Program-made: the position numbers and the translations under genes
From: an uncultured Planctomycetia bacterium
GTDB taxonomy: Bacteria; Omnitrophota; Gorgyraeia; VGKH01; JBHPFN01
NCBI GenBank assembly: GCA_964406665.1
Contig: CAYOSQ010000001.1
Location: 199,412 to 263,411 of the forward strand
DNA: 64,000 nucleotides
Reading direction: 5' to 3'
In this document: positions 1 to 64,000 of the stretch, in pieces
Layout of the letters: each line of letters begins with the position of its first letter
How positions within the stretch are numbered: the stretch's first letter is position 1
The notes under the pieces: model-generated
The model's input: the letters and a program-made list of their open reading frames with translations, nothing else
Database searches by the model: none
Told to the model about the DNA's origin: nothing

Positions 1-453
1 GCAGAAGAAAGAGGTCAAGCTCAAGCCATAGCCGTAAACTTAAAAGAAATGATAGATATTAAAGTTCCAATCATTGTTGTGGTTATTGGTGAAGGAGGAA
101 GTGGTGGAGCTTTAGGGGTTGGCGTAGGAGATAGGGTTTGTCTTATGGAGAATGCTTATTATTCAGTGATTTCTCCTGAAGGCTGCGCATCAATCCTTTG
201 GAGAGATAGCACTAGAGCCCCGGATGCAGCAGAGGCATTGAAACTTACCGCGCGTGATCTTCTAGAATTAGGGATTATCGATGAAATAGTCCAAGAGCCT
301 TTAGGCGGCGCACATAAAGATACACAAAAGGCAGCTTCATTTTTGAAAGATATGATAGTGAAAAATTTAGAACAGGTAATTGATATACCTAAAGATGAAT
401 TACTTAAGCTTCGCTATAAGAAATTCCGCAAAATGGGAACTGTTGAGGATTAA
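1..453 (+). CDS. accA: acetyl-CoA carboxylase carboxyltransferase alpha subunit, 3' portion (5' end outside window)
   Basis: Reading frame is open from nt 1. Translation contains the AccA C-terminal region (…VIGEGGSGGALG…, …ISPEGCASILWRD…) and ends at the TAA at 451-453. Confidence 0.85.
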   Translation, partial: AEERGQAQAIAVNLKEMIDIKVPIIVVVIGEGGSGGALGVGVGDRVCLMENAYYSVISPEGCASILWRDSTRAPDAAEALKLTARDLLELGIIDEIVQEPLGGAHKDTQKAASFLKDMIVKNLEQVIDIPKDELLKLRYKKFRKMGTVED

Positions 454-1008
454 ATGGTAGCTATTCAAGAGTTTGTAATATTGGGCTTACTAAAAGATGG
501 ACCTAAGCACGGGTATGAAATCAAGAAGCAGATTAAAGATATCATGGAGCAGTTTGCCGTTTGGGAAGCGCAGTCAATATATTATCCTTTACAGATGATG
601 GAGAAAAAAGGATTAGTGACTAAAAGCTCAGCCCGTTCAGGTAAAAGGCCTGAAAAAATTATCTATAAAATTACAGAATTAGGAGAAACCAGATTTAACG
701 AGATCCTAAGCGAAAGCTTTACAACTATCCAAAGGCCAACGTTCAATATCGATATTTCACTATATTTTCTTCCCTTTATTGATCCAAAATTAGCTAAAAA
801 AGGGCTTAATTTGCGTCTGCGCATACTAAAAAGGATAGAAAGAGGTTTGGAGAAGCTCGACAACACATCAAAAGATAAGTTCCCATATCATCATTTAGCA
901 ATTATTGACCATAATATCGAACTCATAAGGGCAGAGATTAAATTTATCTCTGATTTTATAGACACTTTCGAGAGAAAAACCAGCAAATCTTCACGTAAGT
1001 CCAAATAA
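454..1008 (+). CDS. PadR family transcriptional regulator
   Basis: N-terminal winged-helix typical of PadR (ILGLLKDGPKHGYEIKKQI…YPLQMMEKKGLV). The ATG overlaps the accA stop (TAAATG). Confidence 0.75.
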   Translation: MVAIQEFVILGLLKDGPKHGYEIKKQIKDIMEQFAVWEAQSIYYPLQMMEKKGLVTKSSARSGKRPEKIIYKITELGETRFNEILSESFTTIQRPTFNIDISLYFLPFIDPKLAKKGLNLRLRILKRIERGLEKLDNTSKDKFPYHHLAIIDHNIELIRAEIKFISDFIDTFERKTSKSSRKSK

Positions 1009-1047
1009 ATCAATGGGTTTTTGTTCTGTAAAAAATTAATAATTTAC

Positions 1048-1076
1048 TTGACTTTTTGCGTTCTTTCTATATAATT
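1048..1076 (+). promoter_or_regulatory. sigma70-like promoter (TTGACT -17 nt- ATAATT/TATAAT) upstream of the acyl-CoA ligase gene
   Basis: TTGACT at 1048-1053, an AT-rich spacer, and a TATAAT-like hexamer at about 1069-1076. It lies ~50 nt upstream of the ATG at 1127 with the RBS GGAGG in between. Confidence 0.45.
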
Positions 1077-1126
1077 AAATTTTAATAATTAAATTTTACT
1101 ATAATTTTATACGGAGGCAAGGCTAA

Positions 1127-2641
1127 ATGGATATTAGAAGAGTAGTTCTGGAAAAAGCTAAGCAGTTTCCCGATAAGCCAGCTATTATTTTCAAAGATAC
1201 GACTATTACGTTTTCGCAGCTTAAAGATACTGTTTTTAAGCTGACAAATGCTTTTATAAAAGCAGGCATCAGTAAAGGAAGTAAGGTATCAATATTTTTG
1301 CCTAATTGCCCAGAATATATTTATAGTTATTTAGCTCTATTTTCTATTGGGGCAGTGGTTGTCCCTCTGGATTTTATGCTTACAGAAAGAGAAATAACCG
1401 GATTTATCAACCATAGCGACAGCGTTACATTAATTGCAAAAGGAAAAAAGGAAGTTGATCTTGCCGCTTTAAAAAAGTCTTGTTCTCAGCTTGAAAAGAT
1501 TATTCTTATGGGGGCAGAAGAAAGTTCTGCTAGCGGTGATTTTGTTTCTTGGGAAGATTTATTAACTCAGGATTCACAAGAGCCCAATATACAGGTAGAA
1601 GATGCTGATCATTCAGCGATCTTTTACACTTCTGGTTCTACAGGACATCCAAAAGGAGTGCTTCTTAGTTACGGACATCTTGATAATCCTGTGGAATGTA
1701 TTTATGATTTTTTAAAGGTATCCAGCGACGATAGTTATTTGTCCGCAGGGGTACCTTTTTCTCATTTAGGTGGTTTGGATTATATGATTTTTATGCTAGC
1801 TTTTGGTTCAACTTTAGTTTTAATGGATAGGTTTCATCCTTTGGAAGCACTTAAGAATTTAGTTAAATATAAAGTTACAGTGTTCTGCATAGTTCCTGCG
1901 ATGTATATCGCAATTCTATCAATGAAAGGCATTGAAAATTTTGATCTCTCAGCTTTACGCTATGCAGTTGTTTTTGGTGCGCCTTCATCTCCAGAACTGC
2001 TTAAGAGATTTTTGGCGATTTGTCCTAATGCTAATTTATTAAATGGTTGGGGCATGACAGAAACAGCCGCACCCAATACATATTCTCCTTTTGACACCAG
2101 TAAAATAAGTAGCATTGGTCCTTTTGGACACGGAATGGAAGCTAAGATTGTTGACGAGCAAGGCAATGCTGTAGCAGATAGCGAAAAAGGTGAGTTGTGG
2201 GTTAAAGGAAAAGGAATAATGGTAGGTTATTACAAGGAAGATGAGCTAACTCGAGAAATCATTACAGAAGATGGTTGGCTTAAGACCGGAGATATAGCCC
2301 GCAAGGATACAGATGGTTTGTTTTATATAGTAGGAAGAAAAAAAGAAATGATTAAGGTTGCCGGAGAAATTGTATTTGCTCCGGAGGTCGAGGCAATTTT
2401 GCAGCGCTTTGTAAAGATTCAGGAAGTTGTGGTTGTAGGTATAGCTGATAAATTAAGAGGAGAGGTTCCCAAGGCTTTTATCGTCAAAAAAGAAGGCGAA
2501 CAGCTAACTGAAAATGAAGTTAAATCGTATTCTAAAGAAAATATGGCACATTTTAAAATACCGCACCATATAGAATTTAAAGAAAGTTTACCTAAAACTG
2601 TTTCGGGTAAGATTAATAAACAGGCATTGATAAAAGGTTAA
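1127..2641 (+). CDS. AMP-dependent synthetase/ligase (acyl-CoA or acyl-ACP ligase; candidate starter-unit activating enzyme)
   Basis: AMP-binding signature YTSGSTGHPKGV. The C-terminal …GKINKQAL… lysine motif is typical of adenylate-forming enzymes. 504 aa. Confidence 0.85.
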   Translation: MDIRRVVLEKAKQFPDKPAIIFKDTTITFSQLKDTVFKLTNAFIKAGISKGSKVSIFLPNCPEYIYSYLALFSIGAVVVPLDFMLTEREITGFINHSDSVTLIAKGKKEVDLAALKKSCSQLEKIILMGAEESSASGDFVSWEDLLTQDSQEPNIQVEDADHSAIFYTSGSTGHPKGVLLSYGHLDNPVECIYDFLKVSSDDSYLSAGVPFSHLGGLDYMIFMLAFGSTLVLMDRFHPLEALKNLVKYKVTVFCIVPAMYIAILSMKGIENFDLSALRYAVVFGAPSSPELLKRFLAICPNANLLNGWGMTETAAPNTYSPFDTSKISSIGPFGHGMEAKIVDEQGNAVADSEKGELWVKGKGIMVGYYKEDELTREIITEDGWLKTGDIARKDTDGLFYIVGRKKEMIKVAGEIVFAPEVEAILQRFVKIQEVVVVGIADKLRGEVPKAFIVKKEGEQLTENEVKSYSKENMAHFKIPHHIEFKESLPKTVSGKINKQALIKG

Positions 2642-2658
2642 AACGCAAGGAGATATAT

Positions 2659-2934
2659 ATGTTTAGCCCGACGATGACATGGGAGAAGGAAGTTGAAGAT
2701 AAATTTAAGATAATGACTAATAAGCTACCTGTTTTTCACAGGCATATGGCTGTTGAAGCTGTTACAGCGAAAGCAGAGAAAAACGCAAAGAATAGAAATT
2801 CCCAGGCGGTACAGGAAGAAGATGTCGTAGGTGCATTTTTCTCCGATGTCCCCAGTCCTTTTTATAGTATGATGGTAAGTCTTCTTGAGCAATCAGGGTT
2901 TGATTATAAAAAATACGGATTCCCCAAAACATAA
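2659..2934 (+). CDS. small hypothetical protein (possibly PCP_red/PF08369-like domain; unverified)
   Basis: 91-aa ORF with an AAGGAG RBS 7 nt upstream. The region WEKEVEDKF…PVFHRHMAVEAVTAKAE resembles standalone protochlorophyllide-reductase C-terminal-like domains, from memory only. Confidence 0.45.
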   Translation: MFSPTMTWEKEVEDKFKIMTNKLPVFHRHMAVEAVTAKAEKNAKNRNSQAVQEEDVVGAFFSDVPSPFYSMMVSLLEQSGFDYKKYGFPKT

Positions 2935-2940
2935 GGAAAA

Positions 2941-3969
2941 TTGATGAAGATTGCAGTTATAGGTTCCGGTGCCATAGGAAGTTTAGTGGCTGGATTTTTA
3001 AAGAAAAAGGAGCATAATGTTGTTTTAATTGGCAGAAAAAAGGCTGTTAGCGCAGTTAAGAAAAGTGGCCTGAGGATTTCTGGACCCAGAGGCGACAACA
3101 CTTTTTCAATAGATGTTTTTAATAAACTTAAAGAGAAACCAGGCCTTGTTATTCTTGCTGTCAAGACTCAGGATATAAAAAAAGCACTTGAAGATAATAT
3201 TGATTTTATCAAAGACTCTCTGGTGTTAACCACGCAAAACGGAATTCAGGCGGATAATATCGTTGCAAAATATGTCCCGAAAGAAAACATTGTCTCAAGT
3301 ATTGTAATGTTTGGTTCGACTTGTTTGAAGCCAGGCATTATAGTGCATAATTTTGAGGGGAATTGGATTATCGGGAAGCGTTTTTCTAGCAATGATGAAA
3401 AGGTAGAAAATTTAAGAATGATTTTAAGTGATGCTTTTCCGGTTGTTGTAAGTGATGCTATTACCGGGATGAAATATCTTAAGATTTTTATTAATGCCAA
3501 TAATTGTATTCCCGGAATTTTGGGTCATAGCATGCAGCAGGTTTTCCGTGATAAAGAAATCAGTCAAATAGCCATAGCTATTTGGCGGGAAGGTCTTGAT
3601 GTTGTAAATAAGGCAAATATTGCTTTAGCTTCTTTGCCTAATTTTCCATTAGAGAGATTAAATAAGTTAACTTCTTTACCAATGGATACCGCAGCTGAAA
3701 TATTTTCTGATATTATGATTACCCTAAGTAAAGAGCCATTATATGGATCTATACTTCAGAGCATCAAGCGTGGAAAGATTTCCGAGATTGATTATATAAA
3801 CGGAGAGTTTGTTAATATAGCAAAACGAAATAAATTTCAAGCAGCTTTAAACGAAAAGTTAGTTAATATGGTGCATGATGTTGAGAAAAATAATACTTTT
3901 TTTAGTAAAGAAGAATTAGTCTCAGCTACAAAAGATTTGGCAGGTTTGCAAGGAGAAAAAGATGGTTGA
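2941..3969 (+). CDS. 2-dehydropantoate 2-reductase (ApbA/PanE, KPR) family NAD(P)H-dependent oxidoreductase
   Basis: N-terminal Rossmann motif MKIAVIGSGAIGSLVAGFL. The size and overall layout match the KPR family. Confidence 0.7.
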   Translation: MMKIAVIGSGAIGSLVAGFLKKKEHNVVLIGRKKAVSAVKKSGLRISGPRGDNTFSIDVFNKLKEKPGLVILAVKTQDIKKALEDNIDFIKDSLVLTTQNGIQADNIVAKYVPKENIVSSIVMFGSTCLKPGIIVHNFEGNWIIGKRFSSNDEKVENLRMILSDAFPVVVSDAITGMKYLKIFINANNCIPGILGHSMQQVFRDKEISQIAIAIWREGLDVVNKANIALASLPNFPLERLNKLTSLPMDTAAEIFSDIMITLSKEPLYGSILQSIKRGKISEIDYINGEFVNIAKRNKFQAALNEKLVNMVHDVEKNNTFFSKEELVSATKDLAGLQGEKDG

Positions 3970-4576
3970 TACGCCGTTTCCTAAGTTAAAGCTTACAGTA
4001 AATAAAGTTGAAGGACATTGTTATCATGGTTATAAAATTGGCGATGAAATAGTTTTAGATGATTTTACTCATCCTCCGCAACACTTTTGTTTGGGTTTAG
4101 CGCATGCAATGTTTCCTGTGATATATGCATTGAGTTTTGGAGCGAAGTTTCCTTTTATGGAAAATCAGAGATCACTTTTAGTTACTTGTCCTGATGGAGG
4201 GAAGTTGGAATTTAAGGCTGAAATATTTCAAAAAGATAAACCAGATGTTCAAGTCATGCCGAAAGATCCTAGTCATAAAGGGCCTGATCCAAAGAAGATG
4301 TGTCTTGAGGTAGTAAAGGCAAAGGGAAAATGTTTTTATAAATATAAGGTTGGGGATAAATTTGAAACAACAGGTTTAAAGTGTATGCCCGGTTTCTGCG
4401 GGGCAGCATTTCACACAGCATTCCCTGCACTTTTTGCGCTTAATTTTGGTGCAAAATTCTTTTTTATGGATGATCCGAATACGTTGGATACAATCACTTG
4501 TCCAGACGGCGGCAATATAGTTTTTAAGGCATATAGAGTAGAAGATAAAGAAGATAAAAACGATAAGGAGAAGTAA
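3962..4576 (+). CDS. tandem-duplicated Cys/His-rich small-domain protein (two ~80-aa repeats; resembles TIGR04076-type proteins, unverified)
   Basis: Clear internal duplication: repeat 1 is GHCYHGYKIGDE…CLGLAHAMFPVIYALSFGAKFPFM…VTCPDGGKLEFKA. Repeat 2 is KCFYKYKVGDKF…CMPGFCGAAFHTAFPALFALNFGAKFFFM…ITCPDGGNIVFKA. Confidence 0.6.
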   Translation: MVDTPFPKLKLTVNKVEGHCYHGYKIGDEIVLDDFTHPPQHFCLGLAHAMFPVIYALSFGAKFPFMENQRSLLVTCPDGGKLEFKAEIFQKDKPDVQVMPKDPSHKGPDPKKMCLEVVKAKGKCFYKYKVGDKFETTGLKCMPGFCGAAFHTAFPALFALNFGAKFFFMDDPNTLDTITCPDGGNIVFKAYRVEDKEDKNDKEK

Positions 4577-4579
4577 TAA

Positions 4580-5848
4580 ATGGCAAAGAGAAGAGTAGTT
4601 ATCACCGGCTTAGGAGTTGTTTCTCCTAACGGTATAGGAAAAGAAAGAGTTTGGCAAGGTATGTCGCAGGGCAAGTCAGCGGTAAAGTTAGTTGATGGTT
4701 TCGACGTATCTTTATTTAATACAAAGATAGCTGCTGAAGTACGTGATTTTGATCCGTTTAAACTTGGCCTAACACATGAAGAAGTAATGCGTATGGACCG
4801 ATATGTTCAGTTTGCTGTTACTTCTGCGGATATGGCTATTAAGGATGCAAACATAGATTTCTCTAAATTAGATACTACCCAATATGGTGTTTGTTTAGCA
4901 AATGCAATCTGTGGAACGAAGTATATGGAAGAAGAATTTTCTATGGTAACAGATAGTGGAAAGAATCCGATCGATCCTTCTAAGGTTCGTCCTGATTTGT
5001 ATGATGCCGCAATGTTTAATACACCATCTAGTGAAATCAGCGCACGTTATGGCTTAAAAGGTATTTGTAATACAATATCAACAGGATGTACCGCAGGAAC
5101 AGATTCTGTAGGTTTTGCTTTTGAAGAGATTCAAGATGGTAATCAGGATTTGATGATTACCGGCGCAGCCGAGGCCCCGATTACTCCGATTACTTTTGGT
5201 GCGTTTGATGTGGTAAATGTTTTATCAGTTCATAACGACGAGCCGGAAAAGGCATCTCGCCCATTCGACGCTAAAAGAAATGGTTTTGTTTTATCCGAAG
5301 GCGCGGGAATATTGATTTTAGAAGAGCTTAATCATGCGCTTAATAGAGGAGCTAGGATTTATGCCGAAGTCACCGGCTATGGTTCAACCTGCAATGCTTT
5401 TCATATGACAGACTTACCTTCAGATGGTGATGCTATGGTTAAAAGTATTAATTTAGCACTTGAAGATTCTAAAACTAAACCAGAGGAAATTGATCATATC
5501 AATGCCCATGGATCATCAACTAGACAGAATGATGTTTTCGAGACCAATGCCTATAAAAGGTCTTTAGGTGAATGGGCCTATAAAATCCCGATTAGTTCTT
5601 TAAAATCCATGATCGGCCATCCTTTAGCAGCGGCAAACGCTGTTGAGATGGTTGTGTCCTGTCTTATTTTTCAAAATAATTTTTTACCCCCAACAATAAA
5701 TCAAGAAACCCCGGATCCTGAATGCGATTTGGATTATATCCCTAATATAGGAAGAGAAAAAAAAGTAGACGTTATTCTAAAGACAAGCAGCGGTTTTTCC
5801 GGAATTCATTCATCTTTAGTGTTGAGGAGATTGGAGGGACAATCATGA
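4580..5848 (+). CDS. beta-ketoacyl synthase, KS-alpha type (type II PKS/FAS condensing enzyme)
   Basis: Active-site Cys in …ISTGCTAGTDSVGFA…. The two catalytic His lie in …NAHGSSTRQND… and …MIGHPLAAANAVE…. 422 aa. Confidence 0.9.
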   Translation: MAKRRVVITGLGVVSPNGIGKERVWQGMSQGKSAVKLVDGFDVSLFNTKIAAEVRDFDPFKLGLTHEEVMRMDRYVQFAVTSADMAIKDANIDFSKLDTTQYGVCLANAICGTKYMEEEFSMVTDSGKNPIDPSKVRPDLYDAAMFNTPSSEISARYGLKGICNTISTGCTAGTDSVGFAFEEIQDGNQDLMITGAAEAPITPITFGAFDVVNVLSVHNDEPEKASRPFDAKRNGFVLSEGAGILILEELNHALNRGARIYAEVTGYGSTCNAFHMTDLPSDGDAMVKSINLALEDSKTKPEEIDHINAHGSSTRQNDVFETNAYKRSLGEWAYKIPISSLKSMIGHPLAAANAVEMVVSCLIFQNNFLPPTINQETPDPECDLDYIPNIGREKKVDVILKTSSGFSGIHSSLVLRRLEGQS

Positions 5849-7089
5849 AAAATATTGCCATAACAGGTATGGGGGTACTTACTGCTGCTGGAATCGGCAA
5901 GGCTAATTTCTGGAGAAACATTCGTCACGGAAAATCTTTTATTACTCCCATAACACGTTTTGATTCTTCTCGCTATCCTTCTAGGATTGCCGGGCAGATA
6001 AAAGATTTAGATGCCTACAGCAATATTTCTCCCAGACTACTTAAGAAAATAGATGCGTTTTCGCATATGTCTTTGGTTGCTTGTGAGCTAGCGTTAAAAG
6101 ATGCGCACATAGATTTATCAAAAGAGAATCTTGATAGAGTGGGAATTTTTGCAGGAAATGCTATCGGAGGCTGGCTTTATGCTGAGACAGAGCTTAGAGA
6201 CCTATACATAGAAGGAAGAGAAGGAGTGAGTCCTTTTATGGCTTCAGCATGGTTTCCTGCAGCACCACAGGGGCAGATGTCTATTTATTATGGAATAAAA
6301 GGATTTTCTAAAACTTTTGTTGCCGATAGAGCAGGTTCTCTTATGGCAATTGCTTATGGAGCAAAGACACTAGAGAGAAGAGATATAGATATTATTTTAG
6401 CCGGAGGCATGGAAGCACCTGTTACTCCTTATGCGCTTCTTTGCTGCAGCACAAACGGTTCTTTATCACAGAAGAACGATATCCCGGAAACGGCCTATAA
6501 ACCGTTTGATAAAGATAGAGATGGTTTTGTGATTGGGGAAGGTTCAGGTATTCTTACTTTAGAAAATGAATCTCGGGCAAGAAATCGTAGTGCCAAAATT
6601 CACGGATTCATTCGTGGGTTTGGAACTACCTGTGACGGTGTAGATAGAATAGAACCTGCCGAAGATGGAGAAGATTTAGCTCGTGCAATTAGGCTGGCTT
6701 TGGAAGAAGCAGAGTTTGACTCTAACACGATTGATTATATTTGTGCTGACGGCGCAGCTACTGAAATAGGAGATATAAGCGAAACCAATGCTATTAAAAA
6801 AGTTTTTGGTGAGAAGGCTAAAAGTATTCCTGTGAGTGTGCCTAAGGCAATGTTTGGGAATCTGTTAGGGGCGTCTGGTTCTGTAGATTTAATTACAACG
6901 ATTCTGGCAATGGAACACGGATTGGTTCCGCCAACAATAAATTATAATAAAACCGATTCAAAATGTGATTTAGATTATGTTCCTAATGAAAATCAGGAAA
7001 AAGAAATTAAGCGCGCATTGATTATTTCGCGTGGAAGAGGCGGGATTAATGCAGTGTTAGCCGTAGAAAAGGAGGTAGAGGATAAATGA
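5845..7089 (+). CDS. ketosynthase-like partner subunit (KS-beta / chain-length-factor-like) lacking the active-site Cys
   Basis: Paralogous to the upstream KS (shared …EAPVTP…, …DGFV.GEG.G…). The position aligned with the catalytic Cys reads …FVADRAGSL…, with no Cys or Gln. It is translationally coupled to KS-alpha by an ATGA overlap. Confidence 0.8.
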   Translation: MKNIAITGMGVLTAAGIGKANFWRNIRHGKSFITPITRFDSSRYPSRIAGQIKDLDAYSNISPRLLKKIDAFSHMSLVACELALKDAHIDLSKENLDRVGIFAGNAIGGWLYAETELRDLYIEGREGVSPFMASAWFPAAPQGQMSIYYGIKGFSKTFVADRAGSLMAIAYGAKTLERRDIDIILAGGMEAPVTPYALLCCSTNGSLSQKNDIPETAYKPFDKDRDGFVIGEGSGILTLENESRARNRSAKIHGFIRGFGTTCDGVDRIEPAEDGEDLARAIRLALEEAEFDSNTIDYICADGAATEIGDISETNAIKKVFGEKAKSIPVSVPKAMFGNLLGASGSVDLITTILAMEHGLVPPTINYNKTDSKCDLDYVPNENQEKEIKRALIISRGRGGINAVLAVEKEVEDK

Positions 7090-7328
7090 GTAGCGAAATT
7101 GAACAGAAAGTAAAAGATATTTTCCAGAGCACTATCGGGATTAAGCCAGAAGAGATTCAGGCTGATTCAAAGTTATATGACTCACTAAGCGTAGATTCTA
7201 CAGAGATGGTAGAGATCACAGTGGCACTAGAGAAAACTTTTAATATTAAATTCGATAAAGATCAGATTAGTAAGTTTTCATCTTTTGGTGAAATTGTGGG
7301 AATAATTGATTCAAAACAAAGTGTATAA
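7086..7328 (+). CDS. acyl carrier protein
   Basis: 80 aa with the phosphopantetheine attachment motif …YDSLSVDSTEMVE… (DSL Ser). It overlaps the KS-beta stop. Confidence 0.85.
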   Translation: MSSEIEQKVKDIFQSTIGIKPEEIQADSKLYDSLSVDSTEMVEITVALEKTFNIKFDKDQISKFSSFGEIVGIIDSKQSV

Positions 7329-7331
7329 ATA

Positions 7332-8147
7332 ATGGGTTCAGAAAAAAAACAGATAATTGATTTAAGTCTTCCTATCGATGATACCTTGAAAGAAACCCAC
7401 GCGGCAAAAATTGATCGCATAAGCCACGAACAAGGTGTAGAGCATTTTAACTGGGTGCTTATGACTAAGCAGCCTAATGGTCAAGAGCGTTTTGATAAGG
7501 GAGAGAGAATCATTACTTCCGATGATGTTCCTGATGGACAGCTGCTTTCATTAGAGATTGTTCATTCTTCAGTGCATATGGGCACACATGTTGATGCGCC
7601 ATTTCATTATGGAAGCGATTGTGAAGGAAGGCCTTCTAAGTGCATAAATGATTTACCGCTTCAATGGTGTTATTCAGATGGAGTTGTATTGGATTTTACA
7701 AAAAAGAAACATCCTGAAACAATCAACAAGCAAGATGTCGTTAATGTTTTAAAGAAGATAAATTATAAATTAAAATCGTTGGATATCGTTTTGTTTTCAA
7801 CTGGTGCAGATAAAATGGTAGGAACCCCGGAATATATAAGTAAATATATCGGCGTTGAACCAGAAGCCGTTGAGTATTTATTAGATCAGGGTATCAAGAT
7901 GATGGGCGTTGATACCTTAGGGTTAGACAGGCCTTGCTTTGAAATGTTTAAAGAATTTTTAGAGACAAAAGATAAATCGCTTCTCTGGCCGTCGCATTTT
8001 CTAGGACGTAAGCGCGAATTTGCCCATATGGAACGCTTAGGCAACTTAGATAAAATACCTAAGCCGTTTGGGTTTAAGGTTTCCTGTTTTCCTGTTAAGG
8101 TAAGAAATGCTGGCGCGGGCTGGGCACGAGTGGTTGCAATAATATAA
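7332..8147 (+). CDS. cyclase family protein (PF04199; kynurenine-formamidase-like metal-dependent hydrolase/polyketide cyclase)
   Basis: Signature HMGTHVDAPFHY (HxGTHxDxPxH). Confidence 0.8.
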   Translation: MGSEKKQIIDLSLPIDDTLKETHAAKIDRISHEQGVEHFNWVLMTKQPNGQERFDKGERIITSDDVPDGQLLSLEIVHSSVHMGTHVDAPFHYGSDCEGRPSKCINDLPLQWCYSDGVVLDFTKKKHPETINKQDVVNVLKKINYKLKSLDIVLFSTGADKMVGTPEYISKYIGVEPEAVEYLLDQGIKMMGVDTLGLDRPCFEMFKEFLETKDKSLLWPSHFLGRKREFAHMERLGNLDKIPKPFGFKVSCFPVKVRNAGAGWARVVAII

Positions 8148-8166
8148 TAATTGATCGGAGGATAAA

Positions 8167-8607
8167 ATGGGACATACATGTAATTCTATAGCGATAAATG
8201 CACCCTATGATTTAGTTTTTGATATCTCTAACGATATCGAACGCTGGACAGAACTTTTTGGCGGAGAATATAAGGAAGCAAAGATTCTAAAGCGCGAAGA
8301 CAATAAACTTACATTTAAATTGACCGATGATGAAGATCGTTCCTGGCAGTCATATAGGATTTTAAATAAAGAACATAAATTTGCCTATGCGCAGAAACTA
8401 CCACCGGAGTTTCCTTTTAAATATATGAAGATAATTTGGCTGTATACGCCGTCTCCCGAGGGAATTATCATGACCTGGATTCAGCATTATACAATGGATG
8501 ATAAGGCAAAATTTACAGATGAACAGGTTGATGAGATGATTAATAAACACTCTAAAGAAAACCTTAATATCTTTAAAGATATTATTGAGAAAGAAGCAGT
8601 AAAATAA
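8167..8607 (+). CDS. SRPBCC superfamily protein (polyketide aromatase/cyclase-like, Polyketide_cyc2-type)
   Basis: 146 aa. N-terminus …SIAINAPYDLVFDISNDIERWTELFGG… is typical of SRPBCC cyclase/dehydrase proteins. RBS GGAGG upstream. Confidence 0.6.
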   Translation: MGHTCNSIAINAPYDLVFDISNDIERWTELFGGEYKEAKILKREDNKLTFKLTDDEDRSWQSYRILNKEHKFAYAQKLPPEFPFKYMKIIWLYTPSPEGIIMTWIQHYTMDDKAKFTDEQVDEMINKHSKENLNIFKDIIEKEAVK

Positions 8608-8618
8608 TAGAATAATTT

Positions 8619-9740
8619 ATGCATCAGAAAATAACATATTATATATTTTGTCTTATCGGCTTAATAATTGCTTTTAATGTGGGATCAATTTCTGCTATTG
8701 TGCCGTCTGTAGCTAGGGAATTAGGTCATCCAGAATTTGTTGCTGGTCGAATTATCTGGGCGTATATGTTGCCTTATGGGATATGTGCTTTATTTTATGG
8801 GCCACTTTCGAGAAAATTTAAGATTAAGAATATTCTTTTAGTATGTTTAAGTTTGTTTTCAGTTTTCAGTTTTCTCTCTGGCTTGGCCAACACTTTTAGC
8901 AGTCTGTTTACATTTCGTTTTATAGTTGGTATTTTTGCCTCAGCAATGACGCCGCTTGCGCTGCTTTATATATCTCATAAATTTAATTCAGAGAAAAGAG
9001 GTAAGGCTGTAGGGACATTTTTTAGTATAACATTTTTATCTTCTTTGACAGGTTTGTTTTTAAGCGGACTTATTAGTTGGAGATTTATATTTTTTATTCC
9101 TGCTGTAATAAGTGCTGCTACAGTTGTTTTAATATTCAAAGCTTTTCCTGAATTTACAATTGAAGTGGAAAGTTTAAAAAGCAGATACATTCAGGCATTA
9201 AAGACGCAGAAGATATTTCGCGTATTCCTGTATATATTTGCTATAAGCTTCTTTTATCATTTAGCTCGTGACTGGATGGGAGTTTATTTTGATAATAGAT
9301 ATGGCTTATCTCAGTTTGCAATTAGCTCTCTTTTGACTCTGGTAAGCTTTGCTGGGATATTCGGAGAATTTTTCGGAGGAATGTTCGCAGACAAAAAGGG
9401 AAGGATATTTGCGTTATCAGCAGGTGCCTTGTTGATGAGCATAGCATTGATTTTATTACCTGTAAGCGGTAAGATAATTTTTTTAGCAATTATTATGCTT
9501 ATTTGGGGGTTAGGTTGGACTATCAATCATTCCGGGCTTTCTACCTATCTTACTGATTTGCCTAAGCCATATTTACAGGAAGTGACGAGCTTAAACAGTT
9601 CAGTGCGCTTTATTTCCGGAGGTTTAGGTGCAGCATTAGGTGGATTATTAATGCAGAAAAGTTTTACTTTGACTTTCTCTGTGGTAGGTATAATTTTCTT
9701 GGCTTTATCTGTATTTTCTAGACAGATATTAAAGACATAA
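8619..9740 (+). CDS. MFS transporter (putative product exporter)
   Basis: 373 aa with ~12 predicted TM segments and an MFS-like loop motif (…GPLSRKFKIKN…). Confidence 0.7.
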   Translation: MHQKITYYIFCLIGLIIAFNVGSISAIVPSVARELGHPEFVAGRIIWAYMLPYGICALFYGPLSRKFKIKNILLVCLSLFSVFSFLSGLANTFSSLFTFRFIVGIFASAMTPLALLYISHKFNSEKRGKAVGTFFSITFLSSLTGLFLSGLISWRFIFFIPAVISAATVVLIFKAFPEFTIEVESLKSRYIQALKTQKIFRVFLYIFAISFFYHLARDWMGVYFDNRYGLSQFAISSLLTLVSFAGIFGEFFGGMFADKKGRIFALSAGALLMSIALILLPVSGKIIFLAIIMLIWGLGWTINHSGLSTYLTDLPKPYLQEVTSLNSSVRFISGGLGAALGGLLMQKSFTLTFSVVGIIFLALSVFSRQILKT

Positions 9741-9771
9741 ATTAGAACATAGATAAAAAATGGAGGTTGTA

Positions 9772-10545
9772 ATGAGTGATTTGAAAGGAAAGAGCGCCAT
9801 CATTACAGGTGCAAGCCGTGGCATTGGCAAAGCCATTGCTATGCGTCTGGCTAAAAGTGGCGTGAACATTGTTTTGGCTGCAAGGACAAAAGAAGTTTTA
9901 GATGAGACAACAGAGCTGATTAAAAAAGAAACTGGTGTTAAGGCTATAGGGATTCCCACGGACGTTAGCAAATTAGAGGATCTTAAGAATTTAGCTGATT
10001 CTGCAAAGAAGGAATTTAAAACAATTGATATCCTTATTAATAATGCCGGGGTTTCTAGTCAGTTTCCATTTGAAAAACAACCATTTGAAGATCTGGAGCG
10101 TTTAGCGCATACCAATTATTTAGGATATGTGCGCTTAATCCGTCTGCTTATTCCGGATATGATCGAGAGAAAAAGCGGGTCGATTATAAACATGGTATCA
10201 GGCTCTACTTTAGTAGATCCAGTACCTAGGACGTTTTTAACTTATAGTTCTCTTAAAGTTGGTTTACGGGCGTTTTCCAAGGGTTTATTCTGGGAGATGA
10301 GAGATCACGGGATAAAGGTAACTTCTATTTTACCCGGAGTTGCTGATACAGATTTAACCGGAAAGTTGCAGAATATTACGCAAGAGTCTAAGGAGCGTCT
10401 TATTACAGCAGATACTATTGTAGATACTGTAATGTTTGCTTTATCGGTTCCAGCCAATGCTTGTCCGATAGAACTGGCAGTGATTAATCAGCAGACACCT
10501 TGGGCAAAACCAGTAATTCCATTTGCACAAAAACATCCAAAATAA
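9772..10545 (+). CDS. SDR family oxidoreductase (FabG/ketoreductase-like)
   Basis: TGASRGIGKAIA Rossmann motif, NNAG, and YSSLK in the catalytic-YxxxK-like region. A GGAGG RBS 6 nt upstream supports this ATG over the ORF-track start at 9760. Confidence 0.8.
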   Translation: MSDLKGKSAIITGASRGIGKAIAMRLAKSGVNIVLAARTKEVLDETTELIKKETGVKAIGIPTDVSKLEDLKNLADSAKKEFKTIDILINNAGVSSQFPFEKQPFEDLERLAHTNYLGYVRLIRLLIPDMIERKSGSIINMVSGSTLVDPVPRTFLTYSSLKVGLRAFSKGLFWEMRDHGIKVTSILPGVADTDLTGKLQNITQESKERLITADTIVDTVMFALSVPANACPIELAVINQQTPWAKPVIPFAQKHPK

Positions 10546-10561
10546 AGGAAAGGAGTATCAA

Positions 10562-12022
10562 ATGAAAGTTTTATTCGTAACACCACAATTAGGTTCATGG
10601 GCAACACACGGTCATCACTTAGCACCAAATCAGCTGCACGCACAGTGGGCAGCGTTTATAAGGGAAAAAGGAACAGCAGAGGTTGAGGTATTGGATTGCA
10701 AGGCAATGGAGATTCCTAAAGATAAAATGGTTCAGATGATTAAAGAAAAGAATCCTGACTTTGTAGTTTTAGGAGATATGTTGCATTCATACGGAGGATA
10801 TGGAGTTCTTTGGCATTTCAACGAGTCAGCTAAGATGATTAAAGAAGCCAATCCGAACCAGACAATAATCGTAGGCGGCCTGTGGTATTCGGCAATGCCG
10901 ACGCAAACGCTGGAAGATAATCCAGCTATAGATTATGTAGTAATGGGTGAAGAAGAAGCATTCAATGATTTATTAATAGCAATTGAAGAGAATAAAAATC
11001 TAAAAGAAGTTGCTGGGGTAACTTCTAGAATAAATAATGAGATAGTAATGGGTCCACACAGGCCGCTATCGACGGATCTAGATAGCCTTCCTCTTCCGGC
11101 TTACGATTTGTTTCCCATGGAAAAATATGTCGGGCATACATATTGGATGCCGTTTGTCGAAATAGTTACATCCCGGGGATGTCCGTCGGCATGTACTTTT
11201 TGTTATGAATGGGATCAATATGATCCGCGACACCCGAATGATTTCTTAAAATGGCGGGCAAAATCTCCCAAGAGAGTTATCGAAGAGCTAGATCTTTTAC
11301 ATGAGAAGTTCGGTGTAAAGGTAGTAGTAATCCAAGATGATAATTTTAATGTTAATCCCGAGCGCGTAAAAGAGTTCTGTGAGTTAAAGTTAAAGAGCAA
11401 GAATCCAATTAAGTGGGTTTCTTTAGGACGTGCGGTTGATTGGGTTAACTGTGAGAGTATTTTGCCTCTTATGAAAGAAGCAGGTTTCTTCTTGGGAGTA
11501 TTTGGTATTGAAGTTACCACAGAAGAAGAACTTAAGAAAATCGCAAAAGGTATAACAATCAAACAGATAAGAAAGACGATTGATATATTAAGAGGAAATA
11601 ATATTGCAGTAGTTGCAGATATCATGGTAGGTTTTGATCATGATAGTGAACGTACTATCAAACAGAGATTCGAATTTACCGATGAAGTTGACCCGGATAT
11701 TCTCTGGGTTGGTTTTGTAACACCTGCGCCAAACTCTCCAATTTGGAAGAAAGGTATTACTAAAGGTTTAATTGATTATAAAGGAATTGATTTCAGACAG
11801 TGGGATTTTTTGCATCCGGTTATGCCTACAGATCATTTGTCTCCCGAGGATTTAGGAAGATTAGGTGCATGGTGCATGAGAGAGTTTTTCAGTAAGCCCG
11901 GTAGAATTCACAGAATTATGGAGAGTGATTTCGACCAGTTAGCAAAAGTATGTTTTCAGGATGTTATGAATAATGTACCTAAATGGGAAGCTGGAGCAAC
12001 TAAGGGAGAAGCACATATCTAA
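10562..12022 (+). CDS. B12-binding domain radical SAM protein
   Basis: An N-terminal cobalamin-binding-like domain is followed by the CxxxCxxC radical SAM motif (…RGCPSACTFCYE…). An AGGAG RBS precedes the ATG at 10562; the longer ORF-track start at 10523 has no RBS. Confidence 0.8.
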   Translation: MKVLFVTPQLGSWATHGHHLAPNQLHAQWAAFIREKGTAEVEVLDCKAMEIPKDKMVQMIKEKNPDFVVLGDMLHSYGGYGVLWHFNESAKMIKEANPNQTIIVGGLWYSAMPTQTLEDNPAIDYVVMGEEEAFNDLLIAIEENKNLKEVAGVTSRINNEIVMGPHRPLSTDLDSLPLPAYDLFPMEKYVGHTYWMPFVEIVTSRGCPSACTFCYEWDQYDPRHPNDFLKWRAKSPKRVIEELDLLHEKFGVKVVVIQDDNFNVNPERVKEFCELKLKSKNPIKWVSLGRAVDWVNCESILPLMKEAGFFLGVFGIEVTTEEELKKIAKGITIKQIRKTIDILRGNNIAVVADIMVGFDHDSERTIKQRFEFTDEVDPDILWVGFVTPAPNSPIWKKGITKGLIDYKGIDFRQWDFLHPVMPTDHLSPEDLGRLGAWCMREFFSKPGRIHRIMESDFDQLAKVCFQDVMNNVPKWEAGATKGEAHI

Positions 12023-12023
12023 A

Positions 12024-12962
12024 ATGAAAATCTGGGATAGCCATAATCATTGGATGCCGCCGGAGGTGGCAGAAAATACTACTTTTTTTAAGGTGCATTG
12101 GTCTGATAGCGACGCATTGCTGAAAGCTTTAGATAGTGCACAGATTGAAAAGGCAGTATTGTTATATCCTACATCTGATGCACATTTAAATATGGGAGGA
12201 TGGGCAGATGTCTGTTCTGTCTATAATCAGGAAGTTGCCAAAAAGGTAAAGCAGCATCCTGATAGGTTTATCGGAGCAGGAATTCTTCCTGTTGATTCTC
12301 CTGATAAGATGGTTGATGAGGTAGTTAGAATTAAAGAATTAGGTTTATCAGCTTTATCGTTAGCATCAAGCTATGACGGTAAGTTTCTTGATGATGAAAT
12401 GTTCTTAGGTGTATTTGAGATGGCAGAAAAACAAGGACTTCCTGTATTTGTACATTCACAGATTATGAATCCTATTGGTTTTGAGAGAGTGAAAGATCCT
12501 CTTTTGATGCCGGTTTTAGAGTATGTTTTTGACGTAACTATGTGCGCAGGTAAACTTATGATGGAAGGAGTTTTTGCAAGGTTTCCTAAGCTTAAGTTTG
12601 TGTTTGCGCATTTTGCCGGAATAATGCCGTTTGTAGGTGATAGGTTTGATGCTACATATTCTATGTTGCGTACCAGAAATATCGTAAAAGATTTAGGAGC
12701 GCAACCAACAGAGATATTAAAGAATATTTTTGTAGATGCAAGTGGAACAAAATCTAAAGCTATGCTTAATATGGCGCTGGAATTTTTCGGTCCCACAAGA
12801 ATCATCTGGGGATCAGATTTTCCTGCAAAGCGTGATTTAGCCGAAAGTATAAATACGGTTAAGGCTTTAGATATTAAAGATAAATCAAAACAGGCAATTT
12901 TATCAGAGAATATTAAATCGATTTTCAAACGAGACAACAACTTACGGAATGCAATGACGTAA
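12024..12962 (+). CDS. amidohydrolase-2 (PF04909, ACMSD/metal-dependent hydrolase or decarboxylase) family protein
   Basis: N-terminal …KIWDSHNHWMPPE… (HxH metal motif). The ~310-aa size suits a TIM-barrel fold. The ATG at 12024 lies just after the rSAM stop. Confidence 0.65.
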   Translation: MKIWDSHNHWMPPEVAENTTFFKVHWSDSDALLKALDSAQIEKAVLLYPTSDAHLNMGGWADVCSVYNQEVAKKVKQHPDRFIGAGILPVDSPDKMVDEVVRIKELGLSALSLASSYDGKFLDDEMFLGVFEMAEKQGLPVFVHSQIMNPIGFERVKDPLLMPVLEYVFDVTMCAGKLMMEGVFARFPKLKFVFAHFAGIMPFVGDRFDATYSMLRTRNIVKDLGAQPTEILKNIFVDASGTKSKAMLNMALEFFGPTRIIWGSDFPAKRDLAESINTVKALDIKDKSKQAILSENIKSIFKRDNNLRNAMT

Positions 12963-12980
12963 GTTATAGTGTCGAGTTAG

Positions 12981-13034
12981 TCCCGCCCTTTTGGTAAAGG
13001 TGGGAAATAAACATAGCCTGCCAAAAGGGCGGGA
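12981..13034. terminator. GC-rich 14-bp perfect inverted repeat (TCCCGCCCTTTTGG … CCAAAAGGGCGGGA), a putative bidirectional terminator or structural boundary element
   Basis: Seen directly in the sequence, right after the amidohydrolase stop and before the PNP gene. There is no strong U-tract on either side. Confidence 0.45.
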
Positions 13035-13105
13035 TTAATTCGGACAAATGATTTATGTCGGCAGGTGCCTCCATAAATCATGTCATCATTAAAAGGAGAA
13101 TAGGT

Positions 13106-13855
13106 ATGCCGATGCAAAAAGATATTCACTTAACTGGTAAAGATTTAGCTGGAATGGTTCAGCTGCGCCCGCAGGATATTGGAAAATATATTATTGTACC
13201 GGGGACACCTGATAGGCTCCAGGCGGCGATGAAGAAATTGCAAGACCCGCTTAAAAATTTTTCCTTTATGGAACACACTATGTATACAGGAGCAATAGAT
13301 GGAATAAGGGTAAGTGCTTTAAATGGAGGAATGTTCTGCGCTAACACATCTATTACAACAGAAATTCTTTGTAATGTTGAAGCACAGAATGTTATTCGCT
13401 TAGGCTCTTGCGGTGCATTAAGAGAAGATATAAAAGTTGGAGATCTAATTTTAGTTACTGATTGTATCCGCGGTGACGGCGTAACGCCTTATTATGTTGA
13501 TAAGGATTTTAAAACCTCGGCTGATGAAAGTATCAACGAGGCTTTAGAGAAGGCAGCTAAAAAACTAGGCATAGCAATACACAAAGGTCCGGCTTGGACA
13601 ACAGATGCTCTGTTAAGAGAAACTAAAGAGATTGTAAATGCAAAAGCCGAAGAAGGTGCTATTGCAGTAGATATGGTTTCTTCTGCATTTCTTACAATTG
13701 CTCAGACCTATAAGGTGAAAGCAGCATCTATTTTAGCGGTAAGCGATAACCTTATGACCGGTGAAGTTGGTTTTGCTAATCCGATGTTTTATATGGCTCA
13801 ATCATCAATGATAAATGTAGCAACAGAAGCTATAAAAATATTAGAGGGAAAATGA
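13106..13855 (+). CDS. PNP/UDP-family nucleoside phosphorylase (PF01048; purine/MTA/5'-deoxyadenosine phosphorylase candidate)
   Basis: DeoD-like motifs …IVPGTPDRL… and …IRLGSCGAL…. An AAAGGAGAA RBS precedes the ATG at 13106. Confidence 0.75.
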   Translation: MPMQKDIHLTGKDLAGMVQLRPQDIGKYIIVPGTPDRLQAAMKKLQDPLKNFSFMEHTMYTGAIDGIRVSALNGGMFCANTSITTEILCNVEAQNVIRLGSCGALREDIKVGDLILVTDCIRGDGVTPYYVDKDFKTSADESINEALEKAAKKLGIAIHKGPAWTTDALLRETKEIVNAKAEEGAIAVDMVSSAFLTIAQTYKVKAASILAVSDNLMTGEVGFANPMFYMAQSSMINVATEAIKILEGK

Positions 13856-14802
13856 AAATTTCGCCACTGTTTTGGCCTGTCGAACTTAAAGGTAATACAA
13901 TATTTATCTTAGATGAAACATTGTTGCCTGAGAAGACAAAATATATTAAGGCTAAAACTTATCTGGATTGTTGTCGGGCTATACGTCAGATGAAGACTCG
14001 TGCAGTAGGGCAGGTTTCTATTGTTTTTTATATGTTTTTACTTGAGCTTAAGAATTGTAAGAGTTGTTCAAGGGAACATTTAAAGAAAAGGTTTAAAAAA
14101 ATTTCTCAAGAGATAGAATCATCGCGGCCGACATTCCCCTTTTATGTGTTTACTTCAATGGTTTTGGGCTGGTTGGAGTCAATGGAAGGCGATATATCAG
14201 AGCAGCTTGAGAAAAAGTTGCGCGGCTTTTTGGAATATCTCAAGGGAAGTCGTTTAAAAAGATCAGAAATCGTTGCCGGGTTAATTAAAAATAAAAGCAG
14301 AATTTTAACTCATTGCAACATAAGTGGAGAGCTCGTTGCCGTTGCTCAGGCATGCAAAAGATCAAAGAAGCAGGTTGAGTTTTTCGTAACCGAAACACGT
14401 CCATATCTTCAAGGCTCTCGGCTTACGGCTTGGGAATTAAAAAAATCTGGTTTTAAAGTAACAGTTGTACCTGATAGCTGTGTTGCTCAGATTTTTAGCA
14501 AAGATTTAGTGGATTTGGTTTTAGTTGGTTCAGATAGATCTACTTCTGACAAAGCAATTATCAATAAAATTGGAACTTATCAAATTGCCAGTTTAGCCAA
14601 AGAGTTCAAGGTTCCTTTTTATGCGCTTATTCAATTACAATCAGCAAATACGCACAGTAAAAATGTTGCTATAGAAGAGCGCCCAAGTGAAGAGATCTTA
14701 AAATTTAACGGTAAAGACATTGTTCCCAAAGGAGTAAAGGGGTATTATCCAGCATTTGATATAACTCCAAAAGAATTGGTTGTCCAACAGGTTCCACTAT
14801 AG
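13852..14802 (+). CDS. eIF-2B alpha/beta/delta family isomerase (MtnA-like 5-methylthioribose-1-P / 5-deoxyribose-1-P isomerase)
   Basis: The N-terminus (…WPVELKGNTIFILDETLLPEKTKYIK…) matches MtnA-type starts. The C-terminal half has …VTETRPYLQGSRLTAWEL…VTVVPDS…. Confidence 0.7.
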   Translation: MKISPLFWPVELKGNTIFILDETLLPEKTKYIKAKTYLDCCRAIRQMKTRAVGQVSIVFYMFLLELKNCKSCSREHLKKRFKKISQEIESSRPTFPFYVFTSMVLGWLESMEGDISEQLEKKLRGFLEYLKGSRLKRSEIVAGLIKNKSRILTHCNISGELVAVAQACKRSKKQVEFFVTETRPYLQGSRLTAWELKKSGFKVTVVPDSCVAQIFSKDLVDLVLVGSDRSTSDKAIINKIGTYQIASLAKEFKVPFYALIQLQSANTHSKNVAIEERPSEEILKFNGKDIVPKGVKGYYPAFDITPKELVVQQVPL

Positions 14803-14812
14803 AAGGAAAGCT

Positions 14813-15268
14813 ATGAAAAAATCTATACTTATTCACGGTTTGCCTAAAGATGATTTTTATCGAACCTTAAGCAAAAAAAATAGTTATATTGTTACAGAAT
14901 CCCGTCCGGATTTGACTGGGGCAAAGGTAGCTGCAAAAAAATTAGCGGATAAAAAACTTAATGTTACCTTAATCTGTGATAATATGGCTGCTTTTTGTAT
15001 GGCGCAGAATAAAATCAGCAAAATATATTTATTTTATGAAAAAAAAGACAAAAATAATTTATTATGTAAAGTAGGTTCTTTAGGTTTAGCAATTTTAGGA
15101 AAAAGGCATAAGGTTCCTGTTTATGCTTATGAGGGTAAGGCTTTGAGAAAGCGCGCTACAAAAAAAGAAATGATTTATCTAATGGGCAAACTCATTGCTC
15201 CCAAAAATGTTTCTGTTTATAAAGAATTAACAGATGAAGTCCCGGTAAAATTTATAAAAAATAAATAA
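14813..15268 (+). CDS. truncated eIF-2B/MtnA-like paralog (C-terminal-half-like domain only)
   Basis: 151 aa. …IVTESRPDLTGAKVAAKKLADKKLNVTLICDNMAAFCMAQ… parallels the …ETRP…G…TVVPDS… segment of the upstream isomerase. Confidence 0.5.
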   Translation: MKKSILIHGLPKDDFYRTLSKKNSYIVTESRPDLTGAKVAAKKLADKKLNVTLICDNMAAFCMAQNKISKIYLFYEKKDKNNLLCKVGSLGLAILGKRHKVPVYAYEGKALRKRATKKEMIYLMGKLIAPKNVSVYKELTDEVPVKFIKNK

Positions 15269-15284
15269 ACATAAGGAAATAATT

Positions 15285-16286
15285 ATGGCTGATAAAAAGA
15301 TAGAAATAATAAATCAATTAATTGAAATCGGCAGCATTCTTTATCAAAAAAATTTAGCTGTTGGTAGATCAGGAAATTTAAGTGCTAAACTTGATGATAA
15401 TAAAATATTGATCAGCGCTCAAGGTACTACTTTAGGATTTTTGAAAAAAGAAGACTTTCTTGTGGTTGATTTAGAAGGAAAACCAGAGGAGAAGTCAAAA
15501 AAATTTCCTTCTTCTGAGGTTCCGATTCATACAGAGATTTATAAGAATTTAAAAACCGGATTTGTTATTCATGCCCATCCGCCGATTACCAGTGCTTATT
15601 TTGCCGTAAATGATTTTTTGGAGCCGGTAACTTTTGAAACCAAGCTCTATTTAGGAAATGTCCCGGTGATTTATCAAGATACACCGGCAGTTACTAAGCT
15701 TACACCGGTAATTGAGGCTTTGAAGATTAGCAACATCGTAGTTTTAAAAAATCATGGCTCTATTTCTATTGCTAACAATTCTATTGATGCCTTGCTTTTA
15801 ATGGAGGAGTTGGAGGTCGCCAGTAATATGTCGTATATATTTTTGTTTCTATCCTCAAAAAGTTTAACTGGAGATAAATGTGTGCAGGAAGAAAAAAAGG
15901 TATCTGGAGAATCTTTCGAAATGTTTTCATCCCAGCACATACAAAGAATAGTAGATTTGGCTAATCAGGATCAATATATTAAGGAAAAAGGGGAAGAGCT
16001 AGATTTAACCACGCAGGTTGTTATAAAGCTGGATGAAGCAAATCTGGCGTATAAGTTTGTTTTCGAAAAGGGAAGTGTCAAGAAAATTGATAATGATTTT
16101 GACGCACCTTTTATTATTTCAGGGAAAGAAGCTATTTGGCGCTTGATCTTTGAAGGGAAGCTCGATCCTTTTGTTGCAACAACTCAGGGAAAGCTTAAAT
16201 TAAAGGGAGATTTTGGAAAAATTTCAAAATGGTATGCTCCATTTAACCGGCTGTTCATTATATTTAAGCAGGTGGGGATAAAATGA
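15285..16286 (+). CDS. class II aldolase/adducin-family protein fused to a C-terminal SCP2 sterol-carrier-like domain (MtnB/FucA/Ald2-like)
   Basis: Class II aldolase motifs …AVGRSGNLSAK…, …VIHAHPP…, …KNHGSIS…. The C-terminal ~100 aa (…FVATTQGKLKLKGDFGKISKW…) are SCP2-like. Confidence 0.7.
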   Translation: MADKKIEIINQLIEIGSILYQKNLAVGRSGNLSAKLDDNKILISAQGTTLGFLKKEDFLVVDLEGKPEEKSKKFPSSEVPIHTEIYKNLKTGFVIHAHPPITSAYFAVNDFLEPVTFETKLYLGNVPVIYQDTPAVTKLTPVIEALKISNIVVLKNHGSISIANNSIDALLLMEELEVASNMSYIFLFLSSKSLTGDKCVQEEKKVSGESFEMFSSQHIQRIVDLANQDQYIKEKGEELDLTTQVVIKLDEANLAYKFVFEKGSVKKIDNDFDAPFIISGKEAIWRLIFEGKLDPFVATTQGKLKLKGDFGKISKWYAPFNRLFIIFKQVGIK

Positions 16287-17779
16287 AAAAAGAAAACTAT
16301 AAGATGTTAATAAATGGAAGCTTTGTTGAGGCAGAATCAAAACAGACACTTTCTTCAGTTAATCCGTCAACGGGGCAGATTATAGCTGAGTTTCCTAAAG
16401 CAAGCATTAAGGATGTAAAAAAAGCCATTGCCGCTGCACGAGAGGCTTTTGATAATGGTGAGTGGCCTAAACTTTCTAATTATGAAAGAGGCCAATATCT
16501 TATTAAGATTGCTAATTTAATTAAAGAAAAAGCGCAGCATTTAGCAGAGATTGAGACAAAAGATTCAGGAAAGACGATAAAAGAAACTACTTTTATTGAT
16601 GTTCCAACAGCTGCAAATGTGTTTGAGTATTTTGCAACTTGTGCTGATCAATTTATGCGCGGTAAGACAATACCCGTTCCGGCTAATGAATTAAATTATA
16701 CTTTAAGAGAACCAGTAGGCGTAGTTGCTCAAATAATTCCTTGGAACTACCCTTTACTATTTCTTGCCTGGAAGATTGCTCCGGCAATAAGTGTGGGTAA
16801 CTGCGTAGTTTTAAAACCAGCAAGCCTTACTTCTTTAGCTGCTTTAGAATTGGCTAAGATAATGGATGAAGCTGGTTTACCAAAAGGTGTGGTGAATATT
16901 GTAACCGGCAGCGGCAGTGAAATAGGCAGTGAGCTTGCTAGCAACAAAGATGTTGATAAAGTAAGCCTCATAGGTTCAACTAGTACAGGTAAGAAAGTAA
17001 TGAAGCTTGCATCCGAGAATATCAAAAAGGTAGCACTTGAGCTGGGAGGGAAGTCAGCAAATATTATTTTTGATGATGCAGATATTGAAACTGCTGTGAA
17101 TGGAACTATGACGGCAATATTTATGAATCAAGGTCAGATGTGTACTGCCGGTTCTCGAGTTTTGGTCCATGAGAAAATTCATGATAAGTTTGTGAACCTT
17201 CTATTGGAAAAAGTAGCAAAACTAAAAATAGGAGATCCGCTTGAGCACGAGACAGATTTAGGGCCACTTTCTTCAGATAAGCAGAGGGATAAGGTAATAG
17301 AATCTATAGAGGCTGCAAAAAAAGAAGGGGCTAAGTTGGTTTTTGGAGGTAAAACCCCAAAGGATAGTAAATTAAAAGATGGATTTTATTTTGAGCCGAC
17401 AATATTTGATTCTGTAAAGAACAATATGGCCATTGCTCAAGAAGAGGTGTTTAGTCTTGTGCTATCAATAATTACTTTTTCGTCTTTGGAAGAAGCCGTA
17501 TCAATTGCTAATGATAGTAAATATGGACTTGCCGGGATTATCTGGACTAACGATGTGAAGAAGGCCCACGTGGTTGCATCCGGTCTTAAGGCAGGAACGA
17601 TCTGGGTTAATACTTACGGAGGTTTTCATGCACAGATGCCCTTTGGCGGTTACAAGCAAAGTGGATTTAGCAAAGAGTTAGGAGAAGAAGGGCTTCTTGA
17701 ATATACAAATCTTAAGGCTGTAAATATGGATCTTACTATTGATGGTATGCCTCTTGTTTGCCACTGGTTTAATAAATAG
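16283..17779 (+). CDS. NAD(P)+-dependent aldehyde dehydrogenase
   Basis: ALDH signatures …ELGGKSANIIF… and catalytic Cys in …GQMCTAGSR…. 498 aa. Confidence 0.9.
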   Translation: MKKENYKMLINGSFVEAESKQTLSSVNPSTGQIIAEFPKASIKDVKKAIAAAREAFDNGEWPKLSNYERGQYLIKIANLIKEKAQHLAEIETKDSGKTIKETTFIDVPTAANVFEYFATCADQFMRGKTIPVPANELNYTLREPVGVVAQIIPWNYPLLFLAWKIAPAISVGNCVVLKPASLTSLAALELAKIMDEAGLPKGVVNIVTGSGSEIGSELASNKDVDKVSLIGSTSTGKKVMKLASENIKKVALELGGKSANIIFDDADIETAVNGTMTAIFMNQGQMCTAGSRVLVHEKIHDKFVNLLLEKVAKLKIGDPLEHETDLGPLSSDKQRDKVIESIEAAKKEGAKLVFGGKTPKDSKLKDGFYFEPTIFDSVKNNMAIAQEEVFSLVLSIITFSSLEEAVSIANDSKYGLAGIIWTNDVKKAHVVASGLKAGTIWVNTYGGFHAQMPFGGYKQSGFSKELGEEGLLEYTNLKAVNMDLTIDGMPLVCHWFNK

Positions 17780-17819
17780 TTTTACATAATTAATTTAATT
17801 GTAAAAAAGCAGTTTTTAA

Positions 17820-19676
17820 ATGTCAGTTTTTATTTTAGGTATATCCGCATTTTATCATGATAGCGCTGCAGTGCTTATTCGCGATGGGGAAATAATTGCC
17901 GCCGCACAAGAGGAGCGTTTTACAAGAAAAAAACATGATCCTTCTTTTCCTAAGCAAGCAATTTCATATTGTTTGGAAAAATTTTCGATTGATATAGATC
18001 AGCTTAATCATATAGTTTTTTATGATAAGCCACTTATTAAATTCGAACGCCTGCTGGAAACATATTTATCTTATGCTCCTTGTGGAGTGAGATCTTTTAT
18101 TTCAGCAATGCCTATCTGGGTGAAAGAAAAACTTTTTTTGAAAGATTTGATTATAAAAGAACTTAAATCTTTATCTAAAAAAAGTCTACCTAAGAATTAT
18201 AGATTAAATATTCTATTTACCGAGCATCATGAATCGCATGCTGCCTCGGCTTTTTTTCCATCGCCTTTTGAAGAAGCCGCTATTATCACAATGGATGGAG
18301 TAGGGGAGTGGGCTACAACTAGTTATGGGGTTGGCTGGGGAAATAACATAGAACTCATTTCAGAAATTCACTTCCCCCACTCTTTAGGTCTTTTGTATTC
18401 TGCTTTTACACATTATACAGGTTTTAAAGTTAATTCAGCCGAGTATAAAGTGATGGGTTTAGCTCCTTATGGAGAGCCTAAATATGTTAAGACAATATTT
18501 GATAATTTAATTGATTTAAAAGAGGACGGTTCTTTTAGATTAAATATGGATTATTTTAATTATTGTACGGGATTATCTATGACTAACAAAAAGTTCCATA
18601 AATTATTTGGGGGACAGCCTCGCAATCCAAATGAACCGCTTGAGAAAAAACATATGGATTTAGCAAGATCGATTCAGGTTATTACAGAAGAAGTCGTAAT
18701 GGGGATAGCGAAAAATGTATATTCTCAAACCGGTAAAGAAAATTTATGTCTTGCCGGAGGAGTCGCACTTAATTGCGTATCAAACGGAAGGCTGTTACGC
18801 GAGGGACCGTTTAAGAATATTTGGGTTCAGCCTGCAGCGGGTGATGCCGGAGGAGCATTAGGTGCCGCACTAGATGTTTGGTATAGATACTTAGGCAATG
18901 AAAGAAATATTAGTACAGCAGAAGACTCAATGAAGGGTGCTTACTTAGGACCTTCTTTTGATAATAAAAGAATTGAGAATTTTTTATTAGAAAAAAACAT
19001 ACTGCATAAACAACTTGATACTGAAAATCTAGTAAAAGAGGTAGCCAATTTAATAGAAGAGGGAAAAATTATTGGCTGGTTTCAAGGTAGTATGGAGTTT
19101 GGTCCGAGAGCTTTAGGTTCACGTAGTATTATTGCTGACGCCCGTAAAGGAAATATGCAATCAGAGATAAATCTTAAGATAAAATACAGGGAGTCTTTTA
19201 GACCATTTGCTCCTAGTTTATTAGAAGAAGATAGAAAAGAGTACTTTGAAGCTAATCAGCCTAGCCCTTATATGCTTTTTGTTGATTTGGTTAAAGAAAA
19301 ACATAGAATTCATCAACAAGAAAACAACGTTAGTTTATCTTTAAAAGAAATAATAAATACTCCCAGATCGGACATCCCTGCAGTAACGCATGTTGATTAT
19401 TCTGCTCGATTTCATACGGTAAATGATAAGCAGAATAAATTGTTTTATAGATTACTTAAGGCCGTTAAAGCTAAGACTGGATGCAGCGTAATTATAAATA
19501 CATCTTTTAATGTACGCTCCGAGCCTATTGTATGTACACCTGAAGATGCATATAGATGTTTCATGAGAACAGAATTAGATTATTTAGTAATGGGAAATTT
19601 TGTTGTAGATAAACTTAAGCAGAACAAAAGTTCTGGGAATGATTACTGCAGAGAGAAGCAATTTAAAACAAATTAA
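17820..19676 (+). CDS. carbamoyltransferase (NodU/CmcH/HypF-like family)
   Basis: N-terminus MSVFILGISAFYHDSAAVLIRDGEIIAAAQEERFTRKKHD is characteristic of this family. 618 aa. Confidence 0.85.
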   Translation: MSVFILGISAFYHDSAAVLIRDGEIIAAAQEERFTRKKHDPSFPKQAISYCLEKFSIDIDQLNHIVFYDKPLIKFERLLETYLSYAPCGVRSFISAMPIWVKEKLFLKDLIIKELKSLSKKSLPKNYRLNILFTEHHESHAASAFFPSPFEEAAIITMDGVGEWATTSYGVGWGNNIELISEIHFPHSLGLLYSAFTHYTGFKVNSAEYKVMGLAPYGEPKYVKTIFDNLIDLKEDGSFRLNMDYFNYCTGLSMTNKKFHKLFGGQPRNPNEPLEKKHMDLARSIQVITEEVVMGIAKNVYSQTGKENLCLAGGVALNCVSNGRLLREGPFKNIWVQPAAGDAGGALGAALDVWYRYLGNERNISTAEDSMKGAYLGPSFDNKRIENFLLEKNILHKQLDTENLVKEVANLIEEGKIIGWFQGSMEFGPRALGSRSIIADARKGNMQSEINLKIKYRESFRPFAPSLLEEDRKEYFEANQPSPYMLFVDLVKEKHRIHQQENNVSLSLKEIINTPRSDIPAVTHVDYSARFHTVNDKQNKLFYRLLKAVKAKTGCSVIINTSFNVRSEPIVCTPEDAYRCFMRTELDYLVMGNFVVDKLKQNKSSGNDYCREKQFKTN

Positions 19677-20066
19677 ATGGCTATAAACAAAAAAGAACTA
19701 AAAAGATTTGGATTTATTCTTACAACCTCGCTTTCGATAATTAGCTTAATCCTTTTTGCCAAGAGTGGTCATCAACATGTTTGGATATTAGTGTTTGCAG
19801 CCATTGTTTTTTCTGCTGCATTAATAAAAGCAGAATTGCTGAGGCCATTTCATCTTATTTTAAATAAAATCGGCCATTTAATAGGAAAGATAAATGCAAC
19901 AGTAGTCTTAGGGTTATTTTTCTATACTATATTAACACCTATTAGTTTCATCTTAAAACTGCTAGGGAAGGATAGTTTGAATCGAAAGTTAAAAACGATT
20001 GATACATATTGGATTAAGCGAGATAAAAATCTATCTGATCCGAGAAGAATGGAAAGGCAATTTTAG
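19677..20066 (+). CDS. small membrane protein, SxtJ-like (carbamoyltransferase-associated)
   Basis: 129 aa with 2-3 TM helices. It is a conserved neighbour of NodU/SxtI-type carbamoyltransferases; the family call is from memory. Confidence 0.5.
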   Translation: MAINKKELKRFGFILTTSLSIISLILFAKSGHQHVWILVFAAIVFSAALIKAELLRPFHLILNKIGHLIGKINATVVLGLFFYTILTPISFILKLLGKDSLNRKLKTIDTYWIKRDKNLSDPRRMERQF

Positions 20067-20073
20067 GAGACCT

Positions 20074-20226
20074 ATGTTATCTTTTTTGAAAGAGCTTTGG
20101 GATTTTTTGAAGGATAGGAAAAAGTTTTGGCTGCTACCTATAATAATTATGTTACTTCTTTTAGGATTGCTTATAATATTTGTTCAAAGTTCAGCAGTAT
20201 CTCCGTTTATTTATACAATTTTTTAA
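20074..20226 (+). CDS. very small membrane protein (DUF5989/SxtK-like)
   Basis: 50 aa (MLSFLKELWDFLKDRKKFWLLPIIIMLLLLGLLIIFV…). An AGGAGA RBS 4-9 nt upstream supports the ATG at 20074; the ORF-track start at 19999 has no RBS. Confidence 0.5.
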   Translation: MLSFLKELWDFLKDRKKFWLLPIIIMLLLLGLLIIFVQSSAVSPFIYTIF

Positions 20227-20249
20227 GACTAGATATTTTCTTAAATAAA

Positions 20250-20417
20250 TTAAATAAATTTAAGAGTTCTTAAGCGATTAGTAAGATCGAATAGCTCAGC
20301 CTTAGTTGATTCAGCTTTTTTTTCTAATTCTTCCAAGCGTGATAAATACATTCTAAATCTTATCTCTAAAGCCCAGAGAATAAGAAATCCACTTATCAGT
20401 ACAACAAATATCTGCAT
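20250..20417 (-). CDS. unlisted 55-aa ORF with its own promoter and strong RBS (N-terminal TM helix plus a coiled-coil-like tail)
   Basis: Minus strand reads …TTGATT-18-TACAAT…AAGGAGGacaaATG. It encodes MQIFVVLISGFLILWALEIRFRMYLSRLEELEKKAESTKAELFDLTNRLRTLKFI*. It is absent from the ORF track because it is shorter than 60 aa. Confidence 0.5.
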   Translation of the reverse strand: MQIFVVLISGFLILWALEIRFRMYLSRLEELEKKAESTKAELFDLTNRLRTLKFI

Positions 20418-20542
20418 TTGTCCTCCTTTAGTTTCTTAAATAATTTTATCTCACGAATGATTGTACACCTTATTTAGTGATAAAATCAAATAAATTAAAA
20501 TAAATGTTATAAAGGTGATATCAAGGTAGATTTTGGCAGGAC

Positions 20543-20612
20543 AAAAAAACAGGAGCAGGCGAAATTTTTAGTTGCGCTGGGGTGGTTTACTCTCCCCGCG
20601 GTACCTGCTCCT
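20543..20612 (-). terminator. Y-shaped hairpin plus U7 tract on the minus strand (intrinsic terminator of the tRNA-Ala–nfeD–SPFH–tRNA-Leu transcript, or a short structured sRNA)
   Basis: Minus strand: AGGAGCAGG-[~44 nt with inner CGCGGGG/CCCCAGCG pairing]-CCTGCTCCT-GTTTTTTT. A TTGACT-17-TGTAAT promoter-like element sits directly upstream at 20619-20647. Confidence 0.5.
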
Positions 20613-20678
20613 ATAAATATTACAGCACTTTTAATTTATGAAGTCAAGTGAAAATTGCTTTGGCAGGGAAAAAAATAA

Positions 20679-20761
20679 TGCTGGAGGTGGGAGTTGAACC
20701 CACACGGCCTTTCGACCATCGGTTTTTGAGACCGACGTGTATGCCATTCCACCACTCCAGC
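20679..20761 (-). tRNA. tRNA-Leu (anticodon CAA), class II with long variable arm
   Basis: Hand-folded: acceptor stem GCTGGAG/CTCCAGC, anticodon stem TCGGT/ACCGA with loop CTCAAAA (anticodon CAA), long variable arm, T-arm GTGGG-TTCAACT-CCCAC. CCA is not encoded. Confidence 0.85.
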
Positions 20762-20781
20762 AGTATTTCGACTATATTAGG

Positions 20782-21528
20782 TTACTTCTTTTTATCAAAA
20801 AAAGCCTTAAATAGATCTAAGGGCAGGGGAAAGACTATAGTTGATGTTTTCTCAGATGACATTTCTACAAGAGTTTGTAAATATCTCATCTGTAAAGACA
20901 TCGGCTCTGTTGCTAATTTAACAGCAGCTTGAGTTAATTTCTCCGCAGCCTGGAATTCTCCATCAGCAGCAATAATTTTAGCCCGTTTTTCGCGTTCTGC
21001 TTCTGCCTGTCTGGCCATAGCACGCTGCATTTCTTGAGGCAAATCCACATGTTTTAATTCTACGTTAGATACTTTTATTCCCCAGGGGTCAGTTGCTTTA
21101 TCAATAATTTCTTGAAGTTGCATATTAATTTTTTCTCTTTCACCGAGAACATCGTCAAGGGTCATCTGTCCCATAACGCTTCTTAAAGTAGTTTGCGCCA
21201 TCTGTGAAGTTGCAAAAAAGTAATCTTCTACTTCAGCAATTGCTTTATTGGGATCCATTACCCTAAAGTATACAACCGCGTTTACTTTAATAGATACGTT
21301 ATCTTTGGTAATAACATCTTGTGGAGGGACATCTAGAGTTACCACACGTAAGCCTATTATAACTGCTTTGTCTATTGGCCAGAAAATGAATACAACACCT
21401 GGGCCTTTAGGTTCTTTAACTATTCTTCCTAAACGGAAAATAACTGTTCTTTCATATTCTTTAACTATTTTGATACAATTTGCCAAATAAAACAGGATAA
21501 GCAGTACACTAATTACAGTGCCGTTCAT
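20782..21528 (-). CDS. SPFH/band-7 (stomatin-like) protein
   Basis: N-terminal TM segment followed by …[17 protein letters not shown]…[29 protein letters not shown]…. Confidence 0.85.
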
Positions 21529-22892
21529 TTATCTCCTCCTTGTTTAAGTTTTTCCACTATTAGTTTCAAGCCCTTTATTTCCATAATCTTTACCTCTTGC
21601 TTTTTAGCGATTAGTTTTTTATTTATACTTTCAGCATTCCATATTTCTCCATGCACAGATACCTTGCCCAAAGGTTTTAGTGCCGTAATTGTTATTGCTG
21701 TTTTTCCCAACATGCCTTTTGTTCCGGTAATTACTTTTTTTCGATGAGTCTTTACTGCGCTGCTTGTTAAGAATACCGTAATGCCTGCCATGGCAATTGC
21801 CGAGGGAATAATTAACGCGAGAGAAGGAGTGAAGAAAAATGGGTGTTCGTATTTTGAGAGCATCATTGCACCAAAAATCAAACTTACTATTCCGCCTAAG
21901 GTAAGCAATCCAAATGTCGGAGTGAAGGCTTCGGCAATAAATAAAACCACAGCAAGCATAATCAAGGCAACGCCTAAGTAGCTAACAGGAAACAGCTGCA
22001 GAGAAAAGAAAGCCAAAAGTAGACAGATAAATCCGGCGATGCCGGGGAATCCTATCCCTGGATGGGTAAATTCAAAAATTAACCCTAGGGTACCTAGCAA
22101 CATAAGAATCGATACTATGGATGGATGAGCAATATAGTTTAAGATAATCTCTTGCAAGGATGGGGAAACCAAATTTAGCTGGGCATCTTTTGTTTCCAGT
22201 GTAATTTTTTCACCCATGCTTTCAACAACCTGACCATCTAATTTCTCCATTAGCTCATCAAGATTATCTGCCAACAATTCAACCACTTTTAATTTGAGCG
22301 CTTCTTTTTGAGTTAGTGATTTACTTTCTTCTACTGCTTTTTTTGCCCACTTAACGTTTCTATCCCTATATTCAGCAATGGCCGTAATCCAGGCAATTAC
22401 ATCATTCATTATTTTCTCTTCCATGATGTCTTTTGGCTCTTGAGGAATGGTTTTATCCTGCATATTATCAGGGACCTTTTTCTGTGAAGGAGGAGTTATT
22501 CCGATTCCCACAGGGTGAGCTGCACCGATATTGGTAGAAGGTGCCATAGCGGCAATATGACTTGCATATGTAATAAAAACTCCGGCAGAACCTGCTCGAG
22601 AACCACTGGGAGCAATATAAACTACAATAGGAACTTTGGAATTAAGAATGCTTTTTACTATTTGACGTGTAGATTCAAGAAGTCCGCCAGGTGTGTCTAG
22701 CTGAATAATAAGGCAGGAAGGATTTTCTTCGTTAGTTTTATCAATTTCATCGGTAATAAAATTAGCAATTACAGGATTAATGCTGTAATTATCTATAACA
22801 AGTACGTCAACGACAGGTGATGTATCTGTTTCGGCATAAATTGTTCCGGCAGTTAAGCCGAGAAGAATTGCAAGAAGTATTAGTTTTTTCAT
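21525..22892 (-). CDS. NfeD-family membrane-bound serine protease (ClpP-class N-domain, TM region, C-terminal OB-fold)
   Basis: 455 aa with a signal peptide, a ClpP-like region, multiple TM helices and a C-terminal beta-rich domain. It overlaps the downstream SPFH gene by ATGA, the classic NfeD-stomatin operon arrangement. Confidence 0.75.
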
Positions 22893-22927
22893 TAGAAATA
22901 TGGTTCTATTTTATATAAAACTAAAGC

Positions 22928-23003
22928 TGGTGGAGCTGGGGGGGTTCGAACCCCCGACCTTTTGACTGCCAGTCAAACGCGCTCCCAACTGCGCCACAGC
23001 CCC
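22928..23003 (-). tRNA. tRNA-Ala (anticodon GGC), CCA encoded
   Basis: Hand-folded 76 nt: acceptor GGGGCTG/CAGCTCC with the G3:U70 Ala identity pair, anticodon stem TTTGA/TCAAA with loop CTGGCAG (GGC), T-arm G5-TTCGAAC-C5, 3' CCA in the genome. Confidence 0.85.
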
Positions 23004-23014
23004 ATTAAGTTATT

Positions 23015-23180
23015 TCCATTAGCTGGGCAGCACTTTATATTTTTAGCAATCTGAGTGCAGCCCCAAATTTACTATGTAAATTTGGGCAGTCCTTTAGGAC
23101 AGCCCCGTGAGTTGTTCCCATTAGTGGGGCAGCACCCCCTATTTCGGTAAAGCTGGGTACAGCCTCCTAAATTTATCAAA
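23015..23180. repeat. cluster of degenerate repeats resembling tRNA-Ala termini (CCATTAG-TGGGCAGCAC x2; ACAGCCCC/GCAGCCCC/GTACAGCC x3-4) plus a 10-bp hairpin CCAAATTTAC-TAT-GTAAATTTGG
   Basis: Direct inspection: the motifs at 23016-23040 and 23118-23138 are ~85% identical. Several copies of the reverse complement of the tRNA-Ala 5' end (GGGGCTGT) occur upstream of the tRNA on its own strand. Confidence 0.55.
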
Positions 23181-23286
23181 TATCTATGTCAAAAGAGTAA
23201 GTCCAATATATCATTTAGGTTATTGATTGTCAATACATTCGCTTAGTTGCTAGATATTTTAGCTTAAAGGCTTCTGCTATTTACCT

Positions 23287-23316
23287 TGACTGTAAAAGCA
23301 GCAGCGTGCTACAATT
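23287..23316 (+). promoter_or_regulatory. sigma70-like promoter TTGACT-18-TACAAT immediately upstream of nfo
   Basis: Hexamers seen directly. The -10 ends 5 nt before the nfo ATG, implying a leaderless or very short-leader mRNA if this promoter is used. Confidence 0.4.
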
Positions 23317-23321
23317 CTTTA

Positions 23322-24164
23322 ATGCGTTTAGGTGTTCAGATATCCATAGCTGGAAAAATTTATAATGCAATCGATAGGGCAAAAGAGCTAGGTTGCAACA
23401 CAATGCAGATCTTTACCCATAGTCCTAGAGAATATAGGAGTGGGCCTCTTTCCGCATCCGATATAGCCGAATTCAAAAAAAGAAGACAGAAAGTAGATAT
23501 TTGCCCTTTAGTTGTGCATATGCCGTATATTGTTAATCTTGCCAGTCCCAACAAGAAGTTGTATCATAGATCTATCGAGATTTATATTGAAGAAATAAAA
23601 CAAGCTGGTGCCTTAGGCGCTGAATATTTAGTAACCCATATGGGAAGCCACAGAGGTAAGGGTGAAGAAAAGGGATTGCAGAGATTTCAAGATGGCATGG
23701 TTGCTATATTGAAAAATACTCAACGCACCAAAGTAACTGTTTTGCTTGAAAATACAGCCGGTAGCGGCAATAGCCTGGGGCATAAGTTTAAACATTTGCA
23801 TCCGGTTTTTAAGGCAACTGGCTGGAATAAGAGGCTGGGGTTGTGTCTTGATACTTGTCATGCTTATGCAGCGGGCTATAATTTATCTACTAAAGTTAGT
23901 CTGGATTTAATGCTTAGTGAAATAAATCAATATATAGGTTTAAACAGATTAAAGGTAATTCACTTAAACGACACTAGGGATGCGTTGGGATCTACCAAAG
24001 ATAGGCATGAAAATATTGGTAAGGGTAAAATCGGCATGAAAGGATTTCGAAATATCATTAATCATCCGAAACTCAAAAGGGTTCCACTGATTTTAGAGAC
24101 ACCTAAGCTCAGCGAGAAAGACGACGAACTTAATTTAGATACTATCCGTAAAATTAGAAGATAA
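23322..24164 (+). CDS. nfo: endonuclease IV (AP endonuclease family 2)
   Basis: [39 protein letters not shown] aligns with the Nfo N-terminus (MKYIGAHVSAAGG…). TIM-barrel metal ligands (His/Asp/Glu) are present throughout. The ORF-track start at 23286 overlaps the promoter and is rejected. Confidence 0.85.
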
Positions 24165-24166
24165 AA

Positions 24167-26647
24167 ATGGCATATCCTTATAAAGAAATAGAAAAAAAAT
24201 GGCAAAAAATCTGGGAAGATAATCAGACGTTTAAAGTTGGTGCTGATTCTGATAAGCCGAAGTATTATGTTCTTGAGATGTTTCCTTATCCGTCGGGAAA
24301 AATCCATATGGGCCATGTGCGCAATTATACTATCGGCGATGTAGTTGCTAGATATAAAACCATGCAGGGTTTTAATGTTTTACACCCTATGGGTTTCGAT
24401 GCTTTTGGTCAACCGGCAGAAAACGCTGCAATAAAACATAAGACTGATCCAAATTCTTGGACGTGGAAGTGTATAGATTGGATGCGCGAAGAAATGCGCA
24501 AGATGGGTTTTTCATATGATTGGTCCCGCGAGACGGCAACCTGCAGTCCGGAATATTATAGATGGAATCAGTGGATATTTCTTAAAATGTATGAAAAAGG
24601 GCTTGCTTATAGAAAAGCTTCTAATGTTAACTGGTGCCCGAGTTGTAATACTACTTTAGCTAATGAGGAAGTTGTAGATGGAGGTTGTTGGAGGTGTAAT
24701 AGTGAAGTAGAACAAAAAGAGCTTGAGCAGTGGTTTCTCAAGATCACGGAATACTCGCAAAGACTTCTTGATGATCTTAAGCTTTTAGAGCATTGGCCGC
24801 AGCGAGTTATTGCCATGCAGAACAACTGGATAGGTAAGAGCTACGGCGTTGAGATATTTTTTAAACTTAAAGAGTCAGAAGATATCATTCCTGTTTTTAC
24901 CACTCGTCAGGATACAATATTCGGGGCGACATATATCGTATTGGCTCCAGAACATCCTTTGGTTAAAAATATTATTAAAGGAAAACCTCAAGAAAAAGAG
25001 GTGCTTGCATTTGCTGATAAGGTTTCCAAAGAAACAAGGGTCGTACGCACTTCTTCAGATGTTAAAAAAGAGGGCATTTTTACCGGCTGTTATGCAATTA
25101 ATCCTGTTAATGGGGAAGAAGTGCCTGTATGGGTAGCTGATTATGTATTAATGGAGTATGGGGCTGGTGCAATAATGGCGGTTCCTGCTCATGATCAAAG
25201 GGATCTTCTTTTTGCTAAAGAACATGGCCTACCTATACGAATTGTTATTCAGAATCCGCAAGAACCGATTGATAATCCTAAAGAATTAAAAGAGGCTTAT
25301 GAATTATCTGGCGTGCAAATTAATTCATCTCAGTTTGATGGGATCCTAAGTGAAGAAGCTAAAGAAAAGATCGCTCAATGGATGGAGGATACAAAGATAG
25401 GCAAAAAAACAGTTCATTGGAGATTGAGAGATTGGCTTATTTCCCGTCAGCGCTACTGGGGAACTCCAATTCCTATGATTAATTGTGATAAATGCGGAAT
25501 TCAACCCGTTCCTTATGATGCGCTTCCGGTTGCTTTACCAGAAAAGGTAAAATTTACCGGAGAAGGAGGAAGTCCTTTAGCTAAATCAGAAAAATTTGTT
25601 TTGGTAAATTGTCCTAAATGTAAAGGAAAGGCCAGCAGAGAAACAGATACAATGGCTACATTCTTTGATTCATCCTGGTATTTTTTAAGATTCTGTAGTC
25701 CACATTATTTAAAGACACCTTTTGATAAAAAGGATATTGATTATTGGATGCCGGTAGATCAATATATTGGTGGAATTGAGCATGCAATTTTACATTTACT
25801 CTATTCGCGTTTCTTCACTAAGTTTTTAAAAGATATCGGAGCGCTTGATGTAAAAGAACCATTTACTCGTCTTTTGACACAGGGAATGGTTTTAAAAAAA
25901 GGCGACGTTATGTCTAAATCTAAGGGTAACGTAGTTGACCCCGACAGTATTATTTCTAAATACGGCGCTGACTCTTTAAGACTTTTTATTCTTTTTGCAG
26001 CTCCTCCGGAAGATAAGCTTGATTGGAATGAGCGCGCCATAGAAGGTATCTGGAGGTTTGTTAACCGAATTTGGGAGCGAGCTGAATTCTTTATTGATAA
26101 ATCAACTGAGCTAGAAAATAATTTATCCTGTGAAAATACTGAAATTACTAAAAATCTAAAATATAAAACACATAACACAATTAAAAAAGTTACTGATGAT
26201 TTTGAAAGAATGCATTTTAATACCGCTATTAGTGGTATGATGGAGTTGTTAAATGAAATTCATTCTTGTACTAATTCTGCTGATAAGATAAAACAGTTGG
26301 ATGTTTTTGTATTGAAAGAAGCGATCAATGCTATAATACTTCTTGTTGCTCCGTTTGCGCCTCATCTGGCAGAAGAGATTTGGAGAAAATTGGGGAATGC
26401 GGAAAGTATTTTTGCTCAGGTTTGGCCGAAGTTCAGTGAGGATGCTATAAAACTAGATAGTGTTTGTTTGGTTGTTCAGGTTAAAGGTAAGGTCAGAGCA
26501 AATATTAGCGTTGCCTATGGGCTTAAAGAAGAAGAATTAAGAAAAATTATTCTTAAAGAAGAAAAAATCAAGAAGTGGATTGAAAATAAGTCAATCAAGA
26601 AACTTATTGTTGTGCCTGATAAACTGGTAAACATTGTAACCGATTAA
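24167..26647 (+). CDS. leuS: leucine--tRNA ligase
   Basis: HIGH motif …[15 protein letters not shown]…, KMSKS motif …VMSKSKGN…, CP1 editing domain. 826 aa. Confidence 0.95.
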
Positions 26648-26651
26648 GCAT

Positions 26652-27419
26652 ATGGAAATTGTTAAAAAACTATCTTTTAAGAAGCGTAATTTTTTTAAGA
26701 TGAGTACTCTTTGTATTATGTTTTTGCTCATCGTGTTCCAGTTTATTTCTATAAAATATTCCCCGGCTACAAAAATTATTCCGGACAACATTGCCGTAGC
26801 TGTTGCTTTAATTTGCATATTCTATCTTTGGATTTCTGAACAAAGAGACAAGGAGAAGCTTTCTAGGATGAATCTTGAATTGATGCTTGCCCACAATACT
26901 CTTAAGGAATCCCAAATAGATATAATTATGTCTTTGGGGTTAAGTCAGGAAGCAAAAGATTATTATACTCAGGGGCATTCGAAACGTGTCACTAAATATG
27001 CTGTTGCAATTGCTGAAGAATTAAAATTAGAGGATGAAGAAATCGACATAATTAAAAGAGCCGGGAAATTGCATGATATCGGAAAAATAGGAATCAGCGA
27101 CGATATTTTGCTCTCCAAAAATAAATTAAGTGAAGAAGAGTATCAAATTATAAAATCCCATCCGTTAAAAAGTGCGAATATATTAGATCCTCTAAAATTC
27201 TTAGATAGAGAAAAAGATATAATAAAACATCATCACGAAAGATACGATGGTAAGGGTTATCCGGATGGGTTAAAAACCGAAAAGATTCCTTTGGGTTCTC
27301 GGATTCTCTCGCTGGCGGATGCTTTTGATGCTATGAAGTCTGAGCGACCGTACAAAAAGCCCTTATCCAAAGAAGAGATTATTGCTGAGATAAAAAAACA
27401 ATTCCGGTTCGCAGTTTGA
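26652..27419 (+). CDS. HD-GYP domain phosphodiesterase (c-di-GMP), with its C-terminus disrupted by a frameshift at an A7 run (~27393-27399)
   Basis: HD motifs …HSKRVT…, …LHDIGKIG…, …HHERYDGKGYP…. The canonical C-terminal …GSQFDPKVAEVFLKII… continues in the +1 frame after AAAAAAA, so the in-frame product ends prematurely at 27419. The corrected ORF would end ~27470. Confidence 0.75.
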   Translation: MEIVKKLSFKKRNFFKMSTLCIMFLLIVFQFISIKYSPATKIIPDNIAVAVALICIFYLWISEQRDKEKLSRMNLELMLAHNTLKESQIDIIMSLGLSQEAKDYYTQGHSKRVTKYAVAIAEELKLEDEEIDIIKRAGKLHDIGKIGISDDILLSKNKLSEEEYQIIKSHPLKSANILDPLKFLDREKDIIKHHHERYDGKGYPDGLKTEKIPLGSRILSLADAFDAMKSERPYKKPLSKEEIIAEIKKQFRFAV

Positions 27420-27463
27420 TCCTAAGGTGGCAGAAGTTTTCTTAAAAATCATCGAGAGTTTCT

Positions 27464-27808
27464 TTGTATAATCTTACCAAACAGGAAATTCTGGTTTTGC
27501 TTTTTATATGCATAGTTGTACTTATTGGTACATCGCTGCATCTTTTTGTAAAAAACCCGCCAAGTTTAGAAGATGTTGTTTCCGAAATAAACCGCAATAA
27601 TTTCCTAAATAAAATTAATATTAATGATGCAAATTTTATTGAATTGATAAAAATTAAATATATAACTCCTTTATCAGCTAAGCGTTTAATTAGTTATCGT
27701 AAAGAAAAAGGAAGTTTTCAAAGCCTTCAAGAGGTAAAAGAATTTTTAGGGATTAAAGATAGAGAATTTGACACCATAGAGAAATTATTGACAATTAAAT
27801 TCAATTAG
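27464..27808 (+). CDS. comEA: ComEA-like helix-hairpin-helix DNA-binding competence protein
   Basis: TM anchor plus …ININDANFIELIKIKYITPLSAKRLISYRKEKGSFQSLQEVKEFLGIKDREFDTIEKLL… (tandem HhH). The start is apparently TTG. Confidence 0.7.
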   Translation: MYNLTKQEILVLLFICIVVLIGTSLHLFVKNPPSLEDVVSEINRNNFLNKININDANFIELIKIKYITPLSAKRLISYRKEKGSFQSLQEVKEFLGIKDREFDTIEKLLTIKFN

Positions 27809-27813
27809 TAAAG

Positions 27814-29352
27814 ATGAAAAAGCCACTTGTTGGAATTTGTATATTTCTTTGTTTGGGCATCTGGTTAGCTAAATACATACCAATACCGCAGTATATTCTG
27901 TTTATTTCTGCTTTTATCTTACCGATTTTGACTTTTATTATGTTAAGGCATAACAGAAGAATTTCCACAGCCTTTTTATGGTTGTGCTTTTTTGTTTTAG
28001 GGGCTTTTTTGCTTAAGAATGCAGAAATGCTGCCAAGTAATCATATTAATAGATATATATCTAATAAAGGAAAGGCAGCATATCTTAAGGGAATTGTTGA
28101 TAACGATCCTGTTGAAAAAAGGTTACGTTATGGCAACAGGACAACTTGCATTTTGAATGCTTATAAGTTAGGGATTAATAATAGGGAATATGATGTCTGC
28201 GGTAAAGTTTTAGTAAACATATATCGCAGTGAGAATCTGGAATATGGAAATGAGGTATTACTTAAAGGTAAAATTTACAAACCGATGAGATTTCAGATAT
28301 CTGATAGACTAAATTATAGAGATTATTTAAAACAAAAAAATATATATGGAATCTTTAGTGTAAAAAAAGATATTCCGGTTACGATTTTAGGTCAGAGAAT
28401 AGAAAATCCTTTAAAGACATTTGCCTTTAAGCTGAAACGTAAAGTAAAAAATATATTTGTTGGTCATCTGCCTTTTTTGGAAGCTGCTTTTATGAAAGCC
28501 ATGTTTTTAGGTGAGCGTCAGGATATTCCTCAATTCTTGAAAGATGTATTTGCCCGTACTGGAACTGTTCATATTTTGGCTATTAGTGGTTTACATGTCG
28601 GGATAATAATTTTTATTATTCTGTTTTTTTTAAAGGCCGTTAGAATTCCACGCAAGACTCGTTTTGTTATTACTATGATGTTTTTAATAGTTTATGTTTT
28701 TATCACCGGAGCTAGGCCTTCAGTTATCCGCGCGGCAGTTATGGCGATGGTATTGTTAGGAGGTTATCTATTTGAAAGAGAGATAGATGTTTATAATTCT
28801 TTAGCAGCTGCCGCTCTGATGATTCTTTTGTATAATCCAAAGCAGTTGTTTGATATTGGTTTCCAACTTTCTTTTTTAAGTGTCATTTCGATAATATATT
28901 TATACCCACGTTTTGAAAAAAAGATGATTAAGCGCGAGTTTCCTGGTATTGTAAAATTCTTTATGAAGTGTTTTTGTGTATCTTCCGCGGCTTGGTTAGG
29001 TGTTGCTGGTTTGATTGCTTATTATTTTAACATCATTACACTTATTTCGGTCTTTGCCAATTTAATTATAGTGCCATTTATATCGGTAATTATTGCTTTA
29101 GGTCTTAGCTTTGTATTTTGCGGAGTTTTGTTGCCTAAAATTATTTTTATATTTGCTTTTCCACTTAAGCTATCTTTGTTTATTTTGGCAAAAACCGCCT
29201 ATGCGTTTAGTCTTATGCCCTTTGCTTATTTCTATACAGGTAGTTTTAATATAAGGTATGTTATTTTATATTATAGTCTGATAGTGTTTATATTTGGTTT
29301 TGGGAGGGTTCTTTTATTGACAAAGTCTTTCAAGTATGATAGACTCGCTTAA
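27814..29352 (+). CDS. comEC: ComEC/Rec2 DNA internalization channel protein (lacks the C-terminal metallo-beta-lactamase domain)
   Basis: Competence-domain motif …GERQDIPQFLKDVFARTGTVHILAISGLHVGII…. Polytopic membrane protein of 512 aa. Confidence 0.8.
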   Translation: MKKPLVGICIFLCLGIWLAKYIPIPQYILFISAFILPILTFIMLRHNRRISTAFLWLCFFVLGAFLLKNAEMLPSNHINRYISNKGKAAYLKGIVDNDPVEKRLRYGNRTTCILNAYKLGINNREYDVCGKVLVNIYRSENLEYGNEVLLKGKIYKPMRFQISDRLNYRDYLKQKNIYGIFSVKKDIPVTILGQRIENPLKTFAFKLKRKVKNIFVGHLPFLEAAFMKAMFLGERQDIPQFLKDVFARTGTVHILAISGLHVGIIIFIILFFLKAVRIPRKTRFVITMMFLIVYVFITGARPSVIRAAVMAMVLLGGYLFEREIDVYNSLAAAALMILLYNPKQLFDIGFQLSFLSVISIIYLYPRFEKKMIKREFPGIVKFFMKCFCVSSAAWLGVAGLIAYYFNIITLISVFANLIIVPFISVIIALGLSFVFCGVLLPKIIFIFAFPLKLSLFILAKTAYAFSLMPFAYFYTGSFNIRYVILYYSLIVFIFGFGRVLLLTKSFKYDRLA

Positions 29353-29413
29353 GAAACTTGAGCATTCTTGAACCAAATTCTTTTTACTAGTTTAATAAAT
29401 GGAGCTTAAGTCA

Positions 29414-30361
29414 ATGAAAAATAAGGCGTTAGCAGTATTTTTTGCCATATTTTTTATATCCGCATCACAGTGTTATGCCTATTGGATTTGGACGCCGGAG
29501 TCAAGAAAATGGACAAATCCTAAATATGCCACTAAAGATACCCCTGTTGAACAATTGACATTTGCTAAAGAAATTTTGGATTCCGCAGAGACAGAGAGGG
29601 CGATGTCTGAGTTTCAAAAGCTTATTCGTAGGTTTCCCCGTTCTTTTGAGGCATCTGAAGCCCAATTCTTTATTGGTCAGTGCTTAGAGCAACTGAAGAT
29701 GCCCTATAAGGCATTTCAGGGTTATCAGAAGGTAATCGATAAATATCCTTTTAGCGAGCGAACTCCTGAGATAGTCAAGAGACAATTTGATATCGCAGAT
29801 CATATTTTAGAAGGGAAAGAACGATCTTTGTGGGATGTTATTTCTACTCAAGAGTATCCTGTGGTGGAAATATTGCGGGCGGTAATTAGCAATGAACCAT
29901 ATGGAGAATATGCCGCAGCATCATATTACAAATTAGGCATGTTTCATAAGAACTTGCATTTATTAGAAGAAGCCAAGAAAGAATTCGACTATATAATTAC
30001 CGATTATCCCGATAGCGATTGGGTGAAGCCGGCTAGATATCAAATAGCTTTTTGTGATGCATTGCTTTCAGGCAAGGCAGATTATGATCAAGAATCTGCG
30101 CGTAACGCTCAAGAAGGCTTTGAGAAATTCCTAGAAGATTTTCCTGATGCCGAGTTATCTGATAAGGCGCGTGATGAGTTAAGGTCTTTACGAGACAAAG
30201 AGGCACAGAGCAATTTCAAGATAGCTCAGTTCTATGAACGTCAGAAATCCTATGATAGTGCAAAGATGTATTATCAGTTTGTTATCGATAGATTCTCTGA
30301 TACGGCTTGGGCAGGACAGTCTTTGGAAAAAATTCAAAACATAAATAGTAAAAAACAATGA
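29414..30361 (+). CDS. TPR-repeat outer-membrane lipoprotein, BamD/YfiO-like
   Basis: Signal peptide MKNKALAVFFAIFFISASQCYA followed by repeated TPR-like helices. An ATG at 29414 with a GGAG RBS is preferred over 29399. Confidence 0.55.
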   Translation: MKNKALAVFFAIFFISASQCYAYWIWTPESRKWTNPKYATKDTPVEQLTFAKEILDSAETERAMSEFQKLIRRFPRSFEASEAQFFIGQCLEQLKMPYKAFQGYQKVIDKYPFSERTPEIVKRQFDIADHILEGKERSLWDVISTQEYPVVEILRAVISNEPYGEYAAASYYKLGMFHKNLHLLEEAKKEFDYIITDYPDSDWVKPARYQIAFCDALLSGKADYDQESARNAQEGFEKFLEDFPDAELSDKARDELRSLRDKEAQSNFKIAQFYERQKSYDSAKMYYQFVIDRFSDTAWAGQSLEKIQNINSKKQ

Positions 30362-30894
30362 AAATAAAAATATTAGCTACTTTAATTGTTTCAGCGCTTA
30401 TACTTGGATGTGGTTATACAACAAGATCTGCAATTTTTTCTGGTACCAAGAATATTTATATCGCTCAATTTAAAAATAAAATTGATTTTACCTCTGACTA
30501 CAACGAATACAAAAAATTGAGAACTTATTTTCCTCTTTTAGAAGTAAGTATAACCAATGAAGTTATAGATAAATTTCTTTCTGATGGTAATCTTAGAATC
30601 TCTAAGGAAGAGAATGCTGATTTTATCTTAACCGGAGAATTATTAGAATATCGGCGTGACGCCTTGCGCTATGACGATGATCAAGATGTAGATGAATACA
30701 GAATTAACTTAGTTGTCAGTTTATCTTTTTGGAACTCTGAAGAAAATAAGCAGCAGTGGGTAGAAACTAGATTTGTAGGAGATACTACATATTTTACTAC
30801 AGGTTCACTTGCCAAATCGGAACAGACCGCAGTAAATGACGCCGTTAGAGATTTAGCTAAACGTATAGTTGAGCGAGTAGTAGACGACTGGTAA
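30358..30894 (+). CDS. LptE-like LPS-assembly lipoprotein
   Basis: Lipobox …LILGCGY…, ~180 aa. Its position downstream of leuS and upstream of a holA-like gene mirrors the E. coli leuS-lptE-holA synteny. Confidence 0.5.
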   Translation: MKIKILATLIVSALILGCGYTTRSAIFSGTKNIYIAQFKNKIDFTSDYNEYKKLRTYFPLLEVSITNEVIDKFLSDGNLRISKEENADFILTGELLEYRRDALRYDDDQDVDEYRINLVVSLSFWNSEENKQQWVETRFVGDTTYFTTGSLAKSEQTAVNDAVRDLAKRIVERVVDDW

Positions 30895-30897
30895 TGC

Positions 30898-31551
30898 ATG
30901 CTTTATCTATTTGTCGGCACAGACTCTATATCAAAAAATAGAAAAATTGAACAATTGCGCCGTGAAATATTAGGTTCTTCCAACTTGTTTGATTTTACGA
31001 TTTTTTACGGGAAAGAATTAAACGACCAAGATTTCAAAAAAGAACTTCAGCAGCTTCCCGCAAAATCTTCAAAGAAAATAATTGTAATAAAGCAGCCTGA
31101 AAAATTATCAACAGCTTGTAAAAAAGCTGTTGTTGCTTTTAAGAATTCAGTAAGTAGATCAATTTTGGTAATTTTAGACGTAGAAATAATCGGAAAAAAA
31201 GATACTTTTTTCAAACAGTTATCGCAGGGTGAGGGTTCGCGCGTATTTAATTTTAAGGGAGGATATGTCAACAATACCTTCGATCTTGCTAAGGCAGTTG
31301 AAAAGAAAAACAGTAAGGAAGCGCTTACGATTTATTCTCAGCTGATGTCAAAGGGAGAAGATGTACAGCGAATAATTGGTGGTATGATATGGCATTGGCA
31401 AAATTATCGCCAAAGAATGTCTAAGGAGTATTTTAAACAAAGCCTTGACGAGTTTTTGGATACAGACATACGAATAAAAACCGGAAAGGTAAAACCAGAA
31501 TTAGCTTTGGAATTGTTGATTGTTAAGCTATGTTCTTTAAAGCGCGACTGA
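30898..31551 (+). CDS. DNA polymerase III delta-subunit-like protein (short HolA-like)
   Basis: The N-terminus MLYLFVGTDSISKNRKIEQLRREI… is HolA-like. At 217 aa it is shorter than typical HolA. Synteny supports the call. Confidence 0.4.
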   Translation: MLYLFVGTDSISKNRKIEQLRREILGSSNLFDFTIFYGKELNDQDFKKELQQLPAKSSKKIIVIKQPEKLSTACKKAVVAFKNSVSRSILVILDVEIIGKKDTFFKQLSQGEGSRVFNFKGGYVNNTFDLAKAVEKKNSKEALTIYSQLMSKGEDVQRIIGGMIWHWQNYRQRMSKEYFKQSLDEFLDTDIRIKTGKVKPELALELLIVKLCSLKRD

Positions 31552-31786
31552 ATTGAGATTTTTTGCGGCTTGCTTTGTTTTTGTGAAGGATACCTTTAAG
31601 TGCTGCTCTATCTAGTTTAGCCATAAGTTTTTTTAAGGCATCTTTAGCTTCTGCAGCATTTTTGCTGCTTATGAGAGATTCAAGCTTTTTAATAGTCTTT
31701 TTTAGATCCGCTTTGAACATAGTATTGCGTGAACGACGAGTTTTATTTGCGCGCAAACTTTTTAATTGTGCTTTTCTCTGTGGCAA
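31523..31786 (-). CDS. rpsT: 30S ribosomal protein S20
   Basis: …AKGILHKNKASRKKSQFSRALKNIA C-terminus and overall similarity to bS20. It converges on and overlaps the holA-like 3' end. Confidence 0.9.
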   Translation of the reverse strand: MPQRKAQLKSLRANKTRRSRNTMFKADLKKTIKKLESLISSKNAAEAKDALKKLMAKLDRAALKGILHKNKASRKKSQFSRALKNIA

Positions 31787-31863
31787 TTTTGCTCCTTTCG
31801 GTTGAATTTATTCACGAGCTTGCCGTATCCCTAATGCAGTGAATATAGCAAAGGCAAAGGAAA

Positions 31864-33411
31864 ATGTCAACTAATAAAATAGTAAAGTCGACCTCAGTTA
31901 TTGGCCTATTTACGCTGTTTTCCAGAGTTTTAGGATTCATTCGGGATATTGTTATTGCTAAGCTATTTGGAACTTCTCTGGCCGCCGAAGCATTCTTTGT
32001 AAGCTTCCGCATACCTAATATGTTGCGTAATCTAGTGGGAGAAGGCTCTGTTAACGCTGCCGTTGTGCCTGTTGTATCTGATTATACGGAAGAAGAAAAA
32101 CATCAGGATTTCTTAAGTGTTTCTAATTCAGTTATGTTTATAGCATTGGTATTCTTAAGTGGAATTACGGTTTTAGGGATTATTTTTTCTCCTTTTTTGG
32201 TAAGGCTTATTGCCCCGGGCTTTATGCAAAATACCTACCAGTTAGATCTAACCATAAAATTAACCAGAATAATGTTTCCCTATTTGCTGTTGATTGGATT
32301 AACAGCTTGTAGTATGGGGATTTTGCATAGTTTCAAATCTTTTTTTAGTTCTGCAATTGGGCCTTGTTTGTTAAATGTGTCTTTGATTGCCAGCAGTATT
32401 TTGGCAGCAAATTTTTTAAAAGAACCAATTTATGGTTTAGCTATCGGGGTAATTGTTGGTGGTATTTTGCAGCTTACAATTCAGCTGCCGTATTTATACA
32501 GGGTAGGTTTTCGCTTAAAGAGGGTGCGCGATTTTATGCATCCTGCGATAAGATTGATGCGCAATTTGTTAATACCTAGGATTTTCGGAAGTGCTGTTTA
32601 TCAGTTAAATATTTTTGTAGATACACTCTGTGCCTCATTGTCTTTTATCGTAGGAAGCGGAGCGGTTGCCGCAATTTATTATGCAAACCGCATTATTCAG
32701 TTTCCTTTAGCTGTTTTTGGTATTGCTTTAGCCCAAGCCATTCTTCCTATGATGTCTCAGGCGGCTTCAGGTGATGCGAAAGAATTCAGGAAAACAGTAG
32801 TTTTTGCCCTTGAGAGCATTTGTCTTATTATGATTCCTGCAACATTGGCCTTGGCTATCCTTGCTCAACCGATAATTAAGATATTATTTCAAAGAGGAAG
32901 TTTCGGAGAATACGCAACAGCTATTACGTCTTCAGCTTTATTGTTTTATTCTTTCGGTTTATTTGCCTTTGCCGGAATAAAAATTATGGTAAGTGCTTTT
33001 CATGCTTTAAAAGATACAAAAACGCCTGTTAAGATTGCTGCAATATGTCTAGTAATTAATGCCTTGCTTAATTTTATTTTGATGTGGAAATTCAAGGTTG
33101 CAGGAATTGCGCTGGCTAGTTCCATCTCTTCCATAACACAGTTTTTATTACTTCTTTATATTTTTAAGGATAAGATAGGAAATGTTGTAAATAAAGATTT
33201 TATTGTATATATTTTACGTGTTGTTTTTATTTCGGGAATAATGGCTACAGTCTTATATTTTAGCTGGAATAATCTTTTCTTTGGCGTTAACGAGATATTA
33301 AGATTAGTTATTGTGATTATTTTGGGTTTAGTTTCGTTTTGTATGGCCTGTTTGTTGTTCGGCTCTAAAGAAAAAGAAATTTTGCTATCGTGGATATCAG
33401 GAAAAAAATAA
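31864..33411 (+). CDS. murJ: lipid II flippase MurJ (MviN)
   Basis: …LFSRVLGFIRDIVIAKLFG…FFVSFRIPNMLRNLVGEGSVNAAVVP… MurJ N-terminal signature. ~14 TM segments, 515 aa. Confidence 0.9.
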   Translation: MSTNKIVKSTSVIGLFTLFSRVLGFIRDIVIAKLFGTSLAAEAFFVSFRIPNMLRNLVGEGSVNAAVVPVVSDYTEEEKHQDFLSVSNSVMFIALVFLSGITVLGIIFSPFLVRLIAPGFMQNTYQLDLTIKLTRIMFPYLLLIGLTACSMGILHSFKSFFSSAIGPCLLNVSLIASSILAANFLKEPIYGLAIGVIVGGILQLTIQLPYLYRVGFRLKRVRDFMHPAIRLMRNLLIPRIFGSAVYQLNIFVDTLCASLSFIVGSGAVAAIYYANRIIQFPLAVFGIALAQAILPMMSQAASGDAKEFRKTVVFALESICLIMIPATLALAILAQPIIKILFQRGSFGEYATAITSSALLFYSFGLFAFAGIKIMVSAFHALKDTKTPVKIAAICLVINALLNFILMWKFKVAGIALASSISSITQFLLLLYIFKDKIGNVVNKDFIVYILRVVFISGIMATVLYFSWNNLFFGVNEILRLVIVIILGLVSFCMACLLFGSKEKEILLSWISGKK

Positions 33412-34628
33412 AGAAATTCCCCGATTCTCCCGGAGTGTATTTAATGAAAAATGCATCCGGGAAAATTATTTATATAGGTAAAGCAATCTCTCTTAAAAAG
33501 AGAATAGCATCATATTTTCGTACGCCAAGCTCCCAGATGTCTAAGCAAGAGATGTTGATGCCTAATGTTTGCGACATAGATTATATTTTAGCCGATACTG
33601 AAGCTCAGGCACTTTTATTAGAGGCCGAATTAATAAAAAAACATAAGCCGAAATACAACGTAAGTTTGCGTGATGACAAAAGTTTTCCTTCGATAGCGAT
33701 TACCAATGATGACTTTCCATCAGTTTTTATCTCTAGGCAAAAAATGAAAGAGAAGGCTAAATATTTCGGTCCGTATACCAATGCTACCGCTCTTAAGGGG
33801 ATACTAAAGATTATTAGAGATATTTTTCCTTTTCGTTCCTGCAGGAAATTACCCAAAAAAGCTTGCCTTTATTATTATATAAATCTTTGTCCGGCTCCGT
33901 GTATATCTAGGGTTGAGAAATCAAAATATCGCCGCAGCATAAAAAATATAATATTGATTTTAGAAGGCAAGTATGAACGGCTATTAAAGGAATTAACAAG
34001 ACAGATGCAAGAATTAGCAAAAGGAAAAAGATTTGAGGAAGCAGGAGTGCTGCGGGATCAAATTATGGCATTGGGAAGTATTTATTCTGGAGGGCAAATT
34101 AAAACTACTGTAGGGCAGCTACAGCAACTCAAAGATATTTTACGTCTCACTGTTTTACCTATGCGCATCGAGGCTTTTGATATATCTAATATATTCGGCA
34201 GCGAAGCAGTTGGTTCTATGGTTTCTTTTTTTCAGGGTAGGCCGGATAAAAGCAATTATAGAAGATTTCGTATACGTGAATTTAAGGGCATAGATGATTA
34301 CAAGATGCTTTCTGAAATTACCAGAAGGCGGTATAAAAGGATAGCAGAGTATAGAATAAAACAACCGCATCTTATTCTGATTGATGGAGGGAAAGGGCAA
34401 CTTTCAGCAGTTAAGAATGTACTTGATGAGCTCAAGCTTAAAATACCAGTGATAAGTATTGCCAAGCAAAACGAAGAAATATTTGTTACCGGGAGAAAAA
34501 ATTCCATCAAGCTGCCTAAACACTATCCTGCACTTAATCTTATTCGTAGAATCAGAGACGAGGCACATCGTTTCGCCTTAGCCTATCACCATATTTTAAG
34601 GAAAAAAAATGCCTTCAAAAAAAAATAA
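33390..34628 (+). CDS. uvrC: excinuclease ABC subunit C-like (GIY-YIG + UvrB-interaction + RNase H-like endonuclease domains; no C-terminal HhH)
   Basis: GIY-YIG region …PDSPGVYLMKN…IIYIGKAISLKKR…, UVR motif …FEEAGVLRDQI…, and the endonuclease-domain region …ILIDGGKGQLSAV…. At 412 aa it is shorter than canonical UvrC. Confidence 0.7.
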   Translation: MDIRKKIKKFPDSPGVYLMKNASGKIIYIGKAISLKKRIASYFRTPSSQMSKQEMLMPNVCDIDYILADTEAQALLLEAELIKKHKPKYNVSLRDDKSFPSIAITNDDFPSVFISRQKMKEKAKYFGPYTNATALKGILKIIRDIFPFRSCRKLPKKACLYYYINLCPAPCISRVEKSKYRRSIKNIILILEGKYERLLKELTRQMQELAKGKRFEEAGVLRDQIMALGSIYSGGQIKTTVGQLQQLKDILRLTVLPMRIEAFDISNIFGSEAVGSMVSFFQGRPDKSNYRRFRIREFKGIDDYKMLSEITRRRYKRIAEYRIKQPHLILIDGGKGQLSAVKNVLDELKLKIPVISIAKQNEEIFVTGRKNSIKLPKHYPALNLIRRIRDEAHRFALAYHHILRKKNAFKKK

Positions 34629-34899
34629 ATTAACGCCTTTTCAGATAAAGGTATTAAAAATAGTTAGTTCGATTCCTCTTGGGGAAGTCCGTACATATAA
34701 GTGGATAGCGAAAAAAGTGAGAAAGCCCGGGGCGTATAGGGCAGTGGGGAGCGCTTTAAACAAAAATCCTTATCCTATTTTGATACCTTGCCATAGGGTG
34801 GTAAAATCTGATGGAAATATCGGCGGATATGCACGAGGTAAGAAGCTCAAAAAAAATCTTTTATTACTTGAAAAACACATAGCTAAATTGCTAGAATGA
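34609..34899 (+). CDS. MGMT-family DNA-binding domain protein (Ogt C-terminal-domain-like, retains PCHRVV Cys)
   Basis: …NPYPILIPCHRVVKSDGNIGGY… active-site-like motif. 96 aa, so it lacks the N-terminal domain. Confidence 0.7.
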   Translation: MPSKKNKLTPFQIKVLKIVSSIPLGEVRTYKWIAKKVRKPGAYRAVGSALNKNPYPILIPCHRVVKSDGNIGGYARGKKLKKNLLLLEKHIAKLLE

Positions 34900-34956
34900 G
34901 GCAATAACATTATATATAATTAAGCATAAAGCGAAAAAATGCGAGGGAGGTTGATA

Positions 34957-36036
34957 ATGAATATAAAAGAATTCCTGTCAATTATGATTGATAAAAAATC
35001 TTCGGATATGTTCCTGCGAGCCGGAGGAATTCCCAGGCTTAGAATAGATGGCAAGATATGTCCTCTGGATACAAATGTTTTGACACCAGAACAGCTTGAT
35101 AAATTAGCAGAAGAGTTGATGAGCACCGATGATCAAAGGACTAAGTTTAAGGAAAACCTTGAGGTTGATTTTGCAATCTCTGTTCCTAAATTAGGCCGGT
35201 TTAGGGTAATTATTTTTATCCAAAGAGGTACTCCTTCGATAGTTATCAGACATGTCCTTGATGAATCTCGAACGTTTGAAGAATTAAATCTTCCTGGACA
35301 TCTGTTCAAGCAATTTGCCGCAGAGAACAGAGGTATTATTTTAGCAACAGGCCCTGCCGGAAGCGGTAAGTCAACTTCCATATCTAGTATGCTGGAGCAT
35401 ATAAACGAGAGTATGCAGAAGCATATTATCACAGTTGAAGACCCAATAGAGTTTATGTTCAAAGACAAAAAATCTATAATAAACCAAAGAGAATTAGGGC
35501 TTGATGTTCCCAGTTATCCGGAAGCATTGAGGCATTTTACTCTCCAGAGTCCGGATGTTATTTTTATTGGATTGATTAGAGATACAGAGACAATGAAAGC
35601 GGCAATATCTGCTGCAGAGATGGGTGTTATGGTTGTGTCAACCTTTCATACTGTGAACACTATGCAGACTATTGAGAGAATGATTAATTTCTTCCCTCCT
35701 TATCTGCATAATGAGGTAAAGATGCGTTTATCGCTTCTTTTGAAAGGTATCGTTTCTCTTAGATTAATTCCTAGAAAAGATGCCGCTGGAAGAATCCCGG
35801 CTTATGAATCTATGGTTTTAACTCCTAGTGTAGGAAGAATAATAAGAGAAGGTAAACTTTGGGAGATGAAGCGTTTCTTAGAAGAAGGCGAGATGTTTGG
35901 CATGCAGACATTCAACCAGTCTTTGGTTAAGCTTGTTAAGGATGGTAAGATTACCGAAGAAAGTGCTAGAGAATTTTCGGACAACAGGGATGAATTTGAG
36001 CTTGAGCTCAGAGGAATAAAGCGGATTGCAGGATAA
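34957..36036 (+). CDS. pilT: type IV pilus retraction ATPase PilT/PilU family
   Basis: Walker A …ATGPAGSGKSTS…, Asp box and His box regions. A GAGGGAGG RBS precedes the ATG at 34957. Confidence 0.85.
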   Translation: MNIKEFLSIMIDKKSSDMFLRAGGIPRLRIDGKICPLDTNVLTPEQLDKLAEELMSTDDQRTKFKENLEVDFAISVPKLGRFRVIIFIQRGTPSIVIRHVLDESRTFEELNLPGHLFKQFAAENRGIILATGPAGSGKSTSISSMLEHINESMQKHIITVEDPIEFMFKDKKSIINQRELGLDVPSYPEALRHFTLQSPDVIFIGLIRDTETMKAAISAAEMGVMVVSTFHTVNTMQTIERMINFFPPYLHNEVKMRLSLLLKGIVSLRLIPRKDAAGRIPAYESMVLTPSVGRIIREGKLWEMKRFLEEGEMFGMQTFNQSLVKLVKDGKITEESAREFSDNRDEFELELRGIKRIAG

Positions 36037-37146
36037 TGATTGATGAACTTAAAAAAGAAATAAAAGTTTTAGAAAAAAAGTTAGAGCAGCTGCGAGGTTA
36101 TCTTTGACGTTGATAACAAACAGAAACATATAGAAGAGCTGCAAGAGAAGATGTCTGAGCCTAATTTTTGGCAAGATCAGGCGCAGGCAAATAAAATTTC
36201 CCAAGAGTTAAAAGATCATAAATCTTGCATTGAACCCTGGCATATCTATTCTCAGAAATTCCACGAGATCCAAGAATTAATCCAAATTACATCAGAAGAT
36301 GATAAGGCTTTACTTTCTCAGATGAAAGCAGAGATCGATGAAGTTTCTTCTGCTGTTGCAGGATTAGAATTTACCCTTCTTTTAAGCGGTGAGTTTGATA
36401 AATCAAATGTTATTTTTAGCATTAATGCTGGTGCAGGTGGAACAGAGTCTTGTGATTGGGTAAGCATGTTGTTTCGTATGTATTGTCGCTGGGCAGAGAA
36501 TAAAGGATACAAAGTTCAAACTATTGATTTACTGCATGGTGAAGAAGCTGGAATAAAAAATGTAACACTACGTATAATTGGTTCTTATGCTTTTGGTTAT
36601 TTGAAGGCAGAGAAAGGCGTGCATCGCCTGGTAAGGATTTCTCCATTTGATTCAAATAAAAGAAGACATACTTCGTTTGCATCTGTGGATGCGATACCTG
36701 AAGTTACTGATGATATTCAGATAGAGCTTAAGCCCGAAGATTTAAAGATAGATGTTTACAGATCTTCCGGTCCTGGAGGTCAAAGCGTTAATACAACTGA
36801 TTCAGCTATCCGCATTACGCATATTCCTTCGGGGATAGTTGTTCAGTGTCAGAATGAACGTTCTCAACATCAGAATAAACAGATGGCTATGAAGATTTTA
36901 AAGGCTCGGATATACGAATCTGAAAGACAGAAAAAGCAGGATAAAATGGATTCAATCTCGGGGCAGAAACAAAAAATTGAATGGGGCAGCCAGATGCGTT
37001 CTTATGTAATGCATCCTTATTCTATGGTAAAAGACCACCGCACAAATACTGAAACGGGAAATGTGCAAGCAGTAATGGATGGAAGCATAGATGTATTTAT
37101 TCAGTCATACCTTAAAAGCCAGTCAACCAAAAAAGTAAAACCATAA
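36036..37146 (+). CDS. prfB: peptide chain release factor 2 with programmed +1 ribosomal frameshift (join 36036..36104, 36106..37146)
   Basis: Frame 0 gives MIDELKKEIKVLEKKLEQLRGYL-stop at the canonical CTT TGA C site (36102-36108), preceded by the SD-like GCGAGGT. The +1 frame continues DVDNKQ… into the body carrying SPF (…RISPFDS…) and GGQ (…GPGGQSVN…) motifs. Confidence 0.9.
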
Positions 37147-37171
37147 ACAATGTTTTAACCTTCAGGTTTTA

Positions 37172-38272
37172 CTATTCTTTGTTTCTTAAAAGTATCGATT
37201 CTTTCAGAGTGAATTCTTGTATACCTAGAAGTGATTTGTGTCGGAAAGTAGCTTCTACAGAAAGCATATCACCATCGATTTCAAAATAGATTTCTTTAGC
37301 ATGATCTGCAATTAAAGAAATTCCATATTTGTCAATCTTGCTGCTACCACCAGCATAGGCATAGTCTGTAAAAGGAAGGAGTTTATGGAGTTTTCCGAAA
37401 GGTCCTTGTTCGTCTGGCTGGCTTGTATTAACTTCTTTGTTGTGTACTAGGTATCCTCCAGCATAGTAGGTGTGATAGGGATTAACCTCGAAATTATAAA
37501 CCAGCACATCTTCATCTACAAATTTAATATCAGCAATGAGTTCTTCTTGGTGAGTATCTTTTAATAGAGCATCGCCGATTTTAAGATCTTTAGCTTTTTT
37601 CCATTCGCCCTTTACGTAGAAGGGGTGTTCTCCCGTAACTTTGAGATGTCCATTAATTAAATAATATCCTTTTGTTTTGTTTTGCATAACTGCTTTTACT
37701 GTATCTTTTTGTTGTTTGTTGCAGGATTCATCAAAGGAAAGTACGGCATCTCCGACTTTAATTTCTTCAATAAGTTTAATTGTTCCGTCGGCCAAAAGTA
37801 TGGGTGTACCGGCAAGAAAGCAATGTCCAGAAGAACCAGAAGGTCTTTGGGTTAACCTCACCAGTTTATTCTTATAGTCGGGGGATAAAGCAACTTTAGG
37901 AACAAGGAGAAAGAAGTGGAGACCTTCTTGTCCATTGGCTCCCCATTTAATATCTCCATTTTCTTTAAAAATCGTATTAGCCTTAGGGTTATTTGTTATA
38001 ACCGGTACCTGGAAGGTTAACATCTCTCCTTCGTAATAGTTGTTATTCCAGTCGTTTAATGCAATTTTATCTGGGCTTGATGTGCGCAGTTCATTCATTA
38101 TTTTATTCATGGAATAGCGGGCACGCTGCTGAAGATTAATAGCAATTGTTCCTCGTAAGAAAGCGCTTCTGCCTGCTACAAAAAGAGCAAGACTAACAGC
38201 AACAATAACAATGGTGATAAGTATGCCGATCATTACTTCAGGTAGGGTAAAGCCCTTTTTTTTCATTATCAA
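37172..38272 (-). CDS. type IV pilin/pseudopilin-like protein with an internal Hint (bacterial intein-like, BIL) domain
   Basis: Class III signal MIMKKKG|FTLPEVMIGILI… (prepilin cleavage/N-methylation motif). Residues ~151-278 carry intein blocks: A CFLAGTPILLADGTIKLIEEIKVGD, B VTGEHPFYV, F/G VYNFEVNPYHTYYAGGYLVHN. Confidence 0.75.
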   Translation of the reverse strand: MIMKKKGFTLPEVMIGILITIVIVAVSLALFVAGRSAFLRGTIAINLQQRARYSMNKIMNELRTSSPDKIALNDWNNNYYEGEMLTFQVPVITNNPKANTIFKENGDIKWGANGQEGLHFFLLVPKVALSPDYKNKLVRLTQRPSGSSGHCFLAGTPILLADGTIKLIEEIKVGDAVLSFDESCNKQQKDTVKAVMQNKTKGYYLINGHLKVTGEHPFYVKGEWKKAKDLKIGDALLKDTHQEELIADIKFVDEDVLVYNFEVNPYHTYYAGGYLVHNKEVNTSQPDEQGPFGKLHKLLPFTDYAYAGGSSKIDKYGISLIADHAKEIYFEIDGDMLSVEATFRHKSLLGIQEFTLKESILLRNKE

Positions 38273-38314
38273 CCTCTTTTTAATTTCATATTCTTATATA
38301 TATTATAAAAAAAA

Positions 38315-40258
38315 CTATTCAATTACAAAATGATATTTAGTAACTCCAGGATGCAGCACTTCGTCAGTAGGAGGTGCAAGATCAATGTAGGATGCTAAAT
38401 CTGATTTACCAGAAATCCAGGCAGAGTCAACAATCTGTATGCTGTCAGGTGCAAAAGGAGGTAGGTTGTCGAAATCGTCAAATCTTTCATCGTAAGTAAA
38501 TATTCTATTGGGAGCGGTGTACCATTGTCCGCAGCCGTTAGGGCCTTGATAAAGATTAGTATCAAATATTTGTATAAATGCTCCGTTAATAGTAAGATTG
38601 CGTTGATCTTCTCCGTCAAACCACCACCTTTCTAATAATTCAGGCCCACGTCCTTTAATCAAAGCAGCATTTATGGTCGTATCAAGAGCTGGCCGGTCGA
38701 TAAATCCGGATACGGTATCAGTATCATCCCAGCCTAAACGATAATTATTCGATAGTGCTACCAATGCATCTGAAATTAACATAACTATTTTCTTATCATC
38801 AGGATTATCTGGATTGTTAAAATCACCCTCTGAATAAATTATCTTATCCGTAACAATCGTAAGTCCTGTGTTTTCGCCACTGGCAGGATTAAATATTTCT
38901 TTAGAATTTCTAAGACCTACAGCCGGTGTATTAAAACTATCAGCAGGGAATTGATTATCTACATAGATTAGTCCATTATCAGGTATATTGTTAGGACAGG
39001 GTACGGTAGGCTCAATATCCTCTGCATTTTCTTTACATAGACAATTACATTGTCCTGCCAGAGCTTCCATGTCTACAACTACTTTAGCAGTATTTTTTCC
39101 TTCTCTTTTATCATAAAAAGTATTTTCAAAAGATATCGCTCCTGTTGCATAATCTATGCCTTCTGTTAAAGCATTGTCTTCGCTGTTGTAGAGTATGGTA
39201 TCTCCAAACTCGTTCATCACCACTGTTAATCCGGCATTTTCACCAAAGTATCCATCAGGTGCTATAGAGCCGATATCATATTGAGGAGTAGGTTCTACTC
39301 CGTGAGTACTATCTTGTACTATTCCGTTCCAGCGCTCTAAAGCTACGGTTTCCCAGTCGACAGGGACGAAAGCAACGCCATCATAGCGCTCTTGTCCATA
39401 ATAGGTACGAGCACCGTCTACTAATTCTTCCGGGACACTTGCGCTTGCATCATATAAGATACCCGAGTTAGAAGATGTTTTTATTTTCATAGGTAGCATT
39501 TTATCAAAATTATCCTGGTCATCAGGGTCGTATGAGACATAAACATCTGGCCATTGCCAGGTAGATTTATCAGCATCGTATGGATTCCAGTGATATATTT
39601 TACCTGCGGAATGAATAAAGTTAGATTTTATCCTAATGCCGGTTTCCCAGGGTATGCCATCAGGGGGAAGCCAGGGACCAAAATTTATATCGCCATTAGC
39701 AAAGATCCTTCCTTTTAGTTCTGAGAAATTACCAGTTATTCCCCAATCATCATGATCAAAAACGAGAAATTGTAAAAGAGGAGTTTTTGTTCTTTTAAGG
39801 GCTTTGTATATCTTTGGTCTGATGCTTGTGGATTGTGAGAATTCAGTTAGTTCGGTTAGTATGCCGTAATAAGCCGTTGCATTGTTAAAGCCATATTCAT
39901 CTACGGCTTGGGTATCGGTATCGCCAAAGGCAGCAATTCTAAAGATTGTTGAATGGGCCGCTGCTCCAGTAAATTCACCATCATCATAAATGAAATCGTG
40001 AGGCCAGGTGGCCCCAGCTGTTTTTAGATCCTCCTCAATTTCAGGATCATTAAAAATGGCTACTTTAAAGTCCTCTGCAGCTTTAACAGAAGCACCTTCT
40101 GCTAAATAGAAGGCTTGATCAAAAAACTTACTGTTTTCTAGGGAAAACCGTTCATTTATAACTACTGTGAAAAAAGCCAATGAGGTGACTATTAGGAATA
40201 CAGACACTGCTAGAGTGATGATAAGAGCTTGGCCTTTATGTTCATAAAATAATTTCAT
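38315..40258 (-). CDS. large PilX-N-domain protein (type IV pilus minor pilin / tip-associated-like)
   Basis: N-terminus MKLFYEHKGQALIITLAVSVFLIVTSLAFF… resembles the PilX N-terminal domain. A GAGGAG RBS 6 nt upstream of the ATG at 40258. A ~630-aa beta-rich ectodomain follows. Confidence 0.55.
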   Translation of the reverse strand: MKLFYEHKGQALIITLAVSVFLIVTSLAFFTVVINERFSLENSKFFDQAFYLAEGASVKAAEDFKVAIFNDPEIEEDLKTAGATWPHDFIYDDGEFTGAAAHSTIFRIAAFGDTDTQAVDEYGFNNATAYYGILTELTEFSQSTSIRPKIYKALKRTKTPLLQFLVFDHDDWGITGNFSELKGRIFANGDINFGPWLPPDGIPWETGIRIKSNFIHSAGKIYHWNPYDADKSTWQWPDVYVSYDPDDQDNFDKMLPMKIKTSSNSGILYDASASVPEELVDGARTYYGQERYDGVAFVPVDWETVALERWNGIVQDSTHGVEPTPQYDIGSIAPDGYFGENAGLTVVMNEFGDTILYNSEDNALTEGIDYATGAISFENTFYDKREGKNTAKVVVDMEALAGQCNCLCKENAEDIEPTVPCPNNIPDNGLIYVDNQFPADSFNTPAVGLRNSKEIFNPASGENTGLTIVTDKIIYSEGDFNNPDNPDDKKIVMLISDALVALSNNYRLGWDDTDTVSGFIDRPALDTTINAALIKGRGPELLERWWFDGEDQRNLTINGAFIQIFDTNLYQGPNGCGQWYTAPNRIFTYDERFDDFDNLPPFAPDSIQIVDSAWISGKSDLASYIDLAPPTDEVLHPGVTKYHFVIE

Positions 40259-40393
40259 GATGGTCTCCTCGGTAAAACCATCAACGTTCAGGGATATTGC
40301 AAAAAACACTTATTTTTTAGCAAAATTCCCTTTCTATAAGTATAACACGCATTTGTGAGCTTTACAATTTAATTAGAATAGTCTAAAAGAACC

Positions 40394-40843
40394 TTATTTT
40401 TTTATGATAGTGCGAAGCGAGGTTTCTGTCTGGCCAGCAGGACCAAATCTATCCCAACTTACTGTTGCGGTTAGATTTAAGAATTCAGGGGGGTTATCAT
40501 GGTGTATAATTGTGATATGTTCATCAGTCAAGGTGTAGCCACCAATAAGCACATCATAAGGGTTGGAAGGGTTTAACGTAGGCCCATCAACGATGCCATC
40601 AGGGAAATAGTCGGTGAGCTCATAGGTGCCGGTTCCTGCTTCGGCACGGTTTAAAATCGACTCAATAATCTTTTTTGCGTGAGTCAACGCAATAGTTGTT
40701 TCTTTGGAAATTGTAATAAACCGCGTACAAAGAGTTATTTGGTGAATAACAGCAGTAAGGCCGATAACAATGATAAAAATTGCTATAAGTATCTCAATGA
40801 GAGTTAAAGCCTTGCTGTTAACTGCCTTTTTAAAATTTAACAT
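40394..40843 (-). CDS. prepilin-type N-terminal cleavage/methylation domain protein (minor pilin/pseudopilin)
   Basis: …KALTLIEILIAIFIIVIGLTAV… N-terminal pilin helix with Glu at +5. 149 aa. Confidence 0.7.
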   Translation of the reverse strand: MLNFKKAVNSKALTLIEILIAIFIIVIGLTAVIHQITLCTRFITISKETTIALTHAKKIIESILNRAEAGTGTYELTDYFPDGIVDGPTLNPSNPYDVLIGGYTLTDEHITIIHHDNPPEFLNLTATVSWDRFGPAGQTETSLRTIIKK

Positions 40844-40952
40844 TTTCTTAATTTGTTTAAATTATTTATTAAGTAGTCACCTAAAAAGAATATACCATAT
40901 ACTAAGCCACTTATCAATAAAACACTATGATTGCTAGAATAGGTAAAGTAGG

Positions 40953-40981
40953 TTGCAATAACGATTATTTTTAAGTATAAT
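40953..40981 (+). promoter_or_regulatory. sigma70-like promoter TTGCAA-17-TATAAT upstream of secA
   Basis: Hexamers at 40953-40958 and 40976-40981, ~80 nt upstream of the secA ATG. Confidence 0.45.
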
Positions 40982-41061
40982 CTATATACGTATTTACGGC
41001 TACAAGGGTTTGATAGAGATCATTTCAAAAGAAGTTTTGAATAATATTAAGGATAAGAAAC

Positions 41062-44013
41062 ATGTTCGGTTTTCTGATTAAAAATATTGCTTGGAAATTA
41101 GCTAATCATTCAATTAAATCCCACGTTCCCAAGGTCAATATCTACATACCTAAGGATTCCACGCTTCAGTCTATGTCTTCAATTAAGCAGATGTCAAAAA
41201 CAGTGTCTTTGATAAATAGTTTAGAAGAGCAAATTTCCAAATTATCAGATGAGAAACTCAAAACAAAAACCCAAGAGTTTAAGAATAAAATTCAACAAGA
41301 TACAAATCAGGCTCAAGATTTTCTAAGCAAGCTCGAGCAAGAATTACAACAGGCAGATAATGTTAAAAGGCAAGATATCGAAGAGCAGATTAAGCAGGCA
41401 AAGAACGATCTAAAGGAAGTAACAGAGAAATCTCTTGAAGAGGTTTTACCTGAAGCCTTTGCTGTTGTTAGAGAAGCGGGAAAGCGCACCGTAGAAATGA
41501 GACATTTTGATTCGCAGCTTGTAGGAGGAATTGTTCTGCATCGTGGTAAAATTGCAGAAATGGCCACGGGAGAAGGAAAGACATTAGTTGCCACACTTGC
41601 TGCATATCTTAATGCTCTTGCGGGAAAAGGTGTACATATTGTTACAGTAAATGATTACCTTGCCCGGCGCGATAGGGAATGGATGGGGCCGTTGTATGAA
41701 TTTTTAGGTTTAACGGTCGGAACCATTCAGCATGATATGGACAGTAAGTCAAGACAGCAGGCATATGGCTGCGACATTGCTTATGGAACCAACAATGAGT
41801 TCGGCTTTGATTATTTGCGTGACAATATGGTGATTTATAAAGAAAATATGGTTCAGCGCGAACTCAATTTTTCCATAGTTGATGAAGTTGATAGTATTTT
41901 GGTGGATGAAGCGAGGACACCTTTAATTATTTCTGGCCCGGCTGAAGAATCAACTGATAAATATTATACGGCAAACAGAATTTCTGGGCAGCTCAAGGGT
42001 AGGCGCATTACAGAACAAGAACAGATTGAAGCAAAATATAAAGAGATAGATTTAAGCGTAGGGTTTGATTATATAGCTGATGAGAAAGCGCATACAATTT
42101 CTCTTACAGATGAAGGCGAAGTTAAGGCGGCAAAGCTTTTCGGTGTGGAAAGCCTGCACGATCTAGAAACTATAGAATACAGGCATCATGTTATTTCTGC
42201 TCTTCGAGCAAAAGAATTCTTCAAAAGAGATACGCATTATCTTTTAAAAGACGGTCAGGTTATAATTGTAGATGAGTTTACCGGTCGCATGATGCCGGGG
42301 AGACGTTGGTCTGATGGTTTGCATCAGGCGGTTGAAGCAAAAGAAGGGATGAAGATTGAGCGGGAAAACCAAACACTTGCTACAGTCACTTTTCAGAATT
42401 ATTTCCGTATGTATAATAAACTTTCCGGAATGACCGGAACCGCTTATACAGAGGCATCAGAGTTTAAGGAAATATATAATCTTGATGTTGTGGTTATTCC
42501 AACTAATAAAGTATTGGCTAGGACAAATCATCCTGATTGTATTTATAAAACCGAAGAAGAAAAATTTAATGCAGTGGTTGAAGAAATAGCCGAGCTTTAT
42601 AATGCTGGCCGTCCGGTTTTAGTCGGTACAATTTCTATAGAAAGATCAGAGAGGCTTTCGTATCTGTTAAAAATGCGCGGTATCCCCCATCAGGTATTAA
42701 ATGCAAAATATCACGAACTTGAAGCACATATTGTAAGTCAGGCAGGAAAATATCAAGCTGTTACAATTGCTACAAACATGGCCGGGCGAGGTACGGATAT
42801 TGTGTTGGGAGGTAACCCGGAATTCTTGGTAAAAAATGTATTAAAGGATAAAGAATTAGAACACGATAGTCCGGAATATAAAGAACAATACGATAAGCTT
42901 ATTACAAAATTTAAGAATGAAGCAGATGATGAACATAAAAAAGTTGTTGAGGCTGGAGGGCTCCATGTTTTAGGAACAGAGAGGCACGAAGCCAGAAGAA
43001 TTGATAATCAGCTGAGAGGCCGATCTGGTAGACAAGGTGACCCCGGTTCTTCTAGATTCTATGTTGCGCTTAACGACGATTTAATGAGGTTGTTTGGATC
43101 TGATCGCATAGCTTTTATCATGGAAAAATTCGGAATGGAGGAAGGACAGGTTATCGAACATCCTCTGGTATCTCGAGCAATTGAGATAGCGCAAAAAAGG
43201 GTAGAACAATATAACTTTGAGATAAGAAAACAGCTTTTGGAATATGATAATGTTATGAATATGCAGCGTGAAGTCATTTATAGTTTACGGCGCAGAATTT
43301 TGGAAGGACAGGATATTAAATCATATATCTTGGATAATTTATTTGAGCTCATCGGTGTAATTTTGGATCGCTACATTTATGCTCAAGGAGAAACCCAGGG
43401 TCCTGATGTAAAAGGTTTTAAGCTTTATTTGAAATCACGTTTCAGTCTTGGATTAGATATGTCGGAGGAAGACATTATTTCTTCATCAAAAGATGATCTG
43501 CAAGATAAACTTTATAGCTTGTTGACCGCTATTTATGAAGAAAAGCAAAAAACAATAGGTTCAGATAGAATGAGGTATTTAGAGAGGGTAACAACTTTAC
43601 AGATAATCGATACTAAATGGAAAGATCATCTTCACGCTATGGATAGTCTGCGTGAAGGAATTTCTCTTCGGGCATATGGTCAGAGGGATCCCCTGATAGA
43701 ATATAAGAAGGAAGGTTTTGCCATGTTTCAGGGCATCTTTGATTCTATAAAAGATGATTGTGTTGAAACTATATTTAAGATAGAAGCAGTAAAAAAAGAT
43801 AACATGCGTAGCATATTTATGTCTTTGCCTCAACAGTTGGTGCATAATGATTTTTCCGGCTTACAGCAGCGTCCGCAAAAAAAGCAACCCGAAGTTCAAA
43901 AGCCTAATGACGTCCCACAACAACCAGTAGGGCAACCTTCCCAAAAAGTTGGACGGAACGTTCCTTGTCCTTGTGGGAGTGGCAAAAAATACAAGAAATG
44001 CTGTGGAAAATGA
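41062..44013 (+). CDS. secA: preprotein translocase ATPase SecA
   Basis: DEAD-like motor motifs (…[11 protein letters not shown]…, …[19 protein letters not shown]…) and the C-terminal zinc finger …[14 protein letters not shown]. The N-terminal region has an extra ~35-aa charged coiled-coil insertion. Confidence 0.95.
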
Positions 44014-45536
44014 TTTCTAGTCATTCCTTAAATAAAAAGAATAATTTATTTTTGATTAATCTACTTGCGATATTAAGCGGGGTTATATTATCTCTGCCGT
44101 TTTTTAGCGGTAGTTTGTGGATTTTCGCGTGGTTTGGATTTGTACCGCTATTTTTCACCTGGGAAAATCAGACAATATCCAGAAGAATATATTCTTCTTT
44201 TATATCCGGGGTAGTATTCTTTAGCTGTTCTATATATTGGCTTATCCATGTTACTTTGGCTGGTCAGATAGTATTGATTTTATATCTGTCTTTGTATTTT
44301 TTACTGTTTGGAATTATAGTTAATATTAGAAAAGATAATCATTCGGCATCATCATTATTTTTTATTCCTGCCTGTTGGGTAGTGCTTGAATTTATCCGCA
44401 GTATTTTATTTACCGGTTTTGGCTGGGCATCGTTAGGTTATTCTCAGTATCAGTTTATTCCAATGATTCAGATTGCAGATATTGGGGGAGTTTACGCGGT
44501 TTCCTTTATTTTGATGATGGTTAATTACGGAATATATTTAATATTAAAAAAAGATATAAAAAAATCTATTAAATATTCTACAACGATAATTTGCTTCTGT
44601 TTGTTGATAACATGTTTTTCGTATGGCGTTTTTAAAATTAACAACAAAAGCTTTGAAAAAGAAATAAAAATAGCTGTAATACAGGGAAACATACCCCAAG
44701 ATGTTAAGTGGAGAGAAGGTTCAAGCCCCTATATTTTAAAAGAATATTTGCATCTTACAAAACAGGCTGCAGAAGATAATCCTCAGCTTATTGTGTGGCC
44801 GGAGTCATCATTTCCGGAAGTGCTCGATAGAGAAAGCTATGTTTTCGATAGCATAGTAGATGTTGCAAGGCAGATAAAAATTCCGCTTTTAGTGGGTGCA
44901 ATTACCGCAGAGGGTAATGAATTATATAACAGCGCTTTGTTGGTTTCTTCTGATGGAGAAATAGTTAAAAAGTATAATAAGCTGCATTTGGTTCCATTTG
45001 GTGAATATTTACCATTTAAGCGTTTGTTTTCCTTTGTTGAGCATATCGCCCCTGCGCCAATTGGCGATTGTGCCAGCGGAAAAACATATAGCGTGTTTTC
45101 TTCAGAAAGCAATAATGAAAAGTTTTCGGTGCTTATTTGTTTTGAAGATGTATTTTCTAACGTTGCCAGGACTTTTGCCAATGGGGGAGCAGAGTTTCTT
45201 GCTGTCATTACAAATGATGCCTGGTTTAAGGAAACAACCGCACCTTATCAACATGTACAGGCTTCAGTTTTCAGGGCAGTTGAAAATCGTATTCCTATAA
45301 TAAGGGCAGCTAATACGGGGGTTTCTTGTTTTATTGATTCTAGCGGAAAAATTACTTCCAGAGTAACTGATGCTTCTTCAGAGAAAGATATATTTATTTC
45401 AGGATATAGCAGTGATATAGTACGCATACCCGGTGGCGGCAGCACATTCTACATGAGGTATTCGGATTTGTTTATAGTTATCTGCTGTATGTTTATTTTA
45501 ATAAGTCTTTTCATTGAGAAAAAAAAGCAAAATTAG
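44010..45536 (+). CDS. lnt: apolipoprotein N-acyltransferase
   Basis: N-terminal polytopic membrane domain plus a CN-hydrolase domain (…[16 protein letters not shown]…, …LICFEDVF…). The ATG at 44010 overlaps the secA stop by ATGA. Confidence 0.85.
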
Positions 45537-45556
45537 TTTTTCTCGTTTGGCACGAC

Positions 45557-47122
45557 ATGAAAAACTTTAAACTAAGCAATATTCCACGTTGGCATTTTTA
45601 TTCATTTTCCCTCGTAGCATTATTTTCTTTTTTACTTTCTTTTAAATGGAGTTTGACACCAACATTTATAGATATTTATTATCATCTTTCTGCAGTTCTG
45701 GGATTTGATGAAGCCGGAGGATTTGTTGCAACAGCATTTTGGGAAGCAGCTCCTTTTGGCAGGCCGCATCTGTACCCACCGTTTACACACTTCTTAATGC
45801 TTTTTTTGTTTAAAATAGGAATGCCCATACTTTCTGTTGCTCGCCTTTTTGAATATTGTATGTTTCCTATTTTGTTGATAACTATGTGGTATTTTATCAA
45901 AAGCTTTTGCTCAGATAGAGCGGCATTTTTCTCTGTATTGATTGCTTCTTCAGCATATTCATTTTATTTATCTTCTGTAAATTTCATACCAACCTCAGTT
46001 GCGATAGTGTTGGGACTTTTAGCTTTTTTATGTTTAGAAAAAGATAAAATTATTGCCGCTGCTATTTTGTTGGGTTTATGTTTTTATGCTCACGTAGGTG
46101 TGCCGTGGATTTTTCTAGGAAGTTTTTGTGTTTATGGATTATTTAACTCTCTTCGCTTAAAAAGCTGTTTGAAAGTTGCTGGCTTTGGCCTATTGCTTGC
46201 ATTACCGATATTGGTTTTTCAGTATAATCTTAGAGAGTATTTAAGCATAAGGCAAAACATTGAGTCATTCATTCTGGAAATCAATCTATGGATTTATTTA
46301 GCTGCGATACCGGGAATTTTTATAGCAATTAAGCGACGAGGCAGCTATTTATTTATTCCGTCATTTTTGATATTTAGTATGATGCCGTTGATAATAGGTT
46401 ACTATTATCGAACTCTATCAGGGCAGGGAATTATAGCTTTTATTTTCTTATCAGCAATAAGTCTTGATTCTATTTTTGCCAGGATGTCAAAATCACTAAT
46501 AAGTTATTTTAAGAACAAAAATGAGAGATGTTTAAAACACTTGTTGCTTTTGTTTATTTTTGTATTCTTTTTTGTTTTTTCACCTTCAATCGTGATTCAG
46601 AACGATGAAAAAAAACTATGTTTTGTAAACTCTACGTATGTTAATTTAGTTCCAGAGTTTAAAACACTATATAGGCCTAATGAGTTCTCAATATACTTTC
46701 CTAAGTTTTTCAAAGACATCTCAGATATCGTTGGAAAATATTCTCAGGAAGGTGATATAATATACTGTAATCAAGATTATGTCGGAGGATTGATCTCTGT
46801 TTTAACACGCAGGGCAACTTCTAATGTTATGTTGCAGGAAATCAGAACAAATAATTTAGCCGATCCTGCAAAAGATGCTAAAATTATCATCTGGATGAAA
46901 GATCCGGATAGAAAAATTGATTTAGAAATGTTATCTTTCTTAGATAGGTATGATTTAAATATAATTGTAGAGACAGATTTAGCATATATTTATTTGAATG
47001 ATCATACCCGGGCTAAAAGAATAGTCGCTGAGCCTAAAATCTCCAGCAGTCTAGTTTTTGTAATATTATTTCTGTTGTTTAGTATCTGTTTGTTTGATAT
47101 TTTCAGGAAACGTAAATCATAA
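45557..47122 (+). CDS. hypothetical polytopic membrane protein (possible GT-C-type glycosyltransferase-like fold; unassigned)
   Basis: 521 aa with >10 predicted TM segments, then a soluble C-terminal region and a final TM. No diagnostic motif recognised. Confidence 0.5.
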   Translation: MKNFKLSNIPRWHFYSFSLVALFSFLLSFKWSLTPTFIDIYYHLSAVLGFDEAGGFVATAFWEAAPFGRPHLYPPFTHFLMLFLFKIGMPILSVARLFEYCMFPILLITMWYFIKSFCSDRAAFFSVLIASSAYSFYLSSVNFIPTSVAIVLGLLAFLCLEKDKIIAAAILLGLCFYAHVGVPWIFLGSFCVYGLFNSLRLKSCLKVAGFGLLLALPILVFQYNLREYLSIRQNIESFILEINLWIYLAAIPGIFIAIKRRGSYLFIPSFLIFSMMPLIIGYYYRTLSGQGIIAFIFLSAISLDSIFARMSKSLISYFKNKNERCLKHLLLLFIFVFFFVFSPSIVIQNDEKKLCFVNSTYVNLVPEFKTLYRPNEFSIYFPKFFKDISDIVGKYSQEGDIIYCNQDYVGGLISVLTRRATSNVMLQEIRTNNLADPAKDAKIIIWMKDPDRKIDLEMLSFLDRYDLNIIVETDLAYIYLNDHTRAKRIVAEPKISSSLVFVILFLLFSICLFDIFRKRKS

Positions 47123-47124
47123 AT

Positions 47125-48300
47125 ATGGACAAAAAACTTATAAGCAATACTGAAAAATTCCGCTGGGGCTATAAGGGAGCGTGGGTAAGCATAATTGGTA
47201 ATATCATATTATTTATATTAAAAATAAACTTAGGTTTATTGATTAATAGTATTTCTCTTATTGCCGATGCGATACATTCTTTGTCGGATACAGTTACATC
47301 TTTTGTCGTTGTGGTTGGTTTCAAGATTTCTCAGAAACCTCCAGATAAAGAGCATCCGTTCGGTCATGGTAGAACAGAAAACATCGCAGCATTAATTATT
47401 TCAGTAATGCTTGTATTCGTAGGAATTGGCCTTGCTCAAGATGCTTTCAAAAGATGTTTTGACCCACCAGTTGTAAAGGGTAATTTTACAATTGCAGCTA
47501 TAATCTTGGTCACTGTTTTTATAAAAGAACTGATGGCCCAATATTCTTTCAGAATAGCTAAAAAGATAGATTCGCAATCTTTGGTTGCTGATGCTTGGCA
47601 CCATCGCTTTGATGCTATAAGCAGCATATTGGTAGTTGTGGCATTGGTTGCTTCTTATTACGGTCATTTTAAGGTAGATGCATATTTAGGAATAGCAGTT
47701 GCTATCGTAATTATTGTTGTTGCCGTAATGTTGATTAAAAAATCATCATCTTTTCTTTTAGGAAAAGCACCAAAAAAAGAGATGATAAAAAGCATAAAAG
47801 AATTTGCTCTTTCAGTAAAGGGTATAAAAGGAGCTCACAATATATTGGTACATAATTATGGTTATCACAATGTAGTTTCTCTTCACATTGAAGTTGCTAA
47901 GACCTTAAATTTAACACAGGCTCATCAATTAGCTACTGCCGTTGAAAACAAAATAAGTAACAAACTTAAAGCTTCTACAGTAGTCCATGTAGATTTGCAT
48001 AAAGATAAGTCAAAGCTTACAAATTCTCAGCTGAAGAAGGTTCTAAAGAAAATTCTGCATTCGCATAAAGAAATAGTAAATTACCATGAGGTTAATTTTC
48101 TTTCTTTGCAGGGTATAGAGACCATAGATTTTCATGTAACTGTTCGTTACGATATGCCTGTTGAAAAGGCACATGAGTTAAATCATTCATTAACAGACGA
48201 TATTAAAAAGCATCTTAAAGGCTATACGGTTAATATACATATTGAGCCATGTGATAGTAAGTGCGAAATATGTTCTAAAAATTGCGATAAGACAATATAG
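47125..48300 (+). CDS. cation diffusion facilitator (CDF) family metal transporter with an extended C-terminal tail
   Basis: …IADAIHSLSDTVTSF…HPFGHGRTE… and …DAWHHRFDAISS… CDF signatures. A ~90-aa C-terminal extension ends with the Cys cluster CDSKCEICSKNC. Confidence 0.8.
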   Translation: MDKKLISNTEKFRWGYKGAWVSIIGNIILFILKINLGLLINSISLIADAIHSLSDTVTSFVVVVGFKISQKPPDKEHPFGHGRTENIAALIISVMLVFVGIGLAQDAFKRCFDPPVVKGNFTIAAIILVTVFIKELMAQYSFRIAKKIDSQSLVADAWHHRFDAISSILVVVALVASYYGHFKVDAYLGIAVAIVIIVVAVMLIKKSSSFLLGKAPKKEMIKSIKEFALSVKGIKGAHNILVHNYGYHNVVSLHIEVAKTLNLTQAHQLATAVENKISNKLKASTVVHVDLHKDKSKLTNSQLKKVLKKILHSHKEIVNYHEVNFLSLQGIETIDFHVTVRYDMPVEKAHELNHSLTDDIKKHLKGYTVNIHIEPCDSKCEICSKNCDKTI

Positions 48301-48356
48301 TAGTTTTTGGATAAGTTAATAGTTTGCATGGTAAGGATTTAACCCCGGAGGAAAAT

Positions 48357-48839
48357 ATGGAATTTAAATCAGTTAAAATTGATAAACCGGAAGACGTTAA
48401 TATTATTATAGGACAGGCTCATTTTATTAAAACAGTTGAGGATCTGTACGAAGTTTTGATTTCTGCTTGTCCAGGAATACAGTTTGGGATTAGCTTTTGC
48501 GAAGCTTCTGGGGCATGCTTGGTAAGAAGCGAAGGCAACGATGCAGAGTTAAAGAAACTTTCAGAGAAGAGTGCTTTAGATTTGGGTTGTGGACATTGTT
48601 TTGTTATTATGCTTAAAAGCGCATTTCCTATTAATGTTTTAAATAATATTAAAACAATTTCTGAAGTTTGTTCAATATTTTGTGCAACCGCAAATCCGTT
48701 AGAAGTTATTGTGGCTGAAACTGGGTTGGGTAGAGGTATCATGGGCGTTATTGATGGAGAGAAACCAAAAGGATTAGAGGGAGATAAAGACATTAAATGG
48801 CGTAAGGATTTGTTAAGAAAATTGAGTTATAAGTTGTAA
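48357..48839 (+). CDS. hypothetical protein, possibly DUF355/adenosine-specific-kinase-like (PF04008); low-confidence family call
   Basis: A GGAGG RBS precedes the ATG at 48357 (MEFKSVKIDKPEDVNIIIGQAHFIKTVEDLYEVL…). The family assignment is from memory only. Confidence 0.4.
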   Translation: MEFKSVKIDKPEDVNIIIGQAHFIKTVEDLYEVLISACPGIQFGISFCEASGACLVRSEGNDAELKKLSEKSALDLGCGHCFVIMLKSAFPINVLNNIKTISEVCSIFCATANPLEVIVAETGLGRGIMGVIDGEKPKGLEGDKDIKWRKDLLRKLSYKL

Positions 48840-48847
48840 TTTTATCT

Positions 48848-48875
48848 TGAATTTACCTCGCCTTTTGTTATAATT
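48848..48875 (+). promoter_or_regulatory. sigma70-like promoter TTGAAT-16-TATAAT upstream of the lipid A acyltransferase gene
   Basis: Near-consensus hexamers seen directly, ~12 nt before the ATG at 48888. Confidence 0.5.
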
Positions 48876-48887
48876 TAGAAACAAATT

Positions 48888-49799
48888 ATGAATATTAAAA
48901 CACTTCGTAAACTTAATGGACGTTTCTGGGGTAGGACTGGTATCAAGATAAGCTCTCTTATAATAAGGACTTTGCCAGAAAACATGATCTATGGTTTTGC
49001 TACTTCTTTTGCAAAACTAGCTTATTATATTGCAGTTAGATATCGCCAGATATCTTTTCAGGGGTTAAATATCGCTTTTGGTAAAGAGAAGACTCATTCG
49101 GAAATATCTTCGATTGCGAAGCAATCTATACAGGAGTTTTCGAAGAATTCGTTAGAACTTCTATATCTTACTGAGAAACCTGCCTTGCTTAAGAAAAAAG
49201 TTTCTGTAGAGGGGTTGCATCATTTAGATGATGCCCTTGCTAAAGGCAATGGAGCAATAGGGGTAAGCGCGCATTTTGGTAATTTTCCTCTTATTGTATG
49301 TAAATTAAGTTTGGAAGGGTACAATGTTAATGTATTAACTAGACCTATGCGAGATGAAAAGGTAGAGGAGTCTTTTCGCGCCAGGCGTGACAATCTTAAC
49401 GTAAAGACAATTTACAGTAAACCGCGTAAACAGTGTGTTGATTCGTGTTTGCGTTCTTTAAGAAATAACGAGCTAGTATTTATTCCAATTGATCAAAATT
49501 TTGGAAGTGGAGGTATATTTGTTGATTTTTTCGGCAGGCAAGCAGCTACTGCTACGGGTCCGGCAATATTCGCATTGAGAACCAGGGCGCCGATTATCCC
49601 CATGTTCATTATTAGAAATTCGGACAATACACACAAAGTGATTCTTGAAACACCTATTTTTATTAAAGAGGAAACCAATAGTGACGAAGTAGTAAGAAAA
49701 TATATACAGATGGTTACAAAAATTATTGAGCAATATATAAGAAAATACCCTCAAGAGTGGGGGTGGATGCACCGTCGTTGGAAAACAGCTCCAAAATAA
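48888..49799 (+). CDS. lipid A biosynthesis late acyltransferase (LpxL/LpxM/HtrB family) or lysophospholipid acyltransferase
   Basis: HX4D-type motif …SAHFGNFP… and overall PF03279 layout. 303 aa. Confidence 0.7.
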   Translation: MNIKTLRKLNGRFWGRTGIKISSLIIRTLPENMIYGFATSFAKLAYYIAVRYRQISFQGLNIAFGKEKTHSEISSIAKQSIQEFSKNSLELLYLTEKPALLKKKVSVEGLHHLDDALAKGNGAIGVSAHFGNFPLIVCKLSLEGYNVNVLTRPMRDEKVEESFRARRDNLNVKTIYSKPRKQCVDSCLRSLRNNELVFIPIDQNFGSGGIFVDFFGRQAATATGPAIFALRTRAPIIPMFIIRNSDNTHKVILETPIFIKEETNSDEVVRKYIQMVTKIIEQYIRKYPQEWGWMHRRWKTAPK

Positions 49800-49834
49800 G
49801 AAACATTTTATCATTTTTAGGAAGGGAGGAGAAA

Positions 49835-50044
49835 ATGACAGAAGAAAAGAAAGAAGCTCAGTGCTGTTGTTCTAAAATGAAAAGCCCAGCCATATTAAAG
49901 CTCATATTAGCTCTTGTTTTTATAGTTGCGGGTGCTTGGTGTTTTATTAGCTGGTGGTGGCATTTTACAGTTGTTTTTAAAGGGTGTATCGGCCCGATAC
50001 TTATTCTTGCCGGGTTAGTTACTCTTGCTATTGCCAAAGAATAA
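49835..50044 (+). CDS. small Cys-rich membrane protein (hypothetical)
   Basis: A GGAAGGGAGGAG RBS precedes the ATG at 49835. MTEEKKEAQCCCSKMKSP… is followed by two TM helices. 69 aa. Confidence 0.45.
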   Translation: MTEEKKEAQCCCSKMKSPAILKLILALVFIVAGAWCFISWWWHFTVVFKGCIGPILILAGLVTLAIAKE

Positions 50045-50057
50045 AATATATTTTTTC

Positions 50058-50105
50058 AGGGTGGTTTTTTAATCAGGCAAAAAGCGCCTTATTAAAAACC
50101 ACCCT
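50058..50105. promoter_or_regulatory. 15-bp near-perfect palindrome AGGGTGGTTTTTTAAT-N17-ATTAAAAACCACCCT between the small Cys-rich ORF and the ArsB/NhaD-family transporter gene
   Basis: Seen directly. The T-run lies inside the stem rather than after it, so it is not a canonical intrinsic terminator. It could be an operator or REP-like element. Confidence 0.45.
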
Positions 50106-50122
50106 TTAAGGTAATTTTAGAA

Positions 50123-51388
50123 ATGAAACCGACCGTATTAATTATATTTTTCCTTACATATTTTCTGATTATTTCTCAGAAGAAAGTTCAGGCTTTTATG
50201 CCATATGTTGGCATTGCCGCGCTTCTTCTTTTTAAGGCGATTACTGCAAGAGAAGCTTTTTACTCAATTAACTTTAATGTATTAGGCATTTTTGCAGGGA
50301 CAATGGTCCTCTCCAATTTATTTATTGACTCTGGTGTACCTGCATATTTATCGCAAAGGTTAGTGGCTCGTTCAAAAAACACTTGTATGGCGCTACTATC
50401 GGTTTGTCTTTTGTCTGGATTCATTTCTTCCTTCGCGGACAACGTAGCTACTGTGTTAATTGTAGCCCCGATAGCTTTAGCTATTGCTAAATCTCTTTCG
50501 TTGAATCCGATTCCACTTTTAATTGGAGTGTCGTTATCTAGCAATCTTCAGGGCTGCGCAACAATGATAGGAGATGCTCCAAGTATAATTCTTGCGTTAG
50601 AAAGTAAGATGAGTTTTAATAATTTTTTCTGGATGCAAGGTAAGCCGGGAATTTTCTTTGCGGTTGAACTTGGAGCTGTAGCTGCGTTTTTTGTTTTATA
50701 TTTGTTCTTTAAAAAACATCGTAAGCAGGTCACGGAAATTCCAGAAACAAAACCGCAAACATGGGTTCCTGCCATTTTGCTGGTTTTAATGATAATGAGC
50801 TTGGCAGTTTCTTCATTTTTGCCGGAGAAGCCGTATCATCTGTTGGCTTTTATATGTTTATTCTGGGCATTGATCGGGATAGCGTGGCATGTTGTATTTA
50901 GAAAAACAAAACTTATATTTTCTAGAATTATTGATTATAAAACTATATTATTCTTAGCAGGTATTTTTATCTTAATCGGAAGCTTAACTTATAATGGTAT
51001 AATAAATGATATTGCCAAGATAATTTTAGATATTACTTCAGGAGATGCTATATTTGCATTCTTGGTTTTGGTGTGGATATCGGTTTTTATATCGGCGTTT
51101 GTAGATAACATACCATATACGATTGCTATGATTCCTGTGGCTAAAATATTGGCATCCAGCTTAGCAATTTCTCCTTATCCGCTACTATTTGGTTTATTAA
51201 TCGGTACGTGTTTGGGCGGGAATATAACACCTATAGGTGCGGCATGCAATGTTGTTACAGTAGGCATATTGCGCAGAGAAGGATATAAGGTTAGAACCAG
51301 AGATTTTTTACGCATAGGACTTCCGTTTACTATTGCTGCTGTATCAATTGGTTCTATATTTATTTGGTTTTTCTGGGGTAAAATGTAA
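50123..51388 (+). CDS. ArsB/NhaD/CitMHS-superfamily ion transporter permease
   Basis: 421 aa, ~12 TM segments, with an internal two-fold repeat architecture typical of ArsB/NhaD permeases. Confidence 0.6.
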   Translation: MKPTVLIIFFLTYFLIISQKKVQAFMPYVGIAALLLFKAITAREAFYSINFNVLGIFAGTMVLSNLFIDSGVPAYLSQRLVARSKNTCMALLSVCLLSGFISSFADNVATVLIVAPIALAIAKSLSLNPIPLLIGVSLSSNLQGCATMIGDAPSIILALESKMSFNNFFWMQGKPGIFFAVELGAVAAFFVLYLFFKKHRKQVTEIPETKPQTWVPAILLVLMIMSLAVSSFLPEKPYHLLAFICLFWALIGIAWHVVFRKTKLIFSRIIDYKTILFLAGIFILIGSLTYNGIINDIAKIILDITSGDAIFAFLVLVWISVFISAFVDNIPYTIAMIPVAKILASSLAISPYPLLFGLLIGTCLGGNITPIGAACNVVTVGILRREGYKVRTRDFLRIGLPFTIAAVSIGSIFIWFFWGKM

Positions 51389-51402
51389 ATAGAGAGGTCG
51401 AT

Positions 51403-51996
51403 ATGAGAAGATATTTTTTAACTGGTTTAGCAATATTGCTTCCGGTAGTTCTTACAGTATATGTTTTATTCTTGCTGTTTACTTTTTGTGACAATTTATT
51501 AGGAAGGTTTATCAATGCTTATTTAGGAATTTATATTCCTGGAATTGGCTTGATTTTGACCTTTGCTATCATAATAGTTTTTGGGTTTTTTACTATCCAT
51601 TTATTCGGGAAGAAATTGTTTCCTATGATTGAAAAGTGGTTTGTTAGGTTACCACTTGTAAAAACTATTTATCCTACACTAAAGCAGGTAATAAATTTTA
51701 TTATTTCACAGGATAAGCCAACTTTTAAACAGGTGGTTTTAGTTGAATATCCTAGAAAAGACATTTATATGTTAGGTTTTGTAGCTAATGAAGGGATGAA
51801 AGAAGCAAAAGATAAAACAAAGAAAGAATTATTTAATGTATTTCTTCCCAGCAGCCCCGGACCGCTTACCGGTTTTTTTATTATGGTTCCCGAGAAAGAT
51901 ATTACTTTTTTAAACATAACACCTGAAGAAGCGGTAAAGATGATAATTTCCTGCGGAGTTTTTAATCCTAAGGATTTAATGCAATTAGAAAGTTAG
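51403..51996 (+). CDS. DUF502 family membrane protein
   Basis: N-terminus MRRYFLTGLAILLPVVLTVYVLFLLF… and the two-TM plus soluble-domain layout of DUF502. Confidence 0.6.
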   Translation: MRRYFLTGLAILLPVVLTVYVLFLLFTFCDNLLGRFINAYLGIYIPGIGLILTFAIIIVFGFFTIHLFGKKLFPMIEKWFVRLPLVKTIYPTLKQVINFIISQDKPTFKQVVLVEYPRKDIYMLGFVANEGMKEAKDKTKKELFNVFLPSSPGPLTGFFIMVPEKDITFLNITPEEAVKMIISCGVFNPKDLMQLES

Positions 51997-52049
51997 TTTT
52001 ATTAATAAATTAAAGGAATTATACATCCTGCCTTTTTAGGAAATCTTAT

Positions 52050-52685
52050 ATGAATATAAAAGCTATTATTTTTGATCTTGACGGAACTCTTATAGATGCA
52101 TATAGAGCTATTATCGAAAGCTTTAATTTTACTATGGATAAGATGGGATTCCCCAGGCAAAAGCCCGAGGTGATAAAAAGAGCGGTGGGCTTGGGAGATG
52201 AATCTCTGCTTAGTCCTTTTATCGGAAAGGCAAGAGCCAGGAAGGCTATAGAGATATACCGCAGGCATCATAAAAAATCTTTGGTTGAGAAATCTCGTTT
52301 AATTAAAAGTGTGCGCAGTTTGCTTGTATATTTACGTAAAAGTGGCTACAAATTAGCCGTTGCTAGTAACCGGCCGTCCAAATTTTCTAAGATTTTAATT
52401 AAACATCTAAAAATTGATAAATTCTTTGATGAAGTTCTTTGTGGCGATGAATTAGAAAAAGGCAAGCCACATCCCCTAATACTGTTTGAAACCTTAAAAC
52501 GTCTTTCCGTTTCAAAAAAACAAGCTCTGTATGTTGGTGATATGGTTGTTGATGTTAAAACGGGCAATTCCGCTGGAGTTAAAACTATTGCTGTGCTTAC
52601 AGGGTCAAGCTCAAGAGCAGAAATTAAATATTCTAAACCTTATAAGATATTAAAAGATGTATCTTATTTAAGAAAAATTTTATAA
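52050..52685 (+). CDS. HAD-superfamily hydrolase (phosphoglycolate-phosphatase-like)
   Basis: Motif I …IIFDLDGTLID… and motif III/IV …KPHP…VGDMVVDV…. Confidence 0.8.
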   Translation: MNIKAIIFDLDGTLIDAYRAIIESFNFTMDKMGFPRQKPEVIKRAVGLGDESLLSPFIGKARARKAIEIYRRHHKKSLVEKSRLIKSVRSLLVYLRKSGYKLAVASNRPSKFSKILIKHLKIDKFFDEVLCGDELEKGKPHPLILFETLKRLSVSKKQALYVGDMVVDVKTGNSAGVKTIAVLTGSSSRAEIKYSKPYKILKDVSYLRKIL

Positions 52686-52688
52686 AAG

Positions 52689-52883
52689 ATGGCTGAACAT
52701 ATTTGTCCAAATTGCGATAAACCGATTTACGATGATGATGCACTGTTGTGTCTTTATTGCGGAGAGAGCCTGCAAAGAGAGACAGGAGTTTTGGGTAAGT
52801 TAAAATATTCTCGGCCGAGAATGATTACGGCGGTTATTATAGCAGTAATAATACTGAGTTTTGTTCTTTTATTGTTAAGATAA
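52689..52883 (+). CDS. small zinc-ribbon membrane protein
   Basis: CPNC…CLYC zinc ribbon plus a C-terminal TM helix. 64 aa. Confidence 0.45.
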   Translation: MAEHICPNCDKPIYDDDALLCLYCGESLQRETGVLGKLKYSRPRMITAVIIAVIILSFVLLLLR

Positions 52884-52901
52884 TATCCAGGAGAAAGAAT
52901 T

Positions 52902-53651
52902 TTGTCGAAAATAAAAAAGCATAGAAAAAATTTTATGTATCTATACGGAAAAAATTCTGTTTTTGAACGGATAACAAATAGTCCTAAGAGTATCCATAAA
53001 ATATACCTGCAGGATAACTTTGATACACAACATATCTTGCGTGCCATTGAATCTGCAAAAATTCAGAAAATAATTTTATCAGAAAGAAAATTCTTGCGCG
53101 TAAAGCGCGCAGACCGTATGCAGGGTATTGTTGCTGAGGTAGATAAATTTCAATACTTAGATTATAAAGAATTATTAAAGGTGGCAAAAAGAGATGGGAT
53201 TTCTTTAGTTTTTTTAGATAGCGTATATGATCCTCAAAACGTTGGTTCGATTATGCGCACCCTGGCATGTATGGGAAAATTTGCCATGGTTATTCCTTCA
53301 TATGATGCCTGTGATATTAATGAAACAGTTCTCCATGTTGCTTTAGGAGGTGAAAATTTTGTTTTAGTTTCTAAAGTAACAAATATTCCTAATTCTTTAG
53401 TTGCTGCAAAAAAAGAAGGTTTTTGGATAGTGGGTTCTGTGATTGATCAAGGAGAAGATATAACTAAAGCAGATCTTTGTTTTCCGCTGTGTCTTGTTTT
53501 AGGTTCAGAAGGAAAAGGCATTCGACCGGGAATTCAAAAACAGCTTGAGCTAAAGGTAAAAATTCCTATGAGCGGGGCTGCTCTTTCATTTAATGTTACG
53601 ATGGCATGTGCAATTTTATGCCATGAGATTGCTAAGCAAAGACAAAAATAG
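52902..53651 (+). CDS. TrmH/SpoU-family RNA 2'-O-methyltransferase (RlmB-like)
   Basis: N-terminal …YLYGKNSVFERI… substrate-binding domain and a C-terminal SPOUT domain (…LVLGSEGKGIR…). TTG start with an AGGAGAAAG RBS. Confidence 0.75.
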   Translation: MSKIKKHRKNFMYLYGKNSVFERITNSPKSIHKIYLQDNFDTQHILRAIESAKIQKIILSERKFLRVKRADRMQGIVAEVDKFQYLDYKELLKVAKRDGISLVFLDSVYDPQNVGSIMRTLACMGKFAMVIPSYDACDINETVLHVALGGENFVLVSKVTNIPNSLVAAKKEGFWIVGSVIDQGEDITKADLCFPLCLVLGSEGKGIRPGIQKQLELKVKIPMSGAALSFNVTMACAILCHEIAKQRQK

Positions 53652-53665
53652 ATACGGAGGTTTAA

Positions 53666-54250
53666 GTGAGCAAACAGCAAGACAAAAAAATACTGGATTT
53701 TATTTCTGAAGCAGGCGTGTTAAAGAGAGTTAGACGTTCAGGTTGGTGGGTATTAGGTATTAAGAACCCTGAAACAGTTGCCGAACACAGTTTCAGATGT
53801 GTGGTAATCGGCTATGTCCTTGCAAAGATGGAAAAGGTGCATTCTTATGAAGTTTTGCTTATGACTCTTTTTAATGATATTCATGAAGCGCGCATTAATG
53901 ACTTACATAAGATGGGACAGCGTTATATTGATTTTCAAAGGGCGGAAGATAAAGCTTTCAGTGAGCAGGCAAGTATTTTGCCAAAAGATATGGGGACTGA
54001 GCTTTCCAAGCTCCATAAAGAATATAGGTTGCAGAAATCTAAAGAAAGTATTGTTGCCAGAGATGCGGATATTCTTGAGTGTTTAATTCAGGCAAAGGAA
54101 TATCATTTGCATGGATATCGAGAAGCGGTAAAATTTATGAAGAAAGCTCCCCAACATATAAAGACTAAAAGTGCAAAGCGACTTTGGAAGTTGGCACAAA
54201 CTATGGATTTAAACGAGTGGTGGGAGAAGTTAAGCGATTTCAAAAGATAA
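53666..54250 (+). CDS. HD-domain phosphohydrolase (YfbR-like 5'-deoxynucleotidase family)
   Basis: …VAEHSFRCVVIGYVL… and …NDIHEARINDL… HD motifs. GTG start with a GGAGG RBS. Confidence 0.7.
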   Translation: MSKQQDKKILDFISEAGVLKRVRRSGWWVLGIKNPETVAEHSFRCVVIGYVLAKMEKVHSYEVLLMTLFNDIHEARINDLHKMGQRYIDFQRAEDKAFSEQASILPKDMGTELSKLHKEYRLQKSKESIVARDADILECLIQAKEYHLHGYREAVKFMKKAPQHIKTKSAKRLWKLAQTMDLNEWWEKLSDFKR

Positions 54251-54260
54251 GGGCTAGTCT

Positions 54261-54665
54261 ATGTTAGGTTATTTGATTTTACTTTTTACAGTTGTTCCTG
54301 TTGTTGAGCTAGCTCTTTTAATAAAGGTCGGACAATATATCGGGGTTTTTTCAACCATCACTATAGTGATTGTTACTGGAGTAACCGGCGCTTATCTGGC
54401 TAAGCTTCAAGGATTGATTACCCTTTATAGGATTCAGGAAGATGTAAATCAAGGCAGGATGCCAGCCGATAAGATGATAGATGGGGTTATCATATTGTGT
54501 AGTGGCATATTACTTTTAACTCCTGGGTTTGTAACTGATGCTATAGGATTTATGGGATTAATTCCTGTAACTAGAGATTTATTTAAACAATGGATTCAGA
54601 GAAAATTTAAAGATATGATAAGAGACGGAGATGTAATAGAAATCAAATCCTTTAAATCTATGTAA
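54261..54665 (+). CDS. fxsA: FxsA family membrane protein
   Basis: MLGYLILLFTVVPVVELALLIKVGQYIG… is characteristic of FxsA. Confidence 0.7.
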   Translation: MLGYLILLFTVVPVVELALLIKVGQYIGVFSTITIVIVTGVTGAYLAKLQGLITLYRIQEDVNQGRMPADKMIDGVIILCSGILLLTPGFVTDAIGFMGLIPVTRDLFKQWIQRKFKDMIRDGDVIEIKSFKSM

Positions 54666-54707
54666 TTTATGTTTAAGTAATAGATTTTTGAAAATAGGAG
54701 GAGAAAA

Positions 54708-54911
54708 ATGAAAAAAGTAGTTTTGCTGATTATACTCATTTATTTATTTCTAAACATTTTCTTCAAAAGCAACACTTGGGAAACGACGCAAGAATATAAA
54801 ACTAAAGATGGTGTAGAGTATTTGGTTTCTAGGCAGCGCATCAACTGGAATAACTTCTTGAATTATTTTAAGGAACTCCCCAATCATTTTAAAAGCAATT
54901 TTAATCGCTAA
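54708..54911 (+). CDS. small hypothetical secreted/membrane protein
   Basis: 67-aa ORF with a GGAGGAG RBS and N-terminal hydrophobic segment. Confidence 0.4.
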   Translation: MKKVVLLIILIYLFLNIFFKSNTWETTQEYKTKDGVEYLVSRQRINWNNFLNYFKELPNHFKSNFNR

Positions 54912-54963
54912 CAATTTAAGTACTTGAATAATTTTCTGCAAAATTTCTTACATATTTTCTTCT

Positions 54964-55962
54964 ATGTTTCAAATCGGTAACATAAAATTAAATTCACGCT
55001 TTATTCTTGCTCCCATGGCTGGAGTGAGTGATTTCCCTTTTCGTATAATAAATCGTAAATTGGGTTGTAAGCTTGCTTTTGTGGAAATGATAAATGCTAG
55101 ATCGCTTAGCTATAAAAGTAAGAAAACAAAAAAAATGCTGTATTCTACTTCAGAGGATAAACCTTTAGGGGTGCAGCTGGTAGGTTGTGAAGAGGAGTAT
55201 ATTAAGCGCGCCCTAGAAGTTTTGAGCAATTACAAATTTGACATTCTTGATTTTAATGCTGCTTGTCCGGCAAAAAAAGTTGTAAGAAGAGAAGAAGGGG
55301 CAGCATTGTTAAAATATCCAAAAAAATTAAATAAACTACTTAAAATATTGGTTAAAAATGTTGAGTTGCCGGTTACAGTTAAAATCCGTTCGGGATGGGA
55401 TAAAGATTCTGTAAACCCTAAAGAAATTGCTGTTGCCTGTGAGGATGCCGGGGTTAATGCTATATTTATTCATGGCAGGACTAGGGCGCAATTCTATAGT
55501 GGAAAGGCTGATTATGTTTCTATAAAAAAGGCAAAAAAATCAGTAAAAATACCGGTAATCGCAAGCGGGGATATCTTTTCCGTAGATTTGGCAAAGAAAA
55601 TGTATGAAGAAACAGGTTGCGACGGAATTCTCGTTGCCAGGGGTTCATTGGGTAACCCCTGGATATTTAAAGAATTAGATTCTTTTTTTAATAAAGGAAA
55701 GACAAAAAAAAGACCAAGTGTTGAAAATATTATGAAGATTATGGCAGAACATTTGAATTTGTGTATTGATTTCTACGGGGAAAGAGGTGGCATCAGGCTG
55801 TTTAGGAAATATTTAATTTGGTATACAAAAGGGTTTTATAATGTTCGTCCTTTAAGGGAAAAGATTTCGTATATTAAGACTAAGAAAGAGATGATTAAAA
55901 CGATAAAAGCCTGCCGTGATTCTCAGAAACTTGCTTCGGCTTTAATAAAGGTAAAATCATAA
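54964..55962 (+). CDS. dus: tRNA-dihydrouridine synthase (DusB-like)
   Basis: …LAPMAGVSDFPFR… FMN-binding N-terminus and the catalytic Cys region …FNAACP…. Confidence 0.9.
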   Translation: MFQIGNIKLNSRFILAPMAGVSDFPFRIINRKLGCKLAFVEMINARSLSYKSKKTKKMLYSTSEDKPLGVQLVGCEEEYIKRALEVLSNYKFDILDFNAACPAKKVVRREEGAALLKYPKKLNKLLKILVKNVELPVTVKIRSGWDKDSVNPKEIAVACEDAGVNAIFIHGRTRAQFYSGKADYVSIKKAKKSVKIPVIASGDIFSVDLAKKMYEETGCDGILVARGSLGNPWIFKELDSFFNKGKTKKRPSVENIMKIMAEHLNLCIDFYGERGGIRLFRKYLIWYTKGFYNVRPLREKISYIKTKKEMIKTIKACRDSQKLASALIKVKS

Positions 55963-56004
55963 TCTTAACTAAGATTGTTAAACTATGTGGTATAATAGCG
56001 CAAA

Positions 56005-56610
56005 ATGATTCGAGGATATTATTTTATTACGGATTCTTCCTTAAGCAAAAAAGGCAACATAAGTGATGTAAAAAATGCTGTAGCTGCAGGAGTTACTGTA
56101 GTACAATATAGAAACAAGCAGGAAAGCTCTGCAGATATGCTTAAGGAAGCTTTTGAGCTTAAGAAAATTTGTCAGAATACACAATTCATTATAAATGATA
56201 AAATAGATATTGCTCTTGCAGTAGATGCGGATGGTCTTCATATAGGTGAACAAGATGTATCTTATCATCAGGCAAGAGAAATCTTAGGAAAAGATAAGAT
56301 TATTGGCGTAACTGTTCGTTCTGTTGAAGAGGCTAGAAAAGCTCAGGAGTCAGGCGCTGATTATTTAGGAGTAGGATCGATATTTGCAACTACAACAAAG
56401 AAGATTGCGGTTGATCCAGTTGGTCCATCATTAATAAAAAATATAAAAGATGTATGTTTACTTCCCCTGGTTGCAATCGGGGGGATTAATCTTGATAATG
56501 CAAAAGCAGTAGTCGATGCCGGAGCAGATGCTCTTAGTGCTATTTCATCAGTAGTAACAAAAGATAATGTTGAAAAAGAGATTCTAAAATTTCAGGCTTT
56601 GTTTAATTAG
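56005..56610 (+). CDS. thiE: thiamine-phosphate synthase
   Basis: …YFITDS…, …VVQYRNK…, …IGVTVRSVEEARKAQESGADYLGVGSIFAT… ThiE motifs. Confidence 0.85.
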   Translation: MIRGYYFITDSSLSKKGNISDVKNAVAAGVTVVQYRNKQESSADMLKEAFELKKICQNTQFIINDKIDIALAVDADGLHIGEQDVSYHQAREILGKDKIIGVTVRSVEEARKAQESGADYLGVGSIFATTTKKIAVDPVGPSLIKNIKDVCLLPLVAIGGINLDNAKAVVDAGADALSAISSVVTKDNVEKEILKFQALFN

Positions 56611-56626
56611 CGAAGGGAGGAACAAC

Positions 56627-57055
56627 GTGCAGATTAAAGATATAATGACACCAAATGTTATTACAGTAAAACCCATGGATTCTTTAAAGGTGGTGGGAAA
56701 AATTCTTAAAGATAAAAGGATCAGTGGTATACCTGTTGTTGAAGAAAACGGCGAGCTTACAGGCATTATCACTTTGACTGATATAATAAAAATGTTTGAT
56801 AGTATATATAAATGGAAAGAGTTAGAGCAGAGAAATCCTGGATTAGAGCTTAGCAATATGATTGAAGAGGAGAAGTCGCGCGGGATTGTAAGAGATTACA
56901 TGACAAAGAATGTTCTTACTCTTCAGGAAGATGCGTCCATAGAAGATGCTATGGCTACAATGTTTTCCTGTAATGTTCATACTTTTCCTATTGTTAGAGA
57001 TGGAGAATTAGTAGGAGTTGTAGGTAAAAGAGATTTGGTTTTTGCCTGTCTGTAG
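56627..57055 (+). CDS. CBS-domain pair protein
   Basis: Two CBS motifs (…IMTPNVITVKP…GIPVV…, …YMTKNVLTLQ…FPIV…). GTG start with a GGGAGG RBS. Confidence 0.75.
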   Translation: MQIKDIMTPNVITVKPMDSLKVVGKILKDKRISGIPVVEENGELTGIITLTDIIKMFDSIYKWKELEQRNPGLELSNMIEEEKSRGIVRDYMTKNVLTLQEDASIEDAMATMFSCNVHTFPIVRDGELVGVVGKRDLVFACL

Positions 57056-57107
57056 CATGATTTAGGTAAATAGATTTGTGGGATTTCTTTTAAAAGGAGG
57101 TAGAGGT

Positions 57108-57629
57108 ATGAAGAAATTATTATCTTTAGCAATGCCAATACTTGCAGCTATAGTTATCGTAGCATTTTTTCTTCCTTGGGTAAATGTTGAATCAGCCGCA
57201 GTAAGTGCAGTTTCTAAAGTTTTAACAGGTAAAGGTGCCGCAGTCGTTGATAACATAAGTGCTTTTGACGTTCCAATTCTAGCTAATAGTTCTGAATCAA
57301 GATTGATAATTAGTATAATAAAGATATTCAATCCGAATATAACCAATGCCGATAAGAAAAGTTTTCTTATTTGGGGTATTCCTTTGCTTGCAATGCTTAT
57401 TGTTATAGCTAATAGGATTTTAGGCAAAAATAAGATTGCTAATCTTGTAATAGGAATATTGGGTGTAGTAATATTTGCGGTTGCATTATTTAAGATTAGT
57501 ACAACCGATTTAGATAAATTGGTAATTCAGGTTAATATTGGTATAGGTGTGTGGTTAACCCTATATGCATTTTTGGGAATGGGAATATTGAGCGTTGTTG
57601 AACTTATGCAGCTTGTTAAGAAAAAATAA
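57108..57629 (+). CDS. hypothetical membrane protein (4 TM)
   Basis: An AAGGAGGTAGAGGT RBS precedes the ATG at 57108. Hydrophobic segments are present throughout. Confidence 0.5.
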   Translation: MKKLLSLAMPILAAIVIVAFFLPWVNVESAAVSAVSKVLTGKGAAVVDNISAFDVPILANSSESRLIISIIKIFNPNITNADKKSFLIWGIPLLAMLIVIANRILGKNKIANLVIGILGVVIFAVALFKISTTDLDKLVIQVNIGIGVWLTLYAFLGMGILSVVELMQLVKKK

Positions 57630-57656
57630 TAGCCTTAAGATTTAAGGAGATAAAAA

Positions 57657-58976
57657 GTGATATCAAAAATAATTAATTTTATCAAGAAAGATGTCTGGCG
57701 TATTCGTCTGGGCAAAGTGTCTTCTAAAAAATCATTTGCTATTAAACAACTAAGAATTTTACTTCTTGCCTTAAGGGGTTTTGGTGAAGATAAGTGTCAA
57801 TTAAGGGCTTCTGCCCTAACTTTTTATTCACTGCTTTCAATTGTTCCTGTGGTTGCTATGGCATTTGGTATAGCCAAGGGGTTTGGTTTTGAAAAGATGC
57901 TTGAGAATGTTTTATTTGAGAAGATGCCGGGACAAGAAGAAGTTTTGCAGCAAGTTATTGCTTTCGCGAATTCTTTTTTAGATAGCGTACGCGGCGGATT
58001 AGTTGCAGGAATTGGTGTAGTTGTATTGTTTTGGACAGTAATAAAAGTTTTAGGCAATATTGAAAAATCGTTTAATGACATCTGGGGGATAAAGGATGCC
58101 CGTAATTGGGGGAGAAAGTTAAGTGATTATCTTTCTGTTATGGTAACTTGCCCGATTTTGGTTATTATATCAAGCAGCGCAACCGTTTTCATTGCAACTC
58201 AGATAACAATGATTACGGAAAAAATAGCGTTTCTAGGGTTTTTAAGTCCAGTTATCTTTATACTGGTGAAATTGCTTCCCTACGTTATGATCTGGGTGCT
58301 TTTTTCCTTCATTTACATCTTTATGCCTAATACTAAAGTAAATATTCGCTCGGGTATTTTAGCGGGAATTGCTGCGGGTACAATTTATCAAATTGTTCAA
58401 ATAGTCTATATTACGTTTCAGGTAGGGGTCGCAAAATTTAATGCAATATATGGAAGCTTTGCTGCTCTTCCGTTGTTTTTAGTGTGGTTGCAGCTGAGCT
58501 GGACAGTTGTACTTTTTGGTGCGGAGATTTCTTTTGCCCATCAAAATGTAGACATGTATGAATTCGAACCGGATTGCTTGCAGGTTAGTCATTCATTTAA
58601 GCGGTTACTTGCTTTGCGCATTACTCATCTTTTAGTGAAGAATTTCTCCGAAGGCGATAAGCCGCTTACCGCAACGGAAATTGCCCATACTCTGGAAATG
58701 CCAATTCGTTTATCAAGGCAGATTCTTTATGAGTTGGTCGAATGTGGGGTTATCGCTGAGACTAAAACAGAAGAGTATAAGGTACCGGGATTTCAGCCAG
58801 CACGTGATATTGATTTAATTACAATTCAGTATGTAATAAATGCTCTGGAGCATAAAGGCATTGACGATATTCCTATTGCTGAAACAGATGAATTCAAGAG
58901 ATTGTCGCAGTCAGTTGCGGCTTTTGAAAAATCTGTAAAGGGTTCTTCAGAGAATAAACTTTTAAAGGAAATTTAA
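57657..58976 (+). CDS. YihY/BrkB (virulence factor BrkB / RNase BN-like) family membrane protein with a C-terminal soluble extension
   Basis: …RASALTFYSLLSIVPVVAMAFGIAKGFG… family signature and six TM segments. GTG start with an AAGGAGA RBS. Confidence 0.75.
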   Translation: MISKIINFIKKDVWRIRLGKVSSKKSFAIKQLRILLLALRGFGEDKCQLRASALTFYSLLSIVPVVAMAFGIAKGFGFEKMLENVLFEKMPGQEEVLQQVIAFANSFLDSVRGGLVAGIGVVVLFWTVIKVLGNIEKSFNDIWGIKDARNWGRKLSDYLSVMVTCPILVIISSSATVFIATQITMITEKIAFLGFLSPVIFILVKLLPYVMIWVLFSFIYIFMPNTKVNIRSGILAGIAAGTIYQIVQIVYITFQVGVAKFNAIYGSFAALPLFLVWLQLSWTVVLFGAEISFAHQNVDMYEFEPDCLQVSHSFKRLLALRITHLLVKNFSEGDKPLTATEIAHTLEMPIRLSRQILYELVECGVIAETKTEEYKVPGFQPARDIDLITIQYVINALEHKGIDDIPIAETDEFKRLSQSVAAFEKSVKGSSENKLLKEI

Positions 58977-58977
58977 A

Positions 58978-59583
58978 ATGGAGATGTTTTCTTCTTTAGG
59001 GGTTTTGCTGGGTAGCTCCTGGGCAACAGGAGTGAATATGTATCTTACTATCGGAGGATTAGGCATCGCCCATAGGGTGGGCTGGATAACCTTGCCGGGA
59101 AACATGGATACTATTTCTCATCCTTTGATAATTGTTGTTGCTCTAGTTATGTATGTAGTAGAATTTTTTGCTGATAAGATTCCTTATGTTGATTCTGCCT
59201 GGGATTCTGTGCATACTTTTATCCGTCCCATAGGTGGAGCTGCTTTAGGATATATGGCAATGGCCGACATGGGCCCAATTGCACAAATCCCTGTCGCGTT
59301 ACTTACTGGCGGTGTGGCGATGGATTCTCATCTAACAAAGGCGACAACACGTGCAGCTATTAATACATCTCCGGAGCCTGTTACTAATTCAATTGCAAGT
59401 GTTACCGAAGATGCTTCGGTTGCGGGTGTTTTGTTTTTGGTTATGCAGCACCCAATCATTGCAGGTGTTTTGGTTATTCTTTTTATTCTGTTTTCAATTT
59501 GGTTTTTAAAAAAGATGTTCAAATTCTTAAAGAAAGTATTTAGGTTCCTCGGAGGTCGAGAAGAAGCCCCTCAAGAAACTTAA
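58978..59583 (+). CDS. DUF4126 family membrane protein
   Basis: The overall pattern …[20 protein letters not shown]…[21 protein letters not shown]… matches DUF4126. Confidence 0.6.
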
Positions 59584-59600
59584 AGCATACCAGAAAATAT

Positions 59601-61316
59601 ATGACATCAGAAATTAAAAAAGTCCCTAGGAGAACAGTACGTAAAACATTAAAGAGAATTGCCTATTTTTCTATGGAGATAGGCATTCATCCTAAAATAC
59701 GTACTTATAGCGGTGGACTTGGTATATTAGCTGGGGACACAATAAAGTCTTGTGCGGATTTAAGCGTTCCTTTGGTTGCGGTTTCTCTTCTTTATCGCAA
59801 AGGGTATTTTTTCCAAAAACTTCAGGAAGACGGAGAGCAACAAGAACTTCCCTATGATTGGAGACCGAGAGAATTACTGACTCCATTGAAAAAAGAAGTA
59901 ACGGTAACCATAGAAGATAGAACAGTTTCTATCCGCGCTTGGCTTTATCGAGTAGTGGGCATCAACGGTTATGTTGTGCCGGTACTTTTCTTGGATACCG
60001 ATATTGAAAAAAACAGTGAATATGACAGAAGCCTTTCTCATCATCTCTATGGCGGAGACCCAAGATATAGATTGGCTCAAGAAATTGTTTTAGGTATCGG
60101 TGGTGTAAGGATGTTAAGAGAGTTAGGCTTTCATCGTCTTAGCCGTTATCATATGAATGAAGGTCACGCTGCTTTACTTACTCTGGAACTTTTAAAACAA
60201 AGAAAAAAAGAAGATAATCCTGACTGGGATATTGATGGAGTTAGACGTGCCTGTGTATTTACCACTCATACTCCGGTTGCAGCAGGCCATGATAAATTTT
60301 CTTATGATTTGGTTTCTCAGGTTTTAGGAGATTTTGTGCCTAAGGATCTTTTGAAAAACTTAGGCAGCGAAGAAAATTTAAACATGACACATCTGGCAAT
60401 TAATCTAAGTGATTATGTAAACGGGGTAGCGAAAAAACACGGTGAGATTTCTCAAGAGATGTTTCCCGGATACCACATAGATTCTATTACTAACGGAGTG
60501 CATTGTCCTACATGGGTGTGCGATAGTTTCAAAAACCTTTATGATAAATATATTCCTGGTTGGTCTAATGATCCGTTTAGCTTACGCTATGCACTAAGTA
60601 TTTCTAGAGATGAGATATGGAATGCTCATCAGGAAGCAAAGAAAAAACTTATAGATTATGTTAATGGAAAAACTAATGCCGGGATGGATTGTGATTCATT
60701 GACATTTGGTTTTGCCCGTAGGGCAACTGCGTACAAGAGGGCAGATTTAGTTTTTTACGATGTTAACAGACTGGTTTCTACTGTTACAAGGTTTAATGGA
60801 AAGGTTCAGTTTGTTTTTGCTGGTAAGGCACATCCTCACGATACTCCGGGGAAAGAATTAATTAAAAAGATACTATCGGTTTCTAAAGAAATCTCGGAAC
60901 ATGTAAAAATAGTTTATCTGGAGAATTATGATATGGAGTTGGCAAAAATTCTTATCTCCGGTTCAGATGTTTGGTTAAATACTCCACGAAAACCTAAAGA
61001 GGCATCGGGGACATCGGGCATGAAGGCTGCGCTTAATGGGGTTCCTAGTTTAAGTATTCTTGACGGATGGTGGATAGAAGGTTGCATAGAAGGGTTGACT
61101 GGTTGGTCAGTAGGTTTAGTAGAAGATGCGGAAAATGACGATGAACGTGATGCAAATTCATTATACGATAAATTAGAAAAAGCGGTTATTCCGACATTTT
61201 ATCATAACCGTCAACATTGGATTGATATTATGCGTCATGCTATAGCTATGAACGCTTCATTTTTTAATACCCACCGCATGGTTCAGCAGTATGTGTTAAA
61301 TGCCTACTCCTATTAA
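59601..61316 (+). CDS. glgP: alpha-glucan (glycogen/maltodextrin) phosphorylase, short GT35-family type
   Basis: …[24 protein letters not shown]… N-terminus and the PLP-Lys region …[14 protein letters not shown]…. Confidence 0.85.
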
Positions 61317-61337
61317 TTAAAACGGAATAATAAAAAG

Positions 61338-61787
61338 ATGGAAGTTAAACAGGGAAGAGTTTTTATCGGTAGATTTGGTTTTAAAGATGATCTTTTATCT
61401 TCAATAACTGAATTTTGCATTAAAGAGAATATCAAGCTCGGCGTGTTTTCTGTGGTAGGTGCTTTGACTTCTGCAAAGTTAGGGTATTATGCTCAGGATA
61501 AAAAAGAATACGTTGAATGTGTTAATTTAGAAAAGAAGCTTGAGATAAATTCTTGTGTTGGCAATGTTTCTTTGAAAGATTCAAAGATTTTTGTTCATGC
61601 ACATGTTACGCTTGCAGATCATAAAGGCAACTGTTATGGAGGACACCTCATGAGCCCGGCTGAAATATTTGCAGCGGAGTATTATATTAAAGAATTAATT
61701 GGAGGAAAATTAAACAGAGTAGACGATTTAGAAACAGGTTTGAGTTTATGGGAAGAAGAGGAGAAAGATGAGCACAGCAAAGAATAA
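61338..61787 (+). CDS. PPC-domain (DUF296) protein
   Basis: …GRVFIGRF…DLLSSITEFC…HAHVTLADHKGNCYGGHL… is typical of PPC/DUF296. Confidence 0.65.
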   Translation: MEVKQGRVFIGRFGFKDDLLSSITEFCIKENIKLGVFSVVGALTSAKLGYYAQDKKEYVECVNLEKKLEINSCVGNVSLKDSKIFVHAHVTLADHKGNCYGGHLMSPAEIFAAEYYIKELIGGKLNRVDDLETGLSLWEEEEKDEHSKE

Positions 61788-62421
61788 GTCAATTCAGGGT
61801 ATTGAAGAGAAGATGGGAGAAATGGATGTCAACTCTATGCGATATAAGGTGTTGGAGTGTACAAAACGTTTTAAAACATCTTGGATAGAGTTAGGTCAAA
61901 TACTTTATACTGTTTATAAAGATAAACTATATAAGGATTGGGGTTATATAAAATTTGATACGTATGTATCGAAAGAAATCGGTATCCGCAATCAAACAGC
62001 TTTAAAATTACTTAGGTCTTATAGATTTCTAGAGAAAGAAGAGCCTCAACTGCTTCAGATAGAAAATCAGGAAGAAGCCAAAGCCGCGGCGATTCCTTCT
62101 TATGAATCTGTAGATGTATTGCGCAGAGCGCACAATAATAAAGAAATCGATAATATGGATTATGCTCGGATAAAGAAGGATATTTTTGAAAAAGGTAAAG
62201 ATGTAAAGGATGTAAGAAAAGATTTAACGCAGCTTATGCGCGAGCGCCGCGAACTTGATCCGCAAGAAGCTTGGAAAGAAAGAAGATCTAAGCTGCTCAG
62301 ACGTTTTTTAAGCCAGATAAGATCTATTCGTAATGAAATACGCTCTTCAAAAATGCTCTCCCCGGGAGTCATTAAAGAGGCCGATAAACTCATTAGTATG
62401 CTCGAGGAAGAATTAGGCTAA
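61768..62421 (+). CDS. hypothetical charged alpha-helical protein
   Basis: A GAGGAGAAAG RBS precedes the ATG at 61768. No recognisable motif. Confidence 0.5.
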   Translation: MSTAKNKSIQGIEEKMGEMDVNSMRYKVLECTKRFKTSWIELGQILYTVYKDKLYKDWGYIKFDTYVSKEIGIRNQTALKLLRSYRFLEKEEPQLLQIENQEEAKAAAIPSYESVDVLRRAHNNKEIDNMDYARIKKDIFEKGKDVKDVRKDLTQLMRERRELDPQEAWKERRSKLLRRFLSQIRSIRNEIRSSKMLSPGVIKEADKLISMLEEELG

Positions 62422-62454
62422 AATTATTTTTTTGATTTTTTTCCCTGCTGACCT

Positions 62455-62483
62455 TGAAATTTAGCAAAAAATCGGCTATACTA
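62455..62483 (+). promoter_or_regulatory. near-consensus sigma70 promoter TTGAAA-17-TATACT with AT-rich UP-like region, driving the PilZ gene leader
   Basis: Hexamers seen directly at 62455-62460 and 62478-62483. Confidence 0.55.
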
Positions 62484-62516
62484 TATATGCATTTAGAGAT
62501 TGTTTCCGAGAATATG

Positions 62517-62557
62517 CCACGGAAATAAGGTGAGTGCCTTATGCCCGTGGTTTTTTT
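62517..62557 (+). terminator. intrinsic terminator/attenuator hairpin (CCACGG-AA-ATAAGG[TGAGTG]CCTTAT-G-CCGTGG) followed by U7, located inside the leader between the promoter and the PilZ start codon
   Basis: ~12 bp composite stem plus TTTTTTT at 62551-62557. Only ~12 nt separate the U-tract from the RBS GGAGA of the ATG at 62570. Confidence 0.6.
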
Positions 62558-62569
62558 ATTGGAGAAAAT

Positions 62570-62983
62570 ATGTATTATAGAGCCCAGCGTGACAATCGTA
62601 CCTTTCAAAACGAAAGACGAAAATCCCAGCGTGCAAGAATAAATCTGGCAGTTACTTACCACGTTGAACATCCACCTTTGTTGAGTCGACTGTTCGGAGA
62701 TTCTGACCTTGAAGCAACCACCATCGATTTAAGTGAGTCCGGCATGGCGCTTTTGACAGAGCAGTTTATTCCCATATTTGCTAAAATATTACTTAAGATT
62801 ATACTTTATAAGTATGACGAGAAAGGATTAATAAGTTATTACGAGCCTATCGAAATATCCGGAGTTGTGCGCTCAAGCTTTTTGTCTTCCAATGATGCTT
62901 ATCGCCTAGGTGTATCTTTTACTCATATACACCAGAGGGAAGATGAGTTCTCCACTTTTATGCAGTCAACACTTACCAACTAA
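62570..62983 (+). CDS. PilZ-domain protein (c-di-GMP receptor)
   Basis: …ERRKSQRARINLAV… (RxxxR) and …TIDLSESGMALL… (DxSxxG) PilZ motifs. A GGAGAAAAT-ATG RBS supports a start at 62570, not 62534. Confidence 0.7.
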   Translation: MYYRAQRDNRTFQNERRKSQRARINLAVTYHVEHPPLLSRLFGDSDLEATTIDLSESGMALLTEQFIPIFAKILLKIILYKYDEKGLISYYEPIEISGVVRSSFLSSNDAYRLGVSFTHIHQREDEFSTFMQSTLTN

Positions 62984-62988
62984 TTTTT

Positions 62989-64000
62989 TTATCTTAAGAA
63001 TTTAAAAATTAAAAGACTGGCAAGTTTCAGAAATGCTATAAGAAGGCATGTTTGTATAATGCCTAGCACAGGTATGCATATAATAGAGATTAACAAGCCT
63101 CCTATGCTAGCACCGATGAGATCAGAAGCGTACAGGGTCCCTGCAGTTTTGCTGATGTGGTTTTCGTCTCGCCAGTAAAGCTTGTTTGCCAGAGGAAATT
63201 GAAGGCCAACCATCATACCAGCAGAAATGCTTAGTAATATAAATAATGCTTTAAGTAAATTAGGGCTTACTGCAATTGATGATAGATGAGAAATTCCATA
63301 AAGACTAAAGGGAAGCGCTAGAGAGAAGACCAAAAATGCTATTTCAGTTTTTACAAATAATATAATCGGATTTTTTATATTATTAAGTTTTTCATTTGTA
63401 AATATACCTCCCATAGATAATCCCCACATAAAAGCGCAAGAAAGTATTCCTATCCAGAAATATACGACTCCGAAAATTACCTGAAAGCCTAACAGGAGTA
63501 TTAGTTGAAATGCAATACCAGCAGTTCCTGTTATCCCAATAAAAAGCGGCATAGGAAGTGCAGCTTTTTCTTTTTTGTTGCGTTGCATAAAAACAAATAT
63601 AAAGGTAAGCAACACTAATAAAATTATTATTTGCCAAAGTCGTATATGGCTTAAAAAAGTAAATACTTTTGAGAACTTTGGAGAGATTAAGCTATAGAAA
63701 AGATTCAATGAATAAAACAATCCGCTTGCGGAAAAATCTTTATTTATCCTAACATCTTTTGCTTCATCTAGTGATTCAGATAACCAATTTGACCAGTAGT
63801 TATCCATTCGGTAATTGATATAGAATTGAGTGAGGAGATTTGTTTTTACATCCCTAGAAGAAAGTCGAGAGAAAATTTCGTCAGGAGTTATTTGATTTAT
63901 ATCTAAATTTTTTGAAGCAATAAATATATTTGTATCTCCTGGAATAATACGTACATATTTGAAAACATTCTTTAAAGTTTTTAATATGAATCCGTTTACA
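62989..64000 (-). CDS. polytopic membrane protein, partial (reading frame remains open to the window edge; 5' end beyond 64000)
   Basis: Minus-strand ORF with 7-8 TM segments. It has no in-frame stop between 63807 and 64000, so the true start is probably outside the window. Confidence 0.5.
   Translation of the reverse strand, partial: VNGFILKTLKNVFKYVRIIPGDTNIFIASKNLDINQITPDEIFSRLSSRDVKTNLLTQFYINYRMDNYWSNWLSESLDEAKDVRINKDFSASGLFYSLNLFYSLISPKFSKVFTFLSHIRLWQIIILLVLLTFIFVFMQRNKKEKAALPMPLFIGITGTAGIAFQLILLLGFQVIFGVVYFWIGILSCAFMWGLSMGGIFTNEKLNNIKNPIILFVKTEIAFLVFSLALPFSLYGISHLSSIAVSPNLLKALFILLSISAGMMVGLQFPLANKLYWRDENHISKTAGTLYASDLIGASIGGLLISIICIPVLGIIQTCLLIAFLKLASLLIFKFLR

What the first reader, a model, noticed from the sequence alone, without database searches (positions are those of the whole stretch)
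454..12962. Compact type II PKS-like biosynthetic gene cluster in a low-GC diderm genome
A contiguous, same-strand, tightly spaced (many 4-nt overlaps) set of genes encodes the classic minimal aromatic-PKS triad plus accessory enzymes.

- Triad: KS-alpha with Cys/His/His, a Cys-less KS-beta/CLF-like partner, and a dedicated ACP.
- Two different cyclase types: a PF04199 HxGTHxDxPxH cyclase and an SRPBCC aromatase/cyclase-like protein.
- An SDR ketoreductase, an MFS exporter, an upstream AMP-dependent ligase (candidate starter-unit loader, cf. AntG in the Photorhabdus anthraquinone cluster), a KPR-family reductase and a PadR regulator.
- Tailoring candidates: a B12-binding radical SAM enzyme and a PF04909 amidohydrolase/decarboxylase.

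No DH/FabZ or thioesterase is present, which argues against an aryl-polyene or fatty-acid locus. Type II PKS clusters outside actinomycetes are rare, and this gene combination (rSAM + ACMSD-like amidohydrolase + tandem Cys/His protein) does not match any cluster I can name.
Basis: partly seen in the sequence, partly recalled or inferred. Interest (0 to 1): 0.85.

Follow-up and report, generated by a model that had tools for sequence, protein, structure and literature searches.

The report
Conserved type II polyketide synthase operon, Omnitrophota
This is a real aromatic (type II) polyketide synthase gene cluster of the old, non-actinomycete kind; unusually, it is a fixed, vertically inherited operon in at least 80 species genomes of the uncultivated phylum Omnitrophota and carries oxygen-independent tailoring enzymes, so its unknown product probably has a physiological role.

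Summary
Window 454-12962 is one same-strand, tightly packed operon.

- KS1 falls in the KS-alpha clade with actinorhodin KS and AntD, not with FabF.
- KS2 falls with chain-length factors, although it has Arg where canonical CLFs have Gln.
- The SRPBCC protein matches WhiE-ORFVI and TcmN.

The organism is Candidatus Omnitrophota. The gene set KS-CLF-ACP-OxyN-TcmN matches the published "ancestral" non-actinomycete architecture.

Three points are unusual.
- The operon occurs, in the same order, in at least 80 Omnitrophota species genomes. 294 species genomes encode a KS1 relative.
- KS1 and the TIGR04076 protein are more conserved than the neighbouring accA.
- The tailoring set (BchE-like rSAM, TIGR04076, DUF2621-like protein) has no characterised counterpart.

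A 2023 CLF catalogue lists the phylum among those with KS-CLF hits but gives no analysis. The product and its function remain unknown. Verdict: a new variant of a known kind, of moderately high interest.

The parts
49..453 (+). 3' part of accA (acetyl-CoA carboxylase carboxyltransferase alpha). It is a flanking housekeeping gene that makes the malonyl-CoA precursor.
   Evidence: PF03255, 195 bits. It lies upstream of PadR in 16/34 complete loci.
454..1008 (+). PadR-family transcriptional regulator
   Evidence: PF03551, 59.4 bits. Present in 19/34 complete loci; median identity 43%.
1048..1075 (+). Best sigma-70-like promoter match (TTGACT-16-TATAAT, 11/12), in the 118-nt gap before the operon
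   Evidence: This is a consensus match only; the total number of sites in the region is not above chance.
1127..2641 (+). Acyl-CoA/AMP-forming ligase; an optional accessory gene
   Evidence: PF00501 and PF13193. FadD-like in NCBIfam but below cut-off. Present in 7/34 complete loci. 26% identical to the ligase in the Laceyella type II PKS locus.
2659..2934 (+).
   Evidence: PF11084, 22.2 bits, below cut-off. Present in 34/34 complete loci; median identity 61%. Matches the C-termini of a HemN-like rSAM protein and a U32-peptidase protein in a C. botulinum type II PKS locus, at E 2e-9 and 3e-12.
2941..3969 (+). Ketopantoate-reductase-family NAD(P)H oxidoreductase
   Evidence: PF02558 and PF08546; TIGR00745 at 162 bits, above its 141 cut-off. 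Present in 34/34 loci.
3962..4576 (+). Tandem TIGR04076 protein with two Cys/His-rich repeats; function unknown
4580..5848 (+). KS-alpha (catalytic ketosynthase)
   Evidence: C170/H310/H347 are invariant in 82/82 orthologues. It lies in the KS-alpha clade.
5845..7089 (+). KS-beta / chain-length-factor partner, Arg-type and without the catalytic triad
   Evidence: D161-R162, D302 and N339 replace the triad and are invariant in 73 orthologues. There is a 4-nt overlap with KS1. It lies in the CLF clade in 100/100 bootstraps.
7086..7328 (+). Dedicated acyl carrier protein
   Evidence: PF00550, 43.1 bits. The D37-S38 attachment motif is invariant in 56/56.
7332..8147 (+). PF04199 (OxyN/ActIV-type) metal-dependent cyclase
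   Evidence: PF04199, 103.5 bits. H82, G84, H86, D88 and H92 are invariant. 43% identical to the cyclase in the Laceyella type II PKS locus.
8167..8607 (+). Monodomain TcmN/WhiE-type aromatase/cyclase (SRPBCC fold)
   Evidence: WhiE-ORFVI at 96.8 bits and TcmN at 83.9 bits. The residues aligned to TcmN S67/R69 and Y35 are conserved (S62, R64, Y35) (residue roles from PMC10945814).
8619..9740 (+). MFS transporter (probable exporter)
   Evidence: PF07690, 145.5 bits. Weak best NCBIfam matches are to aromatic-acid/H+ symporter and drug-efflux families. Present in 30/34 loci.
9760..10545 (+). SDR ketoreductase, generic FabG-like
   Evidence: PF00106, 170.7 bits. Actinorhodin KR is not among the top 60 PDB hits. 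Present in 34/34 loci.
10523..12022 (+). B12-binding radical SAM enzyme, BchE-like (probable true start at ATG 10562)
   Evidence: PF02310 and PF04055. Best NCBIfam match is BchE at 209 bits (cut-off 481), then HpnJ at 152 and PhpK at 126; the ladderane/lipid rSAM model TIGR04072 scores only 85 against a 360 cut-off. The CxxxCxxC motif is invariant in 60/60. Present in 34/34 loci, usually between KS2 and ACP.
11973..12962 (+). Amidohydro_2 non-oxidative decarboxylase-like enzyme (probable true start at ATG 12024)
   Evidence: PF04909, 90.5 bits. Best PDB hits are LigW 5-carboxyvanillate decarboxylase, ACMSD and gamma-resorcylate decarboxylase. Present in 33/34 loci.
13055..17779 (+). Linked salvage block: nucleoside phosphorylase, MtnA-like isomerase (plus a truncated paralogue), class II aldolase-SCP2 and aldehyde dehydrogenase. 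I read it as a DHAP-shunt-like route for 5'-deoxyadenosine/MTA.
   Evidence: The block stays next to the PKS operon in both arrangements, downstream in most loci and upstream in L030, L033, L038, L047, L067, L073, L081 and L084. The functional link is inferred.

Best explanation
This is an operon for a type II (iterative, aromatic) polyketide synthase of the early-diverging non-actinomycete kind. It is inherited vertically as a fixed chromosomal locus in Candidatus Omnitrophota.

Proposed mechanism:
- Acetyl-CoA carboxylase (accA lies next door) supplies malonyl-CoA.
- A malonyl transferase and a phosphopantetheinyl transferase encoded elsewhere load the dedicated ACP.
- The KS1/KS2 heterodimer builds an unreduced poly-beta-ketoacyl-ACP. 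KS1 is the catalytic subunit, and KS2 is an inactive Arg-type chain-length-factor partner.
- The monodomain TcmN/WhiE-type aromatase/cyclase closes and aromatises the first ring, typically C9-C14.
- The PF04199 OxyN-type cyclase closes a further ring.
- The LigW-like enzyme removes the terminal carboxylate.
- The SDR and the KPR-family reductase reduce carbonyls.
- The BchE-like B12-radical-SAM enzyme performs an oxygen-independent modification. This could be C-methylation, or a BchE-style oxidation or ring closure.
- The conserved TIGR04076 tandem protein and the 91-aa DUF2621-like protein may assist that step.
- The MFS transporter exports the product, under PadR control.
- The adjacent phosphorylase/isomerase/aldolase/aldehyde-dehydrogenase block would recycle the 5'-deoxyadenosine made by the radical SAM enzyme.

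Shown here: the gene identities, the catalytic residues, the clade memberships, and the conservation and synteny.

Inferred: chain length, ring pattern, the order and chemistry of tailoring, export, the role of the salvage block, and the biological function.
For: Domains and motifs.

KS1 belongs with KS-alpha.
- PDB ranking: Act KS 398.7 bits, AntD 395.8, best FabF 350.9.
- It shares an insertion and the STGC motif with KS-alpha proteins.
- Neighbour-joining bootstraps support the grouping in 45/50 and 100/100 replicates.
- The same clade holds a Laceyella protein annotated 'minimal PKS ketosynthase (KS/KS alpha)' and a C. botulinum KS.

KS2 belongs with CLF partners.
- It groups with the CLF partners of those KS-alpha proteins in 100/100 bootstraps.
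- It shares the D-R motif with three of them.

Cyclases.
- The SRPBCC protein hits WhiE-ORFVI and TcmN at E 1e-26 and 1e-22, and keeps the substrate-anchoring Ser and Arg (PMC10945814).
- The cyclase and the ARO/CYC are 43% and 40% identical to those in the Laceyella type II PKS locus.

Other evidence.
- The gene set equals the published ancestral KS-CLF-ACP-TcmN-OxyN architecture (PMC7693217).
- 294 species genomes encode a KS1 relative, and the best 80 are all Omnitrophota at 73-87% identity.
- Nine core genes are present in 34/34 complete loci, in conserved order.
- KS1 and TIGR04076 have a median identity of 76%, against 64% for accA.
- GC across the cluster lies within the range of the rest of the window.
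Against: - No product, expression data or enzyme assay exists.
- KS2 has Arg, not the Gln of canonical CLFs. By raw score it is nearer FabF (312.8 bits) than actinorhodin CLF (249.3 bits).
- The trees are neighbour-joining on limited taxon sets, not maximum likelihood against a curated reference set.
- The SDR is generic and not close to polyketide C-9 ketoreductases.
- PF04199 proteins are also amidohydrolases, and the nearest solved relatives are isatin hydrolase and kynurenine formamidase, at weak scores.
- The SRPBCC protein fails the Polyketide_cyc2 threshold.
- No PPTase or malonyl-CoA:ACP transacylase lies in the 64-kb window.
- Phylum-wide vertical conservation is atypical for secondary-metabolite clusters.
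- I could not test whether these genomes carry a separate FabF/FabH fatty-acid synthase.
Confidence: 0.75

Rival explanations
1. The enzymology is the same (type II PKS), but the product is a primary-metabolism molecule rather than an antibiotic-type secondary metabolite. It could be a quinone or polyphenol used as a redox carrier or cofactor, or as protection against oxygen, and needed by most members of the lineage.
For: - The operon sits at a fixed place between accA and a salvage operon. Its order is conserved in at least 80 species genomes, and nine core genes are present in 34/34 complete loci.
- KS1 and TIGR04076 are more conserved than accA.
- GC across the cluster lies within the range of the rest of the window, and the window context is housekeeping.
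- Quinone biosynthesis is reported as patchy or incomplete in several Omnitrophota classes (PMC10066038).
- From my own knowledge, not checked here: clostrubin-type polyketides were reported to help anaerobes survive oxygen.
Against: - A conserved MFS transporter and a PadR regulator suggest export of, or resistance to, a phenolic product.
- No prenyltransferase or other quinone-pathway gene lies in the operon or in any related locus whose gene content was listed.
- There are no physiological data.
- Co-occurrence with the men and ubi genes was not tested.
Confidence: 0.25
2. A lipid or highly reducing type II system (ladderane-like, aryl-polyene-like or polyene-like), in which the KS pair, ACP, SDR and B12-radical-SAM enzyme build or modify an unusual acyl chain rather than an aromatic polyketide.
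For: - KS, ACP, SDR and a B12-rSAM enzyme together resemble proposed ladderane loci.
- antiSMASH 'ladderane' clusters have been reported in Omnitrophota MAGs (PMC9902471).
- An acyl-CoA ligase resembling long-chain fatty-acid ligases is present in the window.
Against: - No dehydratase or enoyl reductase is present in the operon.
- KS1 and KS2 lie in the aromatic KS-alpha and CLF clades.
- The polyene-type KS 6kxd scores only 227.8 bits against KS1.
- A TcmN/WhiE aromatase/cyclase and an OxyN-type cyclase are invariably present.
- The rSAM enzyme scores 85 bits on the lipid/ladderane model TIGR04072, against a 360 cut-off.
- The ligase is absent from 27/34 complete loci.
Confidence: 0.05
3. The two KS genes are the organism's housekeeping FabF/FabB pair, and the neighbouring genes are unrelated.
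For: - The best NCBIfam models for both proteins are fabF (464.7 and 398.4 bits), and KS1 passes the PRK07314 subfamily cut-off.
- accA is adjacent.
- The existence of another FAS II KS in these genomes was not tested.
Against: - Both proteins fall below the fabF equivalog cut-off of 493.75.
- KS2 lacks all three catalytic residues, invariably.
- Both proteins sit in the KS-alpha and CLF clades, not with FabF.
- No fabH, fabD, fabZ or fabI lies in the operon.
- The cyclases always co-occur with the pair.
Confidence: 0.02

Closest known systems
[quoted passage not shown]
   Same: - The core gene set is the same: KS-alpha, CLF, ACP, a TcmN-type aromatase/cyclase, an OxyN/PF04199-type cyclase and an oxidoreductase.
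- KS1 falls in the same clade as AntD.
- An AMP-ligase, as in ant (AntG), is present in a minority of loci.
- Terminal decarboxylation is also proposed for dendrubins.
   Different: - The TcmN domain is single, not duplicated.
- There is no AntB PPTase and no AntI chain-shortening hydrolase.
- It adds a BchE-like B12-rSAM enzyme, a TIGR04076 tandem protein, a KPR-family reductase, a DUF2621-like protein and a LigW-like decarboxylase.
- It is conserved across many species of a phylum, rather than occurring sporadically.
Clostridial type II PKS loci (clostrubin/wexrubicin type; here the C. botulinum locus L090)
   Same: - The host is an anaerobe.
- It has KS-alpha, a Cys-less CLF, an SRPBCC cyclase and an MFS transporter.
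- A B12-binding rSAM gene lies directly next to the KS gene.
- The DUF2621 domain is present there too, fused to a HemN-like rSAM protein and to a U32 protein.
   Different: - The B12-rSAM enzymes are only 21% identical, so they are not orthologues.
- The clostridial CLF has Met at the Cys position, and the locus has no PF04199 cyclase within the stretch seen.
- No TIGR04076 or KPR gene is present there.
Laceyella/Thermoactinomyces type II PKS locus (L089; KS annotated 'minimal PKS ketosynthase')
   Same: - KS-alpha is 45% identical, and the CLF is 41% identical and also Arg-type (D-R motif).
- The PF04199 cyclase is 43% identical and the SRPBCC protein 40% identical.
- An AMP-ligase is present.
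   Different: - The Laceyella locus carries its own PPTase, SAM-dependent methyltransferases, cupins and a chorismate-binding enzyme.
- It has no rSAM, TIGR04076, KPR or Amidohydro_2 gene.
Actinomycete WhiE spore-pigment and tetracenomycin PKSs
   Same: The aromatase/cyclase is of the WhiE-ORFVI/TcmN monodomain type, which acts on unreduced chains. KS-alpha is homologous.
   Different: - Those systems have Gln-type CLFs, TcmI/TcmJ-type cyclases and O2-dependent oxygenases (ABM, anthrone oxygenase). The canonical-type locus L088 shows the same set.
- None of these is present in this window's operon.
BchE, the anaerobic Mg-protoporphyrin monomethyl ester oxidative cyclase
   Same: BchE is the best family match for the B12-rSAM enzyme, and the match runs almost full length (residues 17-444 against profile positions 3-416 of 497).
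   Different: The score of 209 bits is far below the 481 equivalog cut-off. The genomic context is polyketide, not chlorophyll. The function is untested.

Membership tests
Type II (aromatic) PKS minimal PKS | KS-alpha with a Cys-His-His triad that falls in the KS-alpha clade rather than with FabF | tested here: met
   C170/H310/H347 are invariant in 82/82 orthologues. PDB ranking puts Act KS and AntD above FabF. Neighbour-joining bootstraps support the grouping in 45/50 and 100/100 replicates. It shares the insertion and the STGC motif.
Type II (aromatic) PKS minimal PKS | An adjacent, translationally coupled KS-beta/CLF that lacks the active-site Cys and falls in the CLF clade | tested here: met
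   R162/D302/N339 replace the triad. It groups with CLF partners from six KS-alpha loci, to the exclusion of FabF and KS-alpha, in 100/100 bootstraps.
Type II (aromatic) PKS minimal PKS | Gln at the CLF position equivalent to the KS active-site Cys (canonical actinomycete CLF) | tested here: not met
   The residue is Arg, invariant in 73/73 orthologues. Arg is also found in the CLFs of L085, L086 and Laceyella L089. Gln is found only in the canonical-type locus L088.
Type II (aromatic) PKS minimal PKS | A dedicated ACP with a phosphopantetheine-attachment Ser | tested here: met
   PF00550, 43.1 bits. D37-S38 is invariant in 56/56.
Type II (aromatic) PKS minimal PKS | Makes an unreduced poly-beta-ketone chain of defined length from malonyl units | not testable with these tools
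   This needs in vitro reconstitution or heterologous expression.
TcmN/WhiE-type monodomain aromatase/cyclase | SRPBCC fold with significant similarity to TcmN/WhiE-ORFVI and the pocket residues that anchor the substrate | tested here: met
   WhiE at 96.8 bits (E 1e-26) and TcmN at 83.9 bits. S62, R64 and Y35 align with TcmN S67, R69 and Y35 (the roles of S67 and R69 are from PMC10945814). It passes Polyketide_cyc but fails the Polyketide_cyc2 cut-off.
OxyN/ActIV-type (PF04199) polyketide cyclase | PF04199 domain with the HxGTHxDxPxH motif, encoded within a type II PKS locus | tested here: met
   103.5 bits against a 23.1 cut-off. The His, Gly, His, Asp and His positions are invariant. It is 43% and 37% identical to the PF04199 genes in type II PKS loci L089 and L086. 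Cyclase activity rather than hydrolase activity was not tested. Equating OxyN with PF04199 rests on my own knowledge.
Housekeeping FabF (beta-ketoacyl-ACP synthase II) | Reaches the TIGR03150 equivalog cut-off and groups with FabF | tested here: not met
   464.7 and 398.4 bits against a cut-off of 493.75. Both are placed outside FabF in the trees. KS2 is catalytically dead.
Ladderane/lipid-type KS plus B12-rSAM loci | A B12-rSAM enzyme of the TIGR04072 family, with dehydratase and reductase genes for a reduced chain | tested here: not met
   TIGR04072 scores 85.1 bits against a 360 cut-off. No dehydratase or enoyl reductase domain is present in the operon.
Aryl-polyene / highly reducing type II PKS | FabZ/FabA-like dehydratases and a KR acting in each cycle, with a KS from the polyene clade | tested here: not met
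   No dehydratase is present. The polyene-type KS 6kxd scores 227.8 bits against KS1, versus 398.7 for Act KS. Aryl-polyene reference KS sequences were not included in the trees.
BchE anaerobic oxidative cyclase | Reaches the TIGR02026 equivalog cut-off | tested here: not met
   209.3 bits against a 481.35 cut-off. BchE is nevertheless the best-scoring family.
Photorhabdus AQ-256 (ant) cluster | antA-I gene set including the AntB PPTase and the AntI lyase | tested here: not met
   No ACPS/Sfp domain or alpha/beta-hydrolase is present in the operon or the window. The ligase is present in only 7/34 complete loci.

The most novel reading that the evidence does not exclude
The operon makes an aromatic polyketide that is part of core Omnitrophota physiology, such as a quinone-type redox carrier or an oxygen-protective polyphenol. 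Its maturation would be entirely oxygen-independent. The BchE-like B12-radical-SAM enzyme, helped by the TIGR04076 tandem Cys/His protein and the DUF2621-like protein, would carry out the oxidation or ring chemistry that aerobes do with O2-dependent anthrone oxygenases. This would give a first handle on how strict anaerobes oxygenate or otherwise finish aromatic polyketides. The dendrubin study left that gap open, because it found no oxygenase or methyltransferase gene in the den cluster (PMC7693217).
Probability: 0.15. Interest if true: 0.85.

Novelty: new variant of a known kind. Interest (0 to 1): 0.6.

Why it matters
Type II polyketide synthases are usually patchy, strain-level secondary metabolism, studied mainly in actinomycetes. 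Here an early-diverging version is a stable, strongly conserved operon across many species of an uncultivated, mostly ultra-small and often anaerobic phylum. The main Omnitrophota genomics papers I checked do not mention it.

That pattern suggests a product with a physiological or ecological role common to the lineage. Possible roles are redox chemistry, oxygen protection, or interaction with hosts or prey.

The operon is short, about 10 kb, which makes it a practical target for expression.

Three strictly conserved genes beside the KS have no assigned role in polyketide biosynthesis: the BchE-like B12-rSAM enzyme, the TIGR04076 tandem protein and the DUF2621-like protein. They are candidates for oxygen-independent tailoring chemistry.

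The slowly evolving Arg-type CLF may also help to root the KS-alpha/CLF duplication.

Tried and rejected
- **KS2 as a FabF duplicate.** Raw PDB similarity suggested that KS2 is FabF-like rather than a CLF. I rejected this after fetching real CLF partners from the loci of the nearest KS-alpha relatives and building a tree.
- **SDR as a polyketide C-9 ketoreductase.** This is not supported, because the hits are generic FabG-like proteins.
- **rSAM orthology with the clostridial B12-rSAM enzyme.** Rejected at 21% identity. A methyltransferase assignment is not secure, because BchE is the best family match.
- **Recent duplication of mtnA to explain the 162-aa IF-2B ORF.** Rejected at 26% identity.
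- **Separate FAS II in the same genomes.** I could not test this with the tools. The Omnitrophota papers I searched do not address it.
- **Promoter and terminator scan.** The counts are no higher than in shuffled sequence. Only one strong promoter-like site, at 1048-1075, is worth noting.
- **Literature.** Searches for TIGR04076 and for Omnitrophota polyketides found nothing functional.
- **Chain length.** I did not attempt a prediction from the CLF gate residues, because I had no reliably numbered reference.

Full report
**What is in the sequence**

ORF listing and Pfam/NCBIfam scans show one same-strand block from 454 to 12962:

| Coordinates | Gene |
|---|---|
| 454-1008 | PadR regulator |
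| 1127-2641 | AMP-forming acyl-CoA ligase |
| 2941-3969 | Ketopantoate-reductase-family oxidoreductase |
| 3962-4576 | 204-aa protein made of two TIGR04076 repeats |
| 4580-5848, 5845-7089 | Two ketosynthases (KS1, KS2) |
| 7086-7328 | ACP |
| 7332-8147 | PF04199 cyclase |
| 8167-8607 | SRPBCC protein |
| 8619-9740 | MFS transporter |
| 9760-10545 | SDR |
| 10523-12022 | B12-binding radical SAM enzyme |
| 11973-12962 | PF04909 amidohydrolase-2 protein |

- Junctions are overlaps of 4-8 nt or gaps of 3-19 nt.
- The only sizeable gap, 118 nt before the ligase, holds the best promoter-like match in the region.
- No dehydratase, enoyl reductase or thioesterase domain is present.
- The rest of the window is housekeeping: LeuRS, MurJ, UvrC, RF2, SecA and ComEC.
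- Diderm markers are present: BamD/YfiO, a lipid A acyltransferase and Lnt.
- GC across the cluster lies within the range of the rest of the window.

**Are the ketosynthases polyketide-type?**

KS1 keeps Cys170/His310/His347. In KS2 the three positions are Arg162/Asp302/Asn339.

- Against solved structures, KS1 scores best with actinorhodin KS-alpha (398.7 bits) and Photorhabdus AntD (395.8 bits), ahead of every FabF (350.9 bits or less). It scores far above the polyene-type KS 6kxd (227.8 bits).
- KS1 shares an STGC motif and a roughly 7-residue insertion with KS-alpha proteins that FabF lacks.
- I searched 1.84 billion cluster representatives and built a neighbour-joining tree of the best 150 plus references. 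KS1 falls in a 24-member clade with Act KS-alpha, AntD, a Laceyella protein annotated 'minimal PKS ketosynthase (KS/KS alpha)' and a Clostridium botulinum KS. The clade excludes the FabF references in 45/50 bootstraps.

KS2 at first looked FabF-like (FabF 312.8 bits, Act CLF 249.3 bits). I therefore fetched the genes that follow six of those KS-alpha relatives.

- With these real partners in the tree, KS2 and its Omnitrophota orthologues group with them, to the exclusion of FabF and KS-alpha, in 100/100 bootstraps. KS1 joins KS-alpha in 100/100.
- The Asp-Arg motif at the former Cys position is shared with three of those partners, including the Laceyella one. Gln occurs only in the partner from a canonical-type locus that also has TcmI/TcmJ-type cyclases, ABM proteins and an anthrone oxygenase.

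KS2 is therefore an Arg-type, slowly evolving chain-length-factor homologue. The trees are neighbour-joining on limited taxa, so a maximum-likelihood analysis against curated sets is still desirable.

**Accessory enzymes**

- **SRPBCC protein.** It hits WhiE-ORFVI (E 1e-26) and TcmN (E 1e-22), and nothing else of note. In the alignment, the residues matching TcmN Ser67 and Arg69, which anchor the substrate hydroxyls (PMC10945814), and Tyr35 are conserved. TcmN-type enzymes carry out C9-C14 first-ring closure on unreduced chains (PMC10945814).
- **PF04199 protein.** It has the complete metal motif, which is invariant across orthologues. It is 43% identical to the PF04199 gene in the Laceyella type II PKS locus. 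Its solved relatives are only weakly similar hydrolases.
- **PF04909 protein.** It is closest to non-oxidative aromatic-acid decarboxylases: LigW, ACMSD and gamma-resorcylate decarboxylase.
- **SDR.** It is a generic FabG-like protein.
- **Radical SAM enzyme.** It has the CxxxCxxC motif and a B12 domain. Its best family is BchE, the anaerobic oxidative cyclase, at 209 bits and well below the cut-off. HpnJ and PhpK follow. The lipid/ladderane rSAM model scores only 85 bits against a 360 cut-off.
- **TIGR04076 tandem protein.** It has eleven invariant Cys/His residues. It has no solved relative by sequence and only weak fold matches.
- **91-aa protein.** It matches the C-terminal domains of a HemN-like radical SAM protein and of a U32-peptidase-family protein in the C. 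botulinum type II PKS locus. That links it to anaerobic tailoring enzymes, although its role is unknown.

**Whose genome, and how conserved?**

KS1 homologues at 76-87% identity come almost entirely from Candidatus Omnitrophota/Omnitrophica MAGs and SAGs.

- A scan of one genome per GTDB species found 294 genomes encoding a relative. The best 80, at 73-87% identity, are all Omnitrophota by title or by synteny. A few are labelled Planctomycetales in their records.
- In the 34 loci with enough flanking DNA, nine genes are present in 34/34: the 91-aa gene, KPR, KS1, KS2, ACP, cyclase, SRPBCC, SDR and rSAM.
- The decarboxylase is present in 33/34, TIGR04076 in 31/34, MFS in 30/34 and the ligase in only 7/34.
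- Gene order is nearly fixed. The main variable is the rSAM gene, which usually lies between KS2 and ACP.
- Median identities are KS1 76%, TIGR04076 76%, rSAM 71%, SRPBCC 69%, SDR 68% and KS2 65%. The neighbouring accA is at 64%.
- The catalytic and pseudo-catalytic residues are invariant.
- The operon usually sits between accA-PadR and a block encoding a nucleoside phosphorylase, an MtnA-like isomerase, a class II aldolase-SCP2 fusion and an aldehyde dehydrogenase. In one subclade this block has moved upstream but is still adjacent.
- Because the aldolase resembles aldolases rather than the MtnB dehydratase, I read the block as a DHAP-shunt-type salvage route for 5'-deoxyadenosine/MTA. It is plausibly tied to the radical SAM enzyme. 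This is inference.

**Comparison with what is known**

The core set KS-CLF-ACP-OxyN-TcmN equals the 'ancestral' non-actinomycete architecture described for the dendrubin, AQ-256 and pyxidicycline clusters (PMC7693217).

- A 2023 catalogue of CLFs lists Candidatus Omnitrophica among 14 phyla with KS-CLF pairs. It places them in a 'previously unexplored non-actinobacterial clade' and gives no further analysis (PMC10132072).
- Two phylum-wide Omnitrophota genomics papers do not mention polyketides.
- A Cariaco Basin study reports antiSMASH 'ladderane' clusters in Omnitrophota (PMC9902471). Whether those are this operon was not checked.
- The tailoring set has no characterised counterpart that I could find: the BchE-like B12-rSAM enzyme, the TIGR04076 tandem protein, the KPR-family reductase, the DUF2621-like protein and the LigW-like decarboxylase.

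**Mechanism and verdict**

The best-supported reading is an iterative type II PKS that makes an unreduced chain.

1. The TcmN/WhiE-type and OxyN-type cyclases close and aromatise the rings.
2. The product is then decarboxylated, reduced and modified by oxygen-independent radical chemistry.
3. It is probably exported.

Chain length, ring pattern, the rSAM reaction and the biological role are all inferred or unknown.

The strict vertical conservation argues for a lineage-wide role, and possibly a primary one. That is the main rival or novel reading. Lipid-type and housekeeping-FabF readings are poorly supported.

The finding is a new variant of a known kind. The enzymology is familiar, but the tailoring genes are uncharacterised and the evolutionary pattern is unusual. 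I rate interest at 0.6.

Noticed in passing
window 13055-17779; also L003 17132-21266 and L038, L067, L073, L081: A block encoding a nucleoside phosphorylase, an MtnA-like isomerase, a class II aldolase fused to an SCP2 domain, and an aldehyde dehydrogenase stays next to the PKS operon. This holds whether the block lies downstream (most loci) or upstream (one subclade). The aldolase scores as an aldolase rather than as the MtnB dehydratase. That suggests a DHAP-shunt-type salvage route for 5'-deoxyadenosine/MTA, linked to the radical SAM enzyme.
   Followed up: partly
window 14780-15268: A 162-aa ORF (TTG start) matches only the C-terminal half of the IF-2B/MtnA family. It is 26% identical to the full-length MtnA-like gene just upstream. 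It is therefore a truncated, divergent paralogue and not a recent duplication. It has no counterpart in L003.
   Followed up: partly
L090 (Clostridium botulinum GCA_011010585.1) 196-11754: This clostridial type II PKS locus carries a HemN-like radical SAM protein, a U32-peptidase-family protein and a B12-radical-SAM enzyme next to KS/CLF. The first two each have a C-terminal DUF2621-like domain. The set looks like oxygen-independent tailoring, and the DUF2621-like domain corresponds to the stand-alone 91-aa protein of the window.
   Followed up: partly
window 17820-20066: A carbamoyltransferase (PF02543/PF16861) is followed by a small SxtJ-like protein (PF19588), directly after the aldehyde dehydrogenase. 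The pairing is reminiscent of saxitoxin-type carbamoylation genes. Its relation to the PKS operon is unknown.
   Followed up: no
window 37172-40843, minus strand: A pretoxin-HINT domain protein (PF07591) lies downstream of two ORFs with no Pfam match (664 aa and 149 aa). They form a minus-strand island with reversed GC skew in an otherwise plus-strand window. It may be a polymorphic-toxin-like cassette.
   Followed up: no
L006, L009, L014, L015, L031, L047, L052, L053, L078 (record titles): Several public MAGs that carry this Omnitrophota-type operon at 73-78% KS1 identity, in the same gene order, are titled 'Planctomycetales' or 'Planctomycetia'. One homologue is labelled Patescibacteria and one Deltaproteobacteria. 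These are probably taxonomic mislabels or binning errors.
   Followed up: no
L038, L067, L073 (KPR ends directly before KS1): In one subclade the otherwise highly conserved TIGR04076 tandem gene is missing from its place between KPR and KS1, while the rest of the operon is intact. Its sister loci L047 and L081 keep a divergent copy at 44-46% identity.
   Followed up: partly
P0121, P0124 and other 780-880-aa proteins: Many high-scoring database relatives are single polypeptides that fuse a Cys-His-His KS to a second, triad-less KS domain. In P0124 the second domain has Arg at the Cys position, as KS2 does. These natural KS-CLF-like fusions have not been examined.
   Followed up: no

What the first reader, a model, noticed from the sequence alone, without database searches (positions are those of the whole stretch)
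13106..17779. DHAP-shunt-like 5'-deoxynucleoside salvage module placed right after the radical SAM gene
Five consecutive genes encode a PNP-family nucleoside phosphorylase, an MtnA/eIF2B-like sugar-1-phosphate isomerase, a truncated paralog of it, a class II (FucA/MtnB/Ald2-type) aldolase and an aldehyde dehydrogenase. This is the enzyme logic of the DHAP shunt: phosphorolysis of 5'-deoxyadenosine or MTA, isomerisation to the ribulose-1-P, aldol cleavage to DHAP plus an acetaldehyde derivative, and oxidation of the aldehyde. It would detoxify the 5'-dAdo by-product of radical SAM enzymes such as the one encoded 1 kb upstream. No MtnC/MtnD-type methionine-salvage genes are present.
Basis: partly seen in the sequence, partly recalled or inferred. 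Interest (0 to 1): 0.6.

Follow-up and report, generated by a model that had tools for sequence, protein, structure and literature searches.

The report
Nucleoside-salvage enzymes built into polyketide operon
The five genes really do form a chain that should split a SAM-derived nucleoside sugar into a glycolytic triose phosphate plus a two-carbon acid. They are not a free-standing clean-up kit, though: across the uncultured phylum Omnitrophota they sit inside a type II polyketide synthase operon, which hints at an untested link between SAM by-product recycling and polyketide synthesis.

Summary
Window 13106-17779 (+) encodes, in order, a PNP/UDP-family phosphorylase, an MtnA-like sugar-1-phosphate isomerase, a short non-catalytic IF-2B paralog, a class II (zinc) aldolase and a non-acylating aldehyde dehydrogenase.

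The DHAP-shunt reading is partly supported. Catalytic residues are intact and the gene order recurs in over 100 related Omnitrophota loci. Three points change the picture:

- **Operon context.** The block is part of a ~17-gene operon: PadR, acyl-AMP ligase, ApbA, TIGR04076, KS-alpha, a cysteine-less CLF, ACP, two cyclases, MFS, KR, B12-radical SAM and Amidohydro_2. This holds in three different gene orders.
- **SCP2 fusion.** The aldolase always carries a C-terminal SCP2 (lipid-carrier) domain.
- **No curated membership.** No enzyme reaches a curated family cutoff. The phosphorylase is DeoD/Udp-like rather than MTAP-like and lacks the E-M-E ribose motif.

Some relatives add an LsrF-like thiolase plus a zinc alcohol dehydrogenase beside the aldolase. 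That pair would also yield DHAP plus a C2 thioester.

Best reading (confidence 0.45): a DHAP-shunt variant whose C2 product is recaptured by ALDH and the ligase for the operon's polyketide pathway. Substrate identity is unproven. It is a new variant of a known kind.

The parts
454..1008 (+). PadR-family regulator at the head of the operon (context)
   Evidence: NCBIfam PadR 41 bits. A PadR gene also precedes the AMP-ligase in type C locus L169. The best promoter-like site, 1048-1075, lies just downstream (the promoter scan as a whole is not above chance).
1127..2641 (+). Acyl-AMP/CoA ligase. Proposed to re-activate the acid made by the ALDH, or to load the PKS starter.
   Evidence: Pfam AMP-binding E=1e-83. 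Nearest solved relatives are 4-coumarate/feruloyl/fatty-acyl-CoA ligases at 213 bits, not Acs-type. In type A loci it directly follows the ALDH (40/63); in type C it directly precedes PNP.
2941..4576 (+). ApbA/ketopantoate-reductase-like oxidoreductase (2941-3969) and a tandem TIGR04076-family protein (3962-4576)
   Evidence: Both are conserved upstream of KS-alpha in related loci.
4580..7328 (+). Minimal type II PKS: KS-alpha (4580-5848), Cys-less CLF-like KS-beta (5845-7089), ACP (7086-7328)
   Evidence: KS-alpha scores 399 bits to actinorhodin KS 1TQY_A, with the active-site Cys in STGCTAG. KS-beta has Arg/Lys in place of the Cys in 42/42 homologs. The ACP reading frame was found and has a PP-binding hit in L001.
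7332..10545 (+). PF04199 cyclase (7332-8147), SRPBCC polyketide cyclase (8167-8607), MFS transporter (8619-9740), SDR ketoreductase (9760-10545)
   Evidence: Pfam hits. Conserved order.
10562..12022 (+). B12-binding (class B) radical SAM enzyme, the presumed source of 5'-deoxyadenosine (plus SAH)
   Evidence: Pfam Radical_SAM plus B12-binding. The CxxxCxxC motif is in SRGCPSACTFC. BchE model 209 bits and HpnJ 152 bits, both below cutoff. In the operon in 41/43 loci.
12024..12962 (+). Amidohydro_2 metal hydrolase/decarboxylase, the last gene of the PKS half
   Evidence: Pfam E=2e-25. Present upstream of the module in 52/56 loci. Used as the anchor for the reciprocal scan.
12972..13040 (+). Very stable hairpin in the 143-nt gap between Amidohydro_2 and PNP
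   Evidence: The 143-nt intergenic RNA folds at -62.3 kcal/mol, z = -9.0. The perfect 13-nt arms occur only here in the window. It is not followed by a T-run and is absent in L087, where the genes abut.
13106..13855 (+). PNP/UDP-family nucleoside phosphorylase (DeoD/Udp-like)
   Evidence: Pfam E=1e-37. NCBIfam Udp 118 and DeoD 111 bits, both below cutoff; MTAP 24 bits. Best PDB matches are S. pyogenes Udp 3QPB (101 bits) and B. anthracis/B. cereus PNP (88 bits). Conserved across 58 family members: the phosphate-site motifs PG..DR and R(I/L)G(S/T)CG, and the purine-type Asp (SDN). The family has D-M-V where relatives have E-M-E.
13852..14802 (+). MtnA-like sugar-1-phosphate isomerase
   Evidence: Pfam IF-2B E=3e-50. 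NCBIfam MtnA models 222/201/185 bits, just below cutoffs 271/279/185.85; R15P isomerase 122 bits. T. maritima MtnA 1T9K scores 155 bits, with the THCN Cys and VG(S/A)D Asp aligned. A 7-aa deletion follows THCN.
14813..15268 (+). Short IF-2B paralog (C-terminal domain only), non-catalytic
   Evidence: Pfam IF-2B E=9e-17 over profile positions 131-269. It lacks the catalytic Cys region, and the Asp column is not Asp. Only 4 relatives were found among 5.8 billion proteins, but it is kept in L087 (71% id) and in type C loci (29-32% id).
15285..16286 (+). Class II (zinc) aldolase domain (residues ~1-190) fused to an SCP2 lipid-carrier domain (~210-333)
   Evidence: Pfam Aldolase_II E=8e-33 plus SCP2 E=7e-7. 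Invariant G30-N31, E78, H96, H98 and H157 in 25 homologs. AF2 model pLDDT 85.6 with a disordered linker at 193-202. Foldseek gives FucA, aq_1979, YgbL and DrdA all near E~1e-11. A C-terminal-domain profile hits only SCP2 proteins in PDB. The fusion is kept in type C at 39% id.
16283..17779 (+). Non-acylating NAD(P)+ aldehyde dehydrogenase
   Evidence: Pfam Aldedh E=4e-181. The catalytic ELGGKS Glu and QMCTAGS Cys are present (sequence). Nearest families are BADH, ALDH2 and hydroxymuconic-semialdehyde DH; none is specific. Downstream of the aldolase in 69/71 loci.
17820..20226 (+). Carbamoyltransferase (17820-19676), SxtJ (19677-20066) and DUF5989 (~20074-20226). A lineage-specific neighbour, probably not part of the module.
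   Evidence: Pfam hits. Found only in the window strain and in L087 among about 170 loci.

Best explanation
The five genes are a variant of the DHAP shunt that is built into a type II polyketide synthase operon of Omnitrophota.

Proposed flow:
1. A SAM-derived 5'-deoxynucleoside is phosphorolysed by the DeoD/Udp-like phosphorylase to a 5-substituted ribose-1-phosphate. The most likely substrate is 5'-deoxyadenosine released by the operon's own B12-radical SAM enzyme, and possibly MTA.
2. The MtnA-like isomerase converts it to the ribulose-1-phosphate. In this lineage the isomerase is perhaps partnered with the short non-catalytic paralog.
3. The zinc aldolase splits it into DHAP plus a C2 aldehyde.
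4. The aldehyde dehydrogenase oxidises the aldehyde to the acid.
5. The operon's acyl-AMP ligase turns the acid into a thioester. The two carbons then re-enter the operon's KS-alpha/CLF/ACP pathway, as an acetyl-type starter or building block, instead of being lost.

Shown: domain identities, intact catalytic residues, translational coupling, and conservation of the block inside the PKS operon in three gene orders.

Inferred: the substrate, the direction of flow, the hand-over to the ligase and PKS, and any role of the SCP2 domain.
For: Domains and order.

Catalytic residues:
- The isomerase Cys (THCN) and Asp are conserved in 75 homologs.
- The aldolase zinc and acid-base residues E78/H96/H98/H157 and the phosphate-site G30-N31 and SSE are invariant. 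That they match the FucA set is my manual alignment to FucA recalled from memory.
- The phosphorylase phosphate site and purine-type Asp are conserved.
- The ALDH Cys and Glu are present.

Gene linkage:
- Overlapping stop/start codons at PNP-MtnA and aldolase-ALDH.
- Synteny counts: MtnA 68/74, PNP 55/66, ALDH 69/71, B12-rSAM 41/43, ACP 41/43, cyclase 42/43, KR 43/43.
- A reciprocal Amidohydro_2-anchored metagenome scan recovers the same operon.
- The third architecture, AMP-ligase-PNP-MtnA-short IF2B-aldolase-ALDH-rSAM-...-KS-CLF-ACP-...-Amidohydro_2, keeps module and PKS together after a block transposition.
- The ligase is next to the module in types A and C.

Priming: the CLF lacks both the Cys and the Gln usually used for decarboxylative priming (Arg/Lys in 42/42), so an externally supplied starter is plausible.

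Convergent route: an LsrF-equivalog thiolase (356 bits against a cutoff of 297) plus a zinc secondary-alcohol dehydrogenase sit beside the aldolase or ALDH in 15-17 loci, at two different positions. Oxidising C4 of 5-deoxyribulose-1-P would give LsrF's substrate, and thiolysis would give DHAP plus acetyl-CoA. That is a second route to the same end products.

Literature precedent:
- DHAP shunt (PMC10986504).
- Fluoroacetate route with phosphorylase, isomerase, aldolase and ALDH (PMC3999930, PMC6302742).
Against: - No enzyme of the module reaches a curated family cutoff.
- The phosphorylase is not MTAP-type (24 bits). It keeps an N-terminal His like the one that binds the 5'-OH in Udp/PNP (from memory). 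It has D-M-V instead of the ribose-binding E-M-E.
- The aldolase is no closer to the characterised 5-deoxyribulose-1-P aldolase DrdA (45 bits) than to FucA, aq_1979 or YgbL.
- The invariable SCP2 fusion is unexplained if the product is a C2 aldehyde.
- The ligase resembles 4CL/fatty-acyl ligases, not acetyl-CoA synthetase.
- In about 11 loci a class IV aminotransferase replaces PNP.
- There is a variable seam between Amidohydro_2 and PNP: a hairpin here, and CrcB/DUF190 or unknown genes elsewhere.
- There are no biochemical or expression data.
Confidence: 0.45

Rival explanations
1. One reading: a self-contained DHAP shunt whose only job is to detoxify or salvage 5'-dAdo (and MTA) produced by radical SAM and other SAM enzymes. 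Co-location with the PKS genes would reflect the local need of the B12-radical SAM enzyme, and the C2 product would simply go to general metabolism.
For: The enzyme evidence is the same as for the best explanation. The radical SAM gene is always in the operon and is adjacent to the module in types B and C. A preprint reports a separate MTAP in 70-99% of class Gorgyraeia, so this operon could supply the only downstream isomerase and aldolase. That would also explain why the operon PNP is dispensable in some loci.
Against: It does not explain why a housekeeping function stays bound to a PKS operon through three rearrangements. It also does not explain the ligase travelling with the module, the SCP2 fusion, or the short paralog. 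Biosynthetic clusters with radical SAM genes do not normally carry their own shunt (own knowledge).
Confidence: 0.22
2. The module processes a bulky, hydrophobic 5'-substituted nucleoside, for example an adenosylated polyketide or lipid intermediate analogous to adenosylhopane or aminofutalosine. The SCP2 domain holds the tail. The aldolase releases DHAP plus a long aldehyde extended by two ribose carbons. ALDH and the 4CL/fatty-acyl-type ligase then make the acyl thioester that primes the KS/CLF.
For: The SCP2 domain is universal and strongly conserved. The ligase is nearest to 4CL/fatty-acyl-CoA ligases. The PNP shows weak similarity to HpnG (49 bits) and the radical SAM to HpnJ (152 bits). 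Both phosphorylase and isomerase have family-wide active-site-region changes.
Against: No MqnE/HpnH-type adenosylating radical SAM enzyme is in the operon. B12-class enzymes are not known to adenosylate (own knowledge). SCP2 folds also occur as purely structural domains. The LsrF-like/ADH accessory pair fits a small methyl-ketone-type substrate better.
Confidence: 0.13
3. Ordinary nucleoside-ribose catabolism by a scavenging nanobacterium: nucleoside to ribose-1-P, to ribulose-1-P, to DHAP plus glycolaldehyde, to glycolate. This would be a shortcut version of the haloarchaeal ribulose-1-phosphate aldolase route.
For: The phosphorylase is DeoD/Udp-like with the conserved N-terminal His. The haloarchaeal Ru1P-aldolase model scores 69 bits. 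The pathway precedent is PMC9700705.
Against: The isomerase scores much better with MtnA models (222 bits) than with the R15P isomerase model (122 bits). No direct ribose-1-P isomerase of this family is established. A catabolic route has no reason to be locked into a PKS operon. There is no R1P kinase or RuBP phosphatase.
Confidence: 0.1
4. The class II aldolase-fold protein is not an aldolase but a decarboxylase, epimerase or MtnB-type dehydratase. The block would then tailor a phosphorylated or polyketide-derived intermediate unrelated to nucleoside cleavage.
For: The fold family includes OtnC/YgbL decarboxylases (84 bits), AraD and MtnB (63 bits), with similar scores. An invariant Glu118 sits where FucA has Tyr113 (manual alignment, FucA sequence from memory).
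Against: An aldehyde dehydrogenase follows in 69/71 loci and is translationally coupled here, which argues for an aldehyde product. The FucA-type Glu (E78) and the DHAP-phosphate-site residues are invariant. The MtnA-aldolase adjacency is near-universal.
Confidence: 0.05

Closest known systems
DHAP shunt (MtnP or MtnN+MtnK, MtnA, Ald2) of Rhodospirillum rubrum and extraintestinal pathogenic E. coli
   Same: The same three-step logic: nucleoside to 5-substituted ribose-1-P, to ribulose-1-P, to DHAP plus aldehyde. Isomerase and class II aldolase genes are adjacent (PMC10986504).
   Different: The phosphorylase is DeoD/Udp-like, not MTAP. The isomerase and aldolase are below curated cutoffs. The aldolase is fused to SCP2. 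An ALDH and an acyl-AMP ligase follow. There is an extra non-catalytic IF-2B paralog. The whole block is embedded in a type II PKS operon rather than standing alone.
DrdK/DrdI/DrdA 5-deoxyribose disposal of Bacillus thuringiensis (DrdA = PDB 6BTD/6BTG)
   Same: An MtnA-type isomerase plus a class II aldolase give DHAP plus acetaldehyde.
   Different: The entry step uses a kinase, not a phosphorylase. DrdA scores only 45 bits (E=8e-11), no better than FucA homologs. It has no SCP2, ALDH or PKS context.
Fluoroacetate pathway of Streptomyces cattleya / Nocardia brasiliensis (FlB phosphorylase, 5-FDRP isomerase, fuculose-type aldolase, fluoroacetaldehyde dehydrogenase)
   Same: The identical four-enzyme order, including the aldehyde dehydrogenase that makes a C2 acid from a SAM-derived 5'-substituted adenosine (PMC3999930; PMC6302742).
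   Different: No fluorinase/DUF62 gene is in the window or among the called genes of the loci inspected. CrcB/DUF190 genes occur in 21 related loci, but without a fluoride riboswitch.
Salinosporamide chloroethylmalonyl-CoA pathway (SalL, SalT phosphorylase and others)
   Same: It is a precedent for a SAM-derived 5'-substituted deoxyadenosine being converted, via a nucleoside phosphorylase, into a PKS building block (own knowledge; mentioned in PMC6302742).
   Different: That route goes through the free sugar, a lactone and a dihydroxy-acid dehydratase, not an isomerase and aldolase. It feeds a type I PKS extender unit, not a type II system.
Haloarchaeal non-carboxylating pentose bisphosphate pathway (ribulose-1-phosphate aldolase)
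   Same: A nucleoside phosphorylase plus a class II aldolase give DHAP plus a C2 aldehyde (PMC9700705).
   Different: It needs an R1P kinase, an R15P isomerase and a RuBP phosphatase, none of which is present here. The aldehyde is reduced there, not oxidised.
LsrF thiolase of AI-2 processing
   Same: An equivalog-level LsrF homolog sits next to the aldolase in 15-17 related loci. The LsrF reaction also yields DHAP plus acetyl-CoA from a phosphorylated C5 diketone.
   Different: It is not present in this window. There is no LsrK, LsrG or Lsr transporter. The link to 5-deoxyribulose-1-P through the neighbouring zinc dehydrogenase is my inference.

Membership tests
DHAP shunt | Entry enzyme is an MTA/5'-dAdo phosphorylase (MtnP/MTAP family), or MtnN plus MtnK | tested here: not met
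   TIGR01694 MTAP scores 24 bits against a cutoff of 275. The best models are Udp (118) and DeoD (111), both below cutoff. There is no MtnN or MtnK in the window.
DHAP shunt | MtnA isomerase with catalytic Cys and Asp | tested here: inconclusive
   The Cys (THCN) and Asp are conserved in 75 homologs. However, scores are 222/201/185.1 bits against cutoffs of 271/279/185.85, and the family has a 7-aa deletion next to the Cys.
DHAP shunt | Ald2/DrdA-type class II aldolase cleaving 5-deoxy- or 5-methylthio-ribulose-1-P | tested here: inconclusive
   The zinc His triad, the Glu and the DHAP phosphate site are invariant. There is no specific affinity to DrdA. The nearest named model is methanogen FucA/PRK08660, below cutoff.
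DHAP shunt | Activity on 5'-dAdo or MTA-derived sugar phosphates | not testable with these tools
   This needs enzyme assays.
Canonical methionine salvage pathway | MtnB dehydratase followed by MtnC/MtnW-X and MtnD | tested here: not met
   No enolase-phosphatase, RLP or ARD/cupin dioxygenase is among the ORFs of at least 110 aa (plus DUF5989) that were put through Pfam; seven overlapping shadow ORFs and 27464-27808 were not scanned. The MtnB models match only the N-terminal half, at 60-63 bits.
Fluorometabolite (fluoroacetate) pathway | SAM-dependent fluorinase/chlorinase (DUF62) | tested here: not met
   There is no PF01887-type hit in any window ORF scanned, nor in the precomputed Pfam lists of 10 related loci.
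Type II polyketide synthase | KS-alpha with active-site Cys paired with a Cys-less KS-beta/CLF and a discrete ACP | tested here: met
   KS-alpha scores 399 bits to act KS, with Cys kept in 26/27 homologs. KS-beta scores 249 bits to act CLF, with Cys replaced by Arg/Lys in 42/42 (not the usual Gln). The ACP is at 7086-7328.
SCP2 sterol/lipid-carrier domain | SCP2 fold recognisable by profile | tested here: met
   Pfam PF02036 scores 30 bits against a cutoff of 21.3. A profile of the C-terminal domain hits only SCP2 proteins in PDB, the best being 2CX7 at E=1e-4. Lipid binding itself was not tested.
Haloarchaeal non-carboxylating pentose bisphosphate pathway | R1P kinase, R15P isomerase and RuBP phosphatase upstream of the Ru1P aldolase | tested here: not met
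   None of these is in the operon. The R15P isomerase model scores 122 bits against a cutoff of 314, and the Ru1P aldolase model 69 bits against 300.

The most novel reading that the evidence does not exclude
The module is a dedicated starter-unit factory for a type II PKS. It would convert a SAM-derived 5'-substituted adenosine, possibly one carrying a hydrophobic group held by the SCP2 domain, into an acyl thioester via ribulose-1-phosphate aldol cleavage. The Cys- and Gln-less CLF system would then be primed with carbons that originate from the ribose of SAM. This would be a new way of feeding polyketide synthesis, and a biosynthetic use of the DHAP shunt, conserved across a whole uncultured phylum.
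Probability: 0.2. Interest if true: 0.85.

Novelty: new variant of a known kind. Interest (0 to 1): 0.62.

Why it matters
- **For SAM by-product metabolism.** If the reading is right, the fate of radical-SAM and SAM by-products in Omnitrophota is tied to a phylum-wide polyketide pathway rather than to housekeeping salvage. The DHAP shunt would have been extended here by an ALDH, a ligase, an SCP2 fusion and a pseudo-enzyme subunit. In some lineages it also gained an LsrF-type thiolytic branch giving DHAP plus acetyl-CoA.
- **For natural-product research.** It defines a compact, highly conserved type II PKS operon in uncultured, possibly host-dependent nanobacteria, with an unusual CLF and a candidate non-canonical priming route.
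- **For annotation.** 'Uridine phosphorylase', 'eIF-2B' and 'fuculose aldolase' labels in these genomes are misleading.

Tried and rejected
- **Housekeeping nucleoside (deo-type) operon.** Rejected: there is no DeoB, DeoC or DeoA in the window, and the block always sits in a PKS operon.
- **Canonical methionine salvage.** Rejected: no MtnC or MtnD, and the MtnB models match only partially.
- **Fluorometabolite pathway.** Considered because of the enzyme order and the CrcB/DUF190 genes in 21 loci. No fluorinase and no fluoride riboswitch were found, so it stays a low-probability curiosity.
- **Truncated IF-2B as a decaying pseudogene.** Rejected: it is conserved at 71%, 62% and 39% identity, is present in type C at about 30% identity, and keeps its motifs.
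- **PKS half existing without the module.** This first seemed true for loci ending at an rRNA operon. Radical-SAM-anchored look-ups then showed the module upstream in that architecture.
- **Classifying the aldolase by structure search.** Foldseek could not separate FucA, DrdA, YgbL and AraD.
- **Riboswitch or cis-regulatory clue.** Rfam found only two tRNAs in the window.
- **Promoter/terminator scan.** No better than shuffled sequence.
- **Literature.** No paper describes this module. Only generic KS-CLF catalogue hits and 'ladderane' BGC calls exist for Omnitrophota. TIGR04076 was uninformative, and the MtnA structure paper was not retrievable.
- **Not possible.** I could not obtain E. coli/R. 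rubrum Ald2 sequences for a proper tree, inspect model coordinates for the SCP2/active-site geometry, or fetch whole genomes to count paralogs.

Full report
**Observation.** The window is low-GC (about 36%) and comes from a member of Candidatus Omnitrophota; the homologs of its proteins are so named. The five genes of the finding are present on the + strand as described:

- A PNP_UDP_1 phosphorylase at 13106-13855. The ORF opens at 13055, but ATG 13106 has an AGGAGA ribosome-binding site and gives the 249-aa length of homologs.
- An IF-2B/MtnA-like isomerase at 13852-14802.
- A half-length IF-2B paralog at 14813-15268.
- An Aldolase_II protein at 15285-16286.
- An aldehyde dehydrogenase at 16283-17779.

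Two gene pairs overlap by four bases (PNP/MtnA and aldolase/ALDH). A profile of that domain hits only SCP2 proteins in PDB.

**Anatomy of the enzymes.**

*Isomerase.* It aligns over its full length with T. maritima MtnA (1T9K, 155 bits). It keeps the THCN cysteine and the VG(S/A)D aspartate, and both are conserved in 75 homologs. That these are the catalytic pair of B. subtilis MtnA is from memory. The family has a 7-residue deletion right after the cysteine, and its scores fall just short of the curated MtnA cutoffs (222 against 271, 185.1 against 185.85).

*Short paralog.* It covers only the C-terminal domain and lacks both catalytic residues. It has only four relatives among 5.8 billion proteins. 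It is nevertheless retained at 71%, 62% and 39% identity, and also at about 30% identity in a distant operon architecture. It is therefore a maintained non-catalytic subunit, not a remnant.

*Aldolase domain.* Its invariant residues are G30-N31, S(S/T)E78, H96, H98 and H157. By my manual alignment to E. coli FucA, recalled from memory, these are the FucA-type zinc and acid-base set. Neither sequence nor fold comparison places it closer to the 5-deoxyribulose-1-P aldolase DrdA than to FucA, aq_1979, YgbL or AraD. Its nearest stand-alone relatives are unclassified ~190-aa aldolases of the methanogen-FucA/PRK08660 type.

*Phosphorylase.* It is DeoD/Udp-like, not MTAP-like. It keeps the phosphate-binding Arg and Ser and the purine-type Asp. 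Across all 58 family members it has D-M-V where the PNP and Udp homologs aligned have E-M-E; that MTAN shares the motif is from memory.

*ALDH.* It has the catalytic Cys and Glu of non-acylating enzymes and no specific subfamily affiliation.

**Surroundings.** All genes from 454 to 20226 are co-directional and tightly spaced. Upstream of the module lie, in order:

- PadR
- an acyl-AMP ligase
- an ApbA-type reductase
- a tandem TIGR04076 protein
- two ketosynthases
- an ACP
- a PF04199 cyclase
- an SRPBCC polyketide cyclase
- an MFS transporter
- a ketoreductase
- a B12-binding radical SAM enzyme
- an Amidohydro_2 protein

The first ketosynthase is a bona fide type II PKS KS-alpha, scoring 399 bits to actinorhodin KS and 396 bits to AntD. 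The second lacks the active-site cysteine, with Arg or Lys in 42 of 42 homologs, and so is CLF-like. The rest of the window is housekeeping and holds no MtnC, MtnD, MtnK, MtnN or fluorinase genes.

**Comparative genomics.** A scan of one genome per species found 216 genomes encoding the SCP2-fused aldolase; the 80 loci kept are all Omnitrophota or mislabelled relatives. Mapping the window proteins onto these loci gives a near-invariant order, called type A here:

- Type A: (ApbA, TIGR04076) KS-alpha, CLF, B12-rSAM, ACP, cyclase, SRPBCC, (MFS), KR, Amidohydro_2, PNP, MtnA, aldolase-SCP2, ALDH, AMP-ligase.

Counts are given.

- Type B (the window): the radical SAM gene sits after the KR, and the ligase is at the operon start.
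- Type C: a reciprocal scan anchored on Amidohydro_2 recovered type A again, plus a set of loci ending at an rRNA operon. Look-ups anchored on their radical SAM gene showed the order (PadR) AMP-ligase, PNP, MtnA, short IF-2B, aldolase-SCP2, ALDH, B12-rSAM, ApbA, KS-alpha, CLF, ACP, cyclase, SRPBCC, MFS, KR, Amidohydro_2.

The nucleoside module has therefore moved as a block and still stays in the same operon as the PKS and the radical SAM gene. The ligase is adjacent to the module in two of the three orders. That argues for functional coupling rather than inherited neighbourhood.

**Variable parts.**

- In about 11 loci of the window-like order, the PNP slot holds a class IV aminotransferase.
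- In 21 loci a CrcB/DUF190 pair is inserted at the Amidohydro_2|PNP seam, without a fluoride riboswitch.
- In 15-17 loci an LsrF-equivalog thiolase (356 bits against a cutoff of 297) and a threonine-dehydrogenase-like zinc dehydrogenase lie either between the aldolase and ALDH or just after ALDH.

LsrF cleaves 3-hydroxy-2,4-pentanedione-5-phosphate with CoA into DHAP and acetyl-CoA (Marques et al. 2014, as cited in PMC7828210). Oxidising C4 of 5-deoxyribulose-1-phosphate gives that same carbon skeleton. The pair therefore looks like an oxidative-thiolytic alternative to aldolase plus ALDH plus ligase, with the same end products. This is my inference. It is the best sequence-level hint that the intermediate is a 1-phospho-ketopentose with a C5 methyl (or CH2-X) group, and that the pathway aims at a C2 thioester plus DHAP.

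**Most likely mechanism.** The proposed sequence is:

1. Phosphorolysis of a SAM-derived 5'-deoxynucleoside.
2. Isomerisation to the ketose-1-phosphate.
3. Aldol cleavage to DHAP plus a C2 aldehyde.
4. Oxidation to the acid.
5. Ligase-dependent re-activation, feeding the operon's own KS/CLF/ACP system, whose CLF lacks the usual decarboxylative-priming residue.

Shown: domains, catalytic residues, coupling and synteny. Inferred: the substrate, the direction of flow and the hand-over to the ligase and PKS.

Against this stand the non-MTAP phosphorylase with an altered ribose site, sub-threshold family scores, a 4CL/fatty-acyl-type ligase, the PNP/aminotransferase swap, and above all the unexplained SCP2 fusion. 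Rivals are listed separately:

- pure detoxification
- processing of a bulky adenosylated intermediate
- plain ribose catabolism via ribulose-1-P
- a non-aldolase chemistry

**Comparison with known systems.** The module works like the DHAP shunt (PMC10986504). With its ALDH, it matches the fluoroacetate route step for step (PMC3999930, PMC6302742). It cannot be filed as a member of either: the MTAP-type entry enzyme and the fluorinase were tested and not found, and orthology of the isomerase and aldolase is inconclusive. Type II KS-CLF pairs from Ca. Omnitrophica have been catalogued (PMC10132072), and 'ladderane-type' BGC calls have been reported (PMC9902471). I found no description of the nucleoside module, the SCP2-aldolase, the short IF-2B paralog or the LsrF-like branch.

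**Verdict.** All functional statements remain predictions.

Noticed in passing
L006:11013-12843, and 14-16 other loci (e.g. L013:1149-2974, L043:6769-8623, L081:12465-14332): An LsrF-equivalog thiolase plus a threonine-dehydrogenase-like zinc alcohol dehydrogenase are inserted next to the aldolase-SCP2 or ALDH, at two different positions. Together they could convert 5-deoxyribulose-1-P to DHAP plus acetyl-CoA, a possible undescribed branch of the DHAP shunt.
   Followed up: partly
window 4580-7328 and homologs: This is a type II PKS conserved across Omnitrophota. Its CLF-like KS-beta has Arg/Lys at the active-site position in 42/42 homologs, instead of Cys or the usual Gln. The product is unknown.
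   Followed up: partly
L028:7305-8111, also L012, L030, L033, L057, L059, L077, L083, L088: A class IV aminotransferase (BCAT/aminodeoxychorismate-lyase-like) occupies the slot of the phosphorylase between Amidohydro_2 and MtnA in a subset of operons.
   Followed up: partly
L006:7596-8313 and 20 other loci (e.g. L142:11420-12161): A CrcB fluoride-channel gene plus DUF190 are inserted between Amidohydro_2 and PNP. No fluoride riboswitch was detected in 7 of these loci.
   Followed up: partly
window 12972-13040: An exceptionally stable hairpin (the 143-nt spacer folds at -62 kcal/mol, z = -9) sits at the seam between the PKS half and the nucleoside module. It is unique in the window and absent from the 70%-identity relative L087.
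   Followed up: partly
window 13106-13855 and 57 homologs: The operon's phosphorylase family has D-M-V in place of the E-M-E ribose-binding motif found in the PNP and Udp homologs it was aligned with, while keeping the phosphate site and the purine-type Asp.
   Followed up: partly
L113:11101-16399; L169:4107-4405 and 7033-7649: Type C operons end directly at a 16S-tRNA-tRNA-23S-5S rRNA operon. One carries toxin-antitoxin-like insertions (HicB-like, nucleotidyltransferase/HEPN) between the operon genes.
   Followed up: no
window 17820-20226; L087:12531-16531: A carbamoyltransferase-SxtJ-DUF5989 triad follows the ALDH only in this lineage. In L087 a second B12-radical SAM gene sits between SxtJ and DUF5989.
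   Followed up: no
window 37172-40309 (- strand): A Hint/pretoxin-HINT domain protein lies next to a 664-aa ORF with no Pfam match. This may be a polymorphic-toxin-type locus.
   Followed up: no
window 48324-48839: A small 'adenosine-specific kinase' family (PF04008) gene sits among housekeeping genes, 30 kb from the module.
   Followed up: no

Follow-up and report, generated by a model that had tools for sequence, protein, structure and literature searches.

The window, i.e. the whole 64,000-nt stretch of DNA analyzed here, contains a three-gene operon on the minus strand, the last gene of which encodes a minor pilin carrying an internal Hint domain (Hint-pilin; Table 1). For the 149-aa product of the first operon gene, matches to PilV (TIGR02523, 29 bits, under its cutoff) and to GspI/ComGE, the latter also sub-threshold, were obtained in addition to N_methyl. 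The original prediction had counted both other operon products as minor pilins. This holds for the 149-aa PilV/GspI-like protein, while the designation of the 647-aa protein as PilX-N lacks profile support: searches with the full protein, with its N-terminal 113 aa in Pfam and with a five-sequence profile against the PDB revealed no Pfam, NCBIfam or PDB match. Partners of the 647-aa type adjoin the Hint-pilins and the Hint-less orthologue at every locus compared. This conserved adjacency together with the hydrophobic N-terminus suggests a pilus-associated role, which may be PilX/GspK-like. Downstream, the convergent prfB gene lies 25 nt away from the Hint-pilin gene. The genes for ComEC, LptE, BamD-like, LpxL-like and Lnt proteins in the window context indicate a diderm chromosome, and with ComEC and a PilT-like ATPase close by the filament could serve as a pilus for DNA uptake. 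A 521-aa ORF (45557-47122, plus strand) between the Lnt-like and cation-efflux genes had no Pfam match at E<=0.001.

Table 1. Features of the minor-pilin operon and its surroundings (coordinates refer to the window).
Feature	Position	Strand	Evidence or remark
Minor pilin gene with internal Hint, 364 aa	37172..38266 (incl. stop codon)	(-)	Likely start ATG 38266
Class III (prepilin) leader MKKKG, predicted peptidase site between G5 and F6	38252..38266	(-)	Sequence; N_methyl score; E10 nearly invariant in family
Pilin alpha1 helix (residues 6-60), hydrophobic over its N-terminal half and amphipathic thereafter	38087..38251	(-)	AF2 helix 8-60; profile match to solved pilins
N-extein, pilin beta-sheet domain, residues 61-148	37823..38086	(-)	Closes with conserved strand KLVRL and short linker RPSGSSGH
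Hint / type A BIL (PT-HINT), 128 aa, Cys149..Asn276	37439..37822	(-)	Profile, motif and structure-family matches
Post-Hint linker, residues 277-316, begins with +1 Lys277	37319..37438	(-)	Predicted disordered; family motif GPFGKLHKLLPFTDYAYA ('KLF..F...AFA')
C-extein core, last four pilin beta-strands, residues 317-364, end ...ILLRN-KE	37175..37318	(-)	AF2; aligns to Hint-less pilin C-termini
647-aa partner (664 aa from upstream GTG), hydrophobic N-terminus	38315..40258	(-)	Conserved adjacency
149-aa PilV/GspI-like minor pilin, first operon gene	40394..40843	(-)	N_methyl 21.7 bits, cutoff 21.2
PilT-like T2SSE ATPase, 1.1 kb from operon	34939..36036	(+)	Position conserved in syntenic locus L003
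ComEC (Competence + DUF4131), within 10 kb of minor-pilin operon	27814-29352	(+)	

The Hint-pilin ORF covers 37172..38272 on the minus strand. Since an AAGAGG ribosome-binding site is located 6 nt upstream of the ATG at 38266, and the public gene call (P0001) also comprises 364 aa with the same ATG, this codon is almost certainly the true start. At least 14 contigs encode the identical protein, and each of the six places shown comes from a different sample; therefore, the gene is no assembly artefact. Samples carrying it include marine ones. With this start, the nucleotides originally assigned to the Hint domain (37439-37822) correspond exactly to Cys149 to Asn276, while the residue numbers given with them (151-278) were too high by 2.

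The N-terminus of the host protein, MKKKG followed by FTLPEVMIGILITIV, combines G at -1, F at +1 and E at +5 with a hydrophobic segment, and E10 is nearly invariant among the family alignments. Using general models, the window protein scored 20.3 bits with Pfam N_methyl PF07963 (cutoff 21.2) and 12.3 bits with TIGR02532 (cutoff 16.3), and GspJ or PilW models of NCBIfam and Pfam gave no match at E<=1. A family profile searched against the PDB matched the alpha1 helix of solved pilins at E=2e-5. Together with the MKKKG/FTLPE processing site, this bears out that the protein is type IV pilin- or pseudopilin-like with a class III signal. Its fold is of the GspJ type, with an alpha1 helix and a two-sheet beta domain, and the Hint-less relative P0127 carries the NCBI name 'PilW family protein'. 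The best reading of the sequence is a GspJ/PilW-class minor pilin with a BIL in one surface loop, predicted to be incorporated into a filament. In both type IV pili and type II pseudopili, minor pilins of this class make up the priming or tip complex. Their GspJ-class members are located at filament tips (PMC8179133). Compared with the GspJ/EpsJ/XcpW pseudopilins and PilW-type pilins of known structure (2RET, 3CI0, 3NJE and the Thermus thermophilus protein TTHA1219, 5G23), identity was only 9-14%, and none of these matched structures is described with an autoprocessing insert.

The inserted domain has the Hint fold. In the HMM search that had been proposed as a check, this fold was supported by PT-HINT (PF07591) with 75.3 bits at a cutoff of 27.7 (E=7.4e-21), followed by weaker Pfam matches to Vint, Intein_splicing, Hom_end_hint and Hint. 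By phmmer, the domain matched the Clostridium thermocellum BIL 2LWY (E=5e-16), and its block F/G, VYNFEV..H.Y..G..LVHN, is close to the same region of 2LWY. The motifs quoted beforehand were all found, namely SGH followed by CFLAGTPILLADG, VTGEHPFYV and VYNFEV...YYAGGYLVHN with a subsequent Lys, and along with the PT-HINT and 2LWY matches they confirm that the mini-Hint is complete and that no splicing block is missing. Catalytic residues are Cys149, Thr211-x-x-His214, His265 and His275-Asn276. Thereby, every sequence feature of a type A BIL is present: Cys in block A, Thr-x-x-His in block B, His-Asn in block G and no +1 nucleophile. A class 1 intein looks different in two respects. The +1 residue here is Lys277, not Cys, Ser or Thr, and therefore canonical class 1 splicing is impossible in this protein. 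Further, the domain is inserted not at a conserved functional site but in a loop that is hypervariable in both length and content and predicted to be disordered. It had been anticipated that the Lys makes canonical splicing unlikely and BIL chemistry more plausible. BIL chemistry is the right frame, and the domain is nearest to type A BILs. As judged from these sequence features, the window Hint is a complete type A BIL/PT-HINT domain with predicted autoprocessing activity. To our knowledge, the biological purpose of type A BILs is still unclear. They have a His-Asn end like inteins and unlike type B, have no +1 nucleophile and cannot make the branched intermediate (PMC4031507). Splicing is possible via the amino group freed by Asn cyclization, which attacks the N-terminal thioester, with cleavage products dominating (PMC4031507).

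A search with the whole protein yielded full-length relatives of 365-441 aa, the named ones being from Candidatus Omnitrophota. For a new search, an alignment of nine members was used from which the Hint had been deleted (A2), and this search detected Hint-less proteins matching both flanks, i.e. P0127 (201 aa), P0121 (244 aa), P0124 (266 aa) and P0126 (293 aa). P0127, from a Candidatus Omnitrophota bacterium, is the nearest relative of the window protein over the extein columns, with 39% identity. Its locus (L003) is syntenic with the window, comprising MurJ-UvrC-MGMT-PilT-PrfB, a convergent pilin, a 704-aa protein and a small upstream ORF; therefore, P0127 is the positional orthologue of the window pilin without the insert. 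Relative to the Hint-less orthologues, the Hint is an insertion located behind the strand KLVRL and ahead of the last four strands. The window genome also has a paralogue, P0008, adjoining a 923-aa protein. In another Omnitrophota genome (L001, 6001-10513), two Hint-pilins flank a 710-aa protein on either side, and in a further Omnitrophota genome (L006, 8001-12055), where two paralogues likewise flank a protein of about 710 aa, the second one (250 aa) has no Hint and retained the AFA motif as well as the Cys-rich spacer.

The Hint-less proteins are also informative for the part of the protein behind the Hint. In the AF2 model, pLDDT is <50 over residues 279-312 and about 90 in the strands 317-321, 323-331, 334-345 and 348-359. 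As Hint-less pilins match both flanks including these strands, the C-terminal 88 residues are modelled as a disordered linker plus the last four pilin strands and not as an independent domain; no Pfam match was found for them. The latter bears on the idea that the PT-HINT domain frees a toxin at the C-terminus that the pilus would carry. The Pfam family PT-HINT and the NCBI name of relatives, 'polymorphic toxin-type HINT domain-containing protein', point in this direction, but the 88 aa contain no toxin domain by Pfam, align with the strands of Hint-less pilins up to the conserved ..LRN strand at the end, and belong to the pilin sheet in the model. Moreover, there is no immunity-like gene downstream, where prfB follows directly. 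We consider toxin release extremely improbable and discarded the toxin-cargo reading on the grounds of the missing toxin domain, the pilin-strand homology and the missing immunity gene.

To get an overview of the family, 1.84 billion cluster representatives were searched with a profile built from four Hint-less members (A5), and 108 proteins matched at E<=1e-10. Among the best 40 of these 108 representatives, every named source is Omnitrophota. In a survey of relatives for pilin-Hint fusions, as had been suggested, the Hint HMM detected one to three copies in 18 of the best 40 proteins, and the other 22 have no Hint. Three Hints in tandem are present in P0155 and two in P0002 and P0004. Their position is constant, a single hypervariable loop after the K-L-I/V-R-L strand and a variable spacer, and before 'KLF..F...AFA' and the final strands. 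The pre-Hint spacer in the family is poly-Gly or a Cys-rich mini-module, and in the window protein it consists of RPSGSSGH only, without Cys-rich mini-modules. Such modules (e.g. YCGDGxCxxxExxxxCxxDCGxC) occur in variable number before the Hint in P0007, P0017, P0008, P0123, P0137, P0153 and P0169 and are probably disulfide-knotted spacers. Directly after the Hint position, an amphipathic motif 'GP.GKLF..IF....AFA' was observed (residues 277-316 of the window protein, 37319-37438, minus strand), where AF2 confidence is low. The 'KLF..F...AFA' motif is kept in Hint members and many Hint-less ones and is missing from minimal members of about 200 aa such as P0127.

Among single-Hint members, Cys1, Thr63, His66 and His117 are conserved in 20 of 20 family Hints and His-Asn in 19 of 20. 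The exception is P0017, in which the C-terminus of the Hint reads VATD and His-Asn is lost, with Cys1 and TxxH retained. The 29 full-length Hints tabulated all start with Cys and end with His-Asn. Their +1 residue is K in 24, R in two and G, V or S in one each, and never Cys or Thr. No homing endonuclease domain was found in the family Hints. GC and GC3 of the window Hint equal those of the host gene, and the distance matrices of Hints and exteins show a positive correlation (Mantel r=0.50, p=2e-4); a recent horizontal import of the Hint thus found no support. From these sequence comparisons, the Hint looks like an old, mostly vertically inherited insert with repeated losses and not like a recently mobile element.

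The conservation of the catalytic residues is relevant for the question whether the Hint leaves the pilin at all. It might stay in the mature protein as a displayed module, e.g. as a binding domain, with the catalytic motifs as leftovers. Grafted or inserted domains are widespread in modular pilins, and the beta-sheet of GspK carries an inserted domain (PMC8179133). The loop of the pilins studied here is long and disordered and accommodates a variety of inserts, among them Cys-rich knots and poly-Gly. However, the catalytic residues are invariant although the host pilins are on average only about 33% identical, compared with 53% for the Hints, and each tandem copy keeps Cys1 and His-Asn. Such retention would not be expected of a domain with a purely structural function. 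A permanently retained module is therefore quite unlikely in our view.

Besides pilins with a Hint in the loop, several with a C-terminal Hint were found (P0027, P0033, P0059, P0169 and P0003), in which a tail of only 6-21 aa follows the domain. P0003 and P0275 (639-647 aa) have a complete, uninterrupted pilin domain, then two Hints with Cys-rich spacers and a 13-aa tail. Since the pilin domain of P0003 is uninterrupted, Hint excision cannot serve restoration of the host fold there. P0169 (359 aa) has only 11 residues after the Hint, so that the last pilin strands are apparently missing; this could be a shortened gene call or a truly different architecture. A separate non-pilin family found outside the window (P0005, P0006, P0016 and P0018) has two or three tandem BILs near the N-terminus, which are separated only by 'HNKG' or 'HNKGGG' ahead of the next Cys and followed by a linker rich in Ser, the conserved region 'GYTPRFTNGY..P.GSVVYY' and, at the C-terminus, a transmembrane helix. 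When genome contigs were scanned with a Hint-motif pattern, the matches listed were mostly PT-HINT proteins of many phyla including Streptomyces, cyanobacteria and archaea. By tblastn, matches extending upstream of the Hint were seen in a Candidatus Dadabacteria MAG (L014, query 88-148) and a Planctomycetota MAG (L013, query 125-148), and because of this extension pilin-Hint fusions of the window type may also exist outside Omnitrophota.

By analogy with characterized type A BILs, we regard it as fairly probable that the Hint of the window pilin forms an N-terminal thioester and, with cyclization of Asn276 after export, is excised, leaving a spliced or nicked pilin. In this process, Sec insertion and processing by prepilin peptidase would be accompanied by folding of the Hint on the periplasmic side. 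An N-S acyl shift at Cys149 would then convert the His148-Cys149 bond to a thioester, and Asn276 would cyclize, cutting the Asn276-Lys277 bond. The thioester would finally undergo hydrolysis or an attack by the amino group released at Lys277, without a branched intermediate since Cys, Ser or Thr is missing at +1. From a mature precursor of 40.3 kDa (calculated), hydrolysis would give a nicked two-chain pilin of 15.9 + 9.9 kDa (calculated), the halves of which would be held by the shared beta-sheet, and attack by Lys277 would give a spliced pilin of 25.9 kDa (calculated). In either case, a Hint of 14.5 kDa (calculated) would be shed and the mature pilin would be like the Hint-less orthologues; therefore, both presence and absence of the Hint would be viable. 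Compared with its host, the Hint is better conserved; it also lacks an endonuclease, occurs in tandem and is present in two paralogous pilins, and for these reasons we lean slightly towards a selected role in maturation or timing rather than a tolerated self-removing passenger. Some points argue against excision. In a disordered hypervariable loop an unprocessed Hint might be tolerable, as are the extra modules of other modular pilins, and the oxidizing periplasm could affect the chemistry of Cys1. Also, as P0017 has no His-Asn and P0003, P0027, P0059 and P0169 are nearly without a C-extein, sequence comparison suggests that the N-terminal thioester, rather than excision, may be the selected activity.

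Such a thioester could also serve for conjugation. The Hint would then be an ATP-independent extracytoplasmic device, and the thioester, formed where the N-extein ends (in relatives often a poly-Gly tail), would be resolved by a lysine epsilon-amine. Candidate lysines would be the +1 Lys, giving an isopeptide-bridged pilin, or lysines in a different tip pilin, in the 647-aa partner or in a surface protein of a host or prey. In this way, the tip complex of the pilus would become covalently locked, or adhesion would be covalent. Lys at +1 in 24 of the 29 family Hints is consistent with this, as are Cys1 and TxxH being kept in P0017 even without His-Asn, and the tails of 6-21 aa in the C-terminal-Hint pilins, for which N-junction chemistry alone is plausible. 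The tip location of GspJ-class pilins (PMC8179133) and the listing of T4aP genes among the symbiosis-related traits of Omnitrophota (PMC10066038) would also fit. On the other hand, 45 of 85 non-pilin PT-HINT proteins of the same search have Lys or Arg at +1 as well, which is maybe a habit of the subfamily, the acceptors named are only candidates, and Hint-less orthologues evidently work without a Hint. By analogy, we give conjugation a small chance. It would resemble Hedgehog cholesteroylation, in which the thioester is resolved with cholesterol, and the 'ubiquitin dispensing' by BIL2 of Tetrahymena. According to the authors of its structure, BIL2 makes an isopeptide bond to a lysine epsilon-amine and conjugates its N-extein to other substrates (PMC8616854).

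The same BIL2, from the BUBL protein of Tetrahymena thermophila (6TMM/6Y75), is the best structural match of the window Hint. It is eukaryotic and cytosolic and has ubiquitin-like flanks, whereas the window Hint has no such flanks. Compared with other type A BILs (e.g. 2LWY, PF07591), the host here is of the type IV pilin class and a single folded beta-sheet domain is interrupted. With canonical mini-inteins, the Hint-pilins share the Hint fold, the blocks A, B, F and G, the insertion within a folded domain and the presence or absence among orthologues; unlike them, they lack Cys, Ser or Thr at +1 and a homing endonuclease, have the insert in a hypervariable loop of a non-essential exported protein, and show tandem copies. 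Modular pilins such as PilB and PilC of S. sanguinis, or GspK with its inserted alpha-domain, likewise have a module on or in a pilin scaffold, which is presumably displayed at the tip. However, their modules are binding domains that stay attached, whereas the module described here is a predicted single-turnover autoprocessing enzyme, which would remove itself or activate the backbone of the pilin.

BIL/PT-HINT domains, GspJ-class pilins and modular pilins are each known, and their combination is essentially undescribed. In the papers searched (full text), no description of a BIL or Hint in pilins or of an Omnitrophota pilin-intein was found, and the sole trace of the architecture was one uncommented row in Dataset S1 of PMC8179133, 'IPR012902 - PF07591, 1 protein'.

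The family provides a natural experiment, as one and the same loop of this minor pilin holds zero, one, two or three Hints depending on the member, and the host pilin has a defined location, the filament tip or priming complex, and defined partners. Mundane self-removal is the most likely outcome. If the Hint simply excises, this would be, judging by the papers searched, the first description of an intein-like element in a subunit of a type IV filament. In addition, the element would interrupt, outside the cytoplasm, a single beta-sheet domain. If the conjugation reading were true, covalent chemistry would be added to type IV pili, with a possible basis for partner attachment by ultra-small, probably host-dependent Omnitrophota. 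Compact BILs active without a +1 nucleophile outside the cytoplasm would also be attractive tools for protein ligation. Thus, the Hint-pilins offer a conserved and tractable case for studying the function of BILs and the tips of type IV filaments in a probably host-dependent phylum.
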